Positions 1-64,000 of a stretch of 64,000 nucleotides of DNA are shown here, one piece after another (position 1 is the stretch's first letter; each line of letters starts with the position of its first letter). The DNA comes from Pseudobdellovibrionaceae bacterium (GTDB lineage Bacteria > Bdellovibrionota > Bdellovibrionia > Bdellovibrionales > UBA1609). The notes under the pieces were generated by a model. That model saw nothing but the letters and a program-made list of their open reading frames with translations. It was not told the origin of the DNA and did no database searches. The stretch is taken from positions 40,230 to 104,229 of the forward strand of contig JAUVAX010000004.1 in the NCBI GenBank assembly GCA_030591685.1. The letters run 5' to 3'. The position numbers were made by a program, and so were the translations under genes.

Positions 1-1590
1 AGATTTTGATTCCTCAATGATTTCTTTAGATTTTTCAACGGCCTCTTTAATTAGCTCATCTGATTTAACTCTGGCCTTTCTGAAAATCTCATCCGTTTGA
101 CCTTGAGAAATATTTCGTTTTTCCTCGGCCTCTTTAATTATATTGCTGTAATCAACTTCGGCTTTTTTTAACTTCGCGTCTGCCTCGACAGATGAGATAA
201 CAGCTTTTTGTTCTGAATCCTTAATGTTTTCTTCAGCCTTTAGTTTTGCTGAATCAATAATTTTATCATACTCTAATTGCGCTGTATCAGCTCTCTGCTG
301 ACTTTTAATAATTAAATTTTCACTATTTAATCGGGCGCTCGTTAACATGCTTTCAGCATCTAATTTTTGTGCTTGTATTTTCTTTTCGGAATTTTTAATA
401 ATTTCATTGGCTTTTAGTTTTGCTGCCTCAATGATTTCACCTTGCTCTAACTTTCCTATGGCTATCATTTTTTTGTTTTTAATAACTAAATCTTCGCTTT
501 CCTGACGAGTCCTTTTAATAAAGCCCTCAGCCTCTGACTCTCGAGCTTTAATTTTCAACTCTGAATTTCTAATCGTACTTTCAGCCATCACAATGGCCTT
601 TCTGACGGCCTCTTTTTCATTTTTTTCTATTTGAGAAAGTTTTTCCTGAAGATCAGCTTCCAATTTAGAAATGCGCTTTATCTCGCCTTCATTAGACTCT
701 CTAGCAATGGACTCAGACTCTTGTTTTAATTTTTCAGCCGCCTCATGCGCTTTTAATATAATAAGTTCTGATTCTTTTTTTGCCTCATTTAATTCGGCCT
801 TACTTTTTTCTTTATATCTTTTATAATATTTTTTAGCTGCACTTTTAGCTTGTGCCATTATGTCGTCAGCATTAATTTTGGCCTGCTTTGCTTCCTTTTC
901 CTTATTTGTGACTATATATTTAAGTGACTTTAAGGCCTCTACCCCCACAGCACCCCAAAGCTTGGGTGCGTTTCCTTTATTAACACCATAAGCGTCATAA
1001 ATGTCTTCGGCTGTTTCAGCGTCCTGTACATCTTCACTATCGACGCCAACAGCCCGTATTTCACTCTCTTCTGAGTTTGGGGGCTGCTCCTCACTCCTAT
1101 TTGTCAAATTTACTTCGTCTTGAACTATCGGCGCTTTAGTGGGAAGGCCAGGGATATTAATTTCTAAATTTCTATTAGAATTTTCTGGGATTTTCACCTC
1201 AGATTTTAAATCCTCTATAACAGGGCCTTGAAGGCCTTCTTTATTTGCTTCTACTTCAACGGCAGACGAGTCCTCACCTGACATGCAGATGATCTTTATA
1301 ATCACACCATCTTTATCACCAAGGACCAATGAGGATTCATTTTCAATTTGCACCATATCATTATGCGCAAGTATGCGTCCTTGATACTGTGATCCATTGG
1401 TTGACCCTAGATCCTGCACAAAAACAGCTCCGTCCTCATACCAAACCTTCATATGCTGACGACTGACATCTGTTGAATTGATCATTAAATCACAGTCTTG
1501 TGAGCGACCAATTATAAGTGAGTTTTTATCAATCACATGCTCTGTGACCGCCCCACCAATGTCTACAATAATTTTAAATTCTCTACTCAC
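1..1590 (-). CDS. FHA-domain protein with long C-terminal helical/coiled-coil repeat region (3' end beyond window)
   Basis: Not in the ORF track because it runs off the left edge. I translated the reverse strand by hand: the frame is open from GTG at 1590 to nt 1 (530 codons, no stop). The N-terminus VSREFKIIVDIGG..LIIGRSQDCDLMINSTDVSRQHMKVWYEDGAVFVQDLGSTNGSQYQG is a canonical FHA core. An acidic linker follows, then more than 300 aa of Ala/Lys/Glu helical repeats (e.g. KAEENIKDSEQKAVISSVEADAKLKKAEVDYSNIIKEAEEKR). Confidence 0.8.
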   Translation of the reverse strand, partial: MSREFKIIVDIGGAVTEHVIDKNSLIIGRSQDCDLMINSTDVSRQHMKVWYEDGAVFVQDLGSTNGSQYQGRILAHNDMVQIENESSLVLGDKDGVIIKIICMSGEDSSAVEVEANKEGLQGPVIEDLKSEVKIPENSNRNLEINIPGLPTKAPIVQDEVNLTNRSEEQPPNSEESEIRAVGVDSEDVQDAETAEDIYDAYGVNKGNAPKLWGAVGVEALKSLKYIVTNKEKEAKQAKINADDIMAQAKSAAKKYYKRYKEKSKAELNEAKKESELIILKAHEAAEKLKQESESIARESNEGEIKRISKLEADLQEKLSQIEKNEKEAVRKAIVMAESTIRNSELKIKARESEAEGFIKRTRQESEDLVIKNKKMIAIGKLEQGEIIEAAKLKANEIIKNSEKKIQAQKLDAESMLTSARLNSENLIIKSQQRADTAQLEYDKIIDSAKLKAEENIKDSEQKAVISSVEADAKLKKAEVDYSNIIKEAEEKRNISQGQTDEIFRKARVKSDELIKEAVEKSKEIIEESKS

Positions 1591-1704
1591 TCAATGCACC
1601 TTAGTCTTCACTTCCCCTTTTTATCGGAAAATATAGGGCACAATTGAAGGTTAGGAGCAAGAGTCTAACCCTTAGTCTAGGTATATTTTTTTCAAGTTTT
1701 TCAC

Positions 1705-2637
1705 TTATGACGCTGCTTTTTTAGGTAGCCCTCTACCTGTTAGCAGTTCTTTTTGCAACGCCTGCTCTGCAAGAGCCTCCTCTGGGTCACGGTCCTCATC
1801 AAACTCAGTAAGCCCCTTAGGGATACTATTATTTGTACTTATATGCCAAAGAGTATCAAAAGAGCTCTCTAAAGTATCAACGGAGGTAACAAAAACCCTC
1901 TCTGGTGCAAACGAAGCATTTATAAAGCTTGCACAAACTGACAACATAATCCCAACAAGTGAAGTACTCATGGAGAACGAAATTTTAAGTAAAAATTGAT
2001 CCATCACGTGCTTTGTGGCCTCAACATCCCCTAAATCCATAGCGCCAAGCTCAGGGAGAGCTTTCATAATCCCTAAAAAAGTACCAAATACACCCAAAAT
2101 TATAAAGATCCCTGGCAGAATATTCAACACATCAGTCATAACTGAGGTCGGAAATACACCAAATACTTTACTAAAACACGGGTTTCTTGAAAGTGTTTTT
2201 TTAGAAATATCAAATAACTTTGGGTGACTATTTTCATTATATCTCAGGTTTTTAATATGTCTTAAAATATCATTAACAAACCATGCGGAGCCCTGCTTGA
2301 TTAAGAATATTCGGTCCGCAAGAGACATAATAAAGTCTGGCTTGCTGTGCTTTAGAAAAAAGCGCATCTCAAAGAGTTCATAAAACGTCTTTTCAAGCAT
2401 TTTTTTTGTAAAGACATAAAATGAAACTTCACTTCCGACTTCGTTATCAACTAAATAATTGTCAACTCGCTTTTCAAACTCTTTAGCAAACCATAGCTCC
2501 CTCTTGACTGTGTAGTAAATCAAGGCCCTCAGAGCAATTGCTACAAAGAACAAAACTACCATTGAGGGTATGAGCCAATTTGTAGCAAAAACAACCAGTA
2601 TATCTACAAGGCCTATTATCGTACTTTGGGCATCCAT
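1705..2637 (-). CDS. MotA/TolQ/ExbB-family proton-channel-like membrane protein
   Basis: 310 aa with two N-terminal TM helices and a ~120-aa soluble loop. The following TM hairpin NILPGIFIILGVFGTFLGIMKAL ... STSLVGIMLSVCASF resembles the Pro-containing channel core of MotA/ExbB proteins. It starts 13 nt downstream of the MotB-like gene. Confidence 0.6.
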   Translation of the reverse strand: MDAQSTIIGLVDILVVFATNWLIPSMVVLFFVAIALRALIYYTVKRELWFAKEFEKRVDNYLVDNEVGSEVSFYVFTKKMLEKTFYELFEMRFFLKHSKPDFIMSLADRIFLIKQGSAWFVNDILRHIKNLRYNENSHPKLFDISKKTLSRNPCFSKVFGVFPTSVMTDVLNILPGIFIILGVFGTFLGIMKALPELGAMDLGDVEATKHVMDQFLLKISFSMSTSLVGIMLSVCASFINASFAPERVFVTSVDTLESSFDTLWHISTNNSIPKGLTEFDEDRDPEEALAEQALQKELLTGRGLPKKAAS

Positions 2638-2649
2638 TTTCTACTCTCC

Positions 2650-4443
2650 TTAATTCTCAAGGTTGAATCGTATAATAACTCTTTGAGCTTTTTTACAATC
2701 ATACTTTTTACAATACTCTCTCTGTGACATCCCACTAGCAATATCGCGCTCAGAACCATCTGCCAAATAACTACGTCCTGTTACTTTTACCTTTGGAAGC
2801 AATACTTTTTGAAATTTATACTTCATTTTTCGTGTATCGAAAATATGATCAAAAATTGATCTCGCTCGATAATAACTTAAATCCAAATTATAATTTACAG
2901 CCTCACGGTTTTCAGCCTTTAAACTCACGGGGTCAACAAACTTACCCTTATATGTAGGCGAGGCGAATCCGATAATTTCAACAGATGCAATTTTTTCTGC
3001 TGTTTTTTGGTCTGAAAAAAGACTTTTAGAGTAAAGTGGCATGAATTTCTCTAAAGTTTTCTTCATAGCTCCTTTTAACTTAGCCTTGCCTGTATCGAAA
3101 TACTCATTACCAAAATTAATAATTACATCCCCTGTTTTGCCATCAACAGAAGCCTTAAGACCTGACTTTCTTAGGTTTCTTTGTATTCTCTGCACCAATC
3201 TTTTCTTTGCATTGGCTATTGCTTGTGCCTTTTTTAGGTCCTTTGATAACTGACTCTTGTCCCTTTTTAACCCCTTAACATCAGACGCAAATTTGCTTTT
3301 TTCGCTCAACGCTGTGTTCAACGCATCTTGTGTAGACTGTATCTGCGATTGCATGCTTGCAACTTCTCTTGCTAGTTTTTTCTCTTTTGCCTTAGATTGC
3401 CTTTTAAACTCGGCCTGCTTTGCTGATCGAGCCCTAGAGGAGAGTTTTTGACTCTTTAGCTTTGACATAAATTGTGATTTCTCTTTTGCCATATTTCTCT
3501 TAAAATTACTTTGTAAGCTTTTAACTTTTGATTCAAATTGATTTTTATCATCCTTAAGGGCCTCAATTGTTGAACCCTGTTGGTTGATAGTCTTCTGTGC
3601 TGTTGTTAACTGCACTGTCGCTTGATCTAAATTTGTATTTACTTGCTGCAACTCTTCAGAAATTTTTTCGTTTGAAGATTTCAACTTCTGCACTCGACCC
3701 TTGTTTACTTTTCTTAATTTTGCAATTTTTTGCTTCATTTTCTTTTTTGAAATTTTACGACGCTTATATTCTTTTTCTAATTTCGCGACTTTTTTCTCTA
3801 ACGCTGAATTTAAACTTCCTATTTTTCGCTCGCCCCTAGAAATATCTTTTTCCTTAGATGCGACTGTTCTTTTCAAGCCCTTGATCTCACTTTTCTTCTC
3901 TTTAATATCCCCTTCTTTTGCGATAATAACTCTGTCTTTTCTTTTTATTCGAGCCGCTGAGAGCATATTAGTATTTATGATATTTCTAATCATCTGCTGA
4001 TACTTATTAAGAGCTACTTCTTTTTTTGCATTTTCTTCAGAGGCGGCCTGAAGGGTTTCTTTTTCAGACTTAGCCTCCTCTTTTAATAACTTCAACTTAT
4101 CCATGAGCTCACTATAGACAGCTTGCTCATCCTGCGAAGCGCCTGTTTGCAGATAATTGTCTTTTAAAGTCCTATAAACCTTATTTTGTTGCTTTAGATC
4201 ACTGTTTTCACGAACTAACTTTAGATGCTCAATTTTCTTTTGAACACCAAATGTTCCGGTACGCAAACTCGACGTCACATATAGAAGTAAAAAGACCAGC
4301 GACAGAACCATAAACAAATCTGAATAGGTAGCCCAATGACTACCAGACTCCTGGTCTTGTCTAATTTTATCGTAATCAAAGCTCATATCTGCCTTTTTTG
4401 TTTTACATAATGTATAGGTGCAATTTCGGCAATTTAATGACAC
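2650..4443 (-). CDS. MotB/OmpA-like protein with ~380-aa coiled-coil spacer and C-terminal peptidoglycan-binding domain
   Basis: The track start is a GTG at 4443; the ATG at 4386 (MSFDYDK...) is the more plausible start. SHWATYSDLFMVLSLVFLLLYV matches the MotB-type TM segment with its conserved Asp. Residues ~70-440 are a Lys/Gln/Glu-rich heptad region. The C-terminus (GDVIINFGNEYFDTGKAKL ... IIGFASPT ... NYNLDLSYYRARSIFDHI) is OmpA/MotB-like. Confidence 0.75.
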   Translation of the reverse strand: MSLNCRNCTYTLCKTKKADMSFDYDKIRQDQESGSHWATYSDLFMVLSLVFLLLYVTSSLRTGTFGVQKKIEHLKLVRENSDLKQQNKVYRTLKDNYLQTGASQDEQAVYSELMDKLKLLKEEAKSEKETLQAASEENAKKEVALNKYQQMIRNIINTNMLSAARIKRKDRVIIAKEGDIKEKKSEIKGLKRTVASKEKDISRGERKIGSLNSALEKKVAKLEKEYKRRKISKKKMKQKIAKLRKVNKGRVQKLKSSNEKISEELQQVNTNLDQATVQLTTAQKTINQQGSTIEALKDDKNQFESKVKSLQSNFKRNMAKEKSQFMSKLKSQKLSSRARSAKQAEFKRQSKAKEKKLAREVASMQSQIQSTQDALNTALSEKSKFASDVKGLKRDKSQLSKDLKKAQAIANAKKRLVQRIQRNLRKSGLKASVDGKTGDVIINFGNEYFDTGKAKLKGAMKKTLEKFMPLYSKSLFSDQKTAEKIASVEIIGFASPTYKGKFVDPVSLKAENREAVNYNLDLSYYRARSIFDHIFDTRKMKYKFQKVLLPKVKVTGRSYLADGSERDIASGMSQREYCKKYDCKKAQRVIIRFNLEN

Positions 4444-4919
4444 GATTTTAATTAAGTTGATGTTTATTTGATTTTTTTTTGGTTACGCCTCATTTTCAAA
4501 CGCATTGCCGCGCTCGAGGGCAGGATTCGCTCAATAATCATATCATTTCAAGACAAGTAATAAATTATTGCCGCATGGGGTGTAATTACGGTTTTTACAG
4601 ACGTCGTTGATATAAGGATATTCGCATTATATAGACAAAATGCTTTTTAATATTTTTTAACGAGTAATCCTAACATATGGTGGTCATAATTTTATGAAAA
4701 CTTTTTTGATCTTGAAGCAGCGTTGGCTTTGCTACCCCCAACAGATTTAACAGAAATTTTCCGTACCAGGATAAAGTGGCACCTTCCCCTTAAGCTCTTA
4801 AACACATGTAAATCTCTCGTGATTTTCAGCTTATTTTTAAGAACAAATATAAATTACTTTTTAGCCCTGCCGGAGTTTTATAAAAATCAGATTTTCATGT
4901 GATTAAGCTTATTTAGTTT

Positions 4920-5516
4920 TTATAGTTCGATGTCTTTAGTCACTCTACCCACGGCCTCTGTGACATTAGCTAGAAGCTCTTCCTCTGTAAGTCGCCCACT
5001 AGTAGCTTGAGAAATCGCACGATCAATACTTGAATTATCGATATTATAACTTTGACTTGGGTCCGGCATCACTTCTCGGCCTTGCTCAAGCATGGTTAAG
5101 TGGGAGTTCACAAGTGCCCTTAAATTATGCTCATATTGCAGTCGAACTCTTTTAAGGTCAGCAATTTCAGCATAAATTTTTCTTAACGAATCTCTGGCAT
5201 CTGAAACAATCATTTCAGATTTTTGCTTAGCATCTCCAATAACTAAATGGGCTTCCCTCTCAGCATCTATATGAATTTTCTCACTCATTTTTGTGGCTGT
5301 AGTTATTGTGTGCTTTAAAAGCTCGTCCCTTTCTCTAAATTCATTAATTTGCAGATCTTTATCTCTTAAATTTTCTTTTAATGTGTTTCGCTCGCGAATC
5401 AGCTGTTCCATTTCATCAGAAACTTCTCGCAAAAACTCCATCACTTCTTCGGCGTCAAAGCCCATCATTTTTCTAGAAAAACTTTTATGTGCTATATCTA
5501 TTGGAGCGATTTTCAT
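4920..5516 (-). CDS. divIVA: DivIVA-domain cell-division/polarity protein
   Basis: The N-terminus MKIAPIDIAHKSFSRKMMGFDAEEVMEFLREV matches the DivIVA lipid-binding head (PLDI..K.F.....GY...EVD.FL). A coiled coil follows. Confidence 0.85.
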   Translation of the reverse strand: MKIAPIDIAHKSFSRKMMGFDAEEVMEFLREVSDEMEQLIRERNTLKENLRDKDLQINEFRERDELLKHTITTATKMSEKIHIDAEREAHLVIGDAKQKSEMIVSDARDSLRKIYAEIADLKRVRLQYEHNLRALVNSHLTMLEQGREVMPDPSQSYNIDNSSIDRAISQATSGRLTEEELLANVTEAVGRVTKDIEL

Positions 5517-5715
5517 AATTTTACCCTTTGCTATTAATTAGACCATTAAAACTATTATTTGGTTAAAATTTGCGGGCTTATTTTATCCCACTTAAAATAG
5601 CATACGTTTAGCTCAATAACTAATCAAGGCATTAGCCCTGCATAATTGATTACAGACTTTGGTCTAGCTGCCCTTTGCTGATCAAGCACACGGGGCATCA
5701 GTCTTTAACAAGCTC

Positions 5716-6558
5716 TTAATTTGACGGTTGTACTTTGCCCAACTGAGTGTCTCGAAGAGCGGCCTTTTCAAAACTAATTCTAAGTAAACCTTCTATTTCA
5801 AGCTCACGCATAGCCGTCAAGCCTGAATACGTGACTCCTTTTTTTGAGACTACTTTTTTTTGCAATTCATCAATGCTGGTCTCTGACTGACTTGTAGCTA
5901 ATTTTGAAGCTCCTAAGAAAGTTTTAACGACCATGTTTTGCGCCTCTTGTTCAGAAAACCCATGATCCTCGATCCATGATTGCCAGTATTTCATAAGCTC
6001 AAATACAAAACCAATCCCACTACTGCAGCCCACGGTGAGTGCCTGGAAAGCCTCCCCTTCTTCTGCTCGAACTACGCAACCCATGGGTTCAAATAACGCT
6101 TCTATAGTTGATTGTATAGAGCCCGCCTGTGGCCCCAAGCAGTACCCAATAACGGATTCGTTTATTTTAATTGCCGTGTTAGGCATGACTCTGACAATGT
6201 CACGTACATCCACGAGCCAATTCTGTAACGTTCTAATTTCTATACCCGCAGCTAAACTAATAACTATGTGAGATGAAGTAAAAATTTTTGAAAGCGGTTC
6301 AATGACTTCGTATAAATCCTGTGGTTTTACCCCTAAAACTATAATATCACAGTCATCAATGAGTTCCTCATTGTTGTTAAATATATTAATGCCATACATT
6401 TTTTTTATTTTTACACCCTTAGCCTCAGTTCTCGTCGTAGCGTATAATTGATGGGCTGGAAAACCTGTCGCCAAGAGCCCTTTAATAATCGACTGTCCCA
6501 TGTTTCCAGCACCTAAAAATCCAATTTTTCGAGATTTTAAAAAATGGTCCGTAACCAT
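5716..6558 (-). CDS. proC: pyrroline-5-carboxylate reductase
   Basis: Rossmann motif KIGFLGAGNMGQSIIKGLL. Length (280 aa) and the C-terminal dimerisation region are typical of ProC. Confidence 0.9.
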   Translation of the reverse strand: MVTDHFLKSRKIGFLGAGNMGQSIIKGLLATGFPAHQLYATTRTEAKGVKIKKMYGINIFNNNEELIDDCDIIVLGVKPQDLYEVIEPLSKIFTSSHIVISLAAGIEIRTLQNWLVDVRDIVRVMPNTAIKINESVIGYCLGPQAGSIQSTIEALFEPMGCVVRAEEGEAFQALTVGCSSGIGFVFELMKYWQSWIEDHGFSEQEAQNMVVKTFLGASKLATSQSETSIDELQKKVVSKKGVTYSGLTAMRELEIEGLLRISFEKAALRDTQLGKVQPSN

Positions 6559-6675
6559 ATTGGAGCTCCTCTAAGTTTATATAAAATAATTATTTATTAT
6601 TTTTTACTATAGCACAATCAAATACGCTTTTAAGGCGGGGGGAGGGGACTTAATTCATCAAATCACTATTTAATA

Positions 6676-7398
6676 CTACTCGCCTTTAAATATCGGTTCT
6701 TCTCGAGGGCCCAACAAAATAGTGCCCAAGCGCACAATAGTTGCCCCTTCCTCAATTGCAGTTAAATAATCACCACTTGTGCCCATTGAAATTTGATGAA
6801 AACTTTTTAAACCTAAATCTTTTGAAAGCTCAACCATCAACGTTTTTGCCCTTTTAAATACGAAACGAGCATCATTTGTGTGTTTACTCAGCGGTGGCAT
6901 GACCATTAATCCATTAAGCTCAACATTTGTTAACAATGTTGCCTCCTCGATCAAAGGTAATAAATTTTCCTCGTAAACACCTGACTTTGAGCTCTCCTTA
7001 GAGAGGTTTATTTGCAATAATATTTTTTGCGATACCCCTTTTATTTCTGCATTTTTTTGAATTTCATGCAGCTCTTTAAGTCGACTGACAGAATGAATTA
7101 AGTCTACTTTGCCCACAATGTCTTTAATTTTTTTAGACTGAAGTCGGCCAATAAAGTGCCATGTGATTTTTTTATCTTTAAGCTCCCTCATTTTATTTGT
7201 CAGCTCTTGGGGGTAGTTTTCTCCGAAATTTCTAATTTCGCAATCCAGAGCCTCAAGCACTCGCTCTACAGGTTTCTTTTTACTCACGGCAACGACCGTC
7301 ACTTCATTTGTTTTACGACCTATTTTTTGACAAGTCGCCTTAATTTCATTTTGTATTTTATCCCAATTTTTTTTGACCGACATCCCAACCTCTCTCAT
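6676..7398 (-). CDS. yggS: YggS-family pyridoxal-phosphate homeostasis protein
   Basis: VTVVAVSKKKP (PLP Lys), FGENYPQEL and HFIGRLQSKKIK are YggS/YlmE hallmarks. The true start is probably the internal Met (MSVKKNW) at 7383, because the track start overlaps maf. Confidence 0.85.
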   Translation of the reverse strand: MREVGMSVKKNWDKIQNEIKATCQKIGRKTNEVTVVAVSKKKPVERVLEALDCEIRNFGENYPQELTNKMRELKDKKITWHFIGRLQSKKIKDIVGKVDLIHSVSRLKELHEIQKNAEIKGVSQKILLQINLSKESSKSGVYEENLLPLIEEATLLTNVELNGLMVMPPLSKHTNDARFVFKRAKTLMVELSKDLGLKSFHQISMGTSGDYLTAIEEGATIVRLGTILLGPREEPIFKGE

Positions 7399-7960
7399 TC
7401 AATATTCGCGTTAAAAGCTCCATTGGTAAACCCACAACATTTGTCCATGACCCTGTTGTGGATTTAACAAATTTTGCTCCAAGCCCCTGTATGCCATAGG
7501 CCCCCGCCTTATCCATAGGCTCGCCGGTTTGAATATAGTTTTTGATTTCTTCATTTGAGAGTTCTTTAAACTCGACTTTTGTCTCGTCCACATCAAGTGC
7601 CCAAATATTTTTTTCGGGCTCAAAAATACAAATACCAGTCATGACGCTATGTGTCTTTCCGGATAATTTTAATAAAAACTCCTCTGCCTGAGCACTACTT
7701 ACTGGCTTTCCTAATGGTTGACCTTCAAAAATAACCATAGTGTCCGCGGTAAGTATGATTTTACCGTGTAATTTCAGCAAGTTACAAGTTTTTATATACC
7801 CCTGGGCCTTTTGATAGGCTAGGTCCATCAAAAGGTCACGTAAACTAAGGTTTTCATTCACAATTTCCGATATTTTTATTGGGTCTGTACGAAAATTAAA
7901 CTGTGCACTTTTCAGTAGCTGTTTTCTTCGTGGAGACCCAGAAGCAAGTATAAGCATCAT
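7358..7960 (-). CDS. maf: Maf-like nucleoside triphosphate pyrophosphatase (septum formation protein)
   Basis: N-terminus LILASGSPRRKQLL and C-terminal DKAGAYGIQG are diagnostic Maf motifs. Confidence 0.9.
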   Translation of the reverse strand: MMLILASGSPRRKQLLKSAQFNFRTDPIKISEIVNENLSLRDLLMDLAYQKAQGYIKTCNLLKLHGKIILTADTMVIFEGQPLGKPVSSAQAEEFLLKLSGKTHSVMTGICIFEPEKNIWALDVDETKVEFKELSNEEIKNYIQTGEPMDKAGAYGIQGLGAKFVKSTTGSWTNVVGLPMELLTRILNERGWDVGQKKLG

Positions 7961-7985
7961 AAGCTTAGTTTAAACCACATAAAGG

Positions 7986-8897
7986 GTGCGCATGTTAAGT
8001 TATGATTTTATTTTATTATTCTCAGGTCTTTTTTTAATGGGCTTAAGTATTTACTGGATCTCAAGTGCTGTGATCGGCAACAACTCTGATGCCAACCAGT
8101 TAGCATGGGCCAGCGGCGAGGAACCCATAGAATCAAAATCTCCAATTATAAATTGGTCACGCCCCCTTGTGCACAACTTCACCTTACAACATGCTATGAA
8201 AATTAAAAACCCTATCTATCGAAAAAAAATTAAACACAAAATTTTAACAGCCGGCCTTTCAGGAGAGCTCAATGTTGACGAGTATATCGGCATAAGAATT
8301 CTCTGGGGAATCCTGTTCCCCATTGCCCTTTTGATACTAAATTTTGCCCTAAGGCTAGGCTTCCCCTACTCTCTCTGCATTGCCCTTGGGCTATTTGGAC
8401 TGGCCTTCCCTCACATGTATTGCACACAAATGAAAACACAAAGATACACCGCTGTGCTTGTCGATCTACCCTTTTATGTGGACCTACTGGCCCTCTCGAC
8501 AAAAGCCGGATTAGATATGTTTGAAGCGATTAAAAGAATTGTAGACAAAGCGGACCCCTCTGTTCTCGCCGATGAATTCTCAAACGTCCTCAACGATATA
8601 AAGCTCGGTAGCTCAAGAGCTGATGCTTTAAACGGCCTAGCAAACCGGCTTGATTTACCAGAAATAACTAGCTTTGTTTCCGTCCTTTCTGACTCCTTCC
8701 AGACAGGAGCAAATATTTATGATGTTCTACAGGAACAATCAGAACAAATGAGAGTTGAGCGGTTTGTGCGCGCTGAAAAAGCTGGGGCTAAGGCCTCACA
8801 GACAATTATGATTCCTATGATGATATTTATTCTTCCGGCTGTTTTTATTGTTGTCTTCGCTCCGGTTATTATTCAATTTTTTTATGGGGGGATCTAA
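7986..8897 (+). CDS. TadC/TadB-like type II secretion system F-domain platform protein (orphan)
   Basis: 303 aa polytopic protein. AGL..ELNVDEYIGIRILWG, then LDMFEAIKRIV...LGSSRADALNGLANRL...SFVSVL.QSFQTGANI...LQEQSEQMR fit the T2SS-F/TadC domain pattern. The C-terminal TM is IMIPMMIFILPAVFIVVFAPV. Confidence 0.75.
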   Translation: MRMLSYDFILLFSGLFLMGLSIYWISSAVIGNNSDANQLAWASGEEPIESKSPIINWSRPLVHNFTLQHAMKIKNPIYRKKIKHKILTAGLSGELNVDEYIGIRILWGILFPIALLILNFALRLGFPYSLCIALGLFGLAFPHMYCTQMKTQRYTAVLVDLPFYVDLLALSTKAGLDMFEAIKRIVDKADPSVLADEFSNVLNDIKLGSSRADALNGLANRLDLPEITSFVSVLSDSFQTGANIYDVLQEQSEQMRVERFVRAEKAGAKASQTIMIPMMIFILPAVFIVVFAPVIIQFFYGGI

Positions 8898-9241
8898 TGA
8901 ATCAACTCCATAATACAACAAAAAATCACGTTATTGCTACTGAAGTCATTGTGGCAAAATCTTTCCTTGAAAGAGGTCGCGGACTTCTTGGCAAAAAATC
9001 CTTTCCAAAGAAAAAAGCGCTCTGGATTCATCGTTGTCGAGACATACATACCTTTTTTATGAAGTTCCCCATTGATGTTATATTTGTTAACAAAAAGCTA
9101 CAGGTCCTTTCTGTTCGCACAAATATTAACCCCTGGAGGTTTGCCTTTAATCATAAAGCCAATTCTGTTTTTGAGTTCAAAGCAGGGTCCATCAATAAAT
9201 CTCTTGTCGAAATAGGAGACCAATTAAATGTGGGTTCTTAG
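8897..9241 (+). CDS. DUF192-like small protein
   Basis: AKSFLERGRGLLGKKSF...ALWIHRCRDIHTFFMKFPIDVIFVNKKLQV...NPWR...ANSVFEFKAGS...IGDQL follows the DUF192 (COG1430) pattern as I recall it. Its start overlaps the upstream stop (TAATG). Confidence 0.7.
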   Translation: MNQLHNTTKNHVIATEVIVAKSFLERGRGLLGKKSFPKKKALWIHRCRDIHTFFMKFPIDVIFVNKKLQVLSVRTNINPWRFAFNHKANSVFEFKAGSINKSLVEIGDQLNVGS

Positions 9242-10859
9242 AATTTTAACAGGACAGCAGGCCGGGGGCACCTTCCCCCTAAGCCCTGGGACTAACACCC
9301 TGGGCCGGTCACCACGCTGTGGTATTGTCATTGAAAGCCCTGGTGTTTCTAAAGAGCATGCGAAGATTGATGTTTTAAATGATAAAATCATTGTTACAGA
9401 TATGAAGTCAAGCAACGGAACCTTTGTAGACGGTATAAAAATAAAAACACAAAGCATTACATTAGGGCAAAAATTCTCTTTGCATAATATAATTATGGAT
9501 GTAGCAAAAGTCCAAGCAGAGCAAAACGTTGGCTCCAACAATCAAAATCAACAGCACCAGCCCTTTTCTGAAAACGCTGAATACGACATAAATCAACACC
9601 CTTACCCTGACCCTCAAATTCATGCACAAGCCCCTCAGCAAGGAGCACCAGCGGAGCCACCGAGTAATGATCCACAGGGGCCAATAAATTTAGCCAAAAA
9701 TTACATCGATAATGTTGTTATGCCCGGTGTTTATAAAATCCCAGAGAACCTTGAGTTTAAATGGACTTTAGGTGTTTTTATTATTTGTTTTATTCTTTTC
9801 GTAACAGCTCTGTCGGGCATACCAATGATGAGAATTTTAAAAGACAGTATTCAAACTGAAAGTCGAAGGCGAGCTGTAACTATTGCTAAAACCGTTGCTG
9901 AGTTCAACAAGAACAATGTCGCACAAGGGATTAACTCTGCCCTAACAACTGTTTTTGCCGCCAAAGAACCCGGCGTTGATAAGGCTTACATATTAGATGC
10001 TCTTGATCAAAGTATTTTAGCACCTCCTGTTATGGCCGGTAAATACCCTAATACACCCTTTGTTCTTGAAGCCACTAAAAATGGCAATAATACAAATGTT
10101 AAACAAATAAATAGCTCAACCATTGTCGCCGTAGTAGGGATTCCTGTTTACAATACAGAAACGGGCGAAAACAGTAACCGAGCTTATGCCGTTGTCGAGT
10201 ACAACATGGGTCAACTGGCCGTCAGTGACTCAAAAACAATCAGTCTATTTGTTCAAACTTTATTTATTGCTCTAGTAACTGGGGCCATATTATTTCTCAT
10301 TATGTATAAAGTTATCACTCGACCAATTATTGACATAAACCGACAACTGGATCAGGCATTGACTGAATCCGGAAGCGAGATAACAAGCTCTTACCAATTT
10401 AAAGAGCTACAAAGCCTAATCTCAAACATAAATAGCAGCCTCAGTCGGGCCTTTTCTGGAGATAACAGTGACGATTCTGCGAACCCTCACGTTTTCTATG
10501 ACAGAAGTAGTGAGATGGATAACATGGTTCAAGTCATTGGCTTTCCGGCCATTGCCATTCAAGCCTCAGACAAAACTATTACGGCCATTAATGTTGGCTT
10601 TGAGGAAAAAACAAACCACTCAATTCCTGATCTATTGTACGGGGAACTCGATAAAATCCTTGATCAAGCTTTGCGCTTAAGTATTGTTGATCTCATTGAG
10701 ACGGTCGCCCAAGCTCCAGACAAGATGGCTACAAACCAACTTGATATTAATGGTGAATCCTTCGACATTACGGCCCACGGAATATACGGAACAAACGAAT
10801 TGGCGTACTATATAATAGTACTTCTCCCTACAACTTTAGATGATGGGGGGCATGTATGA
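9228..10859 (+). CDS. membrane FHA-domain protein with periplasmic sensor-like domain, HAMP-like linker and PAS-like C-terminus
   Basis: N-terminal FHA (TNTLGRSPRCGIVIESPGVSKEHAKIDVLNDKIIVTDMKSSNGTFVDG), then a Gln/Pro-rich linker. TM1 is LGVFIICFILFVTALSGIP, followed by ~150 aa extracytoplasmic and TM2 LFVQTLFIALVTGAILFLIMY. VITRPIIDINRQLDQAL is HAMP-like. The ~130-aa C-terminal domain has no recognisable catalytic output. Confidence 0.8.
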   Translation: MWVLRILTGQQAGGTFPLSPGTNTLGRSPRCGIVIESPGVSKEHAKIDVLNDKIIVTDMKSSNGTFVDGIKIKTQSITLGQKFSLHNIIMDVAKVQAEQNVGSNNQNQQHQPFSENAEYDINQHPYPDPQIHAQAPQQGAPAEPPSNDPQGPINLAKNYIDNVVMPGVYKIPENLEFKWTLGVFIICFILFVTALSGIPMMRILKDSIQTESRRRAVTIAKTVAEFNKNNVAQGINSALTTVFAAKEPGVDKAYILDALDQSILAPPVMAGKYPNTPFVLEATKNGNNTNVKQINSSTIVAVVGIPVYNTETGENSNRAYAVVEYNMGQLAVSDSKTISLFVQTLFIALVTGAILFLIMYKVITRPIIDINRQLDQALTESGSEITSSYQFKELQSLISNINSSLSRAFSGDNSDDSANPHVFYDRSSEMDNMVQVIGFPAIAIQASDKTITAINVGFEEKTNHSIPDLLYGELDKILDQALRLSIVDLIETVAQAPDKMATNQLDINGESFDITAHGIYGTNELAYYIIVLLPTTLDDGGHV

Positions 10860-11788
10860 CAGCACTAGCTAATCGACCACGCCCTGCTTATGAGTATGGC
10901 ATAAAAGTAATCAGTGGCCCCGACACGGGGTCAACATATAAAATAGTATCTTCGTCGATTACCATTGGGAGAAGCTCTGACAACGATATAATTATTAACC
11001 ATGACACCAAGTGTAGTCGTCAGCACGCACAAATTATTTTTGATACTCAAGGTATTAAGATTATTCGATTGAGTGACAACAATAGTATTAAGGTTAATGG
11101 TCATGAAATTGAGCGCGCCTTTCTGGAAAATAAAAGTATTATCCTAATTGGTGGCACTAAACTACAGTTCATAATTAAAAGCACAGCCCCCTCTATTAGC
11201 AAGAGGCCACATAATATTAGTTCAAACAATCACCCCTCTTCACAGGAAAAGAGTAAGAAAACATTTTATACTTTGCTTCTGGTCGTTGCCGCATTTTTTA
11301 TATTTATATTATCTGAAGATAGTAAAAAGAATTTAAATAAATTAGATGGCATAAATAATGATCAACTCATTGAGGATCAAGTCGAGGAACGTAGAAAAGT
11401 TTTAAAGGCTTTTGAAAAGCAAAAATTTAGATCAGGAAAGAATTCAATAATGTATAAGCAGGCCCAAGCCTCTTATTTAAAAGGGTTTAGAGATTTTAAA
11501 TACGGCCTATACAGTCGAAGTATTGACTCGCTTCAGGCTTGTTTATCCCTGCAACCTAATCATACTTTATGTAAGCGATATATTAATTTATCTAAAATTA
11601 AATTTGATGAGCTTATTCAGGAAAACTTAAGGGTTGGACTACAATATAAAAATCAAAACCAATATGCCGCTTGCAAGAAAACCTATCAAAATGTCATGTT
11701 TTTATTAAAAGATCGTACCAGTAAAACCTTTCAAGAGGCCCGCAGTAACTTTATTTACTGCAATACCCTGATGAAAGGAGCTTATTAG
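10856..11788 (+). CDS. membrane FHA-domain protein with TPR-like C-terminal region
   Basis: FHA core SSITIGRSSDNDIIINHDTKCSRQHAQIIFDTQGIKIIRLSDNNSIKVNG. A single TM (FYTLLLVVAAFFIFILS) follows, then a helical-repeat C-terminus. The start overlaps the upstream stop (ATGA). Confidence 0.8.
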   Translation: MTALANRPRPAYEYGIKVISGPDTGSTYKIVSSSITIGRSSDNDIIINHDTKCSRQHAQIIFDTQGIKIIRLSDNNSIKVNGHEIERAFLENKSIILIGGTKLQFIIKSTAPSISKRPHNISSNNHPSSQEKSKKTFYTLLLVVAAFFIFILSEDSKKNLNKLDGINNDQLIEDQVEERRKVLKAFEKQKFRSGKNSIMYKQAQASYLKGFRDFKYGLYSRSIDSLQACLSLQPNHTLCKRYINLSKIKFDELIQENLRVGLQYKNQNQYAACKKTYQNVMFLLKDRTSKTFQEARSNFIYCNTLMKGAY

Positions 11789-11790
11789 AA

Positions 11791-13830
11791 ATGAAACTTA
11801 AAGTCACACTTCATGGTCAGATAATTCACGAGCTTTCCTTAGACGAGCAACGGGAGTATATTGTTGGTCGAGGAAATAATTGTGACATAGTCCTTAGTGG
11901 TGAGCGTGGCATTTCAAAAAAACATATAAAATTTTACTTTAATGGCCAAAATTGGGAGGCTGTGCTTTTATCAAAATACGGGGCCCTTCTTTGCAAAGGG
12001 GAGAGCCACACTCAATTAGATTTAGTTGAAGACATTCATTTTTCCACCCCCCCTTTTGAGTTCAACTTCACCATAGAGGCAAGGCTCTCATTGTCCGACG
12101 ACAGCAGCGGTGTGCAGGAGAATAATGAGGCTCACAGTGCTCAGATAGAGGATGACTTACGACTCGTCGACGAAGACGATCCCGCTAACCTTGAACCCTC
12201 TAGCTCCCCTGAGCACCAGGCCCATGATACGGATAGCAGTTCACAAAGTGAAACGCCTGGAAACCTAGAGCCCACTCAAGTCATCTCACCAATTTTAGAT
12301 GCAATACTGCAAATTAAGTACCCTGATGGTGTGAATGAGTCCGTAAGGCTCACCGGAAACGCCTGGACTGCTGGCAGGAGTCCAGGTTGTGAAATTTATA
12401 TCAATAATGATAATGTCAGCCGCGATCATTTTGAAATTGAAAAAAGGAATGATGGATTTTACATCACAGACCTCAAAAGTTCAAATGGAACAAAAGTTAA
12501 TGGTGATAAGTTAACTCCACATGTTTACGTTAAACTTGAGAGTGGATCTAGTATTAATATTAAAAAAATTATTTTAATTTTTACACTCAAAAATAATGAG
12601 TTTTCTAAAAGCCTAGATCTTATTAGCGATGAGGCGCCTGCGTCTGGCTCTCCACACTACTTAGTTCCGGCAGCAGACCCACAACCAAGCATTACCCCAT
12701 TATATATGACCCCCATAAACTCTGGCCCTGCTGTGGTTAGAGTGCCTCCTGAAAAATTTAATTTATCTGAATTTCGAACGTATAACTCTAAACACAAAAT
12801 TAGAGCTATAGCTCTTTTACTTTTACCTTTATTTGCCTGGGTATTGCTCTCAGATAGCCCTGAAAAGAAAAATCAATCGAGCACAAAACCCTCCGCTCCC
12901 TATGACAAATTAACAGAAACTCAAAAAGAATCTCTGTCTCACTCTTTAGAAATGGCTCAAGTACACTATAATGGAAAGAAATTTGCTCTATGCCTATCTG
13001 AAATGAGTAAAATACATATTGTGCTTCCGTCAGGTCACGGCAACTCAAAGCAGTTAGAAGTGTTTTGTAAAAGCGCAAAACAACAATCCAATCATATTAA
13101 AATGCTGAGTGAACAGCGTGCCGAGGCTCAGAAAAACCAAGAAATCGCCGAAAGAGTTGTTTCTGAATGCCGTGACCAGGTGAGCACCTTTAATACCTTA
13201 CCTGAAGTCGACTCATGTTTGTCTGAGGCCAGCGAACTTGTTGGCCATGAACATGAGTCTATTTTAGAGGTTCGACAAAAGGTTATTGATAAAATTAAAA
13301 AAATTGAAGCCGAACGAGCCAACAGGCAAAGCTATGTGAGAAGGCTCGCGACAGGAAAAGCAATGTTTAATCGGGCCATAAAACTCTACAGAGGGAACAA
13401 ATATAGAAAATCAATCTCTCAACTTAAAAAATTTATTGCCTCATCATACCCTGACCCAAATAATAATAAAAATACAGCGCGCAAAGCATTAAAAGAGGCT
13501 CGCTCTAAACTTTCCGTAATGGTTAATAAATCTCTTCGTGAGTGCAAAAGCCTGCTTGGACAAAATAAATTTAGGGATGCTATGAAGATGTGTAAAAAAG
13601 CAGAGTCCCAAGACCCTAGAAATCCCAAAATTAGCGCCTTAAAGTCTGAGGTTAGAAAAAAGCTCTCTATACGAATGAAGGAGTTTTATCAAAATGCCTC
13701 TATCGAGGAGAACTTTGGGAACATAGAGGCCGCCAAGGACCTTTGGAGTAAAATAGCAACCGAGGACTTCCCCTCTGGAAGTCAATACTACCGCAAAGCT
13801 CGAGGCAAACTCAAGCTGTATGGATTATAA
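11791..13830 (+). CDS. membrane protein with two FHA domains and TPR/coiled-coil C-terminal region
   Basis: FHA-1 is YIVGRGNNCDIVLSGERGISKKHIKFYF. FHA-2 is WTAGRSPGCEIYINNDNVSRDHFEIEKRNDGFYITDLKSSNGTKVNG. An acidic Ser-rich linker separates them. The TM is IRAIALLLLPLFAWVLL, and the long helical C-terminus is TPR-like. Confidence 0.8.
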   Translation: MKLKVTLHGQIIHELSLDEQREYIVGRGNNCDIVLSGERGISKKHIKFYFNGQNWEAVLLSKYGALLCKGESHTQLDLVEDIHFSTPPFEFNFTIEARLSLSDDSSGVQENNEAHSAQIEDDLRLVDEDDPANLEPSSSPEHQAHDTDSSSQSETPGNLEPTQVISPILDAILQIKYPDGVNESVRLTGNAWTAGRSPGCEIYINNDNVSRDHFEIEKRNDGFYITDLKSSNGTKVNGDKLTPHVYVKLESGSSINIKKIILIFTLKNNEFSKSLDLISDEAPASGSPHYLVPAADPQPSITPLYMTPINSGPAVVRVPPEKFNLSEFRTYNSKHKIRAIALLLLPLFAWVLLSDSPEKKNQSSTKPSAPYDKLTETQKESLSHSLEMAQVHYNGKKFALCLSEMSKIHIVLPSGHGNSKQLEVFCKSAKQQSNHIKMLSEQRAEAQKNQEIAERVVSECRDQVSTFNTLPEVDSCLSEASELVGHEHESILEVRQKVIDKIKKIEAERANRQSYVRRLATGKAMFNRAIKLYRGNKYRKSISQLKKFIASSYPDPNNNKNTARKALKEARSKLSVMVNKSLRECKSLLGQNKFRDAMKMCKKAESQDPRNPKISALKSEVRKKLSIRMKEFYQNASIEENFGNIEAAKDLWSKIATEDFPSGSQYYRKARGKLKLYGL

Positions 13831-14506
13831 TATGACCCTAAAAGAGGCCTCCTATGGAGGCAAATTATTTAGACCAAAGCCTGAAGTCGTACTCGATCAA
13901 GGCTTAAACTTATTTTGCATTGCAACTTCTTGGTCAACAAAACAAGCTGCAGAGACTTTTACTGATGGAATCATTAAAAATTACTCCCTTCTAAGTCAGG
14001 ACCAAGAGGCCACATCGCCTTTTGATTTTTTATCTGATTTAACGATTGAACAAAACAACTTAAGAACAGCTATTTTGCTGGCAAACGACGACCTTATTAA
14101 AAATAATAGTAAAGAGTACACGCAAGGAATAGAGCTTTTCGTAGGTTTAAAGTTAAGAAATGAATTTTTATGGGCACAAATTGGAAATCCTAGTTTTTTT
14201 ATCAAAAAGGATAAAGATCAACTTATCTCTCTGGGATCGCAGAAAGATTTGAGTTTTGATTTCAGCAGTGATCAGTCTCTCCCCCCCCTTCCCGATGAAT
14301 TGCTCGGGATAAATAAAAGACCTCTCATTCACGTTCAAAGCTTAAAAGCATCAAATCGTGACAAATTTTATTTTATTAGTCATAGTCAGATAGGCACTGC
14401 AATACAAACGGGCTCCATTGACTCACTTGACACTTTGTCTAAAAAGCTTTCAGACAAAATGCCCTTGCATCCTTTTTGGATCGGAGAAATTAATTTTTCT
14501 CAATAG
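13820..14506 (+). CDS. PP2C-fold-like protein lacking catalytic Asp motifs (candidate pseudophosphatase)
   Basis: LFCIATSWSTKQAAETF aligns with the PP2C motif F.VADGMGGH..GE.AS. GIELFVGLKLRNEFLWAQIGNPSFFIKKD aligns with GTTLV....g..l.vanvGDSRaYl.r.g. In both the metal-binding Asp residues are replaced (ATSWST, GNPSFF). Coding status is reasonably supported (coupled start); the fold assignment is tentative. Confidence 0.45.
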   Translation: MDYNMTLKEASYGGKLFRPKPEVVLDQGLNLFCIATSWSTKQAAETFTDGIIKNYSLLSQDQEATSPFDFLSDLTIEQNNLRTAILLANDDLIKNNSKEYTQGIELFVGLKLRNEFLWAQIGNPSFFIKKDKDQLISLGSQKDLSFDFSSDQSLPPLPDELLGINKRPLIHVQSLKASNRDKFYFISHSQIGTAIQTGSIDSLDTLSKKLSDKMPLHPFWIGEINFSQ

Positions 14507-14897
14507 TAATTGCAAATTTTTTAATTCCTGCTGATTTTACAGCATCTATAACTGAGACGACATCACCATGGGAAACAGCTTTGTCAGCCGAGATAATCGC
14601 TTGTGCCGCGGGGTTTACTGATGAAACCTCTTTAGCCCTTTCATTAATGTCCTTAATACTGCTCACCTTGCCATTAAGCATGACCTGTCCACTTGAGGTA
14701 ATAGTAATATTAAATTTAGACGGTGTTGTTTGCTCGCCGCTAACGGCATCCGGTAAATTAACACTAATACTTGGCTTCATGATCAGTGGGGTTGTAACCA
14801 TAAATATAATTAAAACCACCAATATGATATCCACAAAAGGAACAATGTTAATTTCTGAAATGGGCCCTTCGTCAGAGCCACTAAGCTTTGCACCCAT
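14490..14897 (-). CDS. exbD: ExbD/TolR-family biopolymer transport protein
   Basis: SEINIVPFVDIILVVLIIFMV is the ExbD/TolR TM motif with its conserved Asp. The gene is 135 aa and lies directly downstream of exbB. Confidence 0.85.
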   Translation of the reverse strand: MGAKLSGSDEGPISEINIVPFVDIILVVLIIFMVTTPLIMKPSISVNLPDAVSGEQTTPSKFNITITSSGQVMLNGKVSSIKDINERAKEVSSVNPAAQAIISADKAVSHGDVVSVIDAVKSAGIKKFAITIEKN

Positions 14898-14900
14898 AAT

Positions 14901-15524
14901 TTACCTTTTTATTTTGCTATAAGCTAAGCATAACTCTTTTACGCTCTCAAGACTTTGCATAATAGACTTCACTTGCTTTTGATACACATTAAAAGCAATC
15001 ACAGCAGGGATTGCCACCATTAAACCTATTGCCGTAGCCACCAAGGCCTTAGAAATACCAATCATTACAGCCGCGGCATCTCCTTGACTTGTAGCTAAGC
15101 CTCTAAAAGCATCCATTATTCCAAAAACAGTCCCTAATAAACCAATAAATGGTGCGTTAGAACCCACGGTCGCAAGAAAGTTTAAAAATTTATCAAGCTT
15201 TGGTTTTTGCGTAAGAGCGTAGGTATTAAAAATTTCATCCACACCATCGGGCCCATTATCTTCTATATGCTTTAGTGCGTAATTAAGCGCACGCCCCTCA
15301 AAAGACGTCATGTCTTTGCCTATATCTTGAACATGGCTATAGTCATTACTTTGTAAGATTTCACTCACTTGAGAGCTTACTTTTAAAGAGTGGTCCCTGT
15401 AACTTTTTAAAGCCAACCACCTTTCTATAATAAACGCAATGCTTAGAATGCTTAGAATGATTAAAACATAAAGGGTTATTTCGTGGCCCGCCTCAGCTAT
15501 TACAAAAAATTGATCTGTTAACAT
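14901..15524 (-). CDS. exbB: MotA/TolQ/ExbB proton channel protein
   Basis: LATVGSNAPFIGLLGTVFGIMDAF and ALVATAIGLMVAIPAVIAFN are canonical ExbB/TolQ TM2/TM3 motifs. Confidence 0.85.
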   Translation of the reverse strand: MLTDQFFVIAEAGHEITLYVLIILSILSIAFIIERWLALKSYRDHSLKVSSQVSEILQSNDYSHVQDIGKDMTSFEGRALNYALKHIEDNGPDGVDEIFNTYALTQKPKLDKFLNFLATVGSNAPFIGLLGTVFGIMDAFRGLATSQGDAAAVMIGISKALVATAIGLMVAIPAVIAFNVYQKQVKSIMQSLESVKELCLAYSKIKR

Positions 15525-15699
15525 TTACTTCTCCTAAATGTGAATCCTCTTAAGTATGTATTTTTGACCGGCAGATGGTCAAGGGACAACCAAAAATGTT
15601 TACAAAATTTTCTACTTTTTTTATCATATATCAAACCCTCCCGCAGATAACACTGCAAAGTCCCTGGACATCAAATCTAAATACTCATAAAATGATCCC

Positions 15700-17478
15700 A
15701 TGCGCATCTTCTTACTAATAATCATCATTTTTTTATCGCTGAGTTGCTCAAGGCAAAATTCACCCAAAAACTCTATTCTTATTGTTGCCGTCGAGGGGCT
15801 CAGCTTTAACGACTTATCGTGCGAACCCACGAACATATCTGTTGAGGGTCCTGGCTTACAGACCCTATGTGCCGCATCGGTAAGGTTTACACATGCCCAT
15901 GCCCCCTCAACAATGACTCAAGCAAATATCACATCTATCTTAACCGGACTCTACCCCGTAGAACATATGGTAAAACATAACGGAGGCCATTTTTTAAATG
16001 AATCCTTTAAAACAGCCGCTGAACTTGCTTTAGAAAATGGGTACCGAACCTCCTACTTCTCCTCTGGAGCTCCCTCGCTTAGAAAGTCAGGGATCAACCA
16101 AGGCTTTGAAACATTCAATGATCAAGTTAATATTGGCCTGAACACACAGTATCGCCCAGCCAGTGATGTTATAAGGCTCTTTAATGCCTGGACGACTCAA
16201 CAAAACCTTGAGGCCCCATTTTTTAGCCTTATCTATTTAAGCGATCTTTCCTTCCCATATGTATCTACCAAAAACGAGCTTAATGAGGTTCGCAACAAAA
16301 CAAGGTCCAGCCAATTACTTGAAATCAGTGAATCTATTAATAAATTAATTATAAAATTAAAAAAAAGTAATCGCTACGACTCCACTTATATAATCCTTCT
16401 AGGAGTCAACGGGTACAGCTCACAAAATACAATCAAGGAGCTCCCCGTGACTTCACTACGATCAAAATACACACATGTAGTTTTAAATGTGAAGCCCGCT
16501 CAAAAGAAAAGGGACCTTGCTATTAAATGGAAATTTGATAGCAATGTATCTCTTGTTGATGTTGGTCAGACTCTGCTAGAAATTATTACGCCTAATACTT
16601 ATAATGCAAAGCCCGGACCTCTACAAAAGGCCTCCTTACTTTCAATAATTACTGATAATAAAATTTCATGGGTCAAAAAGCCAATACTCTTAGAAACCGC
16701 CTGGCCCCAATGGAGGAATTTATCAGGCATTAGGTATGCATTAAGGAAAAATCAGTTTTTACATCTCTATGATAGTCCCTCTACTATTTACAATACATTT
16801 GTGGATAAACATGAGCTTCGCCCCCTAGATAACTCTAGCGCCTTGGCTCAAGAAATTCAAAAAGAAGCCAAGAGCATCTTTAATCAATTTAACATAAAAC
16901 CCTGGGCTGGCATTAATAACTATAGCATTACAAAACTAAAGGTCGCCCAAGCCACATGGAGAGATAACCCTGACCCCGCCTCTATTTATAACATTAAGCA
17001 ACTGCTCGCTGAAAACCCCAATGATAAAGAAATCGTCAACTGGCTCGCCAAACTTTATTTAAAGACAAAATCGTGGACACAGCTAAAGCAGCTCGCCATT
17101 AAAACACACTCCTTAGATTGGCTATTTGTGGCCCAAAAAAATTTAAATTTACCGCAAATAGTAAACCCTAAAAGCTGTCTAAAATTTTTAACCCTCAAAA
17201 TTAAAAAGCTGACCCATAAACAGTGCGGTGACAAGCCCTTTGTGGCCGGGTTCAACTATTTAAAATCAAACAACAGCCCTAGCCTTTTTAATAAATTCAT
17301 AAATCAGTACCGAAAGGAAAAGATAAGCGAATCTGTTTTGAAGTATAATTATTCACAATTTTTAACTTTAGATACAAACATTAACATTAAAATAAAGCCT
17401 TCCCTTGTCGACATGGCCCTTAGCCTGCCAGAGTTTAGAAAAGCCGCAATGCTCGTTAAAAAATCTTTCTCTAAGTAG
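15700..17478 (+). CDS. alkaline-phosphatase-superfamily (sulfatase-like) lipoprotein with Thr at the nucleophile position, plus helical-repeat C-terminus
   Basis: Signal/lipobox-like IIIFLSLSCS. ILIVAVEGLSFNDL and HAPSTMTQANITSILTGLYP align with the sulfatase metal-site and C-x-P-x-R..LLTG signature. Thr replaces Cys/Ser, and the Pro and Arg of the signature are absent. Confidence 0.6.
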   Translation: MRIFLLIIIIFLSLSCSRQNSPKNSILIVAVEGLSFNDLSCEPTNISVEGPGLQTLCAASVRFTHAHAPSTMTQANITSILTGLYPVEHMVKHNGGHFLNESFKTAAELALENGYRTSYFSSGAPSLRKSGINQGFETFNDQVNIGLNTQYRPASDVIRLFNAWTTQQNLEAPFFSLIYLSDLSFPYVSTKNELNEVRNKTRSSQLLEISESINKLIIKLKKSNRYDSTYIILLGVNGYSSQNTIKELPVTSLRSKYTHVVLNVKPAQKKRDLAIKWKFDSNVSLVDVGQTLLEIITPNTYNAKPGPLQKASLLSIITDNKISWVKKPILLETAWPQWRNLSGIRYALRKNQFLHLYDSPSTIYNTFVDKHELRPLDNSSALAQEIQKEAKSIFNQFNIKPWAGINNYSITKLKVAQATWRDNPDPASIYNIKQLLAENPNDKEIVNWLAKLYLKTKSWTQLKQLAIKTHSLDWLFVAQKNLNLPQIVNPKSCLKFLTLKIKKLTHKQCGDKPFVAGFNYLKSNNSPSLFNKFINQYRKEKISESVLKYNYSQFLTLDTNINIKIKPSLVDMALSLPEFRKAAMLVKKSFSK

Positions 17479-17543
17479 CACTAGTTTCTTATTATACTGA
17501 AGGTTTTCCCCTTATAGGGCTGAGCCCCTAAGACATAAGAGCC

Positions 17544-18188
17544 TTATGACATGTGATTTTTGAACTGAATCATTAGTTCTTTTTTAAATTCATCAATATT
17601 CACTTTCACACCAAGGTCCTCTAACGAGGTCATCACTGAGGTTGAAAACCCACAGGGAGTAATACCAGTGAAAGACTTCTCGTCACTCATTATATTAATG
17701 GCGGCTCCATGATAGGTAATCCATTTTTTAACTGCAATACCTATAGATGCTATTTTTTTTTCTCCCACCCAAACTCCTGTATAACTTAACCGAGAGTCTG
17801 TATTATTTACTTCAGGCAGGCGAACAGAGGCCTTAATAGCGAATTTATGTAAAGTCTCAATCAACACCCGCTCAAGATGCCTAAGGTACTCGTGAATGTC
17901 TCTTTTTTTAAAAGAGCTTCTCAGTTTGTTATCTAAATTTATGAGTGGGTAAATGACTAACTGACCTGGACCATGATAGGTCGCTCGCCCCCCCCTGGAG
18001 GTTTCAACCACATCCCCATCCCAACTTTGTAAATCCTCAGGTTTTGAGGCTCTGCCAAGAGTCACAACCGGAGGATGGGTGCAAAAAACAATAATTTCTT
18101 GTTTGTCTTTATATACTTGCTCCAATAAATGGAGCTGACGATTAAGGGCCTGTTCATAATCAATGAGCCCCCAGTCCTGAAACTTCAC
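17544..18188 (-). CDS. lipB: lipoyl(octanoyl) transferase
   Basis: CTHPPVVTLGRASKPEDL, RGGRATYHGPGQLVIYPL and KKIASIGIAVKKWITYHG are LipB motifs, including the catalytic Lys and Cys regions. Confidence 0.9.
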   Translation of the reverse strand: MKFQDWGLIDYEQALNRQLHLLEQVYKDKQEIIVFCTHPPVVTLGRASKPEDLQSWDGDVVETSRGGRATYHGPGQLVIYPLINLDNKLRSSFKKRDIHEYLRHLERVLIETLHKFAIKASVRLPEVNNTDSRLSYTGVWVGEKKIASIGIAVKKWITYHGAAINIMSDEKSFTGITPCGFSTSVMTSLEDLGVKVNIDEFKKELMIQFKNHMS

Positions 18189-18190
18189 AA

Positions 18191-19633
18191 TTATGCGTTG
18201 GCTCTAGGGGCGCCGGTAAGGGGCTTGTTAATGACATGAACCGCGTGCCCAAGGGCGGCCTCAGCCACCTCCATCATGGTTTCACCAAGCGTTGGGTGAG
18301 GGTGAATACTTAAAGCTAAATCCTCAAGTCGAACGCCCATTTCAATGCCTAAAACAGCCTCGCTAATAAGGTTAGAAGCTTCAGGTCCAACAATATGAAC
18401 ACCTAAAACAATATGAGTTTTTTCGTCAGCAATAATTTTTATAAAACCATCTGTTTCTAATATCGCAACGGCTCGGCCATTAGCAGCAAAGGGGAATTTA
18501 CCAATCTTTAACTCGTGGTGTCCATTTTGTTTGCATTGCTCCTCAGTCCAACCGGCACTAGCTATCTCTGGGTCAGTAAAAATAACCGCAGGCACTGTCT
18601 TGGCGTCGTACACACGGTTGTGACCCGCTATAACCTCAGCAACAAGAACCCCTTCATGGCTGGCCTTATGCGCCAGCATCGGCTGACCGGCAATATCACC
18701 AATAGCAAAAATATGAGGGATATTAGTTCGACACTGTGGATTTATTTGCACAAAACCACTTTCGTTCACTTTAATACCCACAGCTTTTATATTAAGTTGA
18801 TCTGAGTTTGGTCTACGGCCCACTGTTAGTAATATTTTATCGGCCTCTACGGTTTCGAGTTTTCCTTTAATTTCAGCCGTTACTAAAAGCTTGTTTCCCT
18901 GTTTTTTATAAGACTTTGCAAACGCCGACGTGTGAACTTTAACACCTGACTTTTTAAGCTTTCTCTCGACAACCTTTACACACTCCGCATCAGCGGAACC
19001 TTTTAATAGTGCCCCCCCTGCTTCAAGAACAGTCACCTCAGAGCCCAACTTTTGCAAATAAGAACTAATTTCTAAGCCTATGTACCCACCGCCAATAGTA
19101 ACTATTTTTTGGGGCACTTTTTCTAAATCAAGTGCTCCTGTAGAAGTTAAAATATCCTTTTCATCAGGTTTAAACCCTGGGATTTCAATGGGTCGAGAGC
19201 CCGTTGCGATCACAAAATATTTGGCTGTAATAGTTTTATCACCATTTTTTGTTTTTACACTCAGCTCGTTAACGGTTTTAAACGAGGCTTCTCCTGAAAT
19301 CACCTCTACTTTGTTCCCCTTTAAAAGCTGAGACACCCCGCCTGACATTTTATCGCAAACTGATTGTTTCCAGTTTTTTAATTTCGACATATTAACTTTT
19401 ATGCCCTCGGTGCCTTCAAATCCCATTTTCGGAGCTTCATGTTGGGTTTTATGTAAAAAATGTGCTGCCGCGATCATGGCCTTCGAAGGTATGCAGCCCA
19501 CATTTAAACAAACCCCTCCTAAATACTCCCGCTCAATAACAACTGTTTTATACCCTAACTGAGCCGAACGAATGGCTGCGACATACCCACCAGGGCCTGC
19601 GCCAATAACACATACATCAAAATTCATACTCAT
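18191..19633 (-). CDS. lpdA: dihydrolipoyl dehydrogenase (E3)
   Basis: FAD motif VIGAGPGGYVAA, redox-active disulfide GGVCLNVGCIPSKA, and C-terminal HAHPTLGE-type motif (IHPHPTLGE). Confidence 0.95.
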   Translation of the reverse strand: MSMNFDVCVIGAGPGGYVAAIRSAQLGYKTVVIEREYLGGVCLNVGCIPSKAMIAAAHFLHKTQHEAPKMGFEGTEGIKVNMSKLKNWKQSVCDKMSGGVSQLLKGNKVEVISGEASFKTVNELSVKTKNGDKTITAKYFVIATGSRPIEIPGFKPDEKDILTSTGALDLEKVPQKIVTIGGGYIGLEISSYLQKLGSEVTVLEAGGALLKGSADAECVKVVERKLKKSGVKVHTSAFAKSYKKQGNKLLVTAEIKGKLETVEADKILLTVGRRPNSDQLNIKAVGIKVNESGFVQINPQCRTNIPHIFAIGDIAGQPMLAHKASHEGVLVAEVIAGHNRVYDAKTVPAVIFTDPEIASAGWTEEQCKQNGHHELKIGKFPFAANGRAVAILETDGFIKIIADEKTHIVLGVHIVGPEASNLISEAVLGIEMGVRLEDLALSIHPHPTLGETMMEVAEAALGHAVHVINKPLTGAPRANA

Positions 19634-19648
19634 TTTAATTCGCCTTTT

Positions 19649-20938
19649 TTAAATCATGTCTAAAATTAAATTACTAGGATGCTCTATACGACGCAAAAAG
19701 CCTGACAAAAAGTTCGCTGCAACAGCGCCATCTATTAATCTATGGTCTGCTGTGATCGTAAAGTTCATTACCTTTGCGGCTCTAAATTTGCCATTAACCA
19801 ATATGGGCTTGTCTTGAATTTTGTACATCCCAAGTATAGCCACCTCTGGGTGATTTATGATCGGAGTCGCATAATTACCACCAATACTTCCTATGTTAGT
19901 GATTGTAATCGTAGCTCCTTTCATTTCTTCAGACTTTAACTGACCTGCGCGGGCCCGTCCGGCTAAGTCAGTAATTTCTTGGCTGATCTGTAAAATTGTT
20001 TTTCGATCAGCGTCTTTAATAACAGGAACAACAAGTCCATTTGGTGTATCAGCAGCAAAACCAACATTAAAGTTCTTTTTATAAACAATTTCTTCAGCCG
20101 CATCATCAATGCTTGCATTAAACATTGGAAACTCTCGACATGTGGTGATCAAAGCTTTCATAACAAATGGTAAATAGGTGATTTTAACACCCTGTTTTTC
20201 AGCTGAGATTTTTGCTTGAGTTCTCATTTTTACAAGCTCTGTAACATTGGCTTCATCCATCAATGTGAAATGAGGAATTATTTGCTTAGCCATCTGCATT
20301 TGCTTTGCAATTTTACGTCTTACTCCTCTTAAGGGGACTCTTTCCTCAACAACTCCGGAGTGACTTGTGTAGGCCGGAGGCGCTATAGAGGGCGCGCTCA
20401 TCTCAGGTTTAGTTTTAGCAACAACACCTTGGTTTTTAGCCTGTAAAACATCCTCTCTGGTAACTCTTCCGGCCAGGCCTGACCCACCTACTATATTAAG
20501 ATCCACCTCTAACTCTCGCGCCAGTCTTCTTGTACTCGGTGTGGCGAGTACTTTTGAATCCGCAACGGGGGGATAGACCTCACCGCTCAAATGAAAACCG
20601 TTTGAACTTGCAGGCTCCGCTGGCTTTTGAGTTGCTTTACTGGCGACCGGACTCACTGACGGGGCCTTTTTCTCTTTGAACGTAGACTTATTTGTCGCAT
20701 CAACATCTAATATTAAAAGGGGTGTCTCAATGGGGACTATTTCCCCCTCAGAAGCTTTAAGCTCCTTCACTATTCCTGAAACAGGTGTGGGCACTTCTAC
20801 TGTGGCTTTATCTGTTAATACCTCGGCAATGGGCTGATCGGCCTCAACCTTGTCGCCAATCGAAACTAACCATTTTACCATTTCACCCTCAGTTACACCC
20901 TCGCCAATATCAGGTAAGTTTACAGTTTGTGTTGCCAT
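19649..20938 (-). CDS. 2-oxoacid dehydrogenase E2 dihydrolipoamide acyltransferase (single lipoyl domain)
   Basis: Lipoyl domain EVLTDKATVEVPTPVSG, peripheral subunit-binding domain ATPSTRRLARELEVDL..GSGLAGRVTREDV, and catalytic DHRLIDGA. Confidence 0.9.
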   Translation of the reverse strand: MATQTVNLPDIGEGVTEGEMVKWLVSIGDKVEADQPIAEVLTDKATVEVPTPVSGIVKELKASEGEIVPIETPLLILDVDATNKSTFKEKKAPSVSPVASKATQKPAEPASSNGFHLSGEVYPPVADSKVLATPSTRRLARELEVDLNIVGGSGLAGRVTREDVLQAKNQGVVAKTKPEMSAPSIAPPAYTSHSGVVEERVPLRGVRRKIAKQMQMAKQIIPHFTLMDEANVTELVKMRTQAKISAEKQGVKITYLPFVMKALITTCREFPMFNASIDDAAEEIVYKKNFNVGFAADTPNGLVVPVIKDADRKTILQISQEITDLAGRARAGQLKSEEMKGATITITNIGSIGGNYATPIINHPEVAILGMYKIQDKPILVNGKFRAAKVMNFTITADHRLIDGAVAANFLSGFLRRIEHPSNLILDMI

Positions 20939-20964
20939 GTTTTTGACTCCTTAATTTTTGATTT

Positions 20965-21924
20965 TTATATTTCTCTTTGTTTTTCGATAACGCCTTTAAT
21001 AAAATACTCACCCGCTTTGTATGAGCTCCGCACAAGTGGGCCACTGGCCACGTATAGAAACCCCATTTGCTCGGCCTCAGCTTTCCATGACTGAAATTTT
21101 TCTGGAGTCACGAACTCCTCAACTTTTAATTGCTTGCGTGTTGGCTGTAAGTATTGACCAAAGGTCACAACATCACAACCAATCTCTCTTAAATCTCTTA
21201 AAGTTTTTCTGACCTCTTCATCTGTTTCACCAAGGCCCAACATAATCGAAGTTTTTGTATAGGTTTTAGGGCTCTCAGACTTAACAAACTCTAACACCTT
21301 AAGGGTTTGCCAGTAACCGGCCCTTCGATCTCTCACTTTTTTTGTTAAACGCTCCACTGTTTCAATGTTTTGAGCAAAAACGTGGGGCTGAGCCTCGATC
21401 AATTTTAAAACATGATCTGTGTTTCCTTGAAAGTCCGAAGTAAGTACCTCAATAATAATTTTGGGGTCCTTTTTTTTAATCTCACAAATAGTGTCGGCAA
21501 AGTGCTGAGCCCCCCCGTCGTCAAGGTCGTCCCGATCTACACTAGTTAAAACAATATAACTTAAATTCATTTCGCCAATGGCATACCCCATTTTTTGTGG
21601 CTCTTTTTCGTCCACTACGCCTTTGGGGTTCCCTGACTTAACGGCGCAAAATCGACAACCTCGAGTGCAGGTATCTCCGAGCAACATGACCGTCGCAGTA
21701 CCACCAGCCCAACACTCGGCCATGTTGGGGCATACCGCCTCCTGACAAACTGTCGACAATTTTAAATCCTTAAGCAGTGATTTGACCTTAAGGTATTTTT
21801 CGCCCGAGGGGGGGCGCATTTTAATCCATGCTGGCTTTGGCTGTTTTTTATGATCTTTTTTTTTCACTTCACTCGGTAAAAGGCCTGGCATAATGCCTCC
21901 AAAATATAAATTGATAGTGCTCAT
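20965..21924 (-). CDS. lipA: lipoyl synthase
   Basis: Auxiliary cluster motif CQEAVCPNMAECW and radical-SAM motif CTRGCRFCAV. Confidence 0.95.
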   Translation of the reverse strand: MSTINLYFGGIMPGLLPSEVKKKDHKKQPKPAWIKMRPPSGEKYLKVKSLLKDLKLSTVCQEAVCPNMAECWAGGTATVMLLGDTCTRGCRFCAVKSGNPKGVVDEKEPQKMGYAIGEMNLSYIVLTSVDRDDLDDGGAQHFADTICEIKKKDPKIIIEVLTSDFQGNTDHVLKLIEAQPHVFAQNIETVERLTKKVRDRRAGYWQTLKVLEFVKSESPKTYTKTSIMLGLGETDEEVRKTLRDLREIGCDVVTFGQYLQPTRKQLKVEEFVTPEKFQSWKAEAEQMGFLYVASGPLVRSSYKAGEYFIKGVIEKQREI

Positions 21925-22147
21925 GTTTTTAAAGTCTATGAGAATAAAAGTCCATCGTCTTTACAGATAGGGGGCTATGACTCGGCGCGTGACCACCTCG
22001 TCCGCAAAAACCCCCCATATCCCAGCACACTCCTTGCGCTCAAGAGGCCTGAGTACTTAAAGTCCATGCTGCGCTATGGATACATAAATTTGAATATTTA
22101 AATATAAGATGTTTTCATTTTCAACACTGAAAAGGGCTCAATAAATA

Positions 22148-22900
22148 ATGCATTTTAAATCTCCATTACTAAAAGGACAGTTTGTTCGACGCTATAAAAG
22201 GTTTTTTGCAGACATCGAATATCAAGGCAAAATCATTACCGCCCACACACCCAATACCGGGAGCATGAAAGGGTGCCTATACGAGGGGGCTGATTGTTAC
22301 TTTTCCTTTCATGATGACCCAAAGAGAAAGCTTAAATACACACTTGAAATTTTACAAACCCCCACCTCTCTTGTTGGAGTCAATACGGGGCTCCCTAACA
22401 AACTGGTTAAAGAGGCCTTTGATAATAACGAGGTCCCCCAATGGAAAAATTATACCGAAGGGCGCCTGGAAACAAAAATTAACGAAAAAACGCGCATTGA
22501 CCTGGCCCTTTGGAACCATCAAGGCGAACTCACACATCTAAAAAAGTGGGATCAAAAATTAATTGAAAAGTATAAGTTTCATTTTATAGAGGTTAAAAAT
22601 GTCACTATGGCAAATAAGGACACGGCTCTCTTCCCTGATTCGGTCACTCTTCGCGGGCAAAAGCACATTAACGAGCTCATGGATTTAGTGGATAAGGGCC
22701 ATACCTGCGAACTCGTCTTCACCATACAGAGAAGCGACGTCACCCAGTTTTCAGCCGCAGCTGAAATTGACCCCGTTTATGCTCAACTTCTAAAAAAAGC
22801 TCATGAAAAAGGCGTTCTTATCAGCCCCTACCTCTGTGACATTACCCCTAGCGCCATTAAACTAAACCCACAAAAAAAGCTCCCAATAATATTTAACTAG
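22148..22900 (+). CDS. sfsA: SfsA-family DNA/sugar-fermentation stimulation protein
   Basis: RYKRFFADIEY.GKIITAHTPNTGSM and FIEVKNVT match the SfsA N-terminal OB domain and nuclease-like core. Confidence 0.88.
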   Translation: MHFKSPLLKGQFVRRYKRFFADIEYQGKIITAHTPNTGSMKGCLYEGADCYFSFHDDPKRKLKYTLEILQTPTSLVGVNTGLPNKLVKEAFDNNEVPQWKNYTEGRLETKINEKTRIDLALWNHQGELTHLKKWDQKLIEKYKFHFIEVKNVTMANKDTALFPDSVTLRGQKHINELMDLVDKGHTCELVFTIQRSDVTQFSAAAEIDPVYAQLLKKAHEKGVLISPYLCDITPSAIKLNPQKKLPIIFN

Positions 22901-23005
22901 TTTTTGTCGTTTTGGAAGCAGAGGCATCCCCCGAGGGATCTTTAGGCGTCATACCACTTTATGATGTTTCACGGGTCCTCTTGGTGGCCCTTTAGAGTTT
23001 ACACT

Positions 23006-23039
23006 AAAAAAAAGGCTCATGGTTACACGAGCCTTTTTT
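23006..23039. terminator. short bidirectional intrinsic terminator between convergent sfsA and the dsbA-like gene
   Basis: A-run (23006-23013), stem GGCTC (23014-23018) / GAGCC (23029-23033), T-run (23034-23039). The stem is only 5 bp, so confidence is moderate. Confidence 0.45.
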
Positions 23040-23060
23040 GAAATTAAATTTATAATAAAC

Positions 23061-23846
23061 CTATTTTTTTAGGTGTCTATCTATGATTTTTTTAAAGTGA
23101 CCAAACGGAAAGGCTCCTTTTACTGAAACTCCGTTGACTAAAAACCCCGGTGTTCCTGAAAAACCATATTTTTGAGCTTCAGCCATATCGGCCTCAATAA
23201 CTTTAGAAACTTTTTCAGACTGTAAATCTTTTTTTACACGCTTAAGGTTCGCGCCTGCTTTTTTAGCCATTTTATCTAAAAACTTTTCTTTACCTGACTT
23301 AAGGCCTCCTTGATCTTCAAAAATAAGATCATGAAACTTTTCAGCCTTTTTATGATTTTGCAGAGCTATGGCCTCATAATATCGAGCGGCTGGCTCGGCC
23401 ATAGGGTGAAAACTTAATGGCAAATGCTTATAAATAACTCGCACTTTATCACCATAAGCCTTTTTAATTTCGTTCACAACCTTATAGCCACGAGTGCAAA
23501 AGGGGCATTCAAAATCTGAGTACTCTACAATTGTTACGGGGGCATTTTTGCTGCCAAAGATCACTCGCCCGTCTTCAATGACTGGGACCTTAGGATTATT
23601 AAACTCATCTTCCATGGCTTGTGTTTGAGCTTTTGCCTGACCTTCTCGGGCCTCAGACTTTGCTTTTTCAACAGCCTTGTTTAAGGTGTCTAAGAAAAGC
23701 TTAGGGTGCTTATCTATTACATTTGTTAAAATTTCAGGGTTTTCTTCAAGGGTTTTTTTAAGTTGGTCTTTTGACGTACATGAAAGCGAAAAGGCAACAA
23801 ATACTAACAACAAATATTTAAATTTCATACAAATAGGCTCCTTCAT
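23061..23846 (-). CDS. DsbA-family thiol:disulfide oxidoreductase (secreted/lipoprotein)
   Basis: Signal peptide ending FSLSCTS. Thioredoxin-fold active site EYSDFECPFCTRG. GTPGFLVNG near the C-terminus is typical of DsbA-like proteins. Confidence 0.8.
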   Translation of the reverse strand: MKEPICMKFKYLLLVFVAFSLSCTSKDQLKKTLEENPEILTNVIDKHPKLFLDTLNKAVEKAKSEAREGQAKAQTQAMEDEFNNPKVPVIEDGRVIFGSKNAPVTIVEYSDFECPFCTRGYKVVNEIKKAYGDKVRVIYKHLPLSFHPMAEPAARYYEAIALQNHKKAEKFHDLIFEDQGGLKSGKEKFLDKMAKKAGANLKRVKKDLQSEKVSKVIEADMAEAQKYGFSGTPGFLVNGVSVKGAFPFGHFKKIIDRHLKK

Positions 23847-23916
23847 TTAGTTAATAAGTGTCTCATATTGTGACAGAAGCAAACCTTAATGAAAAGAGAT
23901 ATTTATCAATACTTTT

Positions 23917-24540
23917 GTGCCGTTTTTATATATAATGTCATATATGATTCTAAGATTTCTAATATATTTTTTACTGACCTTTTTCTCTTTGTTCTCTATA
24001 GCCAAAACATATAAGTACAAAGAGCTTATGAACATTAAACCTTATGATTTTTTAGTACAAGTGAAGGTACAAATTGAAAAATCCCAAAAAAATGATATCC
24101 CCCCGGCACTGCAGCTTGAACTTTTAAGGGAGACGCTGAAACGCACGCTCTCCAGGCCCGACAGGGACAACACCCTAATAGAGGTCATGCCACCGCTTAG
24201 AGCCGCCCTGGAGAACCTCTCCTCTTTCGGGGTAACACTACTTAGCCTTACAAATGGCGCTCTTTTAGTGGCTAAAAATAAGGACCTAAGTCCTGAGGTG
24301 ATTGCTACGAGTTACTTTTTTTTAGAAAACACCTTGAGTGAAATCCGCCCCCTACTGGCCTCGAATAAGGTTTTTATGCAAATACTAATGGCCATTCATG
24401 ATGCCAACATAAAAGTGAATCCAAAAGCAAAGTCCTATAGGCGCCTTCATGGTATCTTTAAAACCCATTCGCCCTCCCTTTTAGCTAAAAAAATACTGGC
24501 CCTTAATCCCTCAAAAAAGCCCACCGCCTCAAAACGATAA
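23917..24540 (+). CDS. hypothetical exported/membrane protein
   Basis: Long ORF with a hydrophobic N-terminus (ILRFLIYFLLTFFSLFSIA). No recognisable motif. Confidence 0.4.
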   Translation: MPFLYIMSYMILRFLIYFLLTFFSLFSIAKTYKYKELMNIKPYDFLVQVKVQIEKSQKNDIPPALQLELLRETLKRTLSRPDRDNTLIEVMPPLRAALENLSSFGVTLLSLTNGALLVAKNKDLSPEVIATSYFFLENTLSEIRPLLASNKVFMQILMAIHDANIKVNPKAKSYRRLHGIFKTHSPSLLAKKILALNPSKKPTASKR

Positions 24541-24595
24541 GACTAAAGTCCTACGGCCAATAGTCCGACCTATTACATAGAAGTAAAGGTTTTAG

Positions 24596-25084
24596 ATGTC
24601 GGATAAAGTCATTAAAAAATGGGTCTTATTATTAAATATCGGGTTTGTCTCGACAACCGGTATAATTGCGGCTTTAACGGTCTTAAACCCGGGCCCACTT
24701 CGTGCTGCCACCGAAACTCTTAAAGGTCGCACGCCAGCAAGTCTGCCTGCCATAAGCACTGTCGCTAAAGACATTCAGGCAAAAAATTTAATCACGACAA
24801 TTCAACTCACCTGCTCTAAAGGTCACAAACAAACCCTCACCGTGCCGGCTGAAACTCTTCAGGTTCGACTCACCGGGAAGCATTGCAACCCCAATAGCGA
24901 TTTTAAATTTACAAAAATTATTAATAAATCGAGCAACTATCAGGCGACCGTTTTCAAGCTCTCAAACAACTCATTTACAAGTGATCTCATCCAACTGTCT
25001 CAAGAAAAAAACACGTTTTTTATTGAGGAGCTCGACAAAAAAGGCCTCAAGCAGGTTTTAAAACTCACTATTTTAGTTGAGTAA
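24596..25084 (+). CDS. hypothetical membrane-anchored protein
   Basis: N-terminal TM WVLLLNIGFVSTTGIIAALTVL and a beta-rich C-terminus. No recognisable motif. Confidence 0.4.
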   Translation: MSDKVIKKWVLLLNIGFVSTTGIIAALTVLNPGPLRAATETLKGRTPASLPAISTVAKDIQAKNLITTIQLTCSKGHKQTLTVPAETLQVRLTGKHCNPNSDFKFTKIINKSSNYQATVFKLSNNSFTSDLIQLSQEKNTFFIEELDKKGLKQVLKLTILVE

Positions 25085-25089
25085 ATATT

Positions 25090-25932
25090 CTACAGCGTCC
25101 AAAGAAAACCCATTAACAGTAACTCCTCGCCAATTTCTCCGGTTGTGTTTTCTATAAAATTTTCGGGGGCACTTGATGTCCAAGAAAGGGTCGCCTCTAA
25201 ATTTGACTCTAATTGTCGTCGCCCTACAAGACTGAGTTTATTTGACACGCCCTTGTAGTGCGTCTCTACTTGGGTTCTTTTGTCTACGGGGTAGCTTAGA
25301 GAAATCACCTGCTCTGTCGCCTCTCCTGGGCCCACAGAGCTAGAGTCCATTTGCACTGAATAGCTCGCCTTGATTTTGAAAGGGTTCAAAAGGTCTACTT
25401 TCATAGAATTTGTAACTAATGAATAATTAATTTTTAACCCATAACCTTTTTTAATTTTTATATTATACTTAGATACCACCTCTTTAAACTCATAGGCTTT
25501 TTTAAGGGATTTGCTATTTTTAGCGTACCTGTCCATATGAAACTCGGCCAACCTTCTGACAATAAATTGACCATACCTGTCCCTACGAAGCCCATCCTCT
25601 GCAAGGGAGATTTGCTCCCCAGGTAAATAAGAAACTTGTGTGTATTGGTTCTGAGCCAAGCGAGAGGGCACGATACCTGTGTATCCAAAGTCCTGCCGAT
25701 ACCTCTCATTAAATTCCCCGATGAGCTTTACGTTAAAAATTTTCTTATTTAGGTTTGATGAATCCTGATGAGGGTTTAAAACAGGGACAACTTCCTCCAC
25801 CAACTCCTTGTCCGCTCTTAAATTCTGATGCGGCTCAGGCCGCTCACATAACCCGAAAGACCCACTACATAAAATAAGAGCCGCTATGGCAGTACAGGTT
25901 AAACTATTAAAAATGGCTCTTTTCGCTCTCAT
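25090..25932 (-). CDS. hypothetical secreted beta-rich protein
   Basis: Signal-like N-terminus LTCTAIAALILCSGSFG. The C-terminal half has alternating-polarity strands (LKINYSLV, KIKASYSVQM, VISLSYPV, LEATLSWT), suggesting a beta-sheet or barrel fold. Confidence 0.45.
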   Translation of the reverse strand: MRAKRAIFNSLTCTAIAALILCSGSFGLCERPEPHQNLRADKELVEEVVPVLNPHQDSSNLNKKIFNVKLIGEFNERYRQDFGYTGIVPSRLAQNQYTQVSYLPGEQISLAEDGLRRDRYGQFIVRRLAEFHMDRYAKNSKSLKKAYEFKEVVSKYNIKIKKGYGLKINYSLVTNSMKVDLLNPFKIKASYSVQMDSSSVGPGEATEQVISLSYPVDKRTQVETHYKGVSNKLSLVGRRQLESNLEATLSWTSSAPENFIENTTGEIGEELLLMGFLWTL

Positions 25933-26118
25933 GCCTATATACTATGCAACATGAGTGCCAGCCGAGCCGATGTATCTACCTTAAATTACTCAGGTTTTTA
26001 AAGACTTGCCCCTTTTGAGTGTCTACAAACTGTTCTTCTGTAAAAATTTTTGCCGCAGGTCTATATGGCCCTAGTTTGTCTAATATATTCGACAGGTTAG
26101 AGAAATCACCTTATTTTA

Positions 26119-26868
26119 TTGATGTGGCATATAACTTCTTATAATGTGATCAACCTTAACAAAACAAAGTATCTTACTAAACCTTGGGATTCTTGTATGG
26201 GACTGATGGGAGCCAGAATGGCTTTTAACACAAACATTAAAAGCACTTTAAAAACAAAATCAGACGTGCACTTAGCACGTAAAATTTGGCACTTTTTAGG
26301 CATTGTACTGATTGCTATTTTTTACAATAATTTTAGTCGGCAAGTGGGCTTAAGCCTATCATTGTCCTTAGCTGTTAGTAGCCTACTTTTGGACTTTATA
26401 AGACTGCATAATGAGCGCTTTAATGCTGTTGTTATTAAAATTATGTCACCTATTATGCGAGACCGAGAGCGAAATACATACACTGGCACTACGGCTTTAT
26501 TTTTTGGAGTGTTTATTGTTGTGTGGCTGTTCCCCGAAAGAATCGTACAGATGAGCTTACTTTTTTTAGCCACCGCAGACCCTATTGCGAGTTACTTTGG
26601 CATTAAATACGGTAAAGATAAAATTGTCGGCGAAAAAAGCCTACAGGGCGCTTTAGCTGCCTTTGTTTGCTGCACTGTTATTTCAGTTATCTTTTACTTT
26701 AATGAAGGGCTTATGACTGAGAGGATTTTAATTGTAAGTCTTCTTTCTGGCCTCATTGGCTCTGTTAGTGAGCTGATTGCAGTAGGCAAACTGGATGACA
26801 ACTTAACCTACCCTGTGATAAATAGTTTTCTACTCTGGTTTTTATTTCGAATTTTTGGAGGGCTTTAA
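26119..26868 (+). CDS. polyprenol/diacylglycerol kinase - phosphatidate cytidylyltransferase-like membrane protein
   Basis: Polytopic. ATADPIASYFGIKYGK.KI..EKSLQGALAAFV resembles the CTP-dependent kinase/CdsA-type motif. The likely true start is the ATG at 26218 (MAFNTN), preceded by GGGAG at 26208-26212. It is adjacent to pssA. Confidence 0.55.
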   Translation: MMWHITSYNVINLNKTKYLTKPWDSCMGLMGARMAFNTNIKSTLKTKSDVHLARKIWHFLGIVLIAIFYNNFSRQVGLSLSLSLAVSSLLLDFIRLHNERFNAVVIKIMSPIMRDRERNTYTGTTALFFGVFIVVWLFPERIVQMSLLFLATADPIASYFGIKYGKDKIVGEKSLQGALAAFVCCTVISVIFYFNEGLMTERILIVSLLSGLIGSVSELIAVGKLDDNLTYPVINSFLLWFLFRIFGGL

Positions 26869-26904
26869 ACAAAGCCCCATTTAAGTAAAGGTGGTAATAA
26901 CAAT

Positions 26905-27699
26905 ATGGCCAGCAACGAATCAAGGCCTCCCCGAAGAGAGCGCATAAAAAAAAGACTTAAAGAAAGTGTCAATCAAAACATTTACGTACTGCCTAATTTG
27001 CTGACAACTGGTAATTTGTTTTGTGGTTTTTTTGCCATCATTTACTCTATAAAAGGCTCCTTTTTAATTGCGGCCTACGCCATTGTCGCCGCAGCCATGT
27101 TTGACCTTTTAGATGGCCGAGTGGCCCGCATGACTCGCTCAGAGAGCGAGTTTGGCGCCGAGTATGATTCACTTTGTGACCTCGTAAGCTTTGGCATGGC
27201 TCCTGCGTTAATATTATACTTATGGTCCTTACAAAGCTTTGGCCGCATAGGTTGGTTGGCTGCTTTTTTTTACGTGGCCTGCACAGCACTTCGTCTCGCT
27301 CGATTTAACGTCCATAAAGAGGTTGTCGGGCGAGGATACTTTCAGGGTCTCCCCTCGCCTATGGCGGCGGGGATTGTTGCCAGCTCTGTATTAGCTTTCG
27401 CCGATTTAACTTGGGATGCTAATAAATCAAGACTTCTACTGAGCATCACATTTTTATTAGGATTTGTTATGGTGACTAATTTTCGCTATAGAAGCTTTAA
27501 GGACATTGATCTTAAAGAGCGTCTCCCCTTTAAGTACCTTGTTTTCGGTGTGTTTATCTTAGCTATCGTGGCCATCCGACCTGAGGTTATGTTGTTTGTG
27601 TTGTTTTTAACCTACGCCTCTTTAGGGGCGATTTTTGGTATTCTCAAACTTGGGAGAGCTAAAAAAACAACCGAAAACGTAGATCTTGATGAGGCTTAA
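26905..27699 (+). CDS. pssA: CDP-diacylglycerol--serine O-phosphatidyltransferase
   Basis: CDP-alcohol phosphatidyltransferase motif DLLDGRVARMTRSESEFGAEYDSLCDLVSFG (D-G-x2-A-R-x8-G-x3-D-x3-D). Confidence 0.9.
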   Translation: MASNESRPPRRERIKKRLKESVNQNIYVLPNLLTTGNLFCGFFAIIYSIKGSFLIAAYAIVAAAMFDLLDGRVARMTRSESEFGAEYDSLCDLVSFGMAPALILYLWSLQSFGRIGWLAAFFYVACTALRLARFNVHKEVVGRGYFQGLPSPMAAGIVASSVLAFADLTWDANKSRLLLSITFLLGFVMVTNFRYRSFKDIDLKERLPFKYLVFGVFILAIVAIRPEVMLFVLFLTYASLGAIFGILKLGRAKKTTENVDLDEA

Positions 27700-27860
27700 C
27701 TCACAAATCAAACCCTAAAAACCACCAAAAAGCTCCTGTTAGTACTATACTTTATTAAAAGTTCGGCTCCGTCCTTCTTCTGGTTTTTCGACTTAAATGA
27801 GCTACAAATATATAAGTGTATTTTTTTGACTTCAACATAAGGTCATGATGTCATAAATAC

Positions 27861-29228
27861 ATGATTAAAACCCTTAGCTTTGCGTTACTATTTACCCTAT
27901 TAAGCCTTCAGGCCTCTGCTGCCATTACGAACTTAAATATTTCTGGGGTTTCTCGCTTTACGGCTGCCACGTCAACGGCAACCCCTATAATTTTTGGGGG
28001 CCTTGCGGGGGCTTTTTTATGTCCTGACACGTCTGCGACCTGCAACAATTGTGACGGCACCTACACCCAGTGCAATGAAGCCCGTATTGGGGACAGCGTT
28101 GTGGCTAAAATCACCTTTGTCTCAGCTATTAGCGGCACTGTTTTAGTCACTAAAGACGACGACAAAACTGAAATTACCCCGAAATCATCCAGTGATACCT
28201 CGGCCACCGCAGGGCAAACTATAACCGTAGAGCTTTTTTGGGGTGATATTTGCGATATAGATGAGGCCGCCGTCGGCGGTTGCAGCCCTGGAGCTGGAGG
28301 GCTTTTTAACGGTAGCTTTAAAGTCGGCGTTACTAAGGGGTCAAGTAGAGAGTTTGAAAGCGGTGATGAGTCTCAAAAAATATCGTTTCAGGTTTATCAA
28401 CCTGACTTGACAACAAACTCATGCCTCGTGGCGAACCCTGAAAAAGGACTTTGTGATTTTGAAATTAAAGCTGGTGATGAAAAAGTAATTATCACCGATC
28501 GAAAGACGATTAACAGCAACGCCTCTGAAGTGAGCGAGGCTGACTTTGTTGTGACAGGGCTTATTAATATCGAGGCTGTTCGGTTTATGTACTCTGAGGT
28601 GAGCTTTGACTCCACCTCCCCCGGCTTTGATTTTGTCGACTTACTTGTTGTTAATAAAGACACTCTTTCTCAAGACACCATCACTGGGCTTAAAAATGAC
28701 ACTAATTATATTTTTTCATTTGCCAACATTGATACTGCCGGTAATGTTTCTTATCTTATGGACTCTACTAGCTTGGGCTGCGCAGGTATTACTGCCGCAA
28801 CAAATATCGCTGGATCATCAGTTGTCGACATTACAAACTGCCCCTACACAGCCCGTCCTCAAATTGTTGTGGGCCTATTAGGTGAAGATTTAAATTGTTT
28901 TATTGCCACGGCTGCATACGGAACGCACTTTAGTGCAAAGTTAAATACCCTAAGAGCTTTTAGAAACCAATTTTTGCTTACCAATAGGCCCGGTCTACTA
29001 TTTGTAAAGTGGTACTATAAATACGGCTCTCAAGGCTCACATTATATTAAAGAAAGTTCTTTTTTAAAAATCCTCACTCAAGTGTTACTTTGGCCCTTAT
29101 GGGCGTTTAGTTATTTAGCACTTAACTTGGGGCTTATTATGGCTTTTATTTTAAGTTTTTTTAGCCTTTACACCCTTTTTATAATTGCTAAAAGAGTTCG
29201 GCGCACAAAACGGAGAGCTCTGTGTTAA
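27861..29228 (+). CDS. secreted surface protein with CFIATAAYG-type C-terminal anchor domain
   Basis: Signal peptide LLFTLLSLQASAA and a Thr/Ser/Asp-rich beta-type body with several Cys pairs. The C-terminus reads NCFIATAAYGTHFSAKLNTLRAFRNQFLL..GLLFVKWYYKYG, followed by TM segments and a basic tail RVRRTKRR. Confidence 0.6.
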   Translation: MIKTLSFALLFTLLSLQASAAITNLNISGVSRFTAATSTATPIIFGGLAGAFLCPDTSATCNNCDGTYTQCNEARIGDSVVAKITFVSAISGTVLVTKDDDKTEITPKSSSDTSATAGQTITVELFWGDICDIDEAAVGGCSPGAGGLFNGSFKVGVTKGSSREFESGDESQKISFQVYQPDLTTNSCLVANPEKGLCDFEIKAGDEKVIITDRKTINSNASEVSEADFVVTGLINIEAVRFMYSEVSFDSTSPGFDFVDLLVVNKDTLSQDTITGLKNDTNYIFSFANIDTAGNVSYLMDSTSLGCAGITAATNIAGSSVVDITNCPYTARPQIVVGLLGEDLNCFIATAAYGTHFSAKLNTLRAFRNQFLLTNRPGLLFVKWYYKYGSQGSHYIKESSFLKILTQVLLWPLWAFSYLALNLGLIMAFILSFFSLYTLFIIAKRVRRTKRRALC

Positions 29229-30502
29229 GGCTCTTGACCCTGTTTTTTTTGGTTCTTTTGTTTTCAGGTGCTTCCAGTGCTCAAAACCTGGATTTAGAAA
29301 TTGAACAGGCTTTTGAAGAAGAGCTTGAAGACACGACCTCACAAGAAACCCTCGCCCCCCAAGCGGACCTGGATGAAGAGGGTTACTCAGATGAGGACTT
29401 TTCTGATGAAGAGGGCTCTGACCTTTCTGAAGAGCCGAGTGAAGAACTCAGCGATGCAGACTTTTCTGAAGAAGAGAACATCAAAGACACCGCTGAAAAT
29501 GCCGAAGGCGACAGGGATGAGCCTGAAGAGGACCTTACCAATAACGAGGCCCCCGAAGAGGAACTTACTAATAACGAGGGCCTCGAAGAGGGCTTTGCCA
29601 ATAACGAAGCCCCCGAAGAAGAACTTGAATTTGAGGACGATGAAAACGAAGAGGGGTTCCCTGATAATGCTGAAACGGCTGATATTAAGGAGCTTGAAAG
29701 CACCCCCGAGAGTGATGATACTTATACCCTCTCGGCTGAGAGCTTGACTGACGACGAAGGCTATATTGTTCACGAAAAGGTTGTAAACCCTCGTTTGTTA
29801 GACCGAACAAAGCTTCACAAAATAAAACACCCTCATGCTAAAAAAGGGCTCACGCGAATCACAAGTGAAAATGAATATATTTACGATATTAAAAAGTCCT
29901 CTCAAGATCACTCTACAACTATTTTATTTTCTTCTTTTGAACCCACTAACTTTAAAGGCAATACCACTGTGGGCGCCGGACAAACCCCTAGCTTTTCTGA
30001 CCTCTACGAATCAGGGCTTCTTTTTACCGGTGATTACGAATGGCAGCTCTATAAAACAAGCCTGGGGCAGTTTGGTGTTAAACTCGGCTCTGGCGTGATG
30101 ATCGCAAGCGGTACCGGCGTATTTCAGGGCACTGGCGATCCGTCTGTTGAGGAGTACACTTTTGTTATGTTCCCCAACATTGCCACCGCCATATGGCGAA
30201 TGAGGTTTTGGGACTCCCAAGCCCTTGTCCCCTATATTGAAGCCGGTGGCGGATACTATGCTTTTATGGAAATCAGAGACTTTGATAACAAAATAAAACT
30301 CGGCGGCTCACCTGTTATTTTAGCTGCCGCGGGCTGTGCTTTAAATTTAAGTAGTTTTAGTCGAGAAGCTGTTCGCACGCTTGATAGAGACTACGGTATC
30401 AATTCAGCTTCACTTAACGTTGAATACAGAGTTAGCGAGGGGGCTGGGCAATTTGACTTCTCCTACAGCTCCATAGCGGCTGGGTTTAGTTTTGAGTATT
30501 AA
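29222..30502 (+). CDS. secreted protein with ~170-aa poly-acidic repeat region and beta-barrel-like C-terminal domain
   Basis: Signal peptide LFFLVLLFSGASSA and an Asp/Glu-rich region with decapeptide repeats. The C-terminal ~230 aa has alternating strands and ends AAGFSFEY (aromatic terminus typical of outer-membrane barrels). The start overlaps the upstream stop by 7 nt. Confidence 0.55.
   Translation: MLRLLTLFFLVLLFSGASSAQNLDLEIEQAFEEELEDTTSQETLAPQADLDEEGYSDEDFSDEEGSDLSEEPSEELSDADFSEEENIKDTAENAEGDRDEPEEDLTNNEAPEEELTNNEGLEEGFANNEAPEEELEFEDDENEEGFPDNAETADIKELESTPESDDTYTLSAESLTDDEGYIVHEKVVNPRLLDRTKLHKIKHPHAKKGLTRITSENEYIYDIKKSSQDHSTTILFSSFEPTNFKGNTTVGAGQTPSFSDLYESGLLFTGDYEWQLYKTSLGQFGVKLGSGVMIASGTGVFQGTGDPSVEEYTFVMFPNIATAIWRMRFWDSQALVPYIEAGGGYYAFMEIRDFDNKIKLGGSPVILAAAGCALNLSSFSREAVRTLDRDYGINSASLNVEYRVSEGAGQFDFSYSSIAAGFSFEY
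29521..29640 (+). repeat. in-frame 30-bp tandem repeat (about 3.5 copies) encoding P-E-E-[DE]-L-T-N-N-E-[AG]
   Basis: Units are gcctgaagaggaccttaccaataacgaggc / ccccgaagaggaacttactaataacgaggg / cctcgaagagggctttgccaataacgaagc / ccccgaagaagaacttgaa..., read directly from the sequence. Confidence 0.85.
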
Positions 30503-30587
30503 GCCCTAAATGCCCTCAATACGTGATGGGCACTCTTAATTTAAGTCCTTGTTTCAATAAATAGTTTTTGTTAACAATGGCCCTAAT

Positions 30588-31367
30588 GTGATGAAAAAAT
30601 ATAAAGTAAAACTACAACTCAGTTATGATGGGACCGAATTTAACGGTTGGCAAAAGCAAACCACCACACCGTACACAGTTCAGGGCGCTTTAGAGAAAGC
30701 TTTAACCAAAATTCTTAACGAGCCCATCAAAGTTGTTGGCGCCGGGCGTACAGATGCCGGTGTTCACGCGATTAATCAATATGCACACTTTTGGACCCAC
30801 AAAGACCCCACTAAATATAACCTCACCTACGCTCTCAATAGCCCCTTAACCCCTGCCAGTGTCGTCGTTAAAAAAGCCTGGTTAGCCCCTGATGATTTTC
30901 ATGCCCTTAAATCAGTGAAAAAAACTTACAAATACTTGGTCTTAAACGCACCCTTGCCTAGCGCTCTGCGTCGAAATTTTTCCCACCATGTGCGCAAACC
31001 CCTCAACTTAGATTATTTAAACGAGCTTTGTTTGCTCTTAGTGGGAAAGCATGATTTTTTAAGCTTTCAAACCACAGGGACTGACTCAAAAACAACCAAA
31101 AAGACCCTGTTTTCGCTAGGTTGGACTAAATCCTCAGATCTGGCTATATTTACAGTGTGCGGTGATGGGTTTTTAAAGCAGATGGTTCGAAACATAGTAG
31201 GCACTCTTTTATGGATGGAGAGAAACCAATTACCCCCTCAAACCCTCAATGAAATTTTGGCTTGTTTGGACCGTCAGGCCGCTAGGGACACCGCTCCAGC
31301 CAGCGGACTTTATCTTTATAACGTAGAATACCCCCCAGAGCTTGACAATAAGTGCCGTCAAATTTAA
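30588..31367 (+). CDS. truA: tRNA pseudouridine(38-40) synthase
   Basis: YDGTEFNGWQKQ and the catalytic GAGRTDAGVHA motif. Confidence 0.92.
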   Translation: MMKKYKVKLQLSYDGTEFNGWQKQTTTPYTVQGALEKALTKILNEPIKVVGAGRTDAGVHAINQYAHFWTHKDPTKYNLTYALNSPLTPASVVVKKAWLAPDDFHALKSVKKTYKYLVLNAPLPSALRRNFSHHVRKPLNLDYLNELCLLLVGKHDFLSFQTTGTDSKTTKKTLFSLGWTKSSDLAIFTVCGDGFLKQMVRNIVGTLLWMERNQLPPQTLNEILACLDRQAARDTAPASGLYLYNVEYPPELDNKCRQI

Positions 31368-31487
31368 GAATACCTCTCTAACTATTAAAAAATATTTATG
31401 GTTAAGCCTGAGCGACTATAAATTAAATTAAAAAGCATTATTTTTAAGTTAAATTTTTGAAGAACAAAATTAAAAAGGTTACGAAAT

Positions 31488-31922
31488 ATGAAAACATGGA
31501 ATGCTAAGCCTGAAGAAATTAAAAGAAACTGGTGGGTCGTTGATGCCACTAACAAAACTGTCGGCCGAATGGCCACTGAAATTGCTGTAAAATTAAGAGG
31601 CAAAGATAAACCTCAGTACACTCCTCATGTTGATACAGGGGATTTTGTGATTGTTATTAATTCAGACAAAGTGAGATTCACCGGAAGCCAAAACAAATTG
31701 AATGACAAAAAATACTATACCCATTCAAGATTTTTTGGCTCTTTAAAAGAAACTACAGCTGCTGAGTTACTTGAAAAAGACTCTACTCAGATCGTTTCAA
31801 AGGCCGTAGAGGGCATGCTCCCTAGAACCCGCCTTGGAAGGCAACAATTTAAAAAATTAAACGTATACACTGGCGGCGAACATCCACACTCAGCTCAAAA
31901 GCCAGAAAGCTTAAGCATTTAA
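31488..31922 (+). CDS. rplM: 50S ribosomal protein L13
   Basis: [44 protein letters not shown] is highly conserved L13 sequence. Confidence 0.97.
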
Positions 31923-31942
31923 CAAGAAAGGTTTCTAACGAA

Positions 31943-32338
31943 ATGGCAGAAGAAGAAGTTTACTATGCAACTGGACGACGCAAAACAAGTGCGGCTCGTG
32001 TGTTTTTAAAACCTGGTACTGGAAAAATAACCATCAATAAGCGTGATGTTAAAGAGTACTTACAGACCTCAACAAACGCTATGATCATTCAACAACCCTT
32101 TGGGATCACTGGTACTAAGGGTAATTTTGACCTGTATATTACAGTTACTGGCGGCGGCAAGTCAGGCCAAGCGGGCGCTATTAGACATGGTATTTCAAGA
32201 GCTCTGTTGCTTGTTGATGAAAACCACCGTGGGTCTCTTAAAAAGGCTGGCTACTTAACTCGTGACTCGAGAATGGTGGAACGTAAAAAATACGGTCTAC
32301 ATAAAGCTCGTCGTAGCTCACAGTTCTCTAAACGTTAA
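31943..32338 (+). CDS. rpsI: 30S ribosomal protein S9
   Basis: [26 protein letters not shown] and the C-terminal [29 protein letters not shown]. Confidence 0.97.
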
Positions 32339-32363
32339 TTTTAAAGTTATAAATCATGAATTT

Positions 32364-32398
32364 AAAAAACACCTCTACATTTTGAGGTGTTTTTTTTT
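32364..32398 (+). terminator. rho-independent terminator of rplM-rpsI
   Basis: Stem AAAAACACCTC (32365-32375) / GAGGTGTTTTT (32384-32394), 8-nt loop, and an 8-T run through 32398, 26 nt after the rpsI stop. Confidence 0.85.
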
Positions 32399-32478
32399 GC
32401 TTTCTTGGCCCTCGAAGACAAGCCCCACTAAGCATCAAACACTTTTGCCTCAATTTTAAAAAAGAGAGATCTATACTT

Positions 32479-33129
32479 TTAGGGCCTCATTACCCAGGTC
32501 TGCCCACGGCAAGCCCTTTGGTTTTCATAGTATTTATAGTTTTTATGACAGGGGTCGTAGTCTTCATGCGCCCAGCGCTCCCCTTGCCAAATTTTACTAA
32601 TAAAATACCTTTTTGCTGGCTTGAAGTTTTTTAAGTGAAAGTATTTTACTTCGAGCATTTTTAAAGCCTGAGTCTTGTTTTTACCCATGTATATCATTTG
32701 ATAAATGGCCGAGGCCTCACCAGTTCTATCAGCCCCCCCCTGGCAGTGAACCAAAATGGGCTTTTCAGACCTGTCTAAAGTATTTAATAGAGTTATTAAA
32801 TCTTTTTTATGCGGAAGTCGACTGGCCCCCATACGAATATCTACTTGAACGATTTGATTGTTTTTAATGACCTGCACTTGCTCGTCGTACCAGGGCTTTC
32901 CTTGGTTTTCCCCTCGCAAATTAATGACGGTCTTAATGCCGTACTTTTTGATTTTTTCATCTAAAACTTCAGGATCTAGTTGAGCCGAACGGTAGTAAGT
33001 GTTTTTATCGATCTCATAAAAGTTTTCACCTATAAGCTCTTTGCATGAGCTTAAAAACACAACATACATAATAAGAGTTAAAACCTGAAAATGCCGAACC
33101 ATGTCCTCTCCTTGATACTTATAGTTCAT
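32479..33129 (-). CDS. Cys-based protein tyrosine/dual-specificity phosphatase-like lipoprotein
   Basis: Active-site loop VHCQGGADRTGEAS (H-C-x5-R-[ST]). Lipobox-like VVFLSSCKE at the N-terminus. Confidence 0.75.
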   Translation of the reverse strand: MNYKYQGEDMVRHFQVLTLIMYVVFLSSCKELIGENFYEIDKNTYYRSAQLDPEVLDEKIKKYGIKTVINLRGENQGKPWYDEQVQVIKNNQIVQVDIRMGASRLPHKKDLITLLNTLDRSEKPILVHCQGGADRTGEASAIYQMIYMGKNKTQALKMLEVKYFHLKNFKPAKRYFISKIWQGERWAHEDYDPCHKNYKYYENQRACRGQTWVMRP

Positions 33130-33241
33130 AAGAGGGCGGGGCTATTGTCACAAATTTATTTTTATTCTCACCACTTCAGGACTAAAGTCCTCTTAGGCTT
33201 TGATTACAGATTTTCATTTTTAAATTATTATTAAGGTGGAT

Positions 33242-34252
33242 TTACTCGGTTAAGATGTAGTTTTTAGGGTCTACCGGTAAACCATGAATACGAACTTCAT
33301 AATGTAAATGGGGGCCTGATGAGCGCCCCGTAGATCCAACGGCTGATATTACATCTCGACGTTTTACTTTTTGCCCCACTTCAACAAAGGTTTGAGAATT
33401 ATGAGCGTACCTGGTGACCACTCCAAACCCATGATCAATAGACACTATTTTGCCATAACCCTGCTCATACCCCACATAAGATATAATCCCCGAAGCCGGG
33501 GCATAAACCGGTGTTCCTGGGGATGCGGCCATATCTATACCATTATGCATTTGTGGCTTACCTGTAAAAGGATCTAGTCGGTAACCAAACTGTGAAGTAA
33601 ACCAACCCCTTGTTGGCTTTATACTTGGGGTGGCCGTTAATAAAGATTGTCTCTCTGAGAGCTGGTCGTAGAGCTGTAAAACACTCTGCTCGGTGAGTTC
33701 TGTGTTTTGTACAGACTCATCAATGCGTATAGATAAAATGGCATACCCACGTACAGCCTCCTGACTGAGTTCACCATTTGAAATATCTAAAGGGGCTTTT
33801 TCTAAAAATAACGAGTCCGACTTAAAACTTTTAGCATTCAAGGGCTCTCGTTTTGACTCTTCATAAAAATTTATACCTTGAGCAAAACTACCCGACGACA
33901 CGGACAACTTTAAGGACCGATCATCGTCTTCAATATTTGTTATCAGCTTTAATTTTCTAGAAAAGTTCTGAACTCTGTCGAGACTTTTTTCAAGAGTTAC
34001 CAGCTTAGACTCTACCATACGAAATTGTCTTTTTAATTGCTCACTCTCAGCCTTTAAGCGCTTGTTTTCTGTTGTTTGTAACAGCAGTCCAACATAATCT
34101 AATGACGCCGCTGAAGCCACAACAGCTAAAATACCACCAAAGACTACACAAGCTTTAATCCACGCCGACGATACCGTAACAGCCCTCGTGGTCCCTTTTC
34201 TGTTTGAAGAAAGTAGTATTGTGTATGTTTTTTCTCTCATTACCTTAGCCAA
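33242..34252 (-). CDS. M23/LytM-family metallopeptidase with N-terminal TM and coiled coil (EnvC-like architecture)
   Basis: HNGIDMAASPGTPVYAPASG...YGKIVSIDHG....RYAHNS...GSTGRSSGPHLHYEV carries the HxxxD and HxH zinc motifs. It is preceded by a coiled coil (LKAESEQLKRQFRMVESKLVTLEKSL). Confidence 0.9.
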   Translation of the reverse strand: MAKVMREKTYTILLSSNRKGTTRAVTVSSAWIKACVVFGGILAVVASAASLDYVGLLLQTTENKRLKAESEQLKRQFRMVESKLVTLEKSLDRVQNFSRKLKLITNIEDDDRSLKLSVSSGSFAQGINFYEESKREPLNAKSFKSDSLFLEKAPLDISNGELSQEAVRGYAILSIRIDESVQNTELTEQSVLQLYDQLSERQSLLTATPSIKPTRGWFTSQFGYRLDPFTGKPQMHNGIDMAASPGTPVYAPASGIISYVGYEQGYGKIVSIDHGFGVVTRYAHNSQTFVEVGQKVKRRDVISAVGSTGRSSGPHLHYEVRIHGLPVDPKNYILTE

Positions 34253-34372
34253 GTAGTTTTTATTAATAATTGCTTTTTAACTTACCCTAAAATGGCCCTT
34301 GAGCGAACATCATGCAGCGTCAAACGCGCTGTCCCCTTTTAAGCTAGCTATGGGGCTTGATGAATCTAAATA

Positions 34373-35101
34373 TTAACTGATCTCTAGTACGAGAACAGAG
34401 ATGTTGTCATCTCCACCGCCAGACTTTGCGGCCTCTATGCTTTTTTCAACAACTCTATTTGTGGGGGTATTTTTTAAGATTTTAGCAATTTTCTTATCCT
34501 CAACAAGCCCACAAAGACCATCGGAGCAGAACAAGTAAATCTCCCCAGGCTCTACCTTTCTTGAAAAAATATCAGGGTCTACAGATCTTTCAAACCCCAC
34601 ACTTCGAGTGATTACATTTTTACCTGAAACATAGGGCAAGTCAGACTCTTTAATAATTCCAGCTTTAATTTGCTCATTAACTAAAGAGTGATCCTCAGTC
34701 AGTTGCCATAGCTTTTCGGACTTAAACATATAAGCGCGTGAGTCTCCCACATTGCCAATAAACAATTGTTTTTTCTTTATGAACCCCATGACCATTGTTG
34801 TCCCCATACCTAAGAGCTCTGGCGATTCCATGCTTCCTTTATGGTAGATTCTGGCACTGGCCTCAATAAAACACTTTCTTAAAAGATCCGCGGGCGGAAT
34901 ATCCTTACCAATCACGTTATAACTATTAATGATTTCTTGAGTTGTATGAACGGCGATATCAGAGGCTATTTCTCCGCCTTGATGACCGCCCATTCCATCG
35001 GCGACAATAAAAAGAGCAAGATCTCTATTTATTAAAATAGAGTCCTCGTTAGATTCTCGCTTTAGACCTACGTCTGTTTGTCCCCAAATATCAAACTTCA
35101 T
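34373..35101 (-). CDS. PP2C-family Ser/Thr protein phosphatase
   Basis: GLKRESNEDS, FIVADGMGGHQGGEIAS, GNVGDSRAYMF, LCSDGL and GGGDDNISVLVL: all PP2C motifs are intact. Confidence 0.9.
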   Translation of the reverse strand: MKFDIWGQTDVGLKRESNEDSILINRDLALFIVADGMGGHQGGEIASDIAVHTTQEIINSYNVIGKDIPPADLLRKCFIEASARIYHKGSMESPELLGMGTTMVMGFIKKKQLFIGNVGDSRAYMFKSEKLWQLTEDHSLVNEQIKAGIIKESDLPYVSGKNVITRSVGFERSVDPDIFSRKVEPGEIYLFCSDGLCGLVEDKKIAKILKNTPTNRVVEKSIEAAKSGGGDDNISVLVLEIS

Positions 35102-35196
35102 ACTATGATTTTAAAAGCTAACCCCTTTATATCCAAGCTTTTTTAATAGAAATACAAATTAATTGGACTCAAGCAGTAGTCCTTTACACCCGATAA

Positions 35197-36024
35197 ATGA
35201 GTATGCTTAAAGATTCTATTTTTATATTTCTAACACTTTCAATATGCCTACACTTCATGCTTTATTCTGGGCTTAGTGCCTCAAAACAAGACACGGCTAA
35301 TACGCAGGATATCAGTATTGAAATCATCGATAAGTCCGCTAAAAACCTTAAAAAACAACAAATTGTTGAGCAGCAAAAAAGGGTCAATGATGAGCTTCCC
35401 GATGAGAGCGCCTTTTTAAGCCAATTTAACCAGACCGTGAAAGAACAAACACAAGCCAAAAGGGTCGGTAAATTTATAAATACCGCTGGCCACAGCAATG
35501 AACCCCAGAAGGAAGCAGACTTTAGACCAAAAAAAGTTAAGCCGAAAAAAATGAGTCCAAATGGTCTGCCAACTCTTGACGACCTAAGACTTAAGACTAA
35601 CTATCAACAGCAACGGCCATCAGGAATGGCCAGTCAAAACGATGACCATATTGATAAGGTTAAAGAGGGGGTTCAAACACTTCTCAGCACTCGGGAGTTC
35701 CTCTACTATTCATACTACACGAGAATTAAAAACAAACTCCGCCGTCACTGGGGTAATAAAGTGAGAGAGAAAGTCAGCTTTCTTATGAAAAAGGGTCGCA
35801 GCATTGCCTCTACCCGTGATCGTATTACCAAAGTTATTATTGTTTTAAACGACTCAGGTGTACTTGTGCGAGTTCAAGTCGTTGGCCAAAGTGGCGTCAT
35901 AGACCTAGATGAAGCAGCTGTCGAGGCTTTTCGCGAGGCCGCCCCCTTCCCCAACCCCCCTCGTGGTATGATAGAAACAGACGGGAATGTAAGAATATTT
36001 TGGGATTTTGTACTTGAGGCTTAA
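35197..36024 (+). CDS. TonB-like energy-transducer C-terminal-domain protein
   Basis: N-terminal TM, a Lys/Pro-containing linker (RPKKVKPKKMSPNGLP), and a C-terminal TonB_C-like region YYTRIKNKLRRHW....GVIDLDEAAVEAFREAAPFPNPP. Confidence 0.7.
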   Translation: MSMLKDSIFIFLTLSICLHFMLYSGLSASKQDTANTQDISIEIIDKSAKNLKKQQIVEQQKRVNDELPDESAFLSQFNQTVKEQTQAKRVGKFINTAGHSNEPQKEADFRPKKVKPKKMSPNGLPTLDDLRLKTNYQQQRPSGMASQNDDHIDKVKEGVQTLLSTREFLYYSYYTRIKNKLRRHWGNKVREKVSFLMKKGRSIASTRDRITKVIIVLNDSGVLVRVQVVGQSGVIDLDEAAVEAFREAAPFPNPPRGMIETDGNVRIFWDFVLEA

Positions 36025-36027
36025 TAT

Positions 36028-36579
36028 ATGAAAACAATACTTGCATGTGGCTACACACATCAACATGACAAGCACCCCGCACTGACCGTGTTTGAAAACA
36101 AGCTGTGGGTGGACTGGCAAATTGAAAAACTCCTTGAATTAAATCATGAGGTTGTGATTGTTTTGGGTGATTCTTTCTCTGAAAAAATTTTAAGTCACAG
36201 TCAGCTAATCTCTCAATGCGAGCTTGTCTTTGACACCAATGGAGCCGTGACAACCCTTATGACTAACGTCAAATCCGGGCTCTATCAGGTTAATAACTAT
36301 AGCTTTATTTTACCTATTACAACCCCCTGTGCTCATAGTAAGGTTTGGGCAAACCTTACTAATCACTATCACAAGGTGTGCGATGATAAGTTACATTTGG
36401 TAAAAAGGTTTTTACCCCAGAATAAAAACACGTCAGGCACATACCCCCTACTGATCACTCCCGCCGGTCGAACATTTATTACCAAGCAAAGTGGCCTCAA
36501 GGGGCTTGATGACCAAAAGATCCAATACTCGGTAGCTGCCGCCTCCCCTATACCTAATGCCTCCGTTGACCACCTTTAA
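36028..36579 (+). CDS. hypothetical protein, weakly MobA-like nucleotidyltransferase fold
   Basis: ILACGYTHQHDKHPAL.....LWVDWQIEKLLELNHEVVIVLG loosely follows the NTP-transferase N-terminal pattern (ILAGG.S.R....K.L), but the Gly-rich loop is degenerate. It starts 3 nt after the upstream stop. Confidence 0.3.
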   Translation: MKTILACGYTHQHDKHPALTVFENKLWVDWQIEKLLELNHEVVIVLGDSFSEKILSHSQLISQCELVFDTNGAVTTLMTNVKSGLYQVNNYSFILPITTPCAHSKVWANLTNHYHKVCDDKLHLVKRFLPQNKNTSGTYPLLITPAGRTFITKQSGLKGLDDQKIQYSVAAASPIPNASVDHL

Positions 36580-36808
36580 ACCCGTTAGTGGATCACAGCC
36601 CTTAAAGCGAACTCAAAGTGCAGGGCCCCTGAACCCTCAACCCTCAAACCTCAAACCAAGATTGTTTCAGTGTCCTTAGTTTCATGAGTAATTAAGGGTA
36701 GTTATGGTCTCTGCCGAGCCATAAAAGTATTTCAATTTTATAGCAAGCTATGCTATAACAACCCGGCTTAAGAGAACAACATTGAGTCACTAAGAAGCGG
36801 AGAAAACT

Positions 36809-39598
36809 GTGGGAAACAAAAAAACTGGATTTGATAACATCGATACCATTATCAGCCGTGCTCGTTATTTAATTGCACAAATGATTTACTCTGCCAATCA
36901 CAGAACTAATGTTGAAAAAGGCGACCCTAAGGTGGGCGGCCATGCGGCGGCCTCAACAAGCGCTTTACATATACTCAGCGCTCTTCATTTATTTGTAAAA
37001 ACGGGCTTTGACCACATTGCCAATAAGCCACATGCCTCCCCTGCAGACCACTCCCTAAATTATTTATTAGACTTATTTTTAAAAGACGACCTCTCTAAAC
37101 TTACTTTAGAAGAGTGCAATACAGCCATGAATGGCTTAAGAGCGTACCCTGAAAACGGTGAGTATGTATTTCAATCCTACCACTCCGCTTATGACCCTGA
37201 CTTTCATAATTTTTTTCCATCAGGGACGGTGGGCATACCCCCTGTTAATGCTGGCTATTTAGCACTCGCTTACAGGTATGCTAAAAATCATGGTTACAAT
37301 GCACCGGAGGCCCATTTTTGGTCTATCATCGGTGATTCTGAGTTTCGTGAAGGGTCACTTTTTGAGGCCATACCTGATTTTGCAGAAAGAGAGCTCGGCA
37401 ACCTCACTTGGATCCTTGATTACAACCGACAAAGTTTAGACGGGCACCGTATTTCAAATAGAGAAATCATGAACGGTACCGATGGCGACAGAATACACCG
37501 CACCATGGTTGCTAATGGATGGGACGTCATAGAGGTTCAGCATGGCAAGTTCCGAAAAGAACTCTTTAAACGTAATTCGGGGAAGGATTTTAAAAAGTTT
37601 TTTGAACTAGACCTTGAAGACTTCGAGCTACAAGCGCTTTTGGCCATTCAAGACCCCAAGACTTTAAAGCAAGATCTTGTAAAAAAATATCCGCAATTAA
37701 AAATATTTATTTCTAATGTTAATGATCAAGAGCTTTTTAAGGGCTTTCGGGACTTTGGAGGTCACTGTGTTCAAACCCTTATTGAAGCACTCTTAGAATC
37801 CAAGAAAAATGCAAGAAAGCCGTGCATGGTAATTATCCATACCATTAAGGGATTTGGCCTTGATATGGCGGCTTCTGGAAGTAACCATTCCGCCATCCCG
37901 ATAAAGGCTGAAATCGATGCTCTAAGAACATCTGAGGGTATTTCTGAAAACGATTTATTTGCTCGATTTGATGACACCTCTATTGAGGGTCAGTTTTTAA
38001 AAAAACGAGGTGGTGAGCTTTATACACAAATTAAAGAGCAACGTAAAATCAAAGAACAAAATATAATAGACTTTAAAGAAAAGCTTTCAAATTTTGGTGA
38101 GCTCAATGACTCATTAGATATAAATTTAAAAATGGCCAACTTTCCTCATACACAATGGATGTTAGGGCAATTAACATCAAAACTCTCACGTCTGGCAAAT
38201 ACCCCTCTTGATGAGACTCAGTTGAAAAAACAACAACGACCGCTTTCAGAGTCTGAAAAACCCTGGAAACTGCCCGCTGAGTTATTTGTCAACATGTCCC
38301 CTGACGTTGGCACAAGCACAAACCTCAACCCCTCGATGGACGGCAAAGTATTTAGCGCCTCACATGTTGATGATTTTGAAAAAGAGTTTGGCGTAAAAAA
38401 TGAAAAAATCCCAGACCTCATCCCCGGAGTTGAGGAGTCTGATCGTTTCATTCGATTTGAAATTTCAGAGGCAAATGCCATGAGCTGTGTTGGCTCATTT
38501 GGAGTACTCCGTGACACGTTAGGCATCCCCCTTATACCGCTCATGACCGTTTATGATTTTTTTGTGAAACGAGCTTTAGACCAATATTTTTATGACCTTT
38601 ACTGGAAGTCGAGTTTTATATTGGTCGGCACGCCCTCGGGAGTCACTCTTTCACCAGAAGGGGCTCAACATGGATGGAAATCAGACATTCAAATACCCAA
38701 CCAAATTACGTGGGAACCCTTTTACTGTTTAGAGTTAGATTGGATTTTATCTGATGCCATTAAACGGCACCTCTCATTTAATAATGAGGGCCGTACGGGC
38801 GTTCTCATAAGAGGGGTCACAAAGGGCCTTGATCAAAAAACTTTACTTAAACGACTCAAAACCCACGCTCGATTTAAACAGGGCGAAAGTGTTGAGCTCA
38901 GCCATAGTGATTTTTCTATCAACGGAGGCACAAATGAATCTGAAGTTCCAAGCCTACCTGATCACGAAATTTTAGAACACTTAAAGGCCGATGTTTTATC
39001 GGGCGGATATTATTTAATTGATTACCGCGGGTACGCCGGCTATGTACCCGGCGACAATGTTGTAAATATTATTGCCATGGGATCCCTTTCGGAAGAGGCC
39101 TCAAAAGCCTCTAACGAGTTACTTGAGCGTGGTATTTACGCTAATGTTATCGTTGTCACCAGCCCAGACTTGCTCTGTGGCAACCTAGGCGCTGAAAATG
39201 ACTACCATCACTTAATTCAAAATTTAAAGATTGATGCCTCATTGTATATTTCGCCCTCTCAACTAGATCAGGCCCACGAACTAGTAACGGTCGCCGGAAG
39301 ACGCATACCTATAGTGAGTACACACGACGGTGAGCCCGGTTTACTTGATAACATTGGATCTATAGTGGGTGTTAAACAGGAGGCCTTAGCTGTCAGAAAG
39401 CACTCTAGATGTGGTCGTCCAGCAGATATATATAAGTTTCATCATATTGACGAATCCTCAATTGTTGAGGCCTGCGGAAAGGTACTCTCTGAAACGGCAC
39501 TTGAAAACATCCACGTAAATAAGCAAACATTAACTTCAGCTGAAAATCACCCCCCTCTGGGTGGTCATTGGCGAGAGTTTTGGCCTGAAAAAAAATAA
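36809..39598 (+). CDS. aceE: homodimeric (AceE-type) 2-oxoacid dehydrogenase E1 / transketolase-like ThDP enzyme, divergent
   Basis: GTG start with GGAG 9 nt upstream. KVGGHAAASTSALHIL, IGDSEFREGSLFEAI....LGNLTWILDYNRQSLDG (ThDP/Mg motif), VIIHTIKGFGL and GTPSGVTLSPEGAQHGW align with E. coli AceE motifs as I recall them. 929 aa. Confidence 0.75.
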   Translation: MGNKKTGFDNIDTIISRARYLIAQMIYSANHRTNVEKGDPKVGGHAAASTSALHILSALHLFVKTGFDHIANKPHASPADHSLNYLLDLFLKDDLSKLTLEECNTAMNGLRAYPENGEYVFQSYHSAYDPDFHNFFPSGTVGIPPVNAGYLALAYRYAKNHGYNAPEAHFWSIIGDSEFREGSLFEAIPDFAERELGNLTWILDYNRQSLDGHRISNREIMNGTDGDRIHRTMVANGWDVIEVQHGKFRKELFKRNSGKDFKKFFELDLEDFELQALLAIQDPKTLKQDLVKKYPQLKIFISNVNDQELFKGFRDFGGHCVQTLIEALLESKKNARKPCMVIIHTIKGFGLDMAASGSNHSAIPIKAEIDALRTSEGISENDLFARFDDTSIEGQFLKKRGGELYTQIKEQRKIKEQNIIDFKEKLSNFGELNDSLDINLKMANFPHTQWMLGQLTSKLSRLANTPLDETQLKKQQRPLSESEKPWKLPAELFVNMSPDVGTSTNLNPSMDGKVFSASHVDDFEKEFGVKNEKIPDLIPGVEESDRFIRFEISEANAMSCVGSFGVLRDTLGIPLIPLMTVYDFFVKRALDQYFYDLYWKSSFILVGTPSGVTLSPEGAQHGWKSDIQIPNQITWEPFYCLELDWILSDAIKRHLSFNNEGRTGVLIRGVTKGLDQKTLLKRLKTHARFKQGESVELSHSDFSINGGTNESEVPSLPDHEILEHLKADVLSGGYYLIDYRGYAGYVPGDNVVNIIAMGSLSEEASKASNELLERGIYANVIVVTSPDLLCGNLGAENDYHHLIQNLKIDASLYISPSQLDQAHELVTVAGRRIPIVSTHDGEPGLLDNIGSIVGVKQEALAVRKHSRCGRPADIYKFHHIDESSIVEACGKVLSETALENIHVNKQTLTSAENHPPLGGHWREFWPEKK

Positions 39599-39619
39599 TT
39601 AGTTTTTAGGAGCCCTTAT

Positions 39620-40225
39620 ATGCGTATTTTTTCGTTTGTAATAATAATCATGTTTTCCTTGAATGCTCCCTCTAAGGGTCATCTTAAAAAAGTACTCATT
39701 CTTGGGGACTCTTTAACTGAGGGCTATGGCGTCGCTTTAAAAAAGGCATACCCTAGCCTTCTTGAAAAAATACTGACACAAAAAGGTCATAGCGTTAAAA
39801 TCATAAATGCGGGAAGTAGCGGCTCAACAACCGCAAGCGCTTATAGCCGAATGCTCTGGCACCTAAAAGGAAAACCCGATATATTACTTTTAGCTTTGGG
39901 CGCCAACGATGGACTCAGAGGTGTTAACTTAAAGTCCACTCAAGCAAATCTAGAGAAAACTATTTTACTGGCTCAAAAAAATGGACTTAAAGTCATTTTA
40001 GCTGGAATGAAAATCCCCATTAACTACGGCCCACAGTATAGAGGTAATTTTGAGGCTCTCTTTAAAAATTTAGCAAAGAAGCATAATATTACTCTCATCC
40101 CCTTTTTACTCAAAGGAGTGGGTGGGCACCGAAAGCTCAATTTACCCGACGGGATTCACCCAAATATAAAGGGACATAAAAAAATAGCCGAAACAGTTCT
40201 CCCCTACATTGAGGGAGAGCTATGA
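39620..40225 (+). CDS. tesA: SGNH/GDSL arylesterase-thioesterase (TesA-like), secreted
   Basis: Block I VLILGDSLTEGYG, block III LALGANDGLRG, block V DGIHPN. Signal peptide present. Confidence 0.85.
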   Translation: MRIFSFVIIIMFSLNAPSKGHLKKVLILGDSLTEGYGVALKKAYPSLLEKILTQKGHSVKIINAGSSGSTTASAYSRMLWHLKGKPDILLLALGANDGLRGVNLKSTQANLEKTILLAQKNGLKVILAGMKIPINYGPQYRGNFEALFKNLAKKHNITLIPFLLKGVGGHRKLNLPDGIHPNIKGHKKIAETVLPYIEGEL

Positions 40226-40881
40226 TACTCAAAACAATTGACCTCTCAAAAAACTACTCTCAAGCCAGTACTGATATTCATGCCCTTAGCAACGTCAATA
40301 TTGAGATTAATAAAGGCGATACCATTGCCATTGTTGGGCCTTCCGGAAGCGGTAAAACCACACTCCTTTCGCTGCTTTCAGGTCTTGAGCGCCCATCAAC
40401 GGGGCAAATAATAATTAACGACACGGACATTACAAAACTCAGCGAAAAGCAGCTCTCTCAATTTAGGGCTGAAAATATAGGGATTGTTTTTCAACAATAT
40501 CACTTAATGCCCCATCTTACAGCCCTTGAGAACGTCAGCCTGCCCTTAGAAATTCTAAGGACCAAGGAGCCTCGAAAACGTGCCCTAGCTGCTCTTGAAA
40601 AAATGGGACTTGCCAACCGCCTTAACCATACCCCCAGTCAACTGAGTGGTGGTGAGTGCCAGCGCGTGGCCATAGCAAGAGCACTTGTTGTTAACCCAAA
40701 TATTTTAATGGCAGATGAACCCAGTGGTAATCTTGATACTGAGACTGGTAAAGTTATTCTTGATCAATTATTTAACCTTATTAAGAGCCAATCTCTCACT
40801 CTGATTTTAGTCACACATGATTTGGAATTAGCGAAAAGATGTAACAAGGTCATTAAGCTTAAAAGTGGCCTCATCGAATGA
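40222..40881 (+). CDS. ybbA: ABC transporter ATP-binding protein (YbbA/LolD-like)
   Basis: Walker A GPSGSGKTT, signature LSGGECQR, Walker B ILMADEPSGNLD. ATGA overlap with the tesA-like gene. Confidence 0.9.
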   Translation: MILKTIDLSKNYSQASTDIHALSNVNIEINKGDTIAIVGPSGSGKTTLLSLLSGLERPSTGQIIINDTDITKLSEKQLSQFRAENIGIVFQQYHLMPHLTALENVSLPLEILRTKEPRKRALAALEKMGLANRLNHTPSQLSGGECQRVAIARALVVNPNILMADEPSGNLDTETGKVILDQLFNLIKSQSLTLILVTHDLELAKRCNKVIKLKSGLIE

Positions 40882-43430
40882 TTTTAAAACTAGCACTCTC
40901 TGAATTAAAAAAAAATAAAAAATTTACACTTTTTTTTATCTTTAATTTAACAATAGGGCTTTCTGGTTTACTGGCCTTAAATACCTTTAAGGACTCCCTT
41001 GATCAGTCCATAAAAAGCCGTTCTAAATCTGTTCTCGGTGCTGATTTTGGCGTCTCAGCAAGAAGGCCTCTTAGTAAGGTTGAGTCTAATACAATTATAG
41101 ACTCATTGCCAATTGGAACTCTGTCGTCAAACTTTGTTGAGACCTACTCTATGGCGGCTTCATTATCTGGAGTCTCTAGGCTTGTTCAAGTTAAAGCCAT
41201 ACAACCTAATTATCCATTTTATGGAGAAATCGGATTAAAAAATTTTGGAGCCATTCGTAATGGCGTAAAAAAACACCTAAAAAAAAATAATGTTTGGGTC
41301 TACCCCGAAGTCCTTCTGCAACTCAACCTTAGGGTGGGAGACACTTTAAAGCTCGGCGACTCTACTTTTACAATAAGTGATGTTGTAACTAACGATGCTG
41401 CTGCTGGGTTTTCTACAACAATGGCCCCCCGAATTTATATTGATCTAAATAACTTAAGAGGCACAAAACTCTTAAGAGCAGAAAGTCTGGCCTGGTACTC
41501 TATAGTTTATAAAACAAATAATTTATCAATCAATAGTCTCAACAAATATCGCGATGATATATTTGATTCACTCGCCGACCCGGCCATTCAAATATACACT
41601 CATGAAAATGCCAGTGCTCAAATGGGCCGCTTATTTGGGTTTTTAAATGACTTCTTAGGCCTTGCTGCACTTGCGGCCCTGTTCTTGTCAGCTATTGGAA
41701 ACGGGTTTTTATTTAGGTCCTTTCTCGCTCAAAGGGTCAAACAAATGGCCATTCTTTTAACCTTGGGGATGTCACCGGCCAAAACCTACCTTATAACGCT
41801 CTCCCAGGTTACTTTACTGGGTGCTATAAGTTCATTCACCGCACTGGCGCTCTCCCTAATCTTAGCCCCTATTATAAAAGCCAGCGTTGGTATTTTATTG
41901 CCCGTAGACACCCATGTCAGTCTTTCAGCATCAACAGTACTTATTAGCTTTATCATTGCCACCCTGGGGAGCGCCTCAACCTGCCTCCCATTATTAGTTC
42001 AAATTAAAGGCCTTAAGCCCTCCCTTCTTTTGAATCAAAAAATAGGAGCCCCTTTAAAATTAAACATTACAAGTTTTTTGAGCTTTCTTCCTGGACTATT
42101 TTTATTTTGGCTCACCTCAGTTTGGCTCTCAAACTCTTATAAAGTGGGAACCTTGTTTATGGCTTTATTAATTGCCTGTAGCATTATTTTGTTTTTTTTC
42201 TCCTGGGTTTTATTTTTATTTTTAAACTCAAGTATTCAAACAAACAACCTCTCCTTAAAGTGGTCTGTCCGAAACCTTGCTCGAAACAAATCGGCCTCAA
42301 CATCAGCATTTTTGGCCTTAGGGTTGGGGGTACTGTTATTGAACCTCATCCCTCAAATTAAAGCCTCTATAGATACTGAGCTTCAAAGCCCAGCCCAATC
42401 CAGACTACCAAGCCTTTTTTTATTCGACATTCAAGAGGAGCAATTGCCCCTGTTAAGTCAAATACTCAAAAATCATGGCGTTGCTCCTGAGAGTGTTTCA
42501 CCCATGATTCGTGGGCGCCTCATGAAGGTTAATGAAAAGGCCTTTAAGAAAAAAAACAGCTCCCGCAAGAACTCTTTACGAGAGGCTGAGAGTGAAGATC
42601 GATTTCGCAACCGTGGGTTTAACTTATCATACAGAGCTGGGGTTTCTGATTCTGAGGCTGTTTATAAAGGTCGACCTTTTTCAGGCACTTATGATGACTC
42701 CAAGGCCAAGGGTATACTGCCTGAAATCTCCCTAGAAACTCGGTTTGCGAAGCGACTTGGTTTAAAAATTGGAGACATACTCACTTTTAATATTCAAAGC
42801 ATTGAAATTAAAGGGGTGGTTGTTAATTTAAGAAATGTAAAGTGGACCTCTTTTCAGCCCAACTTCTTTATCCTGTTTCAACCAGGGGTTTTAAATTTAG
42901 CGCCAAAAACCTACCTCGCAACTCTTCCCTCAATAGAGGCCGATAAAAAATCAATTCTGCAAACTCAAATCGTCAAAAAGCTCTCTAACGTATCACAAAT
43001 AAATATTGCTCGACTTGTAAGCCGTATTAAAAAACTTATCGATCAAATGAGTATCGCATTAAGCTTTATGTCAATCTTATCATTACTTGTTGGGTTTATA
43101 GTTCTGTACTCTATTATCAACCATCAAGCTCGAAACAATGAATTTGAGATCGGACTTCTCAAGGCCCTGGGCGCTGACTTCAAGAGTATTCAAAACTCAT
43201 ATGTTTTTCAATACTCTATACTTGCTTTTTTCTCTGGGCTTATCGGGATAGGGCTTAGCCTGTTTTTGAGCTTTATACTTTCTCAGTTTTTATTTAAAAA
43301 TCTTTGGGCCTACGATTTAATAACGCCTATATTTTCATTATTAATAACTTTAATACTTTGTGTGTTTGTTACCCGCATAGCCACATACAAATCACTGCAG
43401 GTCAGCCCGAGGTCCTTACTCAAAAATTAA
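40878..43430 (+). CDS. ybbP: FtsX-family ABC permease with duplicated 4-TM modules (YbbP-like)
   Basis: 850 aa with two FtsX-type TM bundles, each preceded by a large extracytoplasmic domain. ATGA overlap with the ATPase gene. The tesA/ybbA/ybbP grouping is known from E. coli. Confidence 0.85.
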   Translation: MILKLALSELKKNKKFTLFFIFNLTIGLSGLLALNTFKDSLDQSIKSRSKSVLGADFGVSARRPLSKVESNTIIDSLPIGTLSSNFVETYSMAASLSGVSRLVQVKAIQPNYPFYGEIGLKNFGAIRNGVKKHLKKNNVWVYPEVLLQLNLRVGDTLKLGDSTFTISDVVTNDAAAGFSTTMAPRIYIDLNNLRGTKLLRAESLAWYSIVYKTNNLSINSLNKYRDDIFDSLADPAIQIYTHENASAQMGRLFGFLNDFLGLAALAALFLSAIGNGFLFRSFLAQRVKQMAILLTLGMSPAKTYLITLSQVTLLGAISSFTALALSLILAPIIKASVGILLPVDTHVSLSASTVLISFIIATLGSASTCLPLLVQIKGLKPSLLLNQKIGAPLKLNITSFLSFLPGLFLFWLTSVWLSNSYKVGTLFMALLIACSIILFFFSWVLFLFLNSSIQTNNLSLKWSVRNLARNKSASTSAFLALGLGVLLLNLIPQIKASIDTELQSPAQSRLPSLFLFDIQEEQLPLLSQILKNHGVAPESVSPMIRGRLMKVNEKAFKKKNSSRKNSLREAESEDRFRNRGFNLSYRAGVSDSEAVYKGRPFSGTYDDSKAKGILPEISLETRFAKRLGLKIGDILTFNIQSIEIKGVVVNLRNVKWTSFQPNFFILFQPGVLNLAPKTYLATLPSIEADKKSILQTQIVKKLSNVSQINIARLVSRIKKLIDQMSIALSFMSILSLLVGFIVLYSIINHQARNNEFEIGLLKALGADFKSIQNSYVFQYSILAFFSGLIGIGLSLFLSFILSQFLFKNLWAYDLITPIFSLLITLILCVFVTRIATYKSLQVSPRSLLKN

Positions 43431-43466
43431 ACTGTTGTGATTATGTCTTCTGCGTGGAGCTAGGGG

Positions 43467-43841
43467 TTACTTTTGGCCTCGGAGGTAGTCTGACCTAACC
43501 TCCGTAATTATACTTATAAGCTGGTTAATGGCTTCAGTTGAAACGTTGAGCTCTTCGAATGTTTCTATAAGCAAAGAGGACAGAACATTTACCTCTTCTT
43601 CATTGTGACTGTCTGTAACAAATCGCTTGTAGCTTTCTTTAATGGCATCATGGTCCTCTTTACAAGGGCCTCCAAGAGCATAAGTTATAAAATCAGTTTG
43701 AACACTTTTATGAATAGATGGATCTATATTATAAAAAATATGTGCTATTTGTTTATTTCTCATGACTTTGTCATGAAAGAGATCAACGGCAATTTTAACT
43801 GCCAAAGCTCCACCCATTTTGTCATAGACTTCTGAACTCAT
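43467..43841 (-). CDS. truncated-hemoglobin-fold (2-on-2 globin, group I-like) protein, Tyr at the proximal-His position
   Basis: VYDKMGGALAVKIAVDLFHDKVM....FITYALGGPCKEDHDAIKESYKRF aligns colinearly with cyanobacterial/mycobacterial GlbN (LYEKLGG..AV...VDKFYERVL...FLTYAFGGTDKYDGRYMREAHKEL). The residue 12 positions after the GGx motif is Tyr, not His. Confidence 0.7.
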   Translation of the reverse strand: MSSEVYDKMGGALAVKIAVDLFHDKVMRNKQIAHIFYNIDPSIHKSVQTDFITYALGGPCKEDHDAIKESYKRFVTDSHNEEEVNVLSSLLIETFEELNVSTEAINQLISIITEVRSDYLRGQK

Positions 43842-43958
43842 ACTTTACCCTTTGCCTGCCCGCTATACCAATGTATAGTCATTAGGTTATAAGCACTATC
43901 GACGTTCCTTAAGATTTACTAAAGGGTTATTTTAAAGCGAATCAATTCGGTACAAACT

Positions 43959-44369
43959 TTAAATTAATTTAGCCACCGGCTCATTATTTAACAACTCGTC
44001 ACTACTTATGCCTATTTTAACTTCCAGAGTTGCCATCCACATTGACTCAATATGATGTATAATTTCATCACTAATCCCAAGGCCCTCAAGAGTCCTTGAT
44101 AGCTCCTGAAATATAATTAGCAAATGTCTGTTCTGTAGCCCCAGTTTACTGAGTTTCTCAAATCGTTCATTGAGTACCTTAGTTGATTGATTCATCGGGC
44201 CACCAAGGAGGTAAACAAGCAAATTATTCTGAAAATTTGCTGCCTCCTCAACCCCTTCTTTTAAGTAAAAGCCCTTAAGGTCTTTATTAGTTACCAGCCT
44301 TTTTGCATAGGCTTCGGCAATAATTTTAACGGCAACAGCTCCCCCTATTTGAAAATACTCTCTTGCCAT
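43959..44369 (-). CDS. truncated-hemoglobin-fold protein paralogue, Phe at the proximal-His position
   Basis: YFQIGGAVAVKIIAEAYAKRLV....LLVYLLGGPMNQSTKVLNERFEKL has the same colinear pattern. The B10-like Tyr is retained (EAYAKR), and the residue at GGP+12 is Phe. Confidence 0.65.
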   Translation of the reverse strand: MAREYFQIGGAVAVKIIAEAYAKRLVTNKDLKGFYLKEGVEEAANFQNNLLVYLLGGPMNQSTKVLNERFEKLSKLGLQNRHLLIIFQELSRTLEGLGISDEIIHHIESMWMATLEVKIGISSDELLNNEPVAKLI

Positions 44370-44410
44370 GTGGATTCTCCCTTAATGGAGGTGGGGTTGC
44401 CATTTTATTC

Positions 44411-44635
44411 TTAGTGGTTTAAATCTCTTTTTTCACTTATTTCAGCGCTTAACTCATCTATAACTAATTTAACTCTATTGATCTCATCGGGGCTAAAACC
44501 CATTTCATCACAGTGCAGGACAACGCACTCAAGTAGCATTTGCGCTTTAACAAGTTTTGAATTATGCATTGTGATTAAATTGTCTCCCTCAATAAACTGA
44601 TAGCAATTACTTTTAGTTTTTTTTAGTGTTTTCAA
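44411..44635 (-). CDS. small hypothetical protein (74 aa), first gene of the putative globin-like operon
   Basis: The ORF ends 41 nt upstream of the globin-like start on the same strand and follows a 338-nt AT-rich promoter-type region. No motif recognised. Confidence 0.35.
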   Translation of the reverse strand: MKTLKKTKSNCYQFIEGDNLITMHNSKLVKAQMLLECVVLHCDEMGFSPDEINRVKLVIDELSAEISEKRDLNH

Positions 44636-44973
44636 TCTGACACCCTCTTTTTTTTAAAAAACGTCCCACTTCATGATTTCGACTCAGGTGATATGATATA
44701 AATTTATCGGCAGTACTAAAATTTAGCTAAACATTTAATTTATATAATTAAACAAAAAAGCATATTTTTGCTCTAAAATGACACACTATAAGTAACTCCT
44801 CTCAAAAAATATACTTACATGTATCATCTCTAGATGATCCCCTACAGATGGGCCTCACCTCTACTGTTTTTTAAAAATTATCGCTTAAAAAAATAGGTCC
44901 TCTTTAGTCATGAATCTGCATAAAAATATGCTTAGATCACGTGAGGGTATAGAGTTAGTTAATAGCCTTGGGG

Positions 44974-46302
44974 CTAATTAGTACTATATAAATTTTGTAC
45001 GTTTAATATATTCGAGAGTTCATCAAGGGCTTTTCTTGATTCCAACAAAAGACTCGGGTCCCTTAAATCATTTAGTGTCAGCTCATCTCGGTAGTGCTTA
45101 CTCACCCAGGCTGTTAATTCATCATACTTAGAACTACTCAACAAACACCCCTGATTGACTTTTAAAAGTTGATCCTTAGTGAGCTGAACCCTAAGTCTTA
45201 AGCAGGCCGGCCCCCCACCGTTTTTCATGCTCTGTAAAAGGTCAAAGTAAAGTACTTTACTCACAGGGTTTGTAGGGTCCTTAATCATACTGTCTATAAA
45301 ATCTCTTGTAGAGTCACATAACTTGCAATTTTCAGGCGCCACTAAAGCCATCTCACTGTCGTTTATAGATACGAGTTGAGAGTTAAATAAATAAGTTTTA
45401 ACGGCCTGCTCTACACTAACCTGCTCTGAGGTGACCTTAATAGGTATTAAATTGTGACCCAATTTTTTATTAATGGTTTCAATCACAGCCTCTGTATTAA
45501 CAAATGACTTTTCATGGTACAAAAATACATTTTTACACCCAACACTGATGACATCATTATGAAAAACTCCTGCGTCTATAACCTCTGGGTTTTGCTGCAC
45601 AAAATAACACAAGTCAGGTCGAAGGTTATTAACCCTTGCTATGGCCTGACTGGCCTCTAGAGTTTGCCTTGCTGGGTATTTTATAGGCCGAATAGCCTCT
45701 TCATCTAGGGCCTTTCTGCCATAGACAAAAAAGTGTAACCCTTCGCCAGTTTTTGGGTTTTCAAAGCGTGTGTGGTTTGCAGCCCCCTCGTCAGAAAAAG
45801 CCTCACCCAGCTCTAAAGCCGGATGCACCGTGAAAACTTCACGGTCTGGGAAAACACAGTTTAAAGATTTATAAGTAAATAAATGCTCTATGGACCTGTG
45901 AGGTTTAGCTCTTAAATTAGCGGAGGTTAAATGAACCTTTCCGTCTAAGGTGTCTTGGCTTGGGGCTACTGTTGCTGCGTTAGCTGTCCACATAAATGAT
46001 GATGAGAAGCAAATAGATAAGAGTGTTGGGTCTTCTTTAAATGCCTTTTCTATGACTTGCGAATCGGAGCCTGTAAAACCAAGGTTTCTTAATGCTGAAA
46101 GTTCAGGTCGAGCATGTATAGGCAATATACCCTGTGGTATACCTAGGTCAGAGAGGGCCTTAGCCTTTTTCAACCCCTGTAGTGCCCCCTGCTTTGGTGA
46201 CGATACTGTTGACTTAGATGTTGAAGAGGCCCTGTTCCCGTACGACAAACCTCCATAAAAATGGGTTAACCCAACAAGACCATCAAAGCTTACTTCTACC
46301 AC
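44974..46302 (-). CDS. astB: N-succinylarginine dihydrolase
   Basis: N-terminus EVSFDGLVGLTHFYGGLSYGNRAS matches AstB ([21 protein letters not shown].AS). C-terminal GGGPACLRLRV contains the catalytic Cys of this guanidino-modifying family. Confidence 0.9.
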   Translation of the reverse strand: MVEVSFDGLVGLTHFYGGLSYGNRASSTSKSTVSSPKQGALQGLKKAKALSDLGIPQGILPIHARPELSALRNLGFTGSDSQVIEKAFKEDPTLLSICFSSSFMWTANAATVAPSQDTLDGKVHLTSANLRAKPHRSIEHLFTYKSLNCVFPDREVFTVHPALELGEAFSDEGAANHTRFENPKTGEGLHFFVYGRKALDEEAIRPIKYPARQTLEASQAIARVNNLRPDLCYFVQQNPEVIDAGVFHNDVISVGCKNVFLYHEKSFVNTEAVIETINKKLGHNLIPIKVTSEQVSVEQAVKTYLFNSQLVSINDSEMALVAPENCKLCDSTRDFIDSMIKDPTNPVSKVLYFDLLQSMKNGGGPACLRLRVQLTKDQLLKVNQGCLLSSSKYDELTAWVSKHYRDELTLNDLRDPSLLLESRKALDELSNILNVQNLYSTN

Positions 46303-46368
46303 TGACTACCCCTTATAAAAAAAGTACTTTCATTAAAGTAACCATAACTCTCACACTTTTGTACTGAA

Positions 46369-47028
46369 TTATTTTTTAACTGCAACGGTCATCCCCTCTC
46401 CGGTAGGGATAAGAGAGGAGAAGTACTTCTCAGAATTAGATAATCTCCCATTGAATTCTTGCATTATAGCTACAGGGTTAGGGGGTACTTTTATATCTTT
46501 TTGACCCTCACCGTAAACATACCCAAAAAGAAACGTGTTATCCCCGACAATTAATCCGCCTGGTCGCACACACTCCTCAGCCCAGTTTAAGTATTCAATA
46601 TACCCACCCTTGTTGGCATCAATAAACACCATATCAAAAGGGGCTTGGTTTTTAAGTTCAGCTAAGCTCTCTAAAGCTTTGCCCTCAATGAGTGTGATTT
46701 TATCTGCAAAATCTGAGCGCTTAAAAAAATTATTAGCAATTGTAGCATTATGTTTCTCATGCTCCAGGGTATATATATGCCCATCACTAGGGAGAGCTTC
46801 GGCTAACCAAAGGGCTGAGTACCCATATAGAGTGCCTATTTCTACAATTGTTTTAATGCCACCAAGTTTTATAAATGATTGTAATAATCGGGCTTCGTTA
46901 GGGCTAATATGAACCCCTTCTTTTTCGTCTTCTTGTAGTTTCTCCCTAACTGACTGTAGTAATTCATTCTCCTTACCAAAGACTTCATCGATATAATTTT
47001 GCCTCTTTGGAGTGTGTTGATTACGCAT
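46369..47028 (-). CDS. class I SAM-dependent O-methyltransferase (caffeoyl-CoA OMT / YrrM-like)
   Basis: IVEIGTLYGYSALWLAEAL (SAM motif I) and FDMVFIDANKGGYIEY (metal/SAM motif) are typical of the Methyltransf_3 family. Confidence 0.85.
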   Translation of the reverse strand: MRNQHTPKRQNYIDEVFGKENELLQSVREKLQEDEKEGVHISPNEARLLQSFIKLGGIKTIVEIGTLYGYSALWLAEALPSDGHIYTLEHEKHNATIANNFFKRSDFADKITLIEGKALESLAELKNQAPFDMVFIDANKGGYIEYLNWAEECVRPGGLIVGDNTFLFGYVYGEGQKDIKVPPNPVAIMQEFNGRLSNSEKYFSSLIPTGEGMTVAVKK

Positions 47029-47223
47029 AGTTCTCCTAAAAAAATATTAAAACAGTTCTCAAAAAACAACGTGGCGCGGCTGACCTAGCGGACTATAGTA
47101 TGTTTTAAGTTTGTAGTACATCTTCAATGAAAATAATCGGCTCGCTTGTACAAATAAATAGTCCTCAATTGTGTAAAATTAGGATAAAGTACTCACTCAT
47201 CGATCTAAACCCGTGAGGCCTCA

Positions 47224-47898
47224 TTGATCAAACTGCTTATCTTTGATTTTGACGGGACCATTGCCGATTCGGCTCATGGTATCTGCGCTTCGGTAAATGA
47301 GTTTTTAGAAAAACATAATAAGCCCACAATGAGCCTAGAGAGTATAAAGCCCCACATTGGCCTTGGGCTCAGCCAGCTACTGACCGGAATCTTCCCTGGG
47401 GAGGGCCTGTCTTTTTTAGATCAAAAACCTTTGTATGATGATTTTATTAAGTGTTATGAAAATCACTTTTCACAAAATATGACCACCTTCCCAGGTTTCA
47501 ATAATTTTTTAAACTCCTGGGAGTACAAAATAGCCATTGTCTCAAACAAATGGGAGCGCTTTTTAAACCCTTCACTTAAAAAGCTCCAATTAGAACAACA
47601 TAATTGGGTCCATGTATTCGGTCGAGACTCATTACCTGAGCATAAACCACACCCCCTGCCTCTTGAAACCTGCCTAAAAACAGCTCAACTAAAACCCTAC
47701 GAGGCCCTAATGATTGGCGACGGCCTCCCGGACATGAATGCTGCCCGTGCCGCGAATATCAAAAGTGTTGCTGTAGAGTTTGGCTATGGGCCCATTAAGG
47801 CCCTTAAACAGGCCGGTGCGAATTACACCTTAAAGCACTTTGACGACCTACATAAACTGATTGAAGTGATCAATAGCTCAGCAATATCAGGTCCTTAG
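47224..47898 (+). CDS. HAD-superfamily hydrolase (phosphoglycolate phosphatase-like)
   Basis: Motif I LIFDFDGTIADS, motif II IVSNK, motif IV MIGDGLPDMNAA. TTG start in the track. Confidence 0.8.
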   Translation: MIKLLIFDFDGTIADSAHGICASVNEFLEKHNKPTMSLESIKPHIGLGLSQLLTGIFPGEGLSFLDQKPLYDDFIKCYENHFSQNMTTFPGFNNFLNSWEYKIAIVSNKWERFLNPSLKKLQLEQHNWVHVFGRDSLPEHKPHPLPLETCLKTAQLKPYEALMIGDGLPDMNAARAANIKSVAVEFGYGPIKALKQAGANYTLKHFDDLHKLIEVINSSAISGP

Positions 47899-48145
47899 TT
47901 GATACTTATGGACCTTAATGTTTTAAGCCCCGCAGATGCAAAGCCGTTAGTTAATTGTGGGGGCCACTTGACTGAGCCCTCCTAGTATTAACGCTCCCCC
48001 ACGTTCGCACAATTATTCAGCTCAAAAGTTGAAGATTCTCGCTATTATCGCTATAAAAGAAGCGCTACTTTTTAAGCCTAAAAAGGTTGATAACTATTTG
48101 TAACCACTTCTTTTATATAAGGCGAAGTCGGCAGGAGAGAACTCA

Positions 48146-49873
48146 GTGTCCAGTGATATTTTAGTTAAAGATTTAAAAGTTGAATTTAAAACTGATGATG
48201 GAATCATAAAAGCCGTAAAGGGTATTTCTTTTAAAATCCCAAAGGGCAAAACGCTCGGACTTGTGGGTGAGTCGGGGTCTGGAAAGTCCGTCACCTCCCT
48301 TTCTATTATGAAATTGATCCCAAGCCCTCCAGGTAAAATCGCAGGGGGACAAATTATTTTTGAGGGCCAAGACCTTGTTGCTGCTAACGAAGCTCATATG
48401 AGAAAAATTCGGGGCAATAAAATTTCCATGATCTTTCAAGAGCCCATGACAAGCTTAAACCCTGTCTTCACCGTGGGTGAGCAAATTGCTGAAACCCTTA
48501 TGTTACATGAAAACCTCAAAAAAGAACCGGCTCTTAAAAGGTCTATTGAGCTTATGCACCAGGTCGGGATACCTAACCCTGAAGAACGTTTTAAGTCTTA
48601 CCCCCATGAGCTCAGCGGTGGTCAACGACAACGTATTATGATTGCCATGGCCATTGCTTGCTCACCAGACCTACTTATTGCCGATGAGCCGACAACAGCA
48701 CTTGATGTGACCATTCAAAAGCAAATCCTAGAGTTACTTAATGATTTACAAAAAAAATACGGCATGAGCATTTTATTTATCACACACGATTTAGGTGTCA
48801 TTGCAGACATTGCAGACGAAGTGGCCGTTATGTACAGAGGCGAGATTGTTGAGCAGGGCTCTACAGAGCAAATTTTCTCAAGCCCGAAACACCCGTACAC
48901 TAAAGGGCTCTTGGCCTGCAGACCGATGCTTGATAAAAACCCCCATCGCCTACCCACAGTCAGTGACTTTATGACCGAGGATGGCGTCGAGAAACCCTCC
49001 ACAGCTCGGGACCATTTAGTTGAAAAGCAATCTCGACAAATCACAGACGAAAACCCCGTCATATTAGAAATTAAAAACGTACATAAGCACTTCCCCCTTA
49101 AAAAAGGTCTTTTTGGTAATGTGCTTTCATGGGTAAGAGCCGTTGATGACGTTAGTTTAAAAGTAAGACGAGGGCGAACGTTGGGGCTTGTTGGAGAGTC
49201 CGGGTGTGGAAAGACCACTTTAGGGCGTACGATTTTACGACTCACCGAACCCACTAGCGGTAATATTTTATACAAGGGTCAAGACCTCACTGAGCTTTCA
49301 AAAAATGAAATGCGCGATATGCGTCGGAAAATGCAAATTATATTTCAAGACCCCTACGCCTCTTTAAACCCGCGCATGACTGTTGGCTCTGCTATTATGG
49401 AGCCCATGGTGATACACAAAATCGGCAAAGGCAAAAATGACCGCCTACAAAGAGCCGGTGATCTAATAGAAAAGTGCGGGCTCAGCCGCAACGTTCTCAA
49501 CAGATATCCTCACGAATTTTCTGGAGGCCAAAGGCAAAGAATTTGTATTGCACGAGCCCTTGCCGTAGAACCAGAGTTTATTATTTGCGACGAATCGGTT
49601 TCGGCCCTAGATGTCTCTGTACAGGCCCAAATATTAAACCTCTTTATGGATTTACAAAAAGAATTGAACTTAACTTATATCTTCATTTCTCATGACCTGG
49701 CCGTAGTTAAATTTATCTCAGACGAACTTGTTGTTATGAACAATGGTGAAATTGTTGAAATGGCCGATTGCGTTTCTATCTATAAAAATCCACAGCAGGA
49801 CTACACAAAAAGACTATTAAGCGCCATCCCCAAGGGAATACCAAAAAGTCTACTGGCCAACCGAGAGTCATAA
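48146..49873 (+). CDS. duplicated-ATPase ABC protein of the oligopeptide/dipeptide (YejF/GsiA-like) class
   Basis: Two complete cassettes: GESGSGKS...LSGGQRQR...[11 protein letters not shown] and GESGCGKTT...FSGGQRQR...[11 protein letters not shown]. The oligopeptide-type C-terminal motifs (HPYTKGLL; QDYTKRLL) are present. Confidence 0.9.
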
Positions 49874-49991
49874 TGACTCTTAGTTGTTTTTAAATGCTCT
49901 TCTTTCGTTGTTTTTTTTTAGTCTTTATTTGACCATGCAGAAACTCATGAATACAATAATTCTAAATCCGTCTACACCTTAGGAGTTTTTT

Positions 49992-51347
49992 ATGATAGCC
50001 ACTATTGACAGCTTTTTAGGGCAGCTTGTTGGGATGATTTGGGGCACCCCCATGGTCGTACTTTTGTGCGGCACCGGTATACTACTCACTCTCTTACTGG
50101 GGTTACCACAAATCAAAGGATTCAAGCATGCAATAGATGTGGTTTTAGGTAAATTTGACGACCCTGATGATCCGGGTGAAATAAATCATTTTCAAGCCCT
50201 AACAACAGCACTTTCTGCCACCGTAGGCTTAGGGAACATTGCCGGCGTGGCCATTGCCATTAAAGTCGGAGGGCCGGGCGCTACGTTTTGGATGATTGTC
50301 GTTGGACTTATCGGCATGTCCACAAAATTTGCAGAATGCTCATTAGCACTGATGTATCGTAAAATTGACCCTGAAACGGGGCATGTTCGTGGCGGACCCA
50401 TGTACTACATCGAACTGGCCCTTGGCAGCGCCTGGAAGCCATTAGCCGTATTTTTTGCCGTTGCCTGTGTATGTTCAAGCTTTGGTGCTGCGAATATGTT
50501 TCAAACAAATCAGGTGGCCTCTATTTTATTTGAAAACTTTGAAGTCCCAAAACTTTTAACAGGCCTTACTCTCTCTGTACTTGTTGGGATCGTTATACTC
50601 GGCGGGATCCGCAGGATTGGCCAAGTCACAGGCTTTCTAGTGCCAGTTATGGGTGGGCTGTACATTTTTGGATCCATCGCCGTTATTGCCATTAATATTG
50701 ATCAACTACCTGGGCTTTTTTCGCTCATCATTAGCGAAGCCTTTAACCCCCAGGCTGTTTCAGGAGGGTTTATATTTGTCCTCATTATGGGAGTTAAAAG
50801 AGCGTGCTTTTCAAACGAAGCCGGACTTGGCTCTGCCCCCATTGCCCATGCGGCGGTGGCCACAAAAGAACCCATTAGAGAGGGCGTTGTGGCCCTACTT
50901 GAACCCTTTATAGATACTGTCGTTATATGCACAATGACCGCTCTTGTGATTTTGATTTCTGGTGCCTGGAAAGGCGAAGCGTCTGGAGTTATATTAACGG
51001 CTCAAGCCTTTAACTCTGCCATCCCTGGGTTTGGGACTTACTTTGTACCTATTGCTGTAGTGCTCTTTGCTTACTCCACCTTATTAAGCTGGTGTTATTA
51101 CGGCGAGCAGGCCATCGAGTACTTGTTTGGCTCAAAAGCTATTGTGTTTTATAAAATTGTCTTTTGTTCCCTCGCCACTGTCGGAGCCATATGGAAGTCT
51201 GATGCCGTCTTAAACTTCTCAGACTCTATGCTTGGGTTAATGGTTATCCCTAACCTCATCGCTGTTATTTTACTGTTTCCAAAGCTTAAAAAAGCTTCTC
51301 AAATTTATTTTAGTAAATTAAAAAATGGTGAGTTTCAAAAACAATAA
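49992..51347 (+). CDS. agcS: alanine/glycine:cation symporter (AGCS family)
   Basis: FQALTTALSATVGLGNIAGVAIAI..GGPGATFWM and NEAGLGSAPIAHAA are AGCS family signatures. About 11 TM segments. Confidence 0.9.
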   Translation: MIATIDSFLGQLVGMIWGTPMVVLLCGTGILLTLLLGLPQIKGFKHAIDVVLGKFDDPDDPGEINHFQALTTALSATVGLGNIAGVAIAIKVGGPGATFWMIVVGLIGMSTKFAECSLALMYRKIDPETGHVRGGPMYYIELALGSAWKPLAVFFAVACVCSSFGAANMFQTNQVASILFENFEVPKLLTGLTLSVLVGIVILGGIRRIGQVTGFLVPVMGGLYIFGSIAVIAINIDQLPGLFSLIISEAFNPQAVSGGFIFVLIMGVKRACFSNEAGLGSAPIAHAAVATKEPIREGVVALLEPFIDTVVICTMTALVILISGAWKGEASGVILTAQAFNSAIPGFGTYFVPIAVVLFAYSTLLSWCYYGEQAIEYLFGSKAIVFYKIVFCSLATVGAIWKSDAVLNFSDSMLGLMVIPNLIAVILLFPKLKKASQIYFSKLKNGEFQKQ

Positions 51348-51350
51348 ATT

Positions 51351-51388
51351 AAAAGAGGCGTGCTTTGATTAAAGTACGCCTCTTTTTT
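51351..51388 (+). terminator. rho-independent terminator after the AGCS symporter gene
   Basis: Stem GAGGCGTGCTTT (51355-51366) / AAAGTACGCCTC (51371-51382) with one G-U pair, loop GATT, then TTTTTT (51383-51388). It starts 4 nt after the stop. Confidence 0.8.
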
Positions 51389-51486
51389 AAATAACCTCGA
51401 TGTTTTTTTACTTAAACCGTTACCGCTGAACACCATGGTATTTTATTCATAAACCTTTACAAGCCCAGGTTGTTTTAAAAAAAACA

Positions 51487-52776
51487 TTAAACCTTTGGTT
51501 GGCTTGGCTGCTTAACGCTTAAAACACTTAGTGGCAAAGCCGCCTTAGGGAGTTTAAAATAATACATCCCCGTGCCCCCATGAACCGTTTCAACTCGCTC
51601 CCCTTTAGGGCTTAAAACTTCATTAATTGTAAATTCAAAATTAGACTGATCGGGCCCTAAGACCTCGCACACCTGGCCCTTTTCTAGTTTGTTTCGCACC
51701 TCAACGGGGACAAACCCCTCAGGAGTACCTTCATCACTTTTTTTAATAAGGCCTGCAAATTTTTGTGAAAAGTTTCGAGCCACACTGGTATCAAAATTTT
51801 GACCCTTGACCCCACGTTCGTTATTAAAAAAGAATCCCGTATGGTAGCCACGGTTTGCAACCTTATCGAGTTCTCCTATAAGCTCGGGGTTAAACTCTTG
51901 ACCAGATACTAAATCATCAATGGCCTTTCTGTAGGCCCTCGCTACCATGGAAACATAGTAAACAGACTTTGTGCGCCCCTCGACTTTAAATGAACAAATG
52001 CCTGCGTCCTTCATCGCCCTTAGGTGCTGGATCATTCTGAGGTCCTTGGCGTTCATTATAAACGTACCATTTTCATCTTCGTTAATTTTATAAAACTCAC
52101 CCTTATTTCTAAGGTCCTCGATATAGTAATCGTTATCCTCAGAAGCTTTTGTTTCAAAAACATTAAATTTTTCTCTACATGAGTTATCACACACCCCGTT
52201 ATTAGCATCTCGGTATGAAAAATACGAGGACATCAAACATCGGCCCGAATAAGCTATACAAATAGAGCCATGAACAAAGGCCTCTAGCTCAACTGTGGGC
52301 ACTCTTTGTTTAATTTCTTTAATTTCACCAACACTCAGCTCTCGTGATAATATAATTCGCTTAACACCCATAACCTCGTGCCAAAATTTAACCGCCTGCC
52401 AGTTCATACAGTTCGCTTGCACAGAAAGGTGGATGTCTATTTCCGGGCACTTCTCACGAACAATCATCATTAACCCTGGATCACTGATGATAAAGGCATC
52501 GGGCTTAATACTAGCCCACTCATCAAGATGAGTAACAAAGGGTTTAAGCTTTCGGTTTCGAGCAAAAATATTGGCTGTTACAAAGAGCTTTTTATTGTGC
52601 TTGTCCGCAAGCGCCCTTGCTTTTTTTAACCCTTCTAAATCAAACTCATTTTCTCGGGCTCGAAGGCTAAAAAAAGGCACCCCCACATAAGCAGCATCAG
52701 CACCATAAGCATAAGCGTACTCTAGTTTTTGATATGACCCGGCGGGCATTAATAACTCTAGGCTGTTTGTCTCCAT
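51487..52776 (-). CDS. peptidase U32 family protein (YegQ-like)
   Basis: LELLMPAGSYQKLEYAYAYGADAAYVG at the N-terminus and the E..VHG..C.AYSGRC Cys-containing motif (EAFVHGSICIAYSGRCLMS) are typical of U32 proteins. Confidence 0.85.
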   Translation of the reverse strand: METNSLELLMPAGSYQKLEYAYAYGADAAYVGVPFFSLRARENEFDLEGLKKARALADKHNKKLFVTANIFARNRKLKPFVTHLDEWASIKPDAFIISDPGLMMIVREKCPEIDIHLSVQANCMNWQAVKFWHEVMGVKRIILSRELSVGEIKEIKQRVPTVELEAFVHGSICIAYSGRCLMSSYFSYRDANNGVCDNSCREKFNVFETKASEDNDYYIEDLRNKGEFYKINEDENGTFIMNAKDLRMIQHLRAMKDAGICSFKVEGRTKSVYYVSMVARAYRKAIDDLVSGQEFNPELIGELDKVANRGYHTGFFFNNERGVKGQNFDTSVARNFSQKFAGLIKKSDEGTPEGFVPVEVRNKLEKGQVCEVLGPDQSNFEFTINEVLSPKGERVETVHGGTGMYYFKLPKAALPLSVLSVKQPSQPKV

Positions 52777-52846
52777 ACAAAGGACTCCCTAATATAGACA
52801 TCTGCATTGACTAAATAGTCTCATAGCACAAATTTCTTGGGATATC

Positions 52847-54733
52847 ATGTCCCGATCATTCAAATACGTAACTCTAAAATTAAAATCAGTTGAAGTTGTA
52901 ATTATATATTTATATCAAGTAGTTACCATGATTCAAGACACTCTAAGTAATACTGATAATGATTGCTCACCCAAGGAAAGTTCACTAAAGAGCTTCTTTT
53001 TAGGCCCTCAATCTGAAAATGCTTATTGGGTGCAGAATACCTTAGTTAATATTTTCTCCCGGTGGTTTGATTGGCGAAACCGCATTCACCCAGAAGATGG
53101 CCGCGCCATCAGTGACATCGACCAGCAGTCTCAACAGTTTCAACAATGCAAATTAAAAATGACTGAGCTCATTACCTCCCTTATGGACCGGTTTGAACTT
53201 GAAATCCCCAAGTTCAGCCCACGATACATTGGCCATATGACATCTGAAATTTCACTACCAGCACTGTTTGGGCATATTATCACCCTTTTACATAACCCTA
53301 ATAATGTCACTGGCGAGTCCTCAGCTGTGGGTATTGAATTTGAGCACGAGGCCATTGAGGAACTACTAAAATTAACCGGCTATAAAGGGGGCTATGGTCA
53401 CTTTACCTCCGGTGGCACTATAGCTAACTTTGAAAGCCTTACAAGGGCTCGCTCTCGAATGCAAACTTGGTTAGCCATGGCGTGTGTTTTAAAGTCAAAA
53501 CATGGGGTTCAATTAGATTTTTTTAAAGCCTCCCACATGGGCTGGGCTCAGTATCATCAATATATTAAAATTTATAAAATTAAACACAGTGAGCTTAACG
53601 AGTGGCTTTTGTTTGATGCCTCTCCTGTCCATGCCATTAAATTGTATACTCATATTTTTGGCGAATACAAAGAGCCCGTAATTTTAGCCCCAAAAACCAA
53701 ACACTACTCTTGGGAGAAAGGTGCAAAATATTTTGGCTTTGGCAAAGAGAACCTTTGGCCTGTTGAGCTAGATCAAAATGGAAAGTTAGACATTCACGAC
53801 CTTGAAAAAAAAATAAAACTCGCTTCTAGTACAAACACACCTATTTTAATGATTGTTTCTGTTTGCGGCACTACGGAGTTCGGCAGCATAGACCCTCTAG
53901 ATGAGATCCACCAAAAATTGAAAATACTCCAAAGAGACAACTTACACATATGGCATCATATTGATGCCGCTTACGGCGGCCTATTCTTAAGCCTACTAAA
54001 AACCCCCGATGAAGACACCAATCTAGAACACTCAAAATTTCTCAGCGAACACACCTGCGCGGCCCTTCGGGCTATCCCCGAGAGCCAGTCCATTACTATT
54101 GACCCACACAAGCTCGCTTACGTACCCTATTCTTCTGGGTGCTTTTTAGTTCGCGACCCCCACGAGTATCAAATTCATAGTGAAAACATACCTTATCTGG
54201 ACTTCACCGAGGAAAAAAGTAGAGGCCAGTATACCCTTGAGGGGTCAAGGTCTGCTGCCGGTAGCGTTGCCACATGGCTCACCGCTAAGTCTATTGGTTT
54301 TAACTGTTATGGCTATGGTTCAATAATAGGTCGAACTATTGAAAGTCGACTATTACTTCAAACAGCTTTAGAGGACCTCTCCAAGTCTATTAAAATCTTA
54401 CCCGATTTAGAGACGAATATTTTATGTTTTATCATTGCACGCTCTGGAGAGCCTTTAAGCCATGCTAATAGTAAAACGCTAAAGACCTATGAAAAGTTTT
54501 CAACACTGCAAAGCAACCCTACTTTTTACTTTTCAAAATCAATAATTGATAAAAATATTTCAACTCTATTTTTCAATAATCTTGTTGATACATGGGATCT
54601 AAAAAAAGATGATGACCATATTCACCTGTTGCGCCTTTGCATAATGAATCCTTTTTTTAATTCAAAAGAATCAAAGACAGACTATATAAGCCTACTTGTT
54701 AGCGATCTCAAAAAACATATACAATCACTTTAA
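52847..54733 (+). CDS. group II pyridoxal-phosphate-dependent amino-acid decarboxylase
   Basis: HFTSGGTIANFESL, HIDAAYGG and SITIDPHKLAYVPYSSGCFLVRD (PLP Lys). The likely true start is the internal Met (MIQDTLSN) about 26 codons into the track ORF. Confidence 0.8.
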   Translation: MSRSFKYVTLKLKSVEVVIIYLYQVVTMIQDTLSNTDNDCSPKESSLKSFFLGPQSENAYWVQNTLVNIFSRWFDWRNRIHPEDGRAISDIDQQSQQFQQCKLKMTELITSLMDRFELEIPKFSPRYIGHMTSEISLPALFGHIITLLHNPNNVTGESSAVGIEFEHEAIEELLKLTGYKGGYGHFTSGGTIANFESLTRARSRMQTWLAMACVLKSKHGVQLDFFKASHMGWAQYHQYIKIYKIKHSELNEWLLFDASPVHAIKLYTHIFGEYKEPVILAPKTKHYSWEKGAKYFGFGKENLWPVELDQNGKLDIHDLEKKIKLASSTNTPILMIVSVCGTTEFGSIDPLDEIHQKLKILQRDNLHIWHHIDAAYGGLFLSLLKTPDEDTNLEHSKFLSEHTCAALRAIPESQSITIDPHKLAYVPYSSGCFLVRDPHEYQIHSENIPYLDFTEEKSRGQYTLEGSRSAAGSVATWLTAKSIGFNCYGYGSIIGRTIESRLLLQTALEDLSKSIKILPDLETNILCFIIARSGEPLSHANSKTLKTYEKFSTLQSNPTFYFSKSIIDKNISTLFFNNLVDTWDLKKDDDHIHLLRLCIMNPFFNSKESKTDYISLLVSDLKKHIQSL

Positions 54734-54751
54734 CTGGATTTATCGCGACCG

Positions 54752-55588
54752 TTATGAAGTAATGTCGTGTATATGCTTGGTGTTTACCTTTGGGTTCCCT
54801 GATTTACTAACACTAACGATGTCTGCAAATTGCCCCTCTGATTTTATATCATCGACACCATAGGCTTGCTTTGAATATATCTGATGCGAAAAAGTACTAT
54901 CAAATCCAACAAGGGTTGCGACAACAGCAACACCCTCCTGCTTTAAATCAGATAAAGTTTTATTATAAAATGGGCTCTCTTTAGTAATTGTATGAATCAC
55001 AGTCCAAGAGAGCTCTAAAAGGGGGTTGTGCTTTCTTCTCACGAGTAGGTTTTCAAAACGCCTCATTAATATGCCTTCTTTAGTGATCTCATTATAAGTG
55101 TACGTTAAATAGATTTTAGCGTCGACAATCTGATTTTTTCTTTCATTTGCCAGCCTCAGCATCACTGACTTCTCGCCGTTATGCTCAGTAATTAAAATTT
55201 TATTACTAAACACAATTTTTGATGACGGCCTGGAAAACCGAGCAAATAACAGCCCCGTAGCCATGGCTAAATTAATAACCCCTACATAAACCTGAGCTGT
55301 TACGATGTAGTTGGCATAGTCTGTTTTTGGATACATCAAACCATAACCAATAGTAGATATACTTTGAACTGAAAAAAAGAAGTGATCTAAAAAATTACCC
55401 ATTTTAGCATTAGCAATACAGCCCGGATCAAGCATATAAAGAAAAGCAAATACCGTGTTAATTAATAGGTAAACTATTATTGAAAAAATGAAAAAGTAGT
55501 GAACAGGCCAAGTTAAAATTTTATGGTAAGGGTCTCTGGTTATCCGGCGGGCATCAAAAAATGAATGTATACCTGTGTTCACTTTCAT
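54752..55588 (-). CDS. prokaryotic inward-rectifier-type K+ channel (KirBac family)
   Basis: Two TM helices flank a pore helix and the selectivity filter FFFSVQSISTIGYGLMYP. The cytoplasmic beta-rich domain after ARFSRP matches the Kir layout (slide helix, M1, P, M2, C-terminal domain). Confidence 0.85.
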   Translation of the reverse strand: MKVNTGIHSFFDARRITRDPYHKILTWPVHYFFIFSIIVYLLINTVFAFLYMLDPGCIANAKMGNFLDHFFFSVQSISTIGYGLMYPKTDYANYIVTAQVYVGVINLAMATGLLFARFSRPSSKIVFSNKILITEHNGEKSVMLRLANERKNQIVDAKIYLTYTYNEITKEGILMRRFENLLVRRKHNPLLELSWTVIHTITKESPFYNKTLSDLKQEGVAVVATLVGFDSTFSHQIYSKQAYGVDDIKSEGQFADIVSVSKSGNPKVNTKHIHDITS

Positions 55589-55607
55589 TGGTCAAATGCT
55601 CTCAAAA

Positions 55608-56102
55608 CTAACCTCTTAACCGAACTAAGGTTCTCACTGTTTTTTTAATTTGTTCTACATCAAAGGGTTTTTTAATGTAGTCATCAGCTCCTGCCTCAAA
55701 GCCCCTTTTTATATCTTCTTTGCTTGTTTTCCCAGAAACAAAAATAATTGGCAGATGCTTTAGGTCTGAGTTTTCTTTCATTAACTCACACAGTTCGTAA
55801 CCGTTAACCCAGGGCAATCCCACATCTAAAATAATTAGATCCAACGCGGCATCATCTAAGACTTCAGATAGCTCAGAGCCGTCTTTAGCTGTAATGACCT
55901 TATACCCTTCACCCTCAAAAATTCGCTTAAGAGCTTGGCGTATAGATTCGTCGTCATCGATCACAAGCAATGTCATTGTATCTTGCTTTTCGTTGACCTT
56001 ACGGTACTCACTTAAAGAGACCACCTTTCCTTTTGAAATTCGCTCTTTAGTGATCTTGTCTATTTTTTCTACCAAACTTTTAGTATTTATTTTTTTACCC
56101 AA
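55608..56102 (-). CDS. single-domain response regulator (REC) with ~40-aa basic N-terminal extension
   Basis: LLVIDDDESIRQAL, phospho-acceptor LIILDVGLP, VSGKTS and GADDYIKKPF. There is no output domain and no histidine kinase nearby. Confidence 0.85.
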   Translation of the reverse strand: MGKKINTKSLVEKIDKITKERISKGKVVSLSEYRKVNEKQDTMTLLVIDDDESIRQALKRIFEGEGYKVITAKDGSELSEVLDDAALDLIILDVGLPWVNGYELCELMKENSDLKHLPIIFVSGKTSKEDIKRGFEAGADDYIKKPFDVEQIKKTVRTLVRLRG

Positions 56103-56112
56103 AAAATTCCCC

Positions 56113-57042
56113 TTAGGAGTTTTCAGTCAACCAACGCTCGCAATCAATGGCTGCCATACAGCCCGTGCCGGCAGCCGAAATGGCCTGTCTGTACACGTGA
56201 TCTTGAACATCCCCTGCGGCAAACACTCCATCCACAGAAGTGTACGTTGATTTAGACTTAGTTTCAATATACCCCTGGTCGTTCATCTCAATTTGACCTT
56301 TAAAAATACTCGTATTTGGTCTGTGTCCGATGGCTATGAAAACTCCGTCCATTGGGAGCCCTTGCTCTTCTCCTGATTGAGTGTTTTTAACCTTGATCGA
56401 CTTTACCAAAGTATCACCCAATATTTCTACAAGTTGTGTGTTCCAGAGAATTTCAATTTTCTCATGAGCTTTTACTCGGTCCACCATTATTTTAGACGCT
56501 CTAAATTCATCTCTGCGATGTATCACCATTACCTTTTTGGCAAAGCGAGTTAAAAACAAGGCCTCTTCCATTGCTGTGTCTCCGCCACCAACAATGGCCA
56601 CGTTCATGTTTCTAAAAAAAGCTCCATCACAAGTGGCACACGCCGAGACACCCTTTCCTAAAAATGTTTTTTCACTTTCTAGGCCCAAATACGTAGCACT
56701 GGCACCAGTACTAATAATCACTGCATTGGCCTGGTATTCCTTATCACTCACCCATACCTTAAATGGTCGAGATGAAAAATCAACCTTACTTACGTTCGAT
56801 GAAACAAACCGGGTGCCAAAACGCTCGGCTTGCTTTCGAGTTAAGGTCATGAGATCTGGGCCCATCACCCCGTCCGGAAACCCTGGGTAGTTTTCAACAT
56901 CAGTTGTTGTCATTAATTGTCCACCAACCTCTTCGCCCTCAATCATAAGTGGGTTAAGGTTGGCTCTCGCCGCGTAAATAGCAGCGGTTAAACCAGCTGG
57001 GCCTGAGCCAATAATCAAAATATTTTCAATAGTCTTGTCCAC
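56113..57042 (-). CDS. trxB: thioredoxin-disulfide reductase
   Basis: FAD motif IIGSGPAGLTAAIYAAR, redox-active CATCDG, NADPH motif VGGGDTAMEEA, and C-terminal GVFAAGDV. Confidence 0.95.
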   Translation of the reverse strand: MDKTIENILIIGSGPAGLTAAIYAARANLNPLMIEGEEVGGQLMTTTDVENYPGFPDGVMGPDLMTLTRKQAERFGTRFVSSNVSKVDFSSRPFKVWVSDKEYQANAVIISTGASATYLGLESEKTFLGKGVSACATCDGAFFRNMNVAIVGGGDTAMEEALFLTRFAKKVMVIHRRDEFRASKIMVDRVKAHEKIEILWNTQLVEILGDTLVKSIKVKNTQSGEEQGLPMDGVFIAIGHRPNTSIFKGQIEMNDQGYIETKSKSTYTSVDGVFAAGDVQDHVYRQAISAAGTGCMAAIDCERWLTENS

Positions 57043-57159
57043 AAAAAACTCCCATTAATTATTTTATAAATTACTACCGGTGAGTCTACACTGAATTGCT
57101 CTTGAATTCAAAACTTCGAGAGCTACATTTATATTTAGCCCCGGCGCATACATTTTATT

Positions 57160-57849
57160 TCAAATGTCACTCAGAGGCATATGGGCGTTTTTATAGCCCG
57201 GTTGCTCCAACCAGTACAAAAGCTCCATGGCTACGGCCTTTGGGGAGCTTACCTTTTTCTCAAGCCTAACTGGAGCCGATGGGGGCAACATATCTGTGTC
57301 CATATAACTAGGGCTAAAGAGCCTAAAATCAAAAGTCGGCTCTTCAATTGACACTGTTTTATGTAACCCAAGTAATGCGTGCTTTGCCGCAGAATAACTA
57401 GCAGCATTAATATCGGCAGACTGCTCACAAACAGAGGACCCAATGGCCACAAATTGTTTAACAAATGATTGGTTTTTCAAACAAAAATGTAGGACACGTG
57501 CAGCAAAAATAAACGTTACGTTATATGCCCATTGATGGTCTTCCCATTTTTTTGAGGCATAAGGGCCATGAGGCCCTCCTCCGGCACAGTAGATAACTTT
57601 ATCTGGTTTAAAGTCAGACAAAACCCTTAAGACTTCCTCTTGATCGACCTTTACATTAAAATCTGAACACAGCACTGAAGCTCTGGAGCCTAAATTTTCC
57701 ACATCTAACTTAAGTGAGGTTAAGAGCTCTTGCTTGCGAGAGACTAAAAGCAATTCTGATTTTGAGGCCCCAGCTGCTTCTAAAGATAACGCTCGCCCAA
57801 AACCTCTTGAAGCCCCCAAAATGGCAATTTTTTTACTCATGCCAAACAT
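57160..57849 (-). CDS. short-chain dehydrogenase/reductase (SDR) family protein
   Basis: Cofactor motif ILGASRGFGRAL and catalytic YSAAKHAL (YxxxK). Confidence 0.8.
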   Translation of the reverse strand: MFGMSKKIAILGASRGFGRALSLEAAGASKSELLLVSRKQELLTSLKLDVENLGSRASVLCSDFNVKVDQEEVLRVLSDFKPDKVIYCAGGGPHGPYASKKWEDHQWAYNVTFIFAARVLHFCLKNQSFVKQFVAIGSSVCEQSADINAASYSAAKHALLGLHKTVSIEEPTFDFRLFSPSYMDTDMLPPSAPVRLEKKVSSPKAVAMELLYWLEQPGYKNAHMPLSDI

Positions 57850-58015
57850 AGTACGCCCAGTTAATTAAATTTACACTTTTAAACCCTTAGACCTAATGTT
57901 TGGGACTTGAAGCGTTAGGCGTTCAACTGTTAAAAAACTAATACTCCGCCTTGCACAGGAAAGAGTTAAAGAAAAAATCGTGACTTATCTAAGAGCCTTC
58001 AGATAGCCTTATTTT

Positions 58016-58303
58016 ATGCCGAGTGTTTTCATTAAAAAATTAAATAAAACCGTGACCATCAATAAAGACTTTAGCCTTATGAAGAACCTGATTGAAAACA
58101 ATATACCCGTCGCTAGCAGCTGTGGTGGGGAGGCCGTCTGCGGAAAGTGCCAAGTACAAATTATTAAGGGTCGAGACAACCTTTCCACACCTGGCGTTGA
58201 TGAGGCACGGCTTCTTGAAAGCCTCAAATTGCCCTCCGATATTCGGATAAGTTGTCAGGTTTTCGTACATGATACCGCTGAAATCACAACCGATTACTGG
58301 TAA
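58016..58303 (+). CDS. 2Fe-2S ferredoxin-like protein
   Basis: Cys ligand pattern C36-x5-C42-x2-C45-x34-C80 (SSCGGEAVCGKCQV ... ISCQV), counted from the translation. 95 aa. Confidence 0.7.
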   Translation: MPSVFIKKLNKTVTINKDFSLMKNLIENNIPVASSCGGEAVCGKCQVQIIKGRDNLSTPGVDEARLLESLKLPSDIRISCQVFVHDTAEITTDYW

Positions 58304-58367
58304 CCCCTGGCTCCATAATTGCTCATAGATCTTTCTTGTATGAACATGAAAACCTCTCATCTATGGA

Positions 58368-59738
58368 GTGTATATGCCTACATTAAAGAGTACCACGATA
58401 GTATTTATTTTGAGCCTAATGACTTTATCTTGCGCCGACACTGAGCCCTCAGCTGAGGTTCTCAAGGTCTATGCCCCAAAACTTGTGACGGCCAACAGCA
58501 CCTACTCTATCAATAAAACTCTCTCAAAACACAGTCTTAAAAAAATTGACGTGCACGATTTTTTAGACTTTTCAGAAAATGACCCTAAAACATTTAACAC
58601 TCTAAAGTTAAACTCCACGGTGAGCTGTAAATACAATAATAAAGATATTCATAGCTCTAAATCCCTTTTACTGCAAAAACGTATTAACTTTGCAAGCCTG
58701 TTAAATGAACAGCTCTTGTCCCTGTCGCTTAAAAATAATCTTTTGTGTAATGTACACGTTCAACTCTCAGACCCTGAAAACACTTTTAATTACGAATTCA
58801 AAGTTGAGGGGCTAAATCTCTATCAAAATGCACAAAGAAATTCATTTTTTTTAACGCCAAGCCTCAATGAGTTATCAAGTGGTGCTTTTATTGATTATAA
58901 AGACTTCCTTAAAGAACTTAACTCCACAAGCTCAACAAAAAACCTAAGAGCACTTGTTTGCGAAAATTACTATTTTGATTTAACTCAATTAAAGTCACTC
59001 TCAAAAAAATTAGAAAAATCGGCTATCATCACAACCCACTTAAAAAGTATTCGACAGGCTCCACTACAAACCTGTCGTGCTGTTCAGTTAGTTTCTGGCA
59101 GGCAACAACTATCAAAACCCATTGTCATCAGGTTTCTACCACCAGTAGTTTCTATAGAGCAAAAAATTATTGAGACCTCTTATCGTCTCCCCCTCGGCAT
59201 CCACATTGGGCGTTCAGGCCCCTATTTAGTTTATAAAACAACCCTTATAAATCAAAATAAATTTCCTATAAAATTAAAAAAATATAACTATTACCCTCGA
59301 TCAATCATTATTAAACTCGACGCCCACAATAGCTACCGATATGCCACGAGCTTTCTTATAAGCTCCACGACCTTTCCACCATCAAAAAAAACCCCCTATG
59401 ACATCATAAAGCTCCTCCCCCAGCAGTCGGTCTCTTTTACCCTTCTGGCGTTTCCTGGGCGCACACTTTCAGGCAATGAATATAAACCTTGCCCTGAGCT
59501 AGAAACTCTCAAAAACAAAGGATTTTTAAGTTTTTCGGGCTCCTATATGCTAGCCCTAACAGATCGTATGAGACCCATAGAGTACTTATACGGTACTCGG
59601 TCCATCGAATTCATCCCACCTGTTATTGAAAAATCAATGGGTAGCCTCTTAATTCAAACGACTATTGATGACTTTAAGTACTTAGACGAGTTGAAGGCAC
59701 CCATTCAAACACCTCAAGACATAATAAATTGTGGGTAA
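58368..59738 (+). CDS. hypothetical lipoprotein
   Basis: Signal/lipobox-like FILSLMTLSCADT. 456 aa, Asn/Lys/Ser-rich, no recognisable motif. Confidence 0.45.
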   Translation: MYMPTLKSTTIVFILSLMTLSCADTEPSAEVLKVYAPKLVTANSTYSINKTLSKHSLKKIDVHDFLDFSENDPKTFNTLKLNSTVSCKYNNKDIHSSKSLLLQKRINFASLLNEQLLSLSLKNNLLCNVHVQLSDPENTFNYEFKVEGLNLYQNAQRNSFFLTPSLNELSSGAFIDYKDFLKELNSTSSTKNLRALVCENYYFDLTQLKSLSKKLEKSAIITTHLKSIRQAPLQTCRAVQLVSGRQQLSKPIVIRFLPPVVSIEQKIIETSYRLPLGIHIGRSGPYLVYKTTLINQNKFPIKLKKYNYYPRSIIIKLDAHNSYRYATSFLISSTTFPPSKKTPYDIIKLLPQQSVSFTLLAFPGRTLSGNEYKPCPELETLKNKGFLSFSGSYMLALTDRMRPIEYLYGTRSIEFIPPVIEKSMGSLLIQTTIDDFKYLDELKAPIQTPQDIINCG

Positions 59739-59740
59739 AG

Positions 59741-60430
59741 TTACTTTACTAATTGAGCGTAATAAATAGGTTGGTTTTTTTGCAAAAATATCTGTTCAAA
59801 GCCCGTAACAAAGTTATTTTTTGAAAATTTTGAATTATGTAAATCGTAAGTAACACCCTCTAGTTTGTAGGGGCTCTTGTTAAATTTTTCAATAGACCAA
59901 TCAAAATAATTACGGTCATCTGTTTTAAAAAAAACAGTGGACCCTGCTTTTTGAAGCTTATAAATCATATTTAAAAAATCATCTTGAATAAGGCGGTTTT
60001 TCCATTGTCGTTTTTTAGGCCAAGGGTCAGGGTGATGAATAATAACGTCATCTAACTCACCTTCGTCGAACAAATGATTTAAGAGTGAAGCGTTGTAACG
60101 ACAAATTCTAACGTTCTTGCAGTCATTCGAAAGCGCTCTTCGGATGCTCTGAATAAGAGGCTTATATTTAACCTCAATACCAACAAGCATTCGGTCCGGG
60201 TTTTCGCTGGCGAAGTGCGAAAAATGAAACCCATTTCCAGTGCCAATCTCAACGTCCAGTCTAGTATTTAACGACCGTTTAAACACGTCATTCATCCAGC
60301 GGCCCTTATTTTTTGGTGCACGGTCTTCACAATAAGACCATTGACTATACTCCCCCGTTAACGCCTGAACATAGTATGTTGGCACGGGCAATCTGTTTGT
60401 AGGGCATAAACCATGAGGTAATTTTTCCAT
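59741..60430 (-). CDS. trmB: tRNA (guanine46-N7)-methyltransferase
   Basis: VEIGTGNGFHF, LVGIEVK and IHHPDPWPKKRQWKNRL are TrmB motifs. Confidence 0.9.
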   Translation of the reverse strand: MEKLPHGLCPTNRLPVPTYYVQALTGEYSQWSYCEDRAPKNKGRWMNDVFKRSLNTRLDVEIGTGNGFHFSHFASENPDRMLVGIEVKYKPLIQSIRRALSNDCKNVRICRYNASLLNHLFDEGELDDVIIHHPDPWPKKRQWKNRLIQDDFLNMIYKLQKAGSTVFFKTDDRNYFDWSIEKFNKSPYKLEGVTYDLHNSKFSKNNFVTGFEQIFLQKNQPIYYAQLVK

Positions 60431-60482
60431 TACTCAACGTGATAACAGAGTCCGAACCCCTTGTGCACAAAAAAGCAATTGA

Positions 60483-62195
60483 TTGCACCTTTTTCAAATT
60501 TATTATATTTTAAAATGCAGACGATTAATATTATTAGTTGGGGGTAAAATGTCGTTTTTTCAAATTATTATTGTTATTATCTGTGCTCCGATAATAGCCT
60601 TTTCAAAACCTACTCTGAGCTCTAAAATAATGATTACGGGGTCTTCAAAGCAGGCCAACGCATTTGGAGTACGGGTACATCAAATGGGTGGCAATGTGTT
60701 TGATGTTGCCGTAGGTGTGGGGCTTGTAATGACGGTCACAAACCCCTTTAATGCCTCGCTAGGCGGAGGTGGATTTGCCCTAATACATAATAAGGGTAAA
60801 GTTCGCGCTTTAGATTTTAGAGAAATGGCTCCACAAAGTACTAGCCCTGATTTTTACCTCAACAAAGGAGCTGAAGCTTCTACAAAAGGGGGCACAGCCA
60901 TTGGCGTTCCTGGGTATATCGCCGGGTTATATGAAATACACAAGGCCTATGGTAAGCTCCCCTGGAATAGACTTTTTACTCGGGCCATAGCGCTTGCTAA
61001 CAATGGGTTTCGAGTCTCGGGGGACTGGGTTAAAAGAACCACACTCAACAAAGATCGATTCAATCAAAGTGGACGTAAGTATTTTTTTAAAAATACACGC
61101 GCCTATAAGCCCGGCGACATAATGAGACAGCCGCAACTGGCTAAAGCTCTAAAAATAATACAGCAACATAACATAAATGGTTTTTACAAAGGACCCGTCG
61201 CTAAAGATATTATCGCCTCAGTAAAAAAAGCCGGTGGAGTCATTAGCGAAGGTGATTTAAAAAAATATAGAGTCCGATGGTTAGACCCGATTGAGACCAA
61301 TTTTTATGGCTATAAAATTTATTTAATGCCTCCTCCAAGCAGTGGTGGGGTCATCATCAAAACAGCACTTTCACTTATTGAGTCTTTAAAGCTAAAAGAA
61401 CTGCGACCTTTAAGTATTGATGAGCTTCATTATTTAGCCGAAATCCAATCCCGAAGCTTTCGTGGACGGGCTCTTCTCGGGGACCCTCGGTTTCATAAAA
61501 ACCCGCTATCAATGCTTTTTTCAAGTTCTTACCTGTCGGAGTTAACAAATAGTATTCGCGCGTCCAAAGCCACCACAATTAAACCATTAACAGACAATGA
61601 ACCAAAAAAAGAAAGCCCCCAAACTACACACTTCACTGTTATGGATAAACGAGGAAATGCCGTTGCACTAACAGTAACCTTAAACGGAGCCTATGGTTCA
61701 GGAGTCGTGAGTAATAAATACGGCATCACCCTGAATAATCAAATGGACGACTTCACCACCAAACCGGGTAAGCCAAATATGTTTGGCCTTATTCAAGGTA
61801 AAGGGAACATGATTCAGGCCGGAAAACGACCCTTAAGCTCAATGACACCTACTTTTGTTAAAAAGGGGCGAAAACTTGTAATGGCACTTGGTGCCCCTGG
61901 AGGCCCTAGAATTATATCGGGTATTCTGCAGGTCCTATACCGTACTTTAGGCAACAAATTTGACATAGATTTTGCAATACAGTACCCCAGAATTCATCAT
62001 CAGTTTTTGCCCAACACACTCTTTTATGACCAAAACAGGTTCAGTCTAGAAATTGTTGAAGTCCTCAAAGCCAAGGGGCACAAAATGCAATCAACCCCTT
62101 GGAACTCTCGAGTTAACGGCATCCAACTCAACGACCAAAATTGGCTTGAAGGGGCCTTTGATGCTCGTGGTGAAGGGTCTGTTGAAGGTCTTTAG
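60483..62195 (+). CDS. ggt: gamma-glutamyltransferase
   Basis: Autoprocessing/nucleophile site QTTHFTVMDKRGNAVALT, then NNQMDDF, PLSSMTPT and GAPGGPRII. The probable true start is MSFFQIII at 60549. Confidence 0.92.
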   Translation: MHLFQIYYILKCRRLILLVGGKMSFFQIIIVIICAPIIAFSKPTLSSKIMITGSSKQANAFGVRVHQMGGNVFDVAVGVGLVMTVTNPFNASLGGGGFALIHNKGKVRALDFREMAPQSTSPDFYLNKGAEASTKGGTAIGVPGYIAGLYEIHKAYGKLPWNRLFTRAIALANNGFRVSGDWVKRTTLNKDRFNQSGRKYFFKNTRAYKPGDIMRQPQLAKALKIIQQHNINGFYKGPVAKDIIASVKKAGGVISEGDLKKYRVRWLDPIETNFYGYKIYLMPPPSSGGVIIKTALSLIESLKLKELRPLSIDELHYLAEIQSRSFRGRALLGDPRFHKNPLSMLFSSSYLSELTNSIRASKATTIKPLTDNEPKKESPQTTHFTVMDKRGNAVALTVTLNGAYGSGVVSNKYGITLNNQMDDFTTKPGKPNMFGLIQGKGNMIQAGKRPLSSMTPTFVKKGRKLVMALGAPGGPRIISGILQVLYRTLGNKFDIDFAIQYPRIHHQFLPNTLFYDQNRFSLEIVEVLKAKGHKMQSTPWNSRVNGIQLNDQNWLEGAFDARGEGSVEGL

Positions 62196-62229
62196 ATCAT
62201 CTCATGAAGTTTTTGATAGTTGAAATATA

Positions 62230-63276
62230 TTACTGAAACTCCGCAGGCTCTTCAGGGTCTGTTAACTGCCCCACATCTATAGGCAGTCTTTTTTCAAAGG
62301 ATTCTTTTCTAATAGGGCACTCTGGAACATTGCAATATCGACAATAGGCCCTTCGGCAAGGATCTAAATGAAAGTGCAGCTCTAAATTATATTTATAACT
62401 TTTAATAATAGAATTTTCAAAGCTCTCAATATTAGTATGGACAGCCTTTACATCCCAGTATTCAGGGACAACCAAGTGAGCATCAATATGGTGAAACTGC
62501 CCGGATCGAATCATTTTTAAATGATGCACTTGAATAACAGAGGTGGATAGGTTTTGTGAAATCACCTCAACAACGCCCTGCAAAGCATCCTCACTCTCCT
62601 CATCCAATAGACCAGCCATAGACTCACGCACCAAAGCCACCCCTGTTTTTGCTAAAAACAAACTCACTATAATAGCCGCAACAGAATCTAGCCATACGAG
62701 GCCCGTCCATTTTACTAGAAATAGCCCCACGACAACACCCAGGGATGTCCAGAAATCAGAAATAACATGACGGCCACTAGCATCTAAGGCCTTTGAGTTT
62801 TTTCTTTTACCTACTGTAATTAAAAAATAGCCTAAAGCTAAGTTAACAAACCCTGCGCCAGCAACAACCATTAAACCTGAGTTTAAATTATTTAACTGAT
62901 GACCCGTAATTAAAGACTGAATAGCATCAATAATAATCATAAGGGCCGCAAAACTAATAAGCCCACCCTCAAAAGCTGCGCTTAAGTGCTCAATTTTTCC
63001 ATGCCCATAAGGGTGATCTCTATCCGCAGGCTGGCTTGCATAGGCTACAACAAATATTACTAAAATAGCCGCAACAACATTAACTATGCTTTCCATCGCA
63101 TCAGAAAATATGGCCTGAGAGCCCGTATTGTTAAAGGCCCAGAATTTTGCCGCAAGAAGGCCCACACTAACAATTAGTGAAACAAGGGAGGCCAATTTTT
63201 GATCTTTTTCAACATTTTGTACGATTGGCGAAAACTTATAACCCATTAGAACCCCTGCCCCATGAGCCACGACCAT
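62230..63276 (-). CDS. cation diffusion facilitator (CDF) family metal transporter with Cys-rich C-terminal tail
   Basis: FSDAMESIVNVV, HPYGHGKIEHLSAAFEG and ISDFWTSLGVV are CDF TM2/TM5 metal-site motifs. The tail is HLDPCRRAYCRYCNVPECP. The likely start is the ATG at 63246 (MGYKFSP), which overlaps the upstream stop as TAATG. Confidence 0.85.
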   Translation of the reverse strand: MVVAHGAGVLMGYKFSPIVQNVEKDQKLASLVSLIVSVGLLAAKFWAFNNTGSQAIFSDAMESIVNVVAAILVIFVVAYASQPADRDHPYGHGKIEHLSAAFEGGLISFAALMIIIDAIQSLITGHQLNNLNSGLMVVAGAGFVNLALGYFLITVGKRKNSKALDASGRHVISDFWTSLGVVVGLFLVKWTGLVWLDSVAAIIVSLFLAKTGVALVRESMAGLLDEESEDALQGVVEVISQNLSTSVIQVHHLKMIRSGQFHHIDAHLVVPEYWDVKAVHTNIESFENSIIKSYKYNLELHFHLDPCRRAYCRYCNVPECPIRKESFEKRLPIDVGQLTDPEEPAEFQ

Positions 63277-64000
63277 AAATTAGGTCGTCTTTGCCCAATA
63301 TCATAGTGGCTGCCTGAAAATTCAGAGTAATATATATTTTTATTAACAGCCCTCATAGTATTAAAAATTTGCCTTGTCCCGTATTGAAGATGGTACTGAT
63401 CACGAGTACCCACATCTAAATACACGCCCTTTAGTTTTTTTACTTTAACTAAGCGTTTTTTTAAAAAATTAATGGGGTCATGAGAGCACCATTTGTTCCA
63501 GTGTTTTTTATTAATAACTCCCGTATTTATATCAATGGGCCAAAGCACTTCGTGCTTTTTTTGAGGGTGCGGGGCATAACAGGTACCCATTCCAATAGCG
63601 TTTAAAAAAGAAAACGAATCTCTGCGGTTTAAAAATCGACCGGTCTCAATTTCTTTTTTTATACCATGTATTCCACCAAATTTTATAATCACCGGCAGAG
63701 CTGTGTATATTTCTGGCAGCAAACTCATTTCAAAAAAACAATCAGGCGCTATGGCCGCAGCCCATGAAAATTTGTCTGGGTACTTGCTGGCTAAATGCAA
63801 AGCCCCATAGCCGCCACTTGAGCCCCCCATTACACACCACTTGGCAGGGTCATTTGAAACTTGAAAATTAGATTTAACAAGTTTATAGACCTCTTTAATT
63901 ATAAAGTCTTCATAGTCCCCCGTGCCTTTTGAATTTATAAACTGGCTCCCCCCCCAGTAAGTAATCGCATCTACAAAAACATACAGAGCATTGGGTGCCT
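63246..64000 (-). CDS. esterase-D/putative-esterase family alpha/beta hydrolase (5' end beyond window)
   Basis: Nucleophile elbow MGGSSGGYGALHLA (G-x-S-x-G). I translated upstream of the track Met by hand and the frame stays open to nt 64000 (APNALYVFVDAITYWGGSQFINSKGTGDYEDFIIKEVYKL...). The real start is therefore outside the window. Confidence 0.75.
   Translation of the reverse strand, partial: APNALYVFVDAITYWGGSQFINSKGTGDYEDFIIKEVYKLVKSNFQVSNDPAKWCVMGGSSGGYGALHLASKYPDKFSWAAAIAPDCFFEMSLLPEIYTALPVIIKFGGIHGIKKEIETGRFLNRRDSFSFLNAIGMGTCYAPHPQKKHEVLWPIDINTGVINKKHWNKWCSHDPINFLKKRLVKVKKLKGVYLDVGTRDQYHLQYGTRQIFNTMRAVNKNIYYSEFSGSHYDIGQRRPNLWSWLMGQGF

Follow-up and report, generated by a model that had tools for sequence, protein, structure and literature searches.

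The proximal histidine of hemoglobins is described as absolutely conserved, and the main censuses of truncated hemoglobins (trHbs) require it at position F8 and drop sequences that do not have it (PMC1457004, PMC4720485). Because these censuses discard them, His-less trHb members go systematically unrecorded. Globin folds with neither proximal nor distal His are found in the RsbR N-terminal domain, the pXO1-118/pXO2-61 sensor domains, phycobiliproteins and photoglobins, where the ligand is for example a fatty acid or a bilin, and phycocyanin carries a Tyr in the place of the proximal His (PMC8717448, PMC7475203). These families are separate, non-trHb lineages, whereas the two proteins described here, the products of ORF1 and ORF2, are clearly derived from group I (N-type) trHbs (trHbN). 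Tyrosinate-ligated hemes occur in hemoglobins M (His F8 to Tyr), myoglobin H93Y, catalases and hemophores of the HasA/ChtA/HtaA type (PMC12494546), which are point mutants or have unrelated folds. With group I trHbs (Synechocystis and Synechococcus GlbN, Tetrahymena pyriformis trHb and M. tuberculosis HbN), ORF1 and ORF2 share colinearity, the Gly-Gly hinges, the GGP turn, the E11 Gln and the predicted 2-on-2 fold, but they differ from them at proximal F8 (Tyr or Phe), B10, E10, EF6 and the Gly that precedes helix F.

The two genes lie in tandem in the window, the whole 64,000-nucleotide stretch of DNA that was analysed, where an ORF check confirmed their presence and coordinates. The features of the locus are as follows.

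ORF1: 43467..43841, minus strand, 124 aa, divergent group I truncated-hemoglobin-fold protein
Spacer between ORF2 and ORF1: 43842..43958, 117 nt
ORF2: 43959..44369, minus strand, 136 aa, paralogue of ORF1, more divergent, same fold
ORF3: 44411..44635, minus strand, 74 aa, TTG start, GAGGG motif 7 nt upstream
Gap between astB and ORF3: 44636..44973, 338 nt, AT-rich

ORF2 has a C-terminal extension of ~12 residues. A Shine-Dalgarno-like motif is present at each of ORF1 and ORF2, and the codon use of both is typical of the window’s genes and above that of every spurious ORF. The 74-aa ORF and the AT-rich region upstream of it are as the initial annotation described them, the gap having a GC content of 31.7% compared with ~40% for genes. 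The promoter of the cluster is presumed to lie in this gap. A minus-strand sigma-70 consensus, a terminator, a stable RNA fold and, in every frame, a globin remnant were all looked for in it, and none was found; the spacer contains no terminator, and its RNA fold is no better than shuffles (z = +1.0). Rfam matched neither segment. With the Rfam, terminator, minus-strand promoter and fold-versus-shuffle searches all empty, the idea of a regulatory RNA, terminator or promoter around the cluster was dropped. Among the window ORFs of at least 150 aa, no gene with an evident link to heme came up. The window's gene content gives a mere hint of a Bdellovibrionota- or Myxococcota-like organism.

ORF1 and ORF2 are homologous to group I truncated hemoglobins along their whole length. 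The homology proposed in the initial annotation is borne out for ORF1 by Pfam Bac_globin (PF01152; 27.9 bits, gathering threshold 21) and for both proteins by trHbN matches in the PDB and by structure prediction. In the PDB, ORF1 has end-to-end matches to Synechococcus GlbN (7.1e-16), Synechocystis GlbN (1e-15) and Tetrahymena trHb (1.5e-14), and ORF2 matches Tetrahymena trHb (3.4e-9) and Synechocystis GlbN (2.6e-6). ORF2 has no match in Pfam or NCBIfam; the profile built on alignment A2, of which ORF2 is itself a member, scores it at 97 bits (E = 2.1e-22). The two proteins are 24% identical to each other (E = 1e-11). In a Pfam scan at E <= 1, ORF1 returned Bac_globin and chance-level matches only and ORF2 returned nothing, so neither matches the profile of a known non-heme globin family (RsbR N-domain, phycobiliprotein, photoglobin). 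AlphaFold predicts both folds with confidence (pLDDT 84.3 for ORF1 and 87.8 for ORF2), and, being built on an alignment of heme-binding relatives, the models do not tell an open cavity from a closed one. Foldseek gives both models a TM of 0.73–0.77 to solved trHbN, with 0.76 for ORF1 and up to 0.75 (query length) or 0.84 (target length) for ORF2, and at least the top 30 PDB matches are all trHbs. Gly-Gly is found at the AB and EF hinges of each protein (G10-G11 and G57-G58 in ORF1; G9-G10 and G56-G57 in ORF2). The structural residues G10/G11, G57 and L91/L98 (ORF1 numbering) are kept in both proteins, and V19, E97 and V100 (same numbering) in ORF1 only.

The F8 residue is Tyr71 in ORF1 (codon TAC, 43629..43631) and Phe70 in ORF2 (codon TTT, 44160..44162), and the two residues on either side include no His. 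In the HMMER alignments the stretch between the EF Gly-Gly and F8 is ungapped, so that Tyr71 pairs with the His of ‘MREAHKEL’ and Phe70 with that of ‘mteaHk’, and in MAFFT alignments with 42 and 92 relatives both residues fall in the His column (>=90% and 100% His, respectively). Their spacing is canonical, 13 residues past the second EF Gly or, as the initial annotation had it, 12 past the Pro of GGP, and both lie midway along helix F as predicted (64–76 in ORF1, 63–75 in ORF2). The proposal that the proximal His is missing from both ORFs thus agrees with all alignments, and the case that would have overturned it, a His at F8, was looked for in sequence alignments and predicted secondary structure, with no His there. 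The other single-domain relatives collected have His at F8 in 171 of 172 cases and Gln in the remaining one. When F8 was recounted across domains, a tolerance of two residues was applied, as one-residue register shifts otherwise mimic many non-His calls. His-less trHbN-type domains also occur in Perkinsus olseni proteins and in the metagenomic P0024 family, where the F8 column is occupied by Tyr, Asp, Trp, Gln or Phe; the identity of these domains to ORF1 does not exceed about 25%, and they lie inside long eukaryote-like tandem-domain proteins beside domains that keep the His, whereas ORF1 and ORF2 are free-standing and bacterial.

A normal heme could in principle be held, with the F helix locally shifted, through another histidine (His64 or His79 in ORF1; His82, His105 or His106 in ORF2), or the Tyr of ORF1 could be a sequencing error of CAC to TAC. 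The predicted F helix begins with His64, which precedes F8 by seven residues and is on the same helix face, and the Tyr and His codons are one base apart. We nevertheless consider this very improbable, as all alignments and both models give canonical spacing with Tyr or Phe at F8, the nearest His of ORF2 is more than eleven residues from F8 and its TTT would need two changes to become a His codon, and a single sequencing error leaves the remaining coordinated substitutions unexplained.

Those substitutions reach beyond F8, as the following positions show.

ORF1, changed: F8 Tyr71, B10 His23, E7 His44, E10 Val47, EF6 Glu62, pre-F position 64 His, G5 Val84
ORF1, retained: B9 Phe22, CD1 Phe36, E11 Gln48, E14 Phe51, both Gly-Gly hinges
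ORF2, changed, B to E: B9 Tyr21, B10 Ala22, CD1 Tyr35, E7 Ala43, E10 Phe46, E14 Leu50
ORF2, changed, EF to G: EF6 Gln61, F5 Asn67, F8 Phe70, G5 Leu83
ORF2, retained: E11 Gln47, G4 His82, both Gly-Gly hinges

Both proteins deviate at F8, B10, E10, EF6 and position 64. In the 172 other single-domain relatives, B10 is Tyr in 166, CD1 is Phe in 171, EF6 is Tyr in 152, position 64 is Gly in 155 and E10 is Lys, His or Arg in 129. The heme-binding residues listed by Bustamante et al. in 2016 are His F8, a basic E10, E4, EF6, F4 and H16 (PMC4720485). The distal set of PheB9-TyrB10 and PheCD1 is incomplete in both proteins, being Phe-His and Phe in ORF1 and Tyr-Ala and Tyr in ORF2. ORF1 indeed has His in place of the B10 Tyr, as first annotated, but the claim that the B10 region is kept holds for ORF2 only in part, since B10 is Ala22 there and Tyr21 aligns with B9. 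Loss of this set alone is not decisive, because these positions vary in some proven trHbN proteins; in the solved Shewanella benthica HbN, B10 is Phe and CD1 is Tyr (PMC11904497). As E10, EF6, the pre-F Gly, B10 and G5 are altered too, the balance among the three options originally offered (heme ligated by Tyr, a different cofactor, or a non-heme sensor or adaptor) shifts towards lost or strongly altered heme binding. Summed over 11 positions, the pocket-lining residues of ORF1 and ORF2 are no bulkier than those of canonical members, so a heme-sized cavity may persist.

The reading we favour, with a probability of about one half, is that ORF1 and ORF2 are a cytoplasmic globin-fold pair that no longer binds heme in the canonical way. 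The tandem paralogues descend from a group I trHb and keep the 2-on-2 architecture, the hinges and the hydrophobic core, and selection for the fold would have maintained them; the former heme cavity would accept another hydrophobic ligand or a protein partner, and the two proteins may act jointly, possibly also with the ORF3 product. With the F8 His, B10 Tyr, basic E10, EF6 Tyr and pre-F Gly gone, we infer that an ordinary O2- or NO-binding hemoglobin role is excluded. ORF2 is almost certainly heme-free, because it has Phe at F8 and an almost wholly apolar pocket with no candidate iron ligand. ORF1 probably also does without canonical heme binding; it may still hold a ferric heme, given its retained B9 Phe, CD1 Phe, E11 Gln and E14 Phe, its Tyr at F8 and its His at B10 and E7.

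That last point is the basis of a different account, in which ORF1 is still a hemoprotein with Tyr71 as tyrosinate on ferric iron and His23 or His44 as sixth ligand or hydrogen-bond partner, and ORF2 is its heme-free partner. With its iron locked in the ferric state, the protein would not bind O2 or NO but carry out chemistry of the catalase or peroxidase kind, or buffer heme in the cytoplasm. As in the tyrosinate-heme proteins named above, a Tyr stands in the proximal position of ORF1, and with the His residues on the distal side it would make the ligand set of a His/Tyr ferric heme; unlike them, ORF1 has additionally lost other heme contacts. ORF2, with its Phe, cannot qualify for this class. 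Tyr at F8 with His at B10 is the canonical His/Tyr pair reversed, at a cost of one nucleotide per change, and F4, G5 and G8 are hydrophobic and F5 is Lys. Changes at B10 and CD1 are tolerated in the Shewanella protein. However, ORF1 has exchanged the basic E10 for Val, the EF6 Tyr for Glu, the pre-F Gly for His and the E4 Met for Pro, and some of these residues help hold heme. An aromatic residue at F8 is also expected if it simply fills an empty pocket, as with the Phe of ORF2 and the Tyr, Trp or Phe of the other His-less domains. A hemophore role is unlikely since there is no signal peptide: the N-termini of ORF1 and ORF2, read by eye, contain nothing resembling one. We take a ligand-swapped ORF1 to be the main rival, less likely than the reading we favour.

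The ORF1/ORF2 pair occurs in one genome, with no orthologue in any collection searched. Searches by word index across 5.8 billion protein clusters found only the query itself, none of the 1.84 billion representatives covered by an exhaustive HMMER search exceeded 37% identity to ORF1, and the closest identity to any relative is <=37% for ORF1 and <= about 28% for ORF2. The GTDB species genomes yielded one ordinary His-containing trHbN and one spurious match, two metagenome scans, one with the ORF1–ORF2 pair and one with AstB, yielded nothing, and the index of encoding contigs has no entry for either protein. The genomic surroundings of the nearest homologues are unrelated to the locus. A eukaryotic origin was rejected, as eukaryotic multi-domain proteins come out on top only by summed domain scores, and the best single-domain scores are bacterial or metagenomic.

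ORF1 and ORF2 have five rare residues in common, compared with a mean of 1.2–1.4 for either ORF paired with other family members, and they share losses at five near-invariant positions. Together these suggest a single His-less ancestor, so that the His was most likely lost once, before the duplication. The two copies of this ancestor would then have diverged to 21–24% identity with both still intact. Another reading is that the genes are functionless, decaying relics of a duplicated trHbN whose frames have yet to be disrupted. Near-invariant functional residues are gone in both, both are singletons without an orthologue among billions of proteins, the promoter search was empty and ORF2 falls under every Pfam threshold, all of which a relic could explain. 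Yet both frames stay open for their full 124 and 136 codons even though mutual identity is so low, the fold-determining glycines and core leucines are kept, AlphaFold is confident for both, and the codon composition is that of real genes with a Shine-Dalgarno-like motif at each. We therefore think decay improbable.

ORF1 and ORF2 are probably globin-fold proteins that now do another job. More tentatively, they could be a heme-independent offshoot of the 2-on-2 globins with a new cavity ligand (or, in ORF1, a metal at His23, His44, His64 and Tyr71), in which the paralogues, perhaps with ORF3, form a sensing or adaptor complex. If true, a non-heme globin family would for the first time be traced to truncated hemoglobins. 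The case is limited to a single genome, with orthologues not found and no functional context at the locus, and it offers free-standing, intact bacterial proteins with confidently predicted folds that are handy for testing. They pose the questions of what a 2-on-2 fold does without canonical heme ligation, whether the natural Tyr(F8)/His(B10) swap of ORF1 can hold heme, and by what route a cofactor-binding fold gets repurposed.

The suggested three-gene unit is plausible. ORF3 precedes ORF2 on the same strand with 41 nt between them, and this common orientation, the short spacers, the Shine-Dalgarno-like motifs and a codon use like that of coding sequence speak for a possible ORF3-ORF2-ORF1 operon; no promoter, terminator or conserved synteny speaks for it. 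We can only infer that ORF3 belongs with the other two genes. ORF3 has no homologue in Pfam, NCBIfam, PHROGs, the PDB or the protein collection. It weakly resembles the G/H corner of trHbs by three methods, all below significance, which leaves the idea of a third, truncated globin unsupported; it is kept as a lead. ORF3 is probably a real small gene, with a codon-composition score (0.168) higher than that of all 51 spurious ORFs.

Two neighbouring genes encode proteins with the scaffold of group I truncated hemoglobins (trHbs) but without the defining feature of that group, the proximal heme-ligating His at F8, which served as an inclusion rule in two major trHb censuses (PMC1457004, PMC4720485). 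They and their immediate neighbours are arranged as follows.

44974..46302, minus strand, astB, upstream of ORF3-ORF2-ORF1
44411..44635, minus strand, ORF3, 74 aa, TTG start
43959..44369, minus strand, ORF2, 136 aa
43467..43841, minus strand, ORF1, 124 aa
end at 43430, convergent, ybbP-like permease gene, beyond ORF1

The group I scaffold and descent of ORF1 and ORF2 are clear, in agreement with the initial annotation. ORF1 scores 27.9 bits against Pfam Bac_globin, above the gathering threshold of 21, and matches solved group I trHbs end to end (Synechococcus GlbN 7.1e-16, Synechocystis GlbN 1e-15, Tetrahymena trHb 1.5e-14). ORF2 has no match in Pfam or NCBIfam; among solved structures it matches Tetrahymena trHb (3.4e-9) and Synechocystis GlbN (2.6e-6), and it is 24% identical to ORF1 (E = 1e-11). 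AlphaFold models of both proteins, built from a 94-row hemoglobin alignment that itself steers a model towards the hemoglobin fold, have the 2-on-2 globin helix order (mean pLDDT 84.3 for ORF1 and 87.8 for ORF2), and the PDB structures that Foldseek ranks best for them are group I trHbs without exception (TM scores 0.73-0.77). Each protein retains the two Gly-Gly hinges and the core leucines that correspond to ORF1 positions 91 and 98; V19, E97 and V100 are kept as well in ORF1. Divergence runs throughout both sequences, with mean identities to the family of 29% for ORF1 and 22% for ORF2.

The proximal His is absent from both, as had been proposed. HMMER alignments are gap-free from the EF Gly-Gly to F8 and place Tyr71 of ORF1 and Phe70 of ORF2 under the proximal His; MAFFT alignments with 42 and 92 relatives again put them in the His column (at least 90% and 100% His). 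Both residues lie 13 positions past the second EF Gly, which is the canonical spacing, and fall mid-F-helix in the AlphaFold models. It is highly improbable that the iron is ligated by another His or that a sequencing error is responsible. His64 of ORF1, earlier named as a possible F8, opens the predicted F helix seven positions from F8, and neither ORF has a His within two residues of that site. With this spacing, His64 is not the F8 residue.

When every domain of 271 related proteins was realigned and the F8 His counted with a tolerance of two residues, F8 was His in 171 of the 172 other single-domain relatives. The sole exception, P0114 (127 aa), is also free-standing; it has Gln in place of the His (MRAAQTAL) and Phe at B10. 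Among the 271 relatives, all other His-less domains are confined to long tandem-domain proteins, where neighbouring domains usually keep the His; these come from Perkinsus olseni and Lacrimia (an 1882-aa protein with 13 domains), both eukaryotic by name, and from an asparagine-rich metagenomic family. Four eukaryote-like relatives (P0005, P0017, P0027 and P0024, from Lacrimia, Perkinsus, Astrephomene and the asparagine-rich family) have up to 13 tandem trHb domains, and some internal domains carry Tyr, Asp, Trp or Gln at F8. We found no description of a free-standing His-less trHb in the literature searched, coverage of which was incomplete. The observation holds up and is uncommon; it concerns one genome, and function is predicted from sequence.

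The residues described by Bustamante et al. as holding the heme are His F8, a basic E10, E4, EF6, F4 and H16 (PMC4720485), and judged by residue identity the loss extends beyond F8 in both ORFs.

Residues in ORF1 and ORF2 compared with 172 single-domain relatives
Position; family; ORF1; ORF2
B9; Phe 140/172; Phe; Tyr
B10; Tyr 166/172; His; Ala
CD1; Phe 171/172; Phe; Tyr
E7; Gln 110/172, Leu 55/172; His; Ala
E10; Lys/His/Arg 129/172; Val; Phe
E11; Gln 145/172; Gln; Gln
E14; Phe 164/172; Phe; Leu
EF6; Tyr 152/172; Glu; Gln
64 (ORF1 numbering, pre-F Gly site); Gly 155/172; His; Thr
F5; Arg 134/172; Lys; Asn
G5; Phe 154/172; Val; Leu

The table also bears out the earlier observation that His replaces the B10 Tyr in ORF1. 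Because the two proteins are divergent throughout, the argument rests on near-invariant columns and not on statistical enrichment of pocket changes. Changes at B10 and CD1 alone are not decisive, since both positions vary in proven group I trHbs; in Shewanella benthica HbN they are Phe and Tyr, respectively (PMC11904497). The ORF2 pocket (Tyr B9, Ala B10, Tyr CD1, Ala E7, Phe E10, Gln E11, Leu E14, Leu F4, Phe F8, Leu G5, Ile G8) is almost wholly apolar and holds no candidate iron ligand, so we consider ORF2 to be heme-free. The heme status of ORF1 is ambiguous. We put at about one half the probability that the two are globin-fold proteins of a non-canonical, essentially heme-free kind.

It is possible, if doubtful, that ORF1 instead binds ferric heme via Tyr71. 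ORF1 keeps four pocket residues, and its F8 Tyr, combined with a His at both B10 and E7, matches the His/Tyr ferric-heme ligand set of hemoglobins M, myoglobin H93Y, catalase and hemophores (PMC12494546). By a crude sum of standard residue volumes, the side chains at eleven pocket positions occupy about 1866 cubic angstroms in the consensus, 1827 in ORF1 and 1755 in ORF2; the cavity is thus not obviously filled in either protein, and may still accommodate heme or a different ligand. However, E10, EF6 and the pre-F Gly are lost in ORF1, and an aromatic F8 residue also fills the empty pocket in ORF2 and other His-less domains. A secreted hemophore role is unlikely for either protein, since neither has a signal peptide. 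The known non-heme globin families RsbR/pXO1-118, phycobiliproteins and photoglobins are separate lineages (PMC8717448, PMC7475203), and a Pfam scan gave no sequence link between them and ORF1 or ORF2.

Both reading frames are intact, and codon preference (0.087 for ORF1, 0.071 for ORF2) is in line with the 52 long ORFs of the window (0.079 +/- 0.024). Codon log-odds of ORF1, ORF2 and ORF3 (0.168, 0.199 and 0.168) exceed all 51 of 51 spurious ORFs (0.02 +/- 0.07) and are mid-range among real gene pieces (0.17 +/- 0.06). ORF1 and ORF2 have in common five family-rare residues, among them an Ile in a column of Ala and an Asn in place of Asp B16, against a mean of 1.2-1.4 between either ORF and other family members, although some pairs share 7-8. 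They also have in common losses at five near-invariant positions, and a 29-nt stretch at the first Gly-Gly covering the GGA-AVKI motif (43791..43819 and 44322..44350) is 83% identical in DNA, a similarity not far above that expected from identical residues and consistent with tandem duplication. On the shared rare residues, shared losses and 29-nt stretch, the simplest history would be a single loss in the common ancestor, then tandem duplication of the His-less gene, then a long period of divergence in which neither the frames nor the fold were lost. Such a history argues against simple decay, and we think it improbable that both genes are relics.

No ORF1 orthologue above 37% identity was present among 1.84 billion protein representatives. 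Of 13 window proteins looked up, one was absent from the collection and the other 12 stood alone or nearly so at 90% identity; the source genome is missing from GTDB species representatives and JGI metagenomes, which together point to an otherwise unsampled lineage. The closest match among GTDB species genomes (locus L001, 5920..7399, Alphaproteobacteria MAG) is an ordinary His-containing group I trHb; the ORF immediately after it is reductase-like, of the 2Fe-2S/FAD type, and may be its redox partner.

Spacers from astB through ORF3, ORF2 and ORF1 to the ybbP-like gene are 338 (31.7% GC), 41, 117 and 36 nt, and a purine-rich Shine-Dalgarno-like motif lies 6-8 nt ahead of the start codon of all three ORFs. 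The suggested three-gene unit fits this layout and is plausible from it alone: there is no minus-strand sigma-70 consensus upstream of ORF3, nor any terminator, Rfam family or stable RNA structure around the cluster. ORF3 is gene-like in codon composition and has no homologue in Pfam, NCBIfam, PHROGs, the PDB or the protein collection. Its residues 41-66 (HCDEMGFSPDEINRVKLVIDELSAEI) align to the trHb G/H corner by three methods, none significantly (p ~0.01-0.05; Smith-Waterman z = 1.9; hhalign P = 0.012, probability 3.7%).

The cluster is flanked by a tesA/ybbA/ybbP-like set together with astB and genes for an O-methyltransferase and a HAD phosphatase; farther out are ABC, amino-acid carrier, TrhP, decarboxylase and gamma-glutamyltransferase genes, and no evident heme-linked gene was identified among window ORFs of at least 150 aa. 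astB, a succinylarginine dihydrolase gene scoring above the equivalog cut-off, adjoins the O-methyltransferase gene (44974..47028, minus strand), and no further arginine succinyltransferase pathway genes were seen in the window. At 4920..8897 and 9228..13830, a DivIVA gene stands beside proC, yggS and maf, and a T2SS-F-like gene precedes three consecutive FHA-domain proteins; PP2C, DSP-phosphatase and M23 peptidase genes lie at 32479..35101. Taken together, these genes tentatively point to a bacterium of Bdellovibrionota- or Myxococcota-like type. A 929-aa protein (36809..39598, plus strand) weakly matches pyruvate/2-oxoglutarate dehydrogenase E1 models (135 bits, where the cut-off is 860), and E2, E3, LipA and LipB genes are found at 17544..21924. 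The gene at 54752..55588 (minus strand) encodes a homologue of bacterial inward-rectifier (Kir-type) potassium channels; its domains are IRK_C, Ion_trans_2 and IRK.
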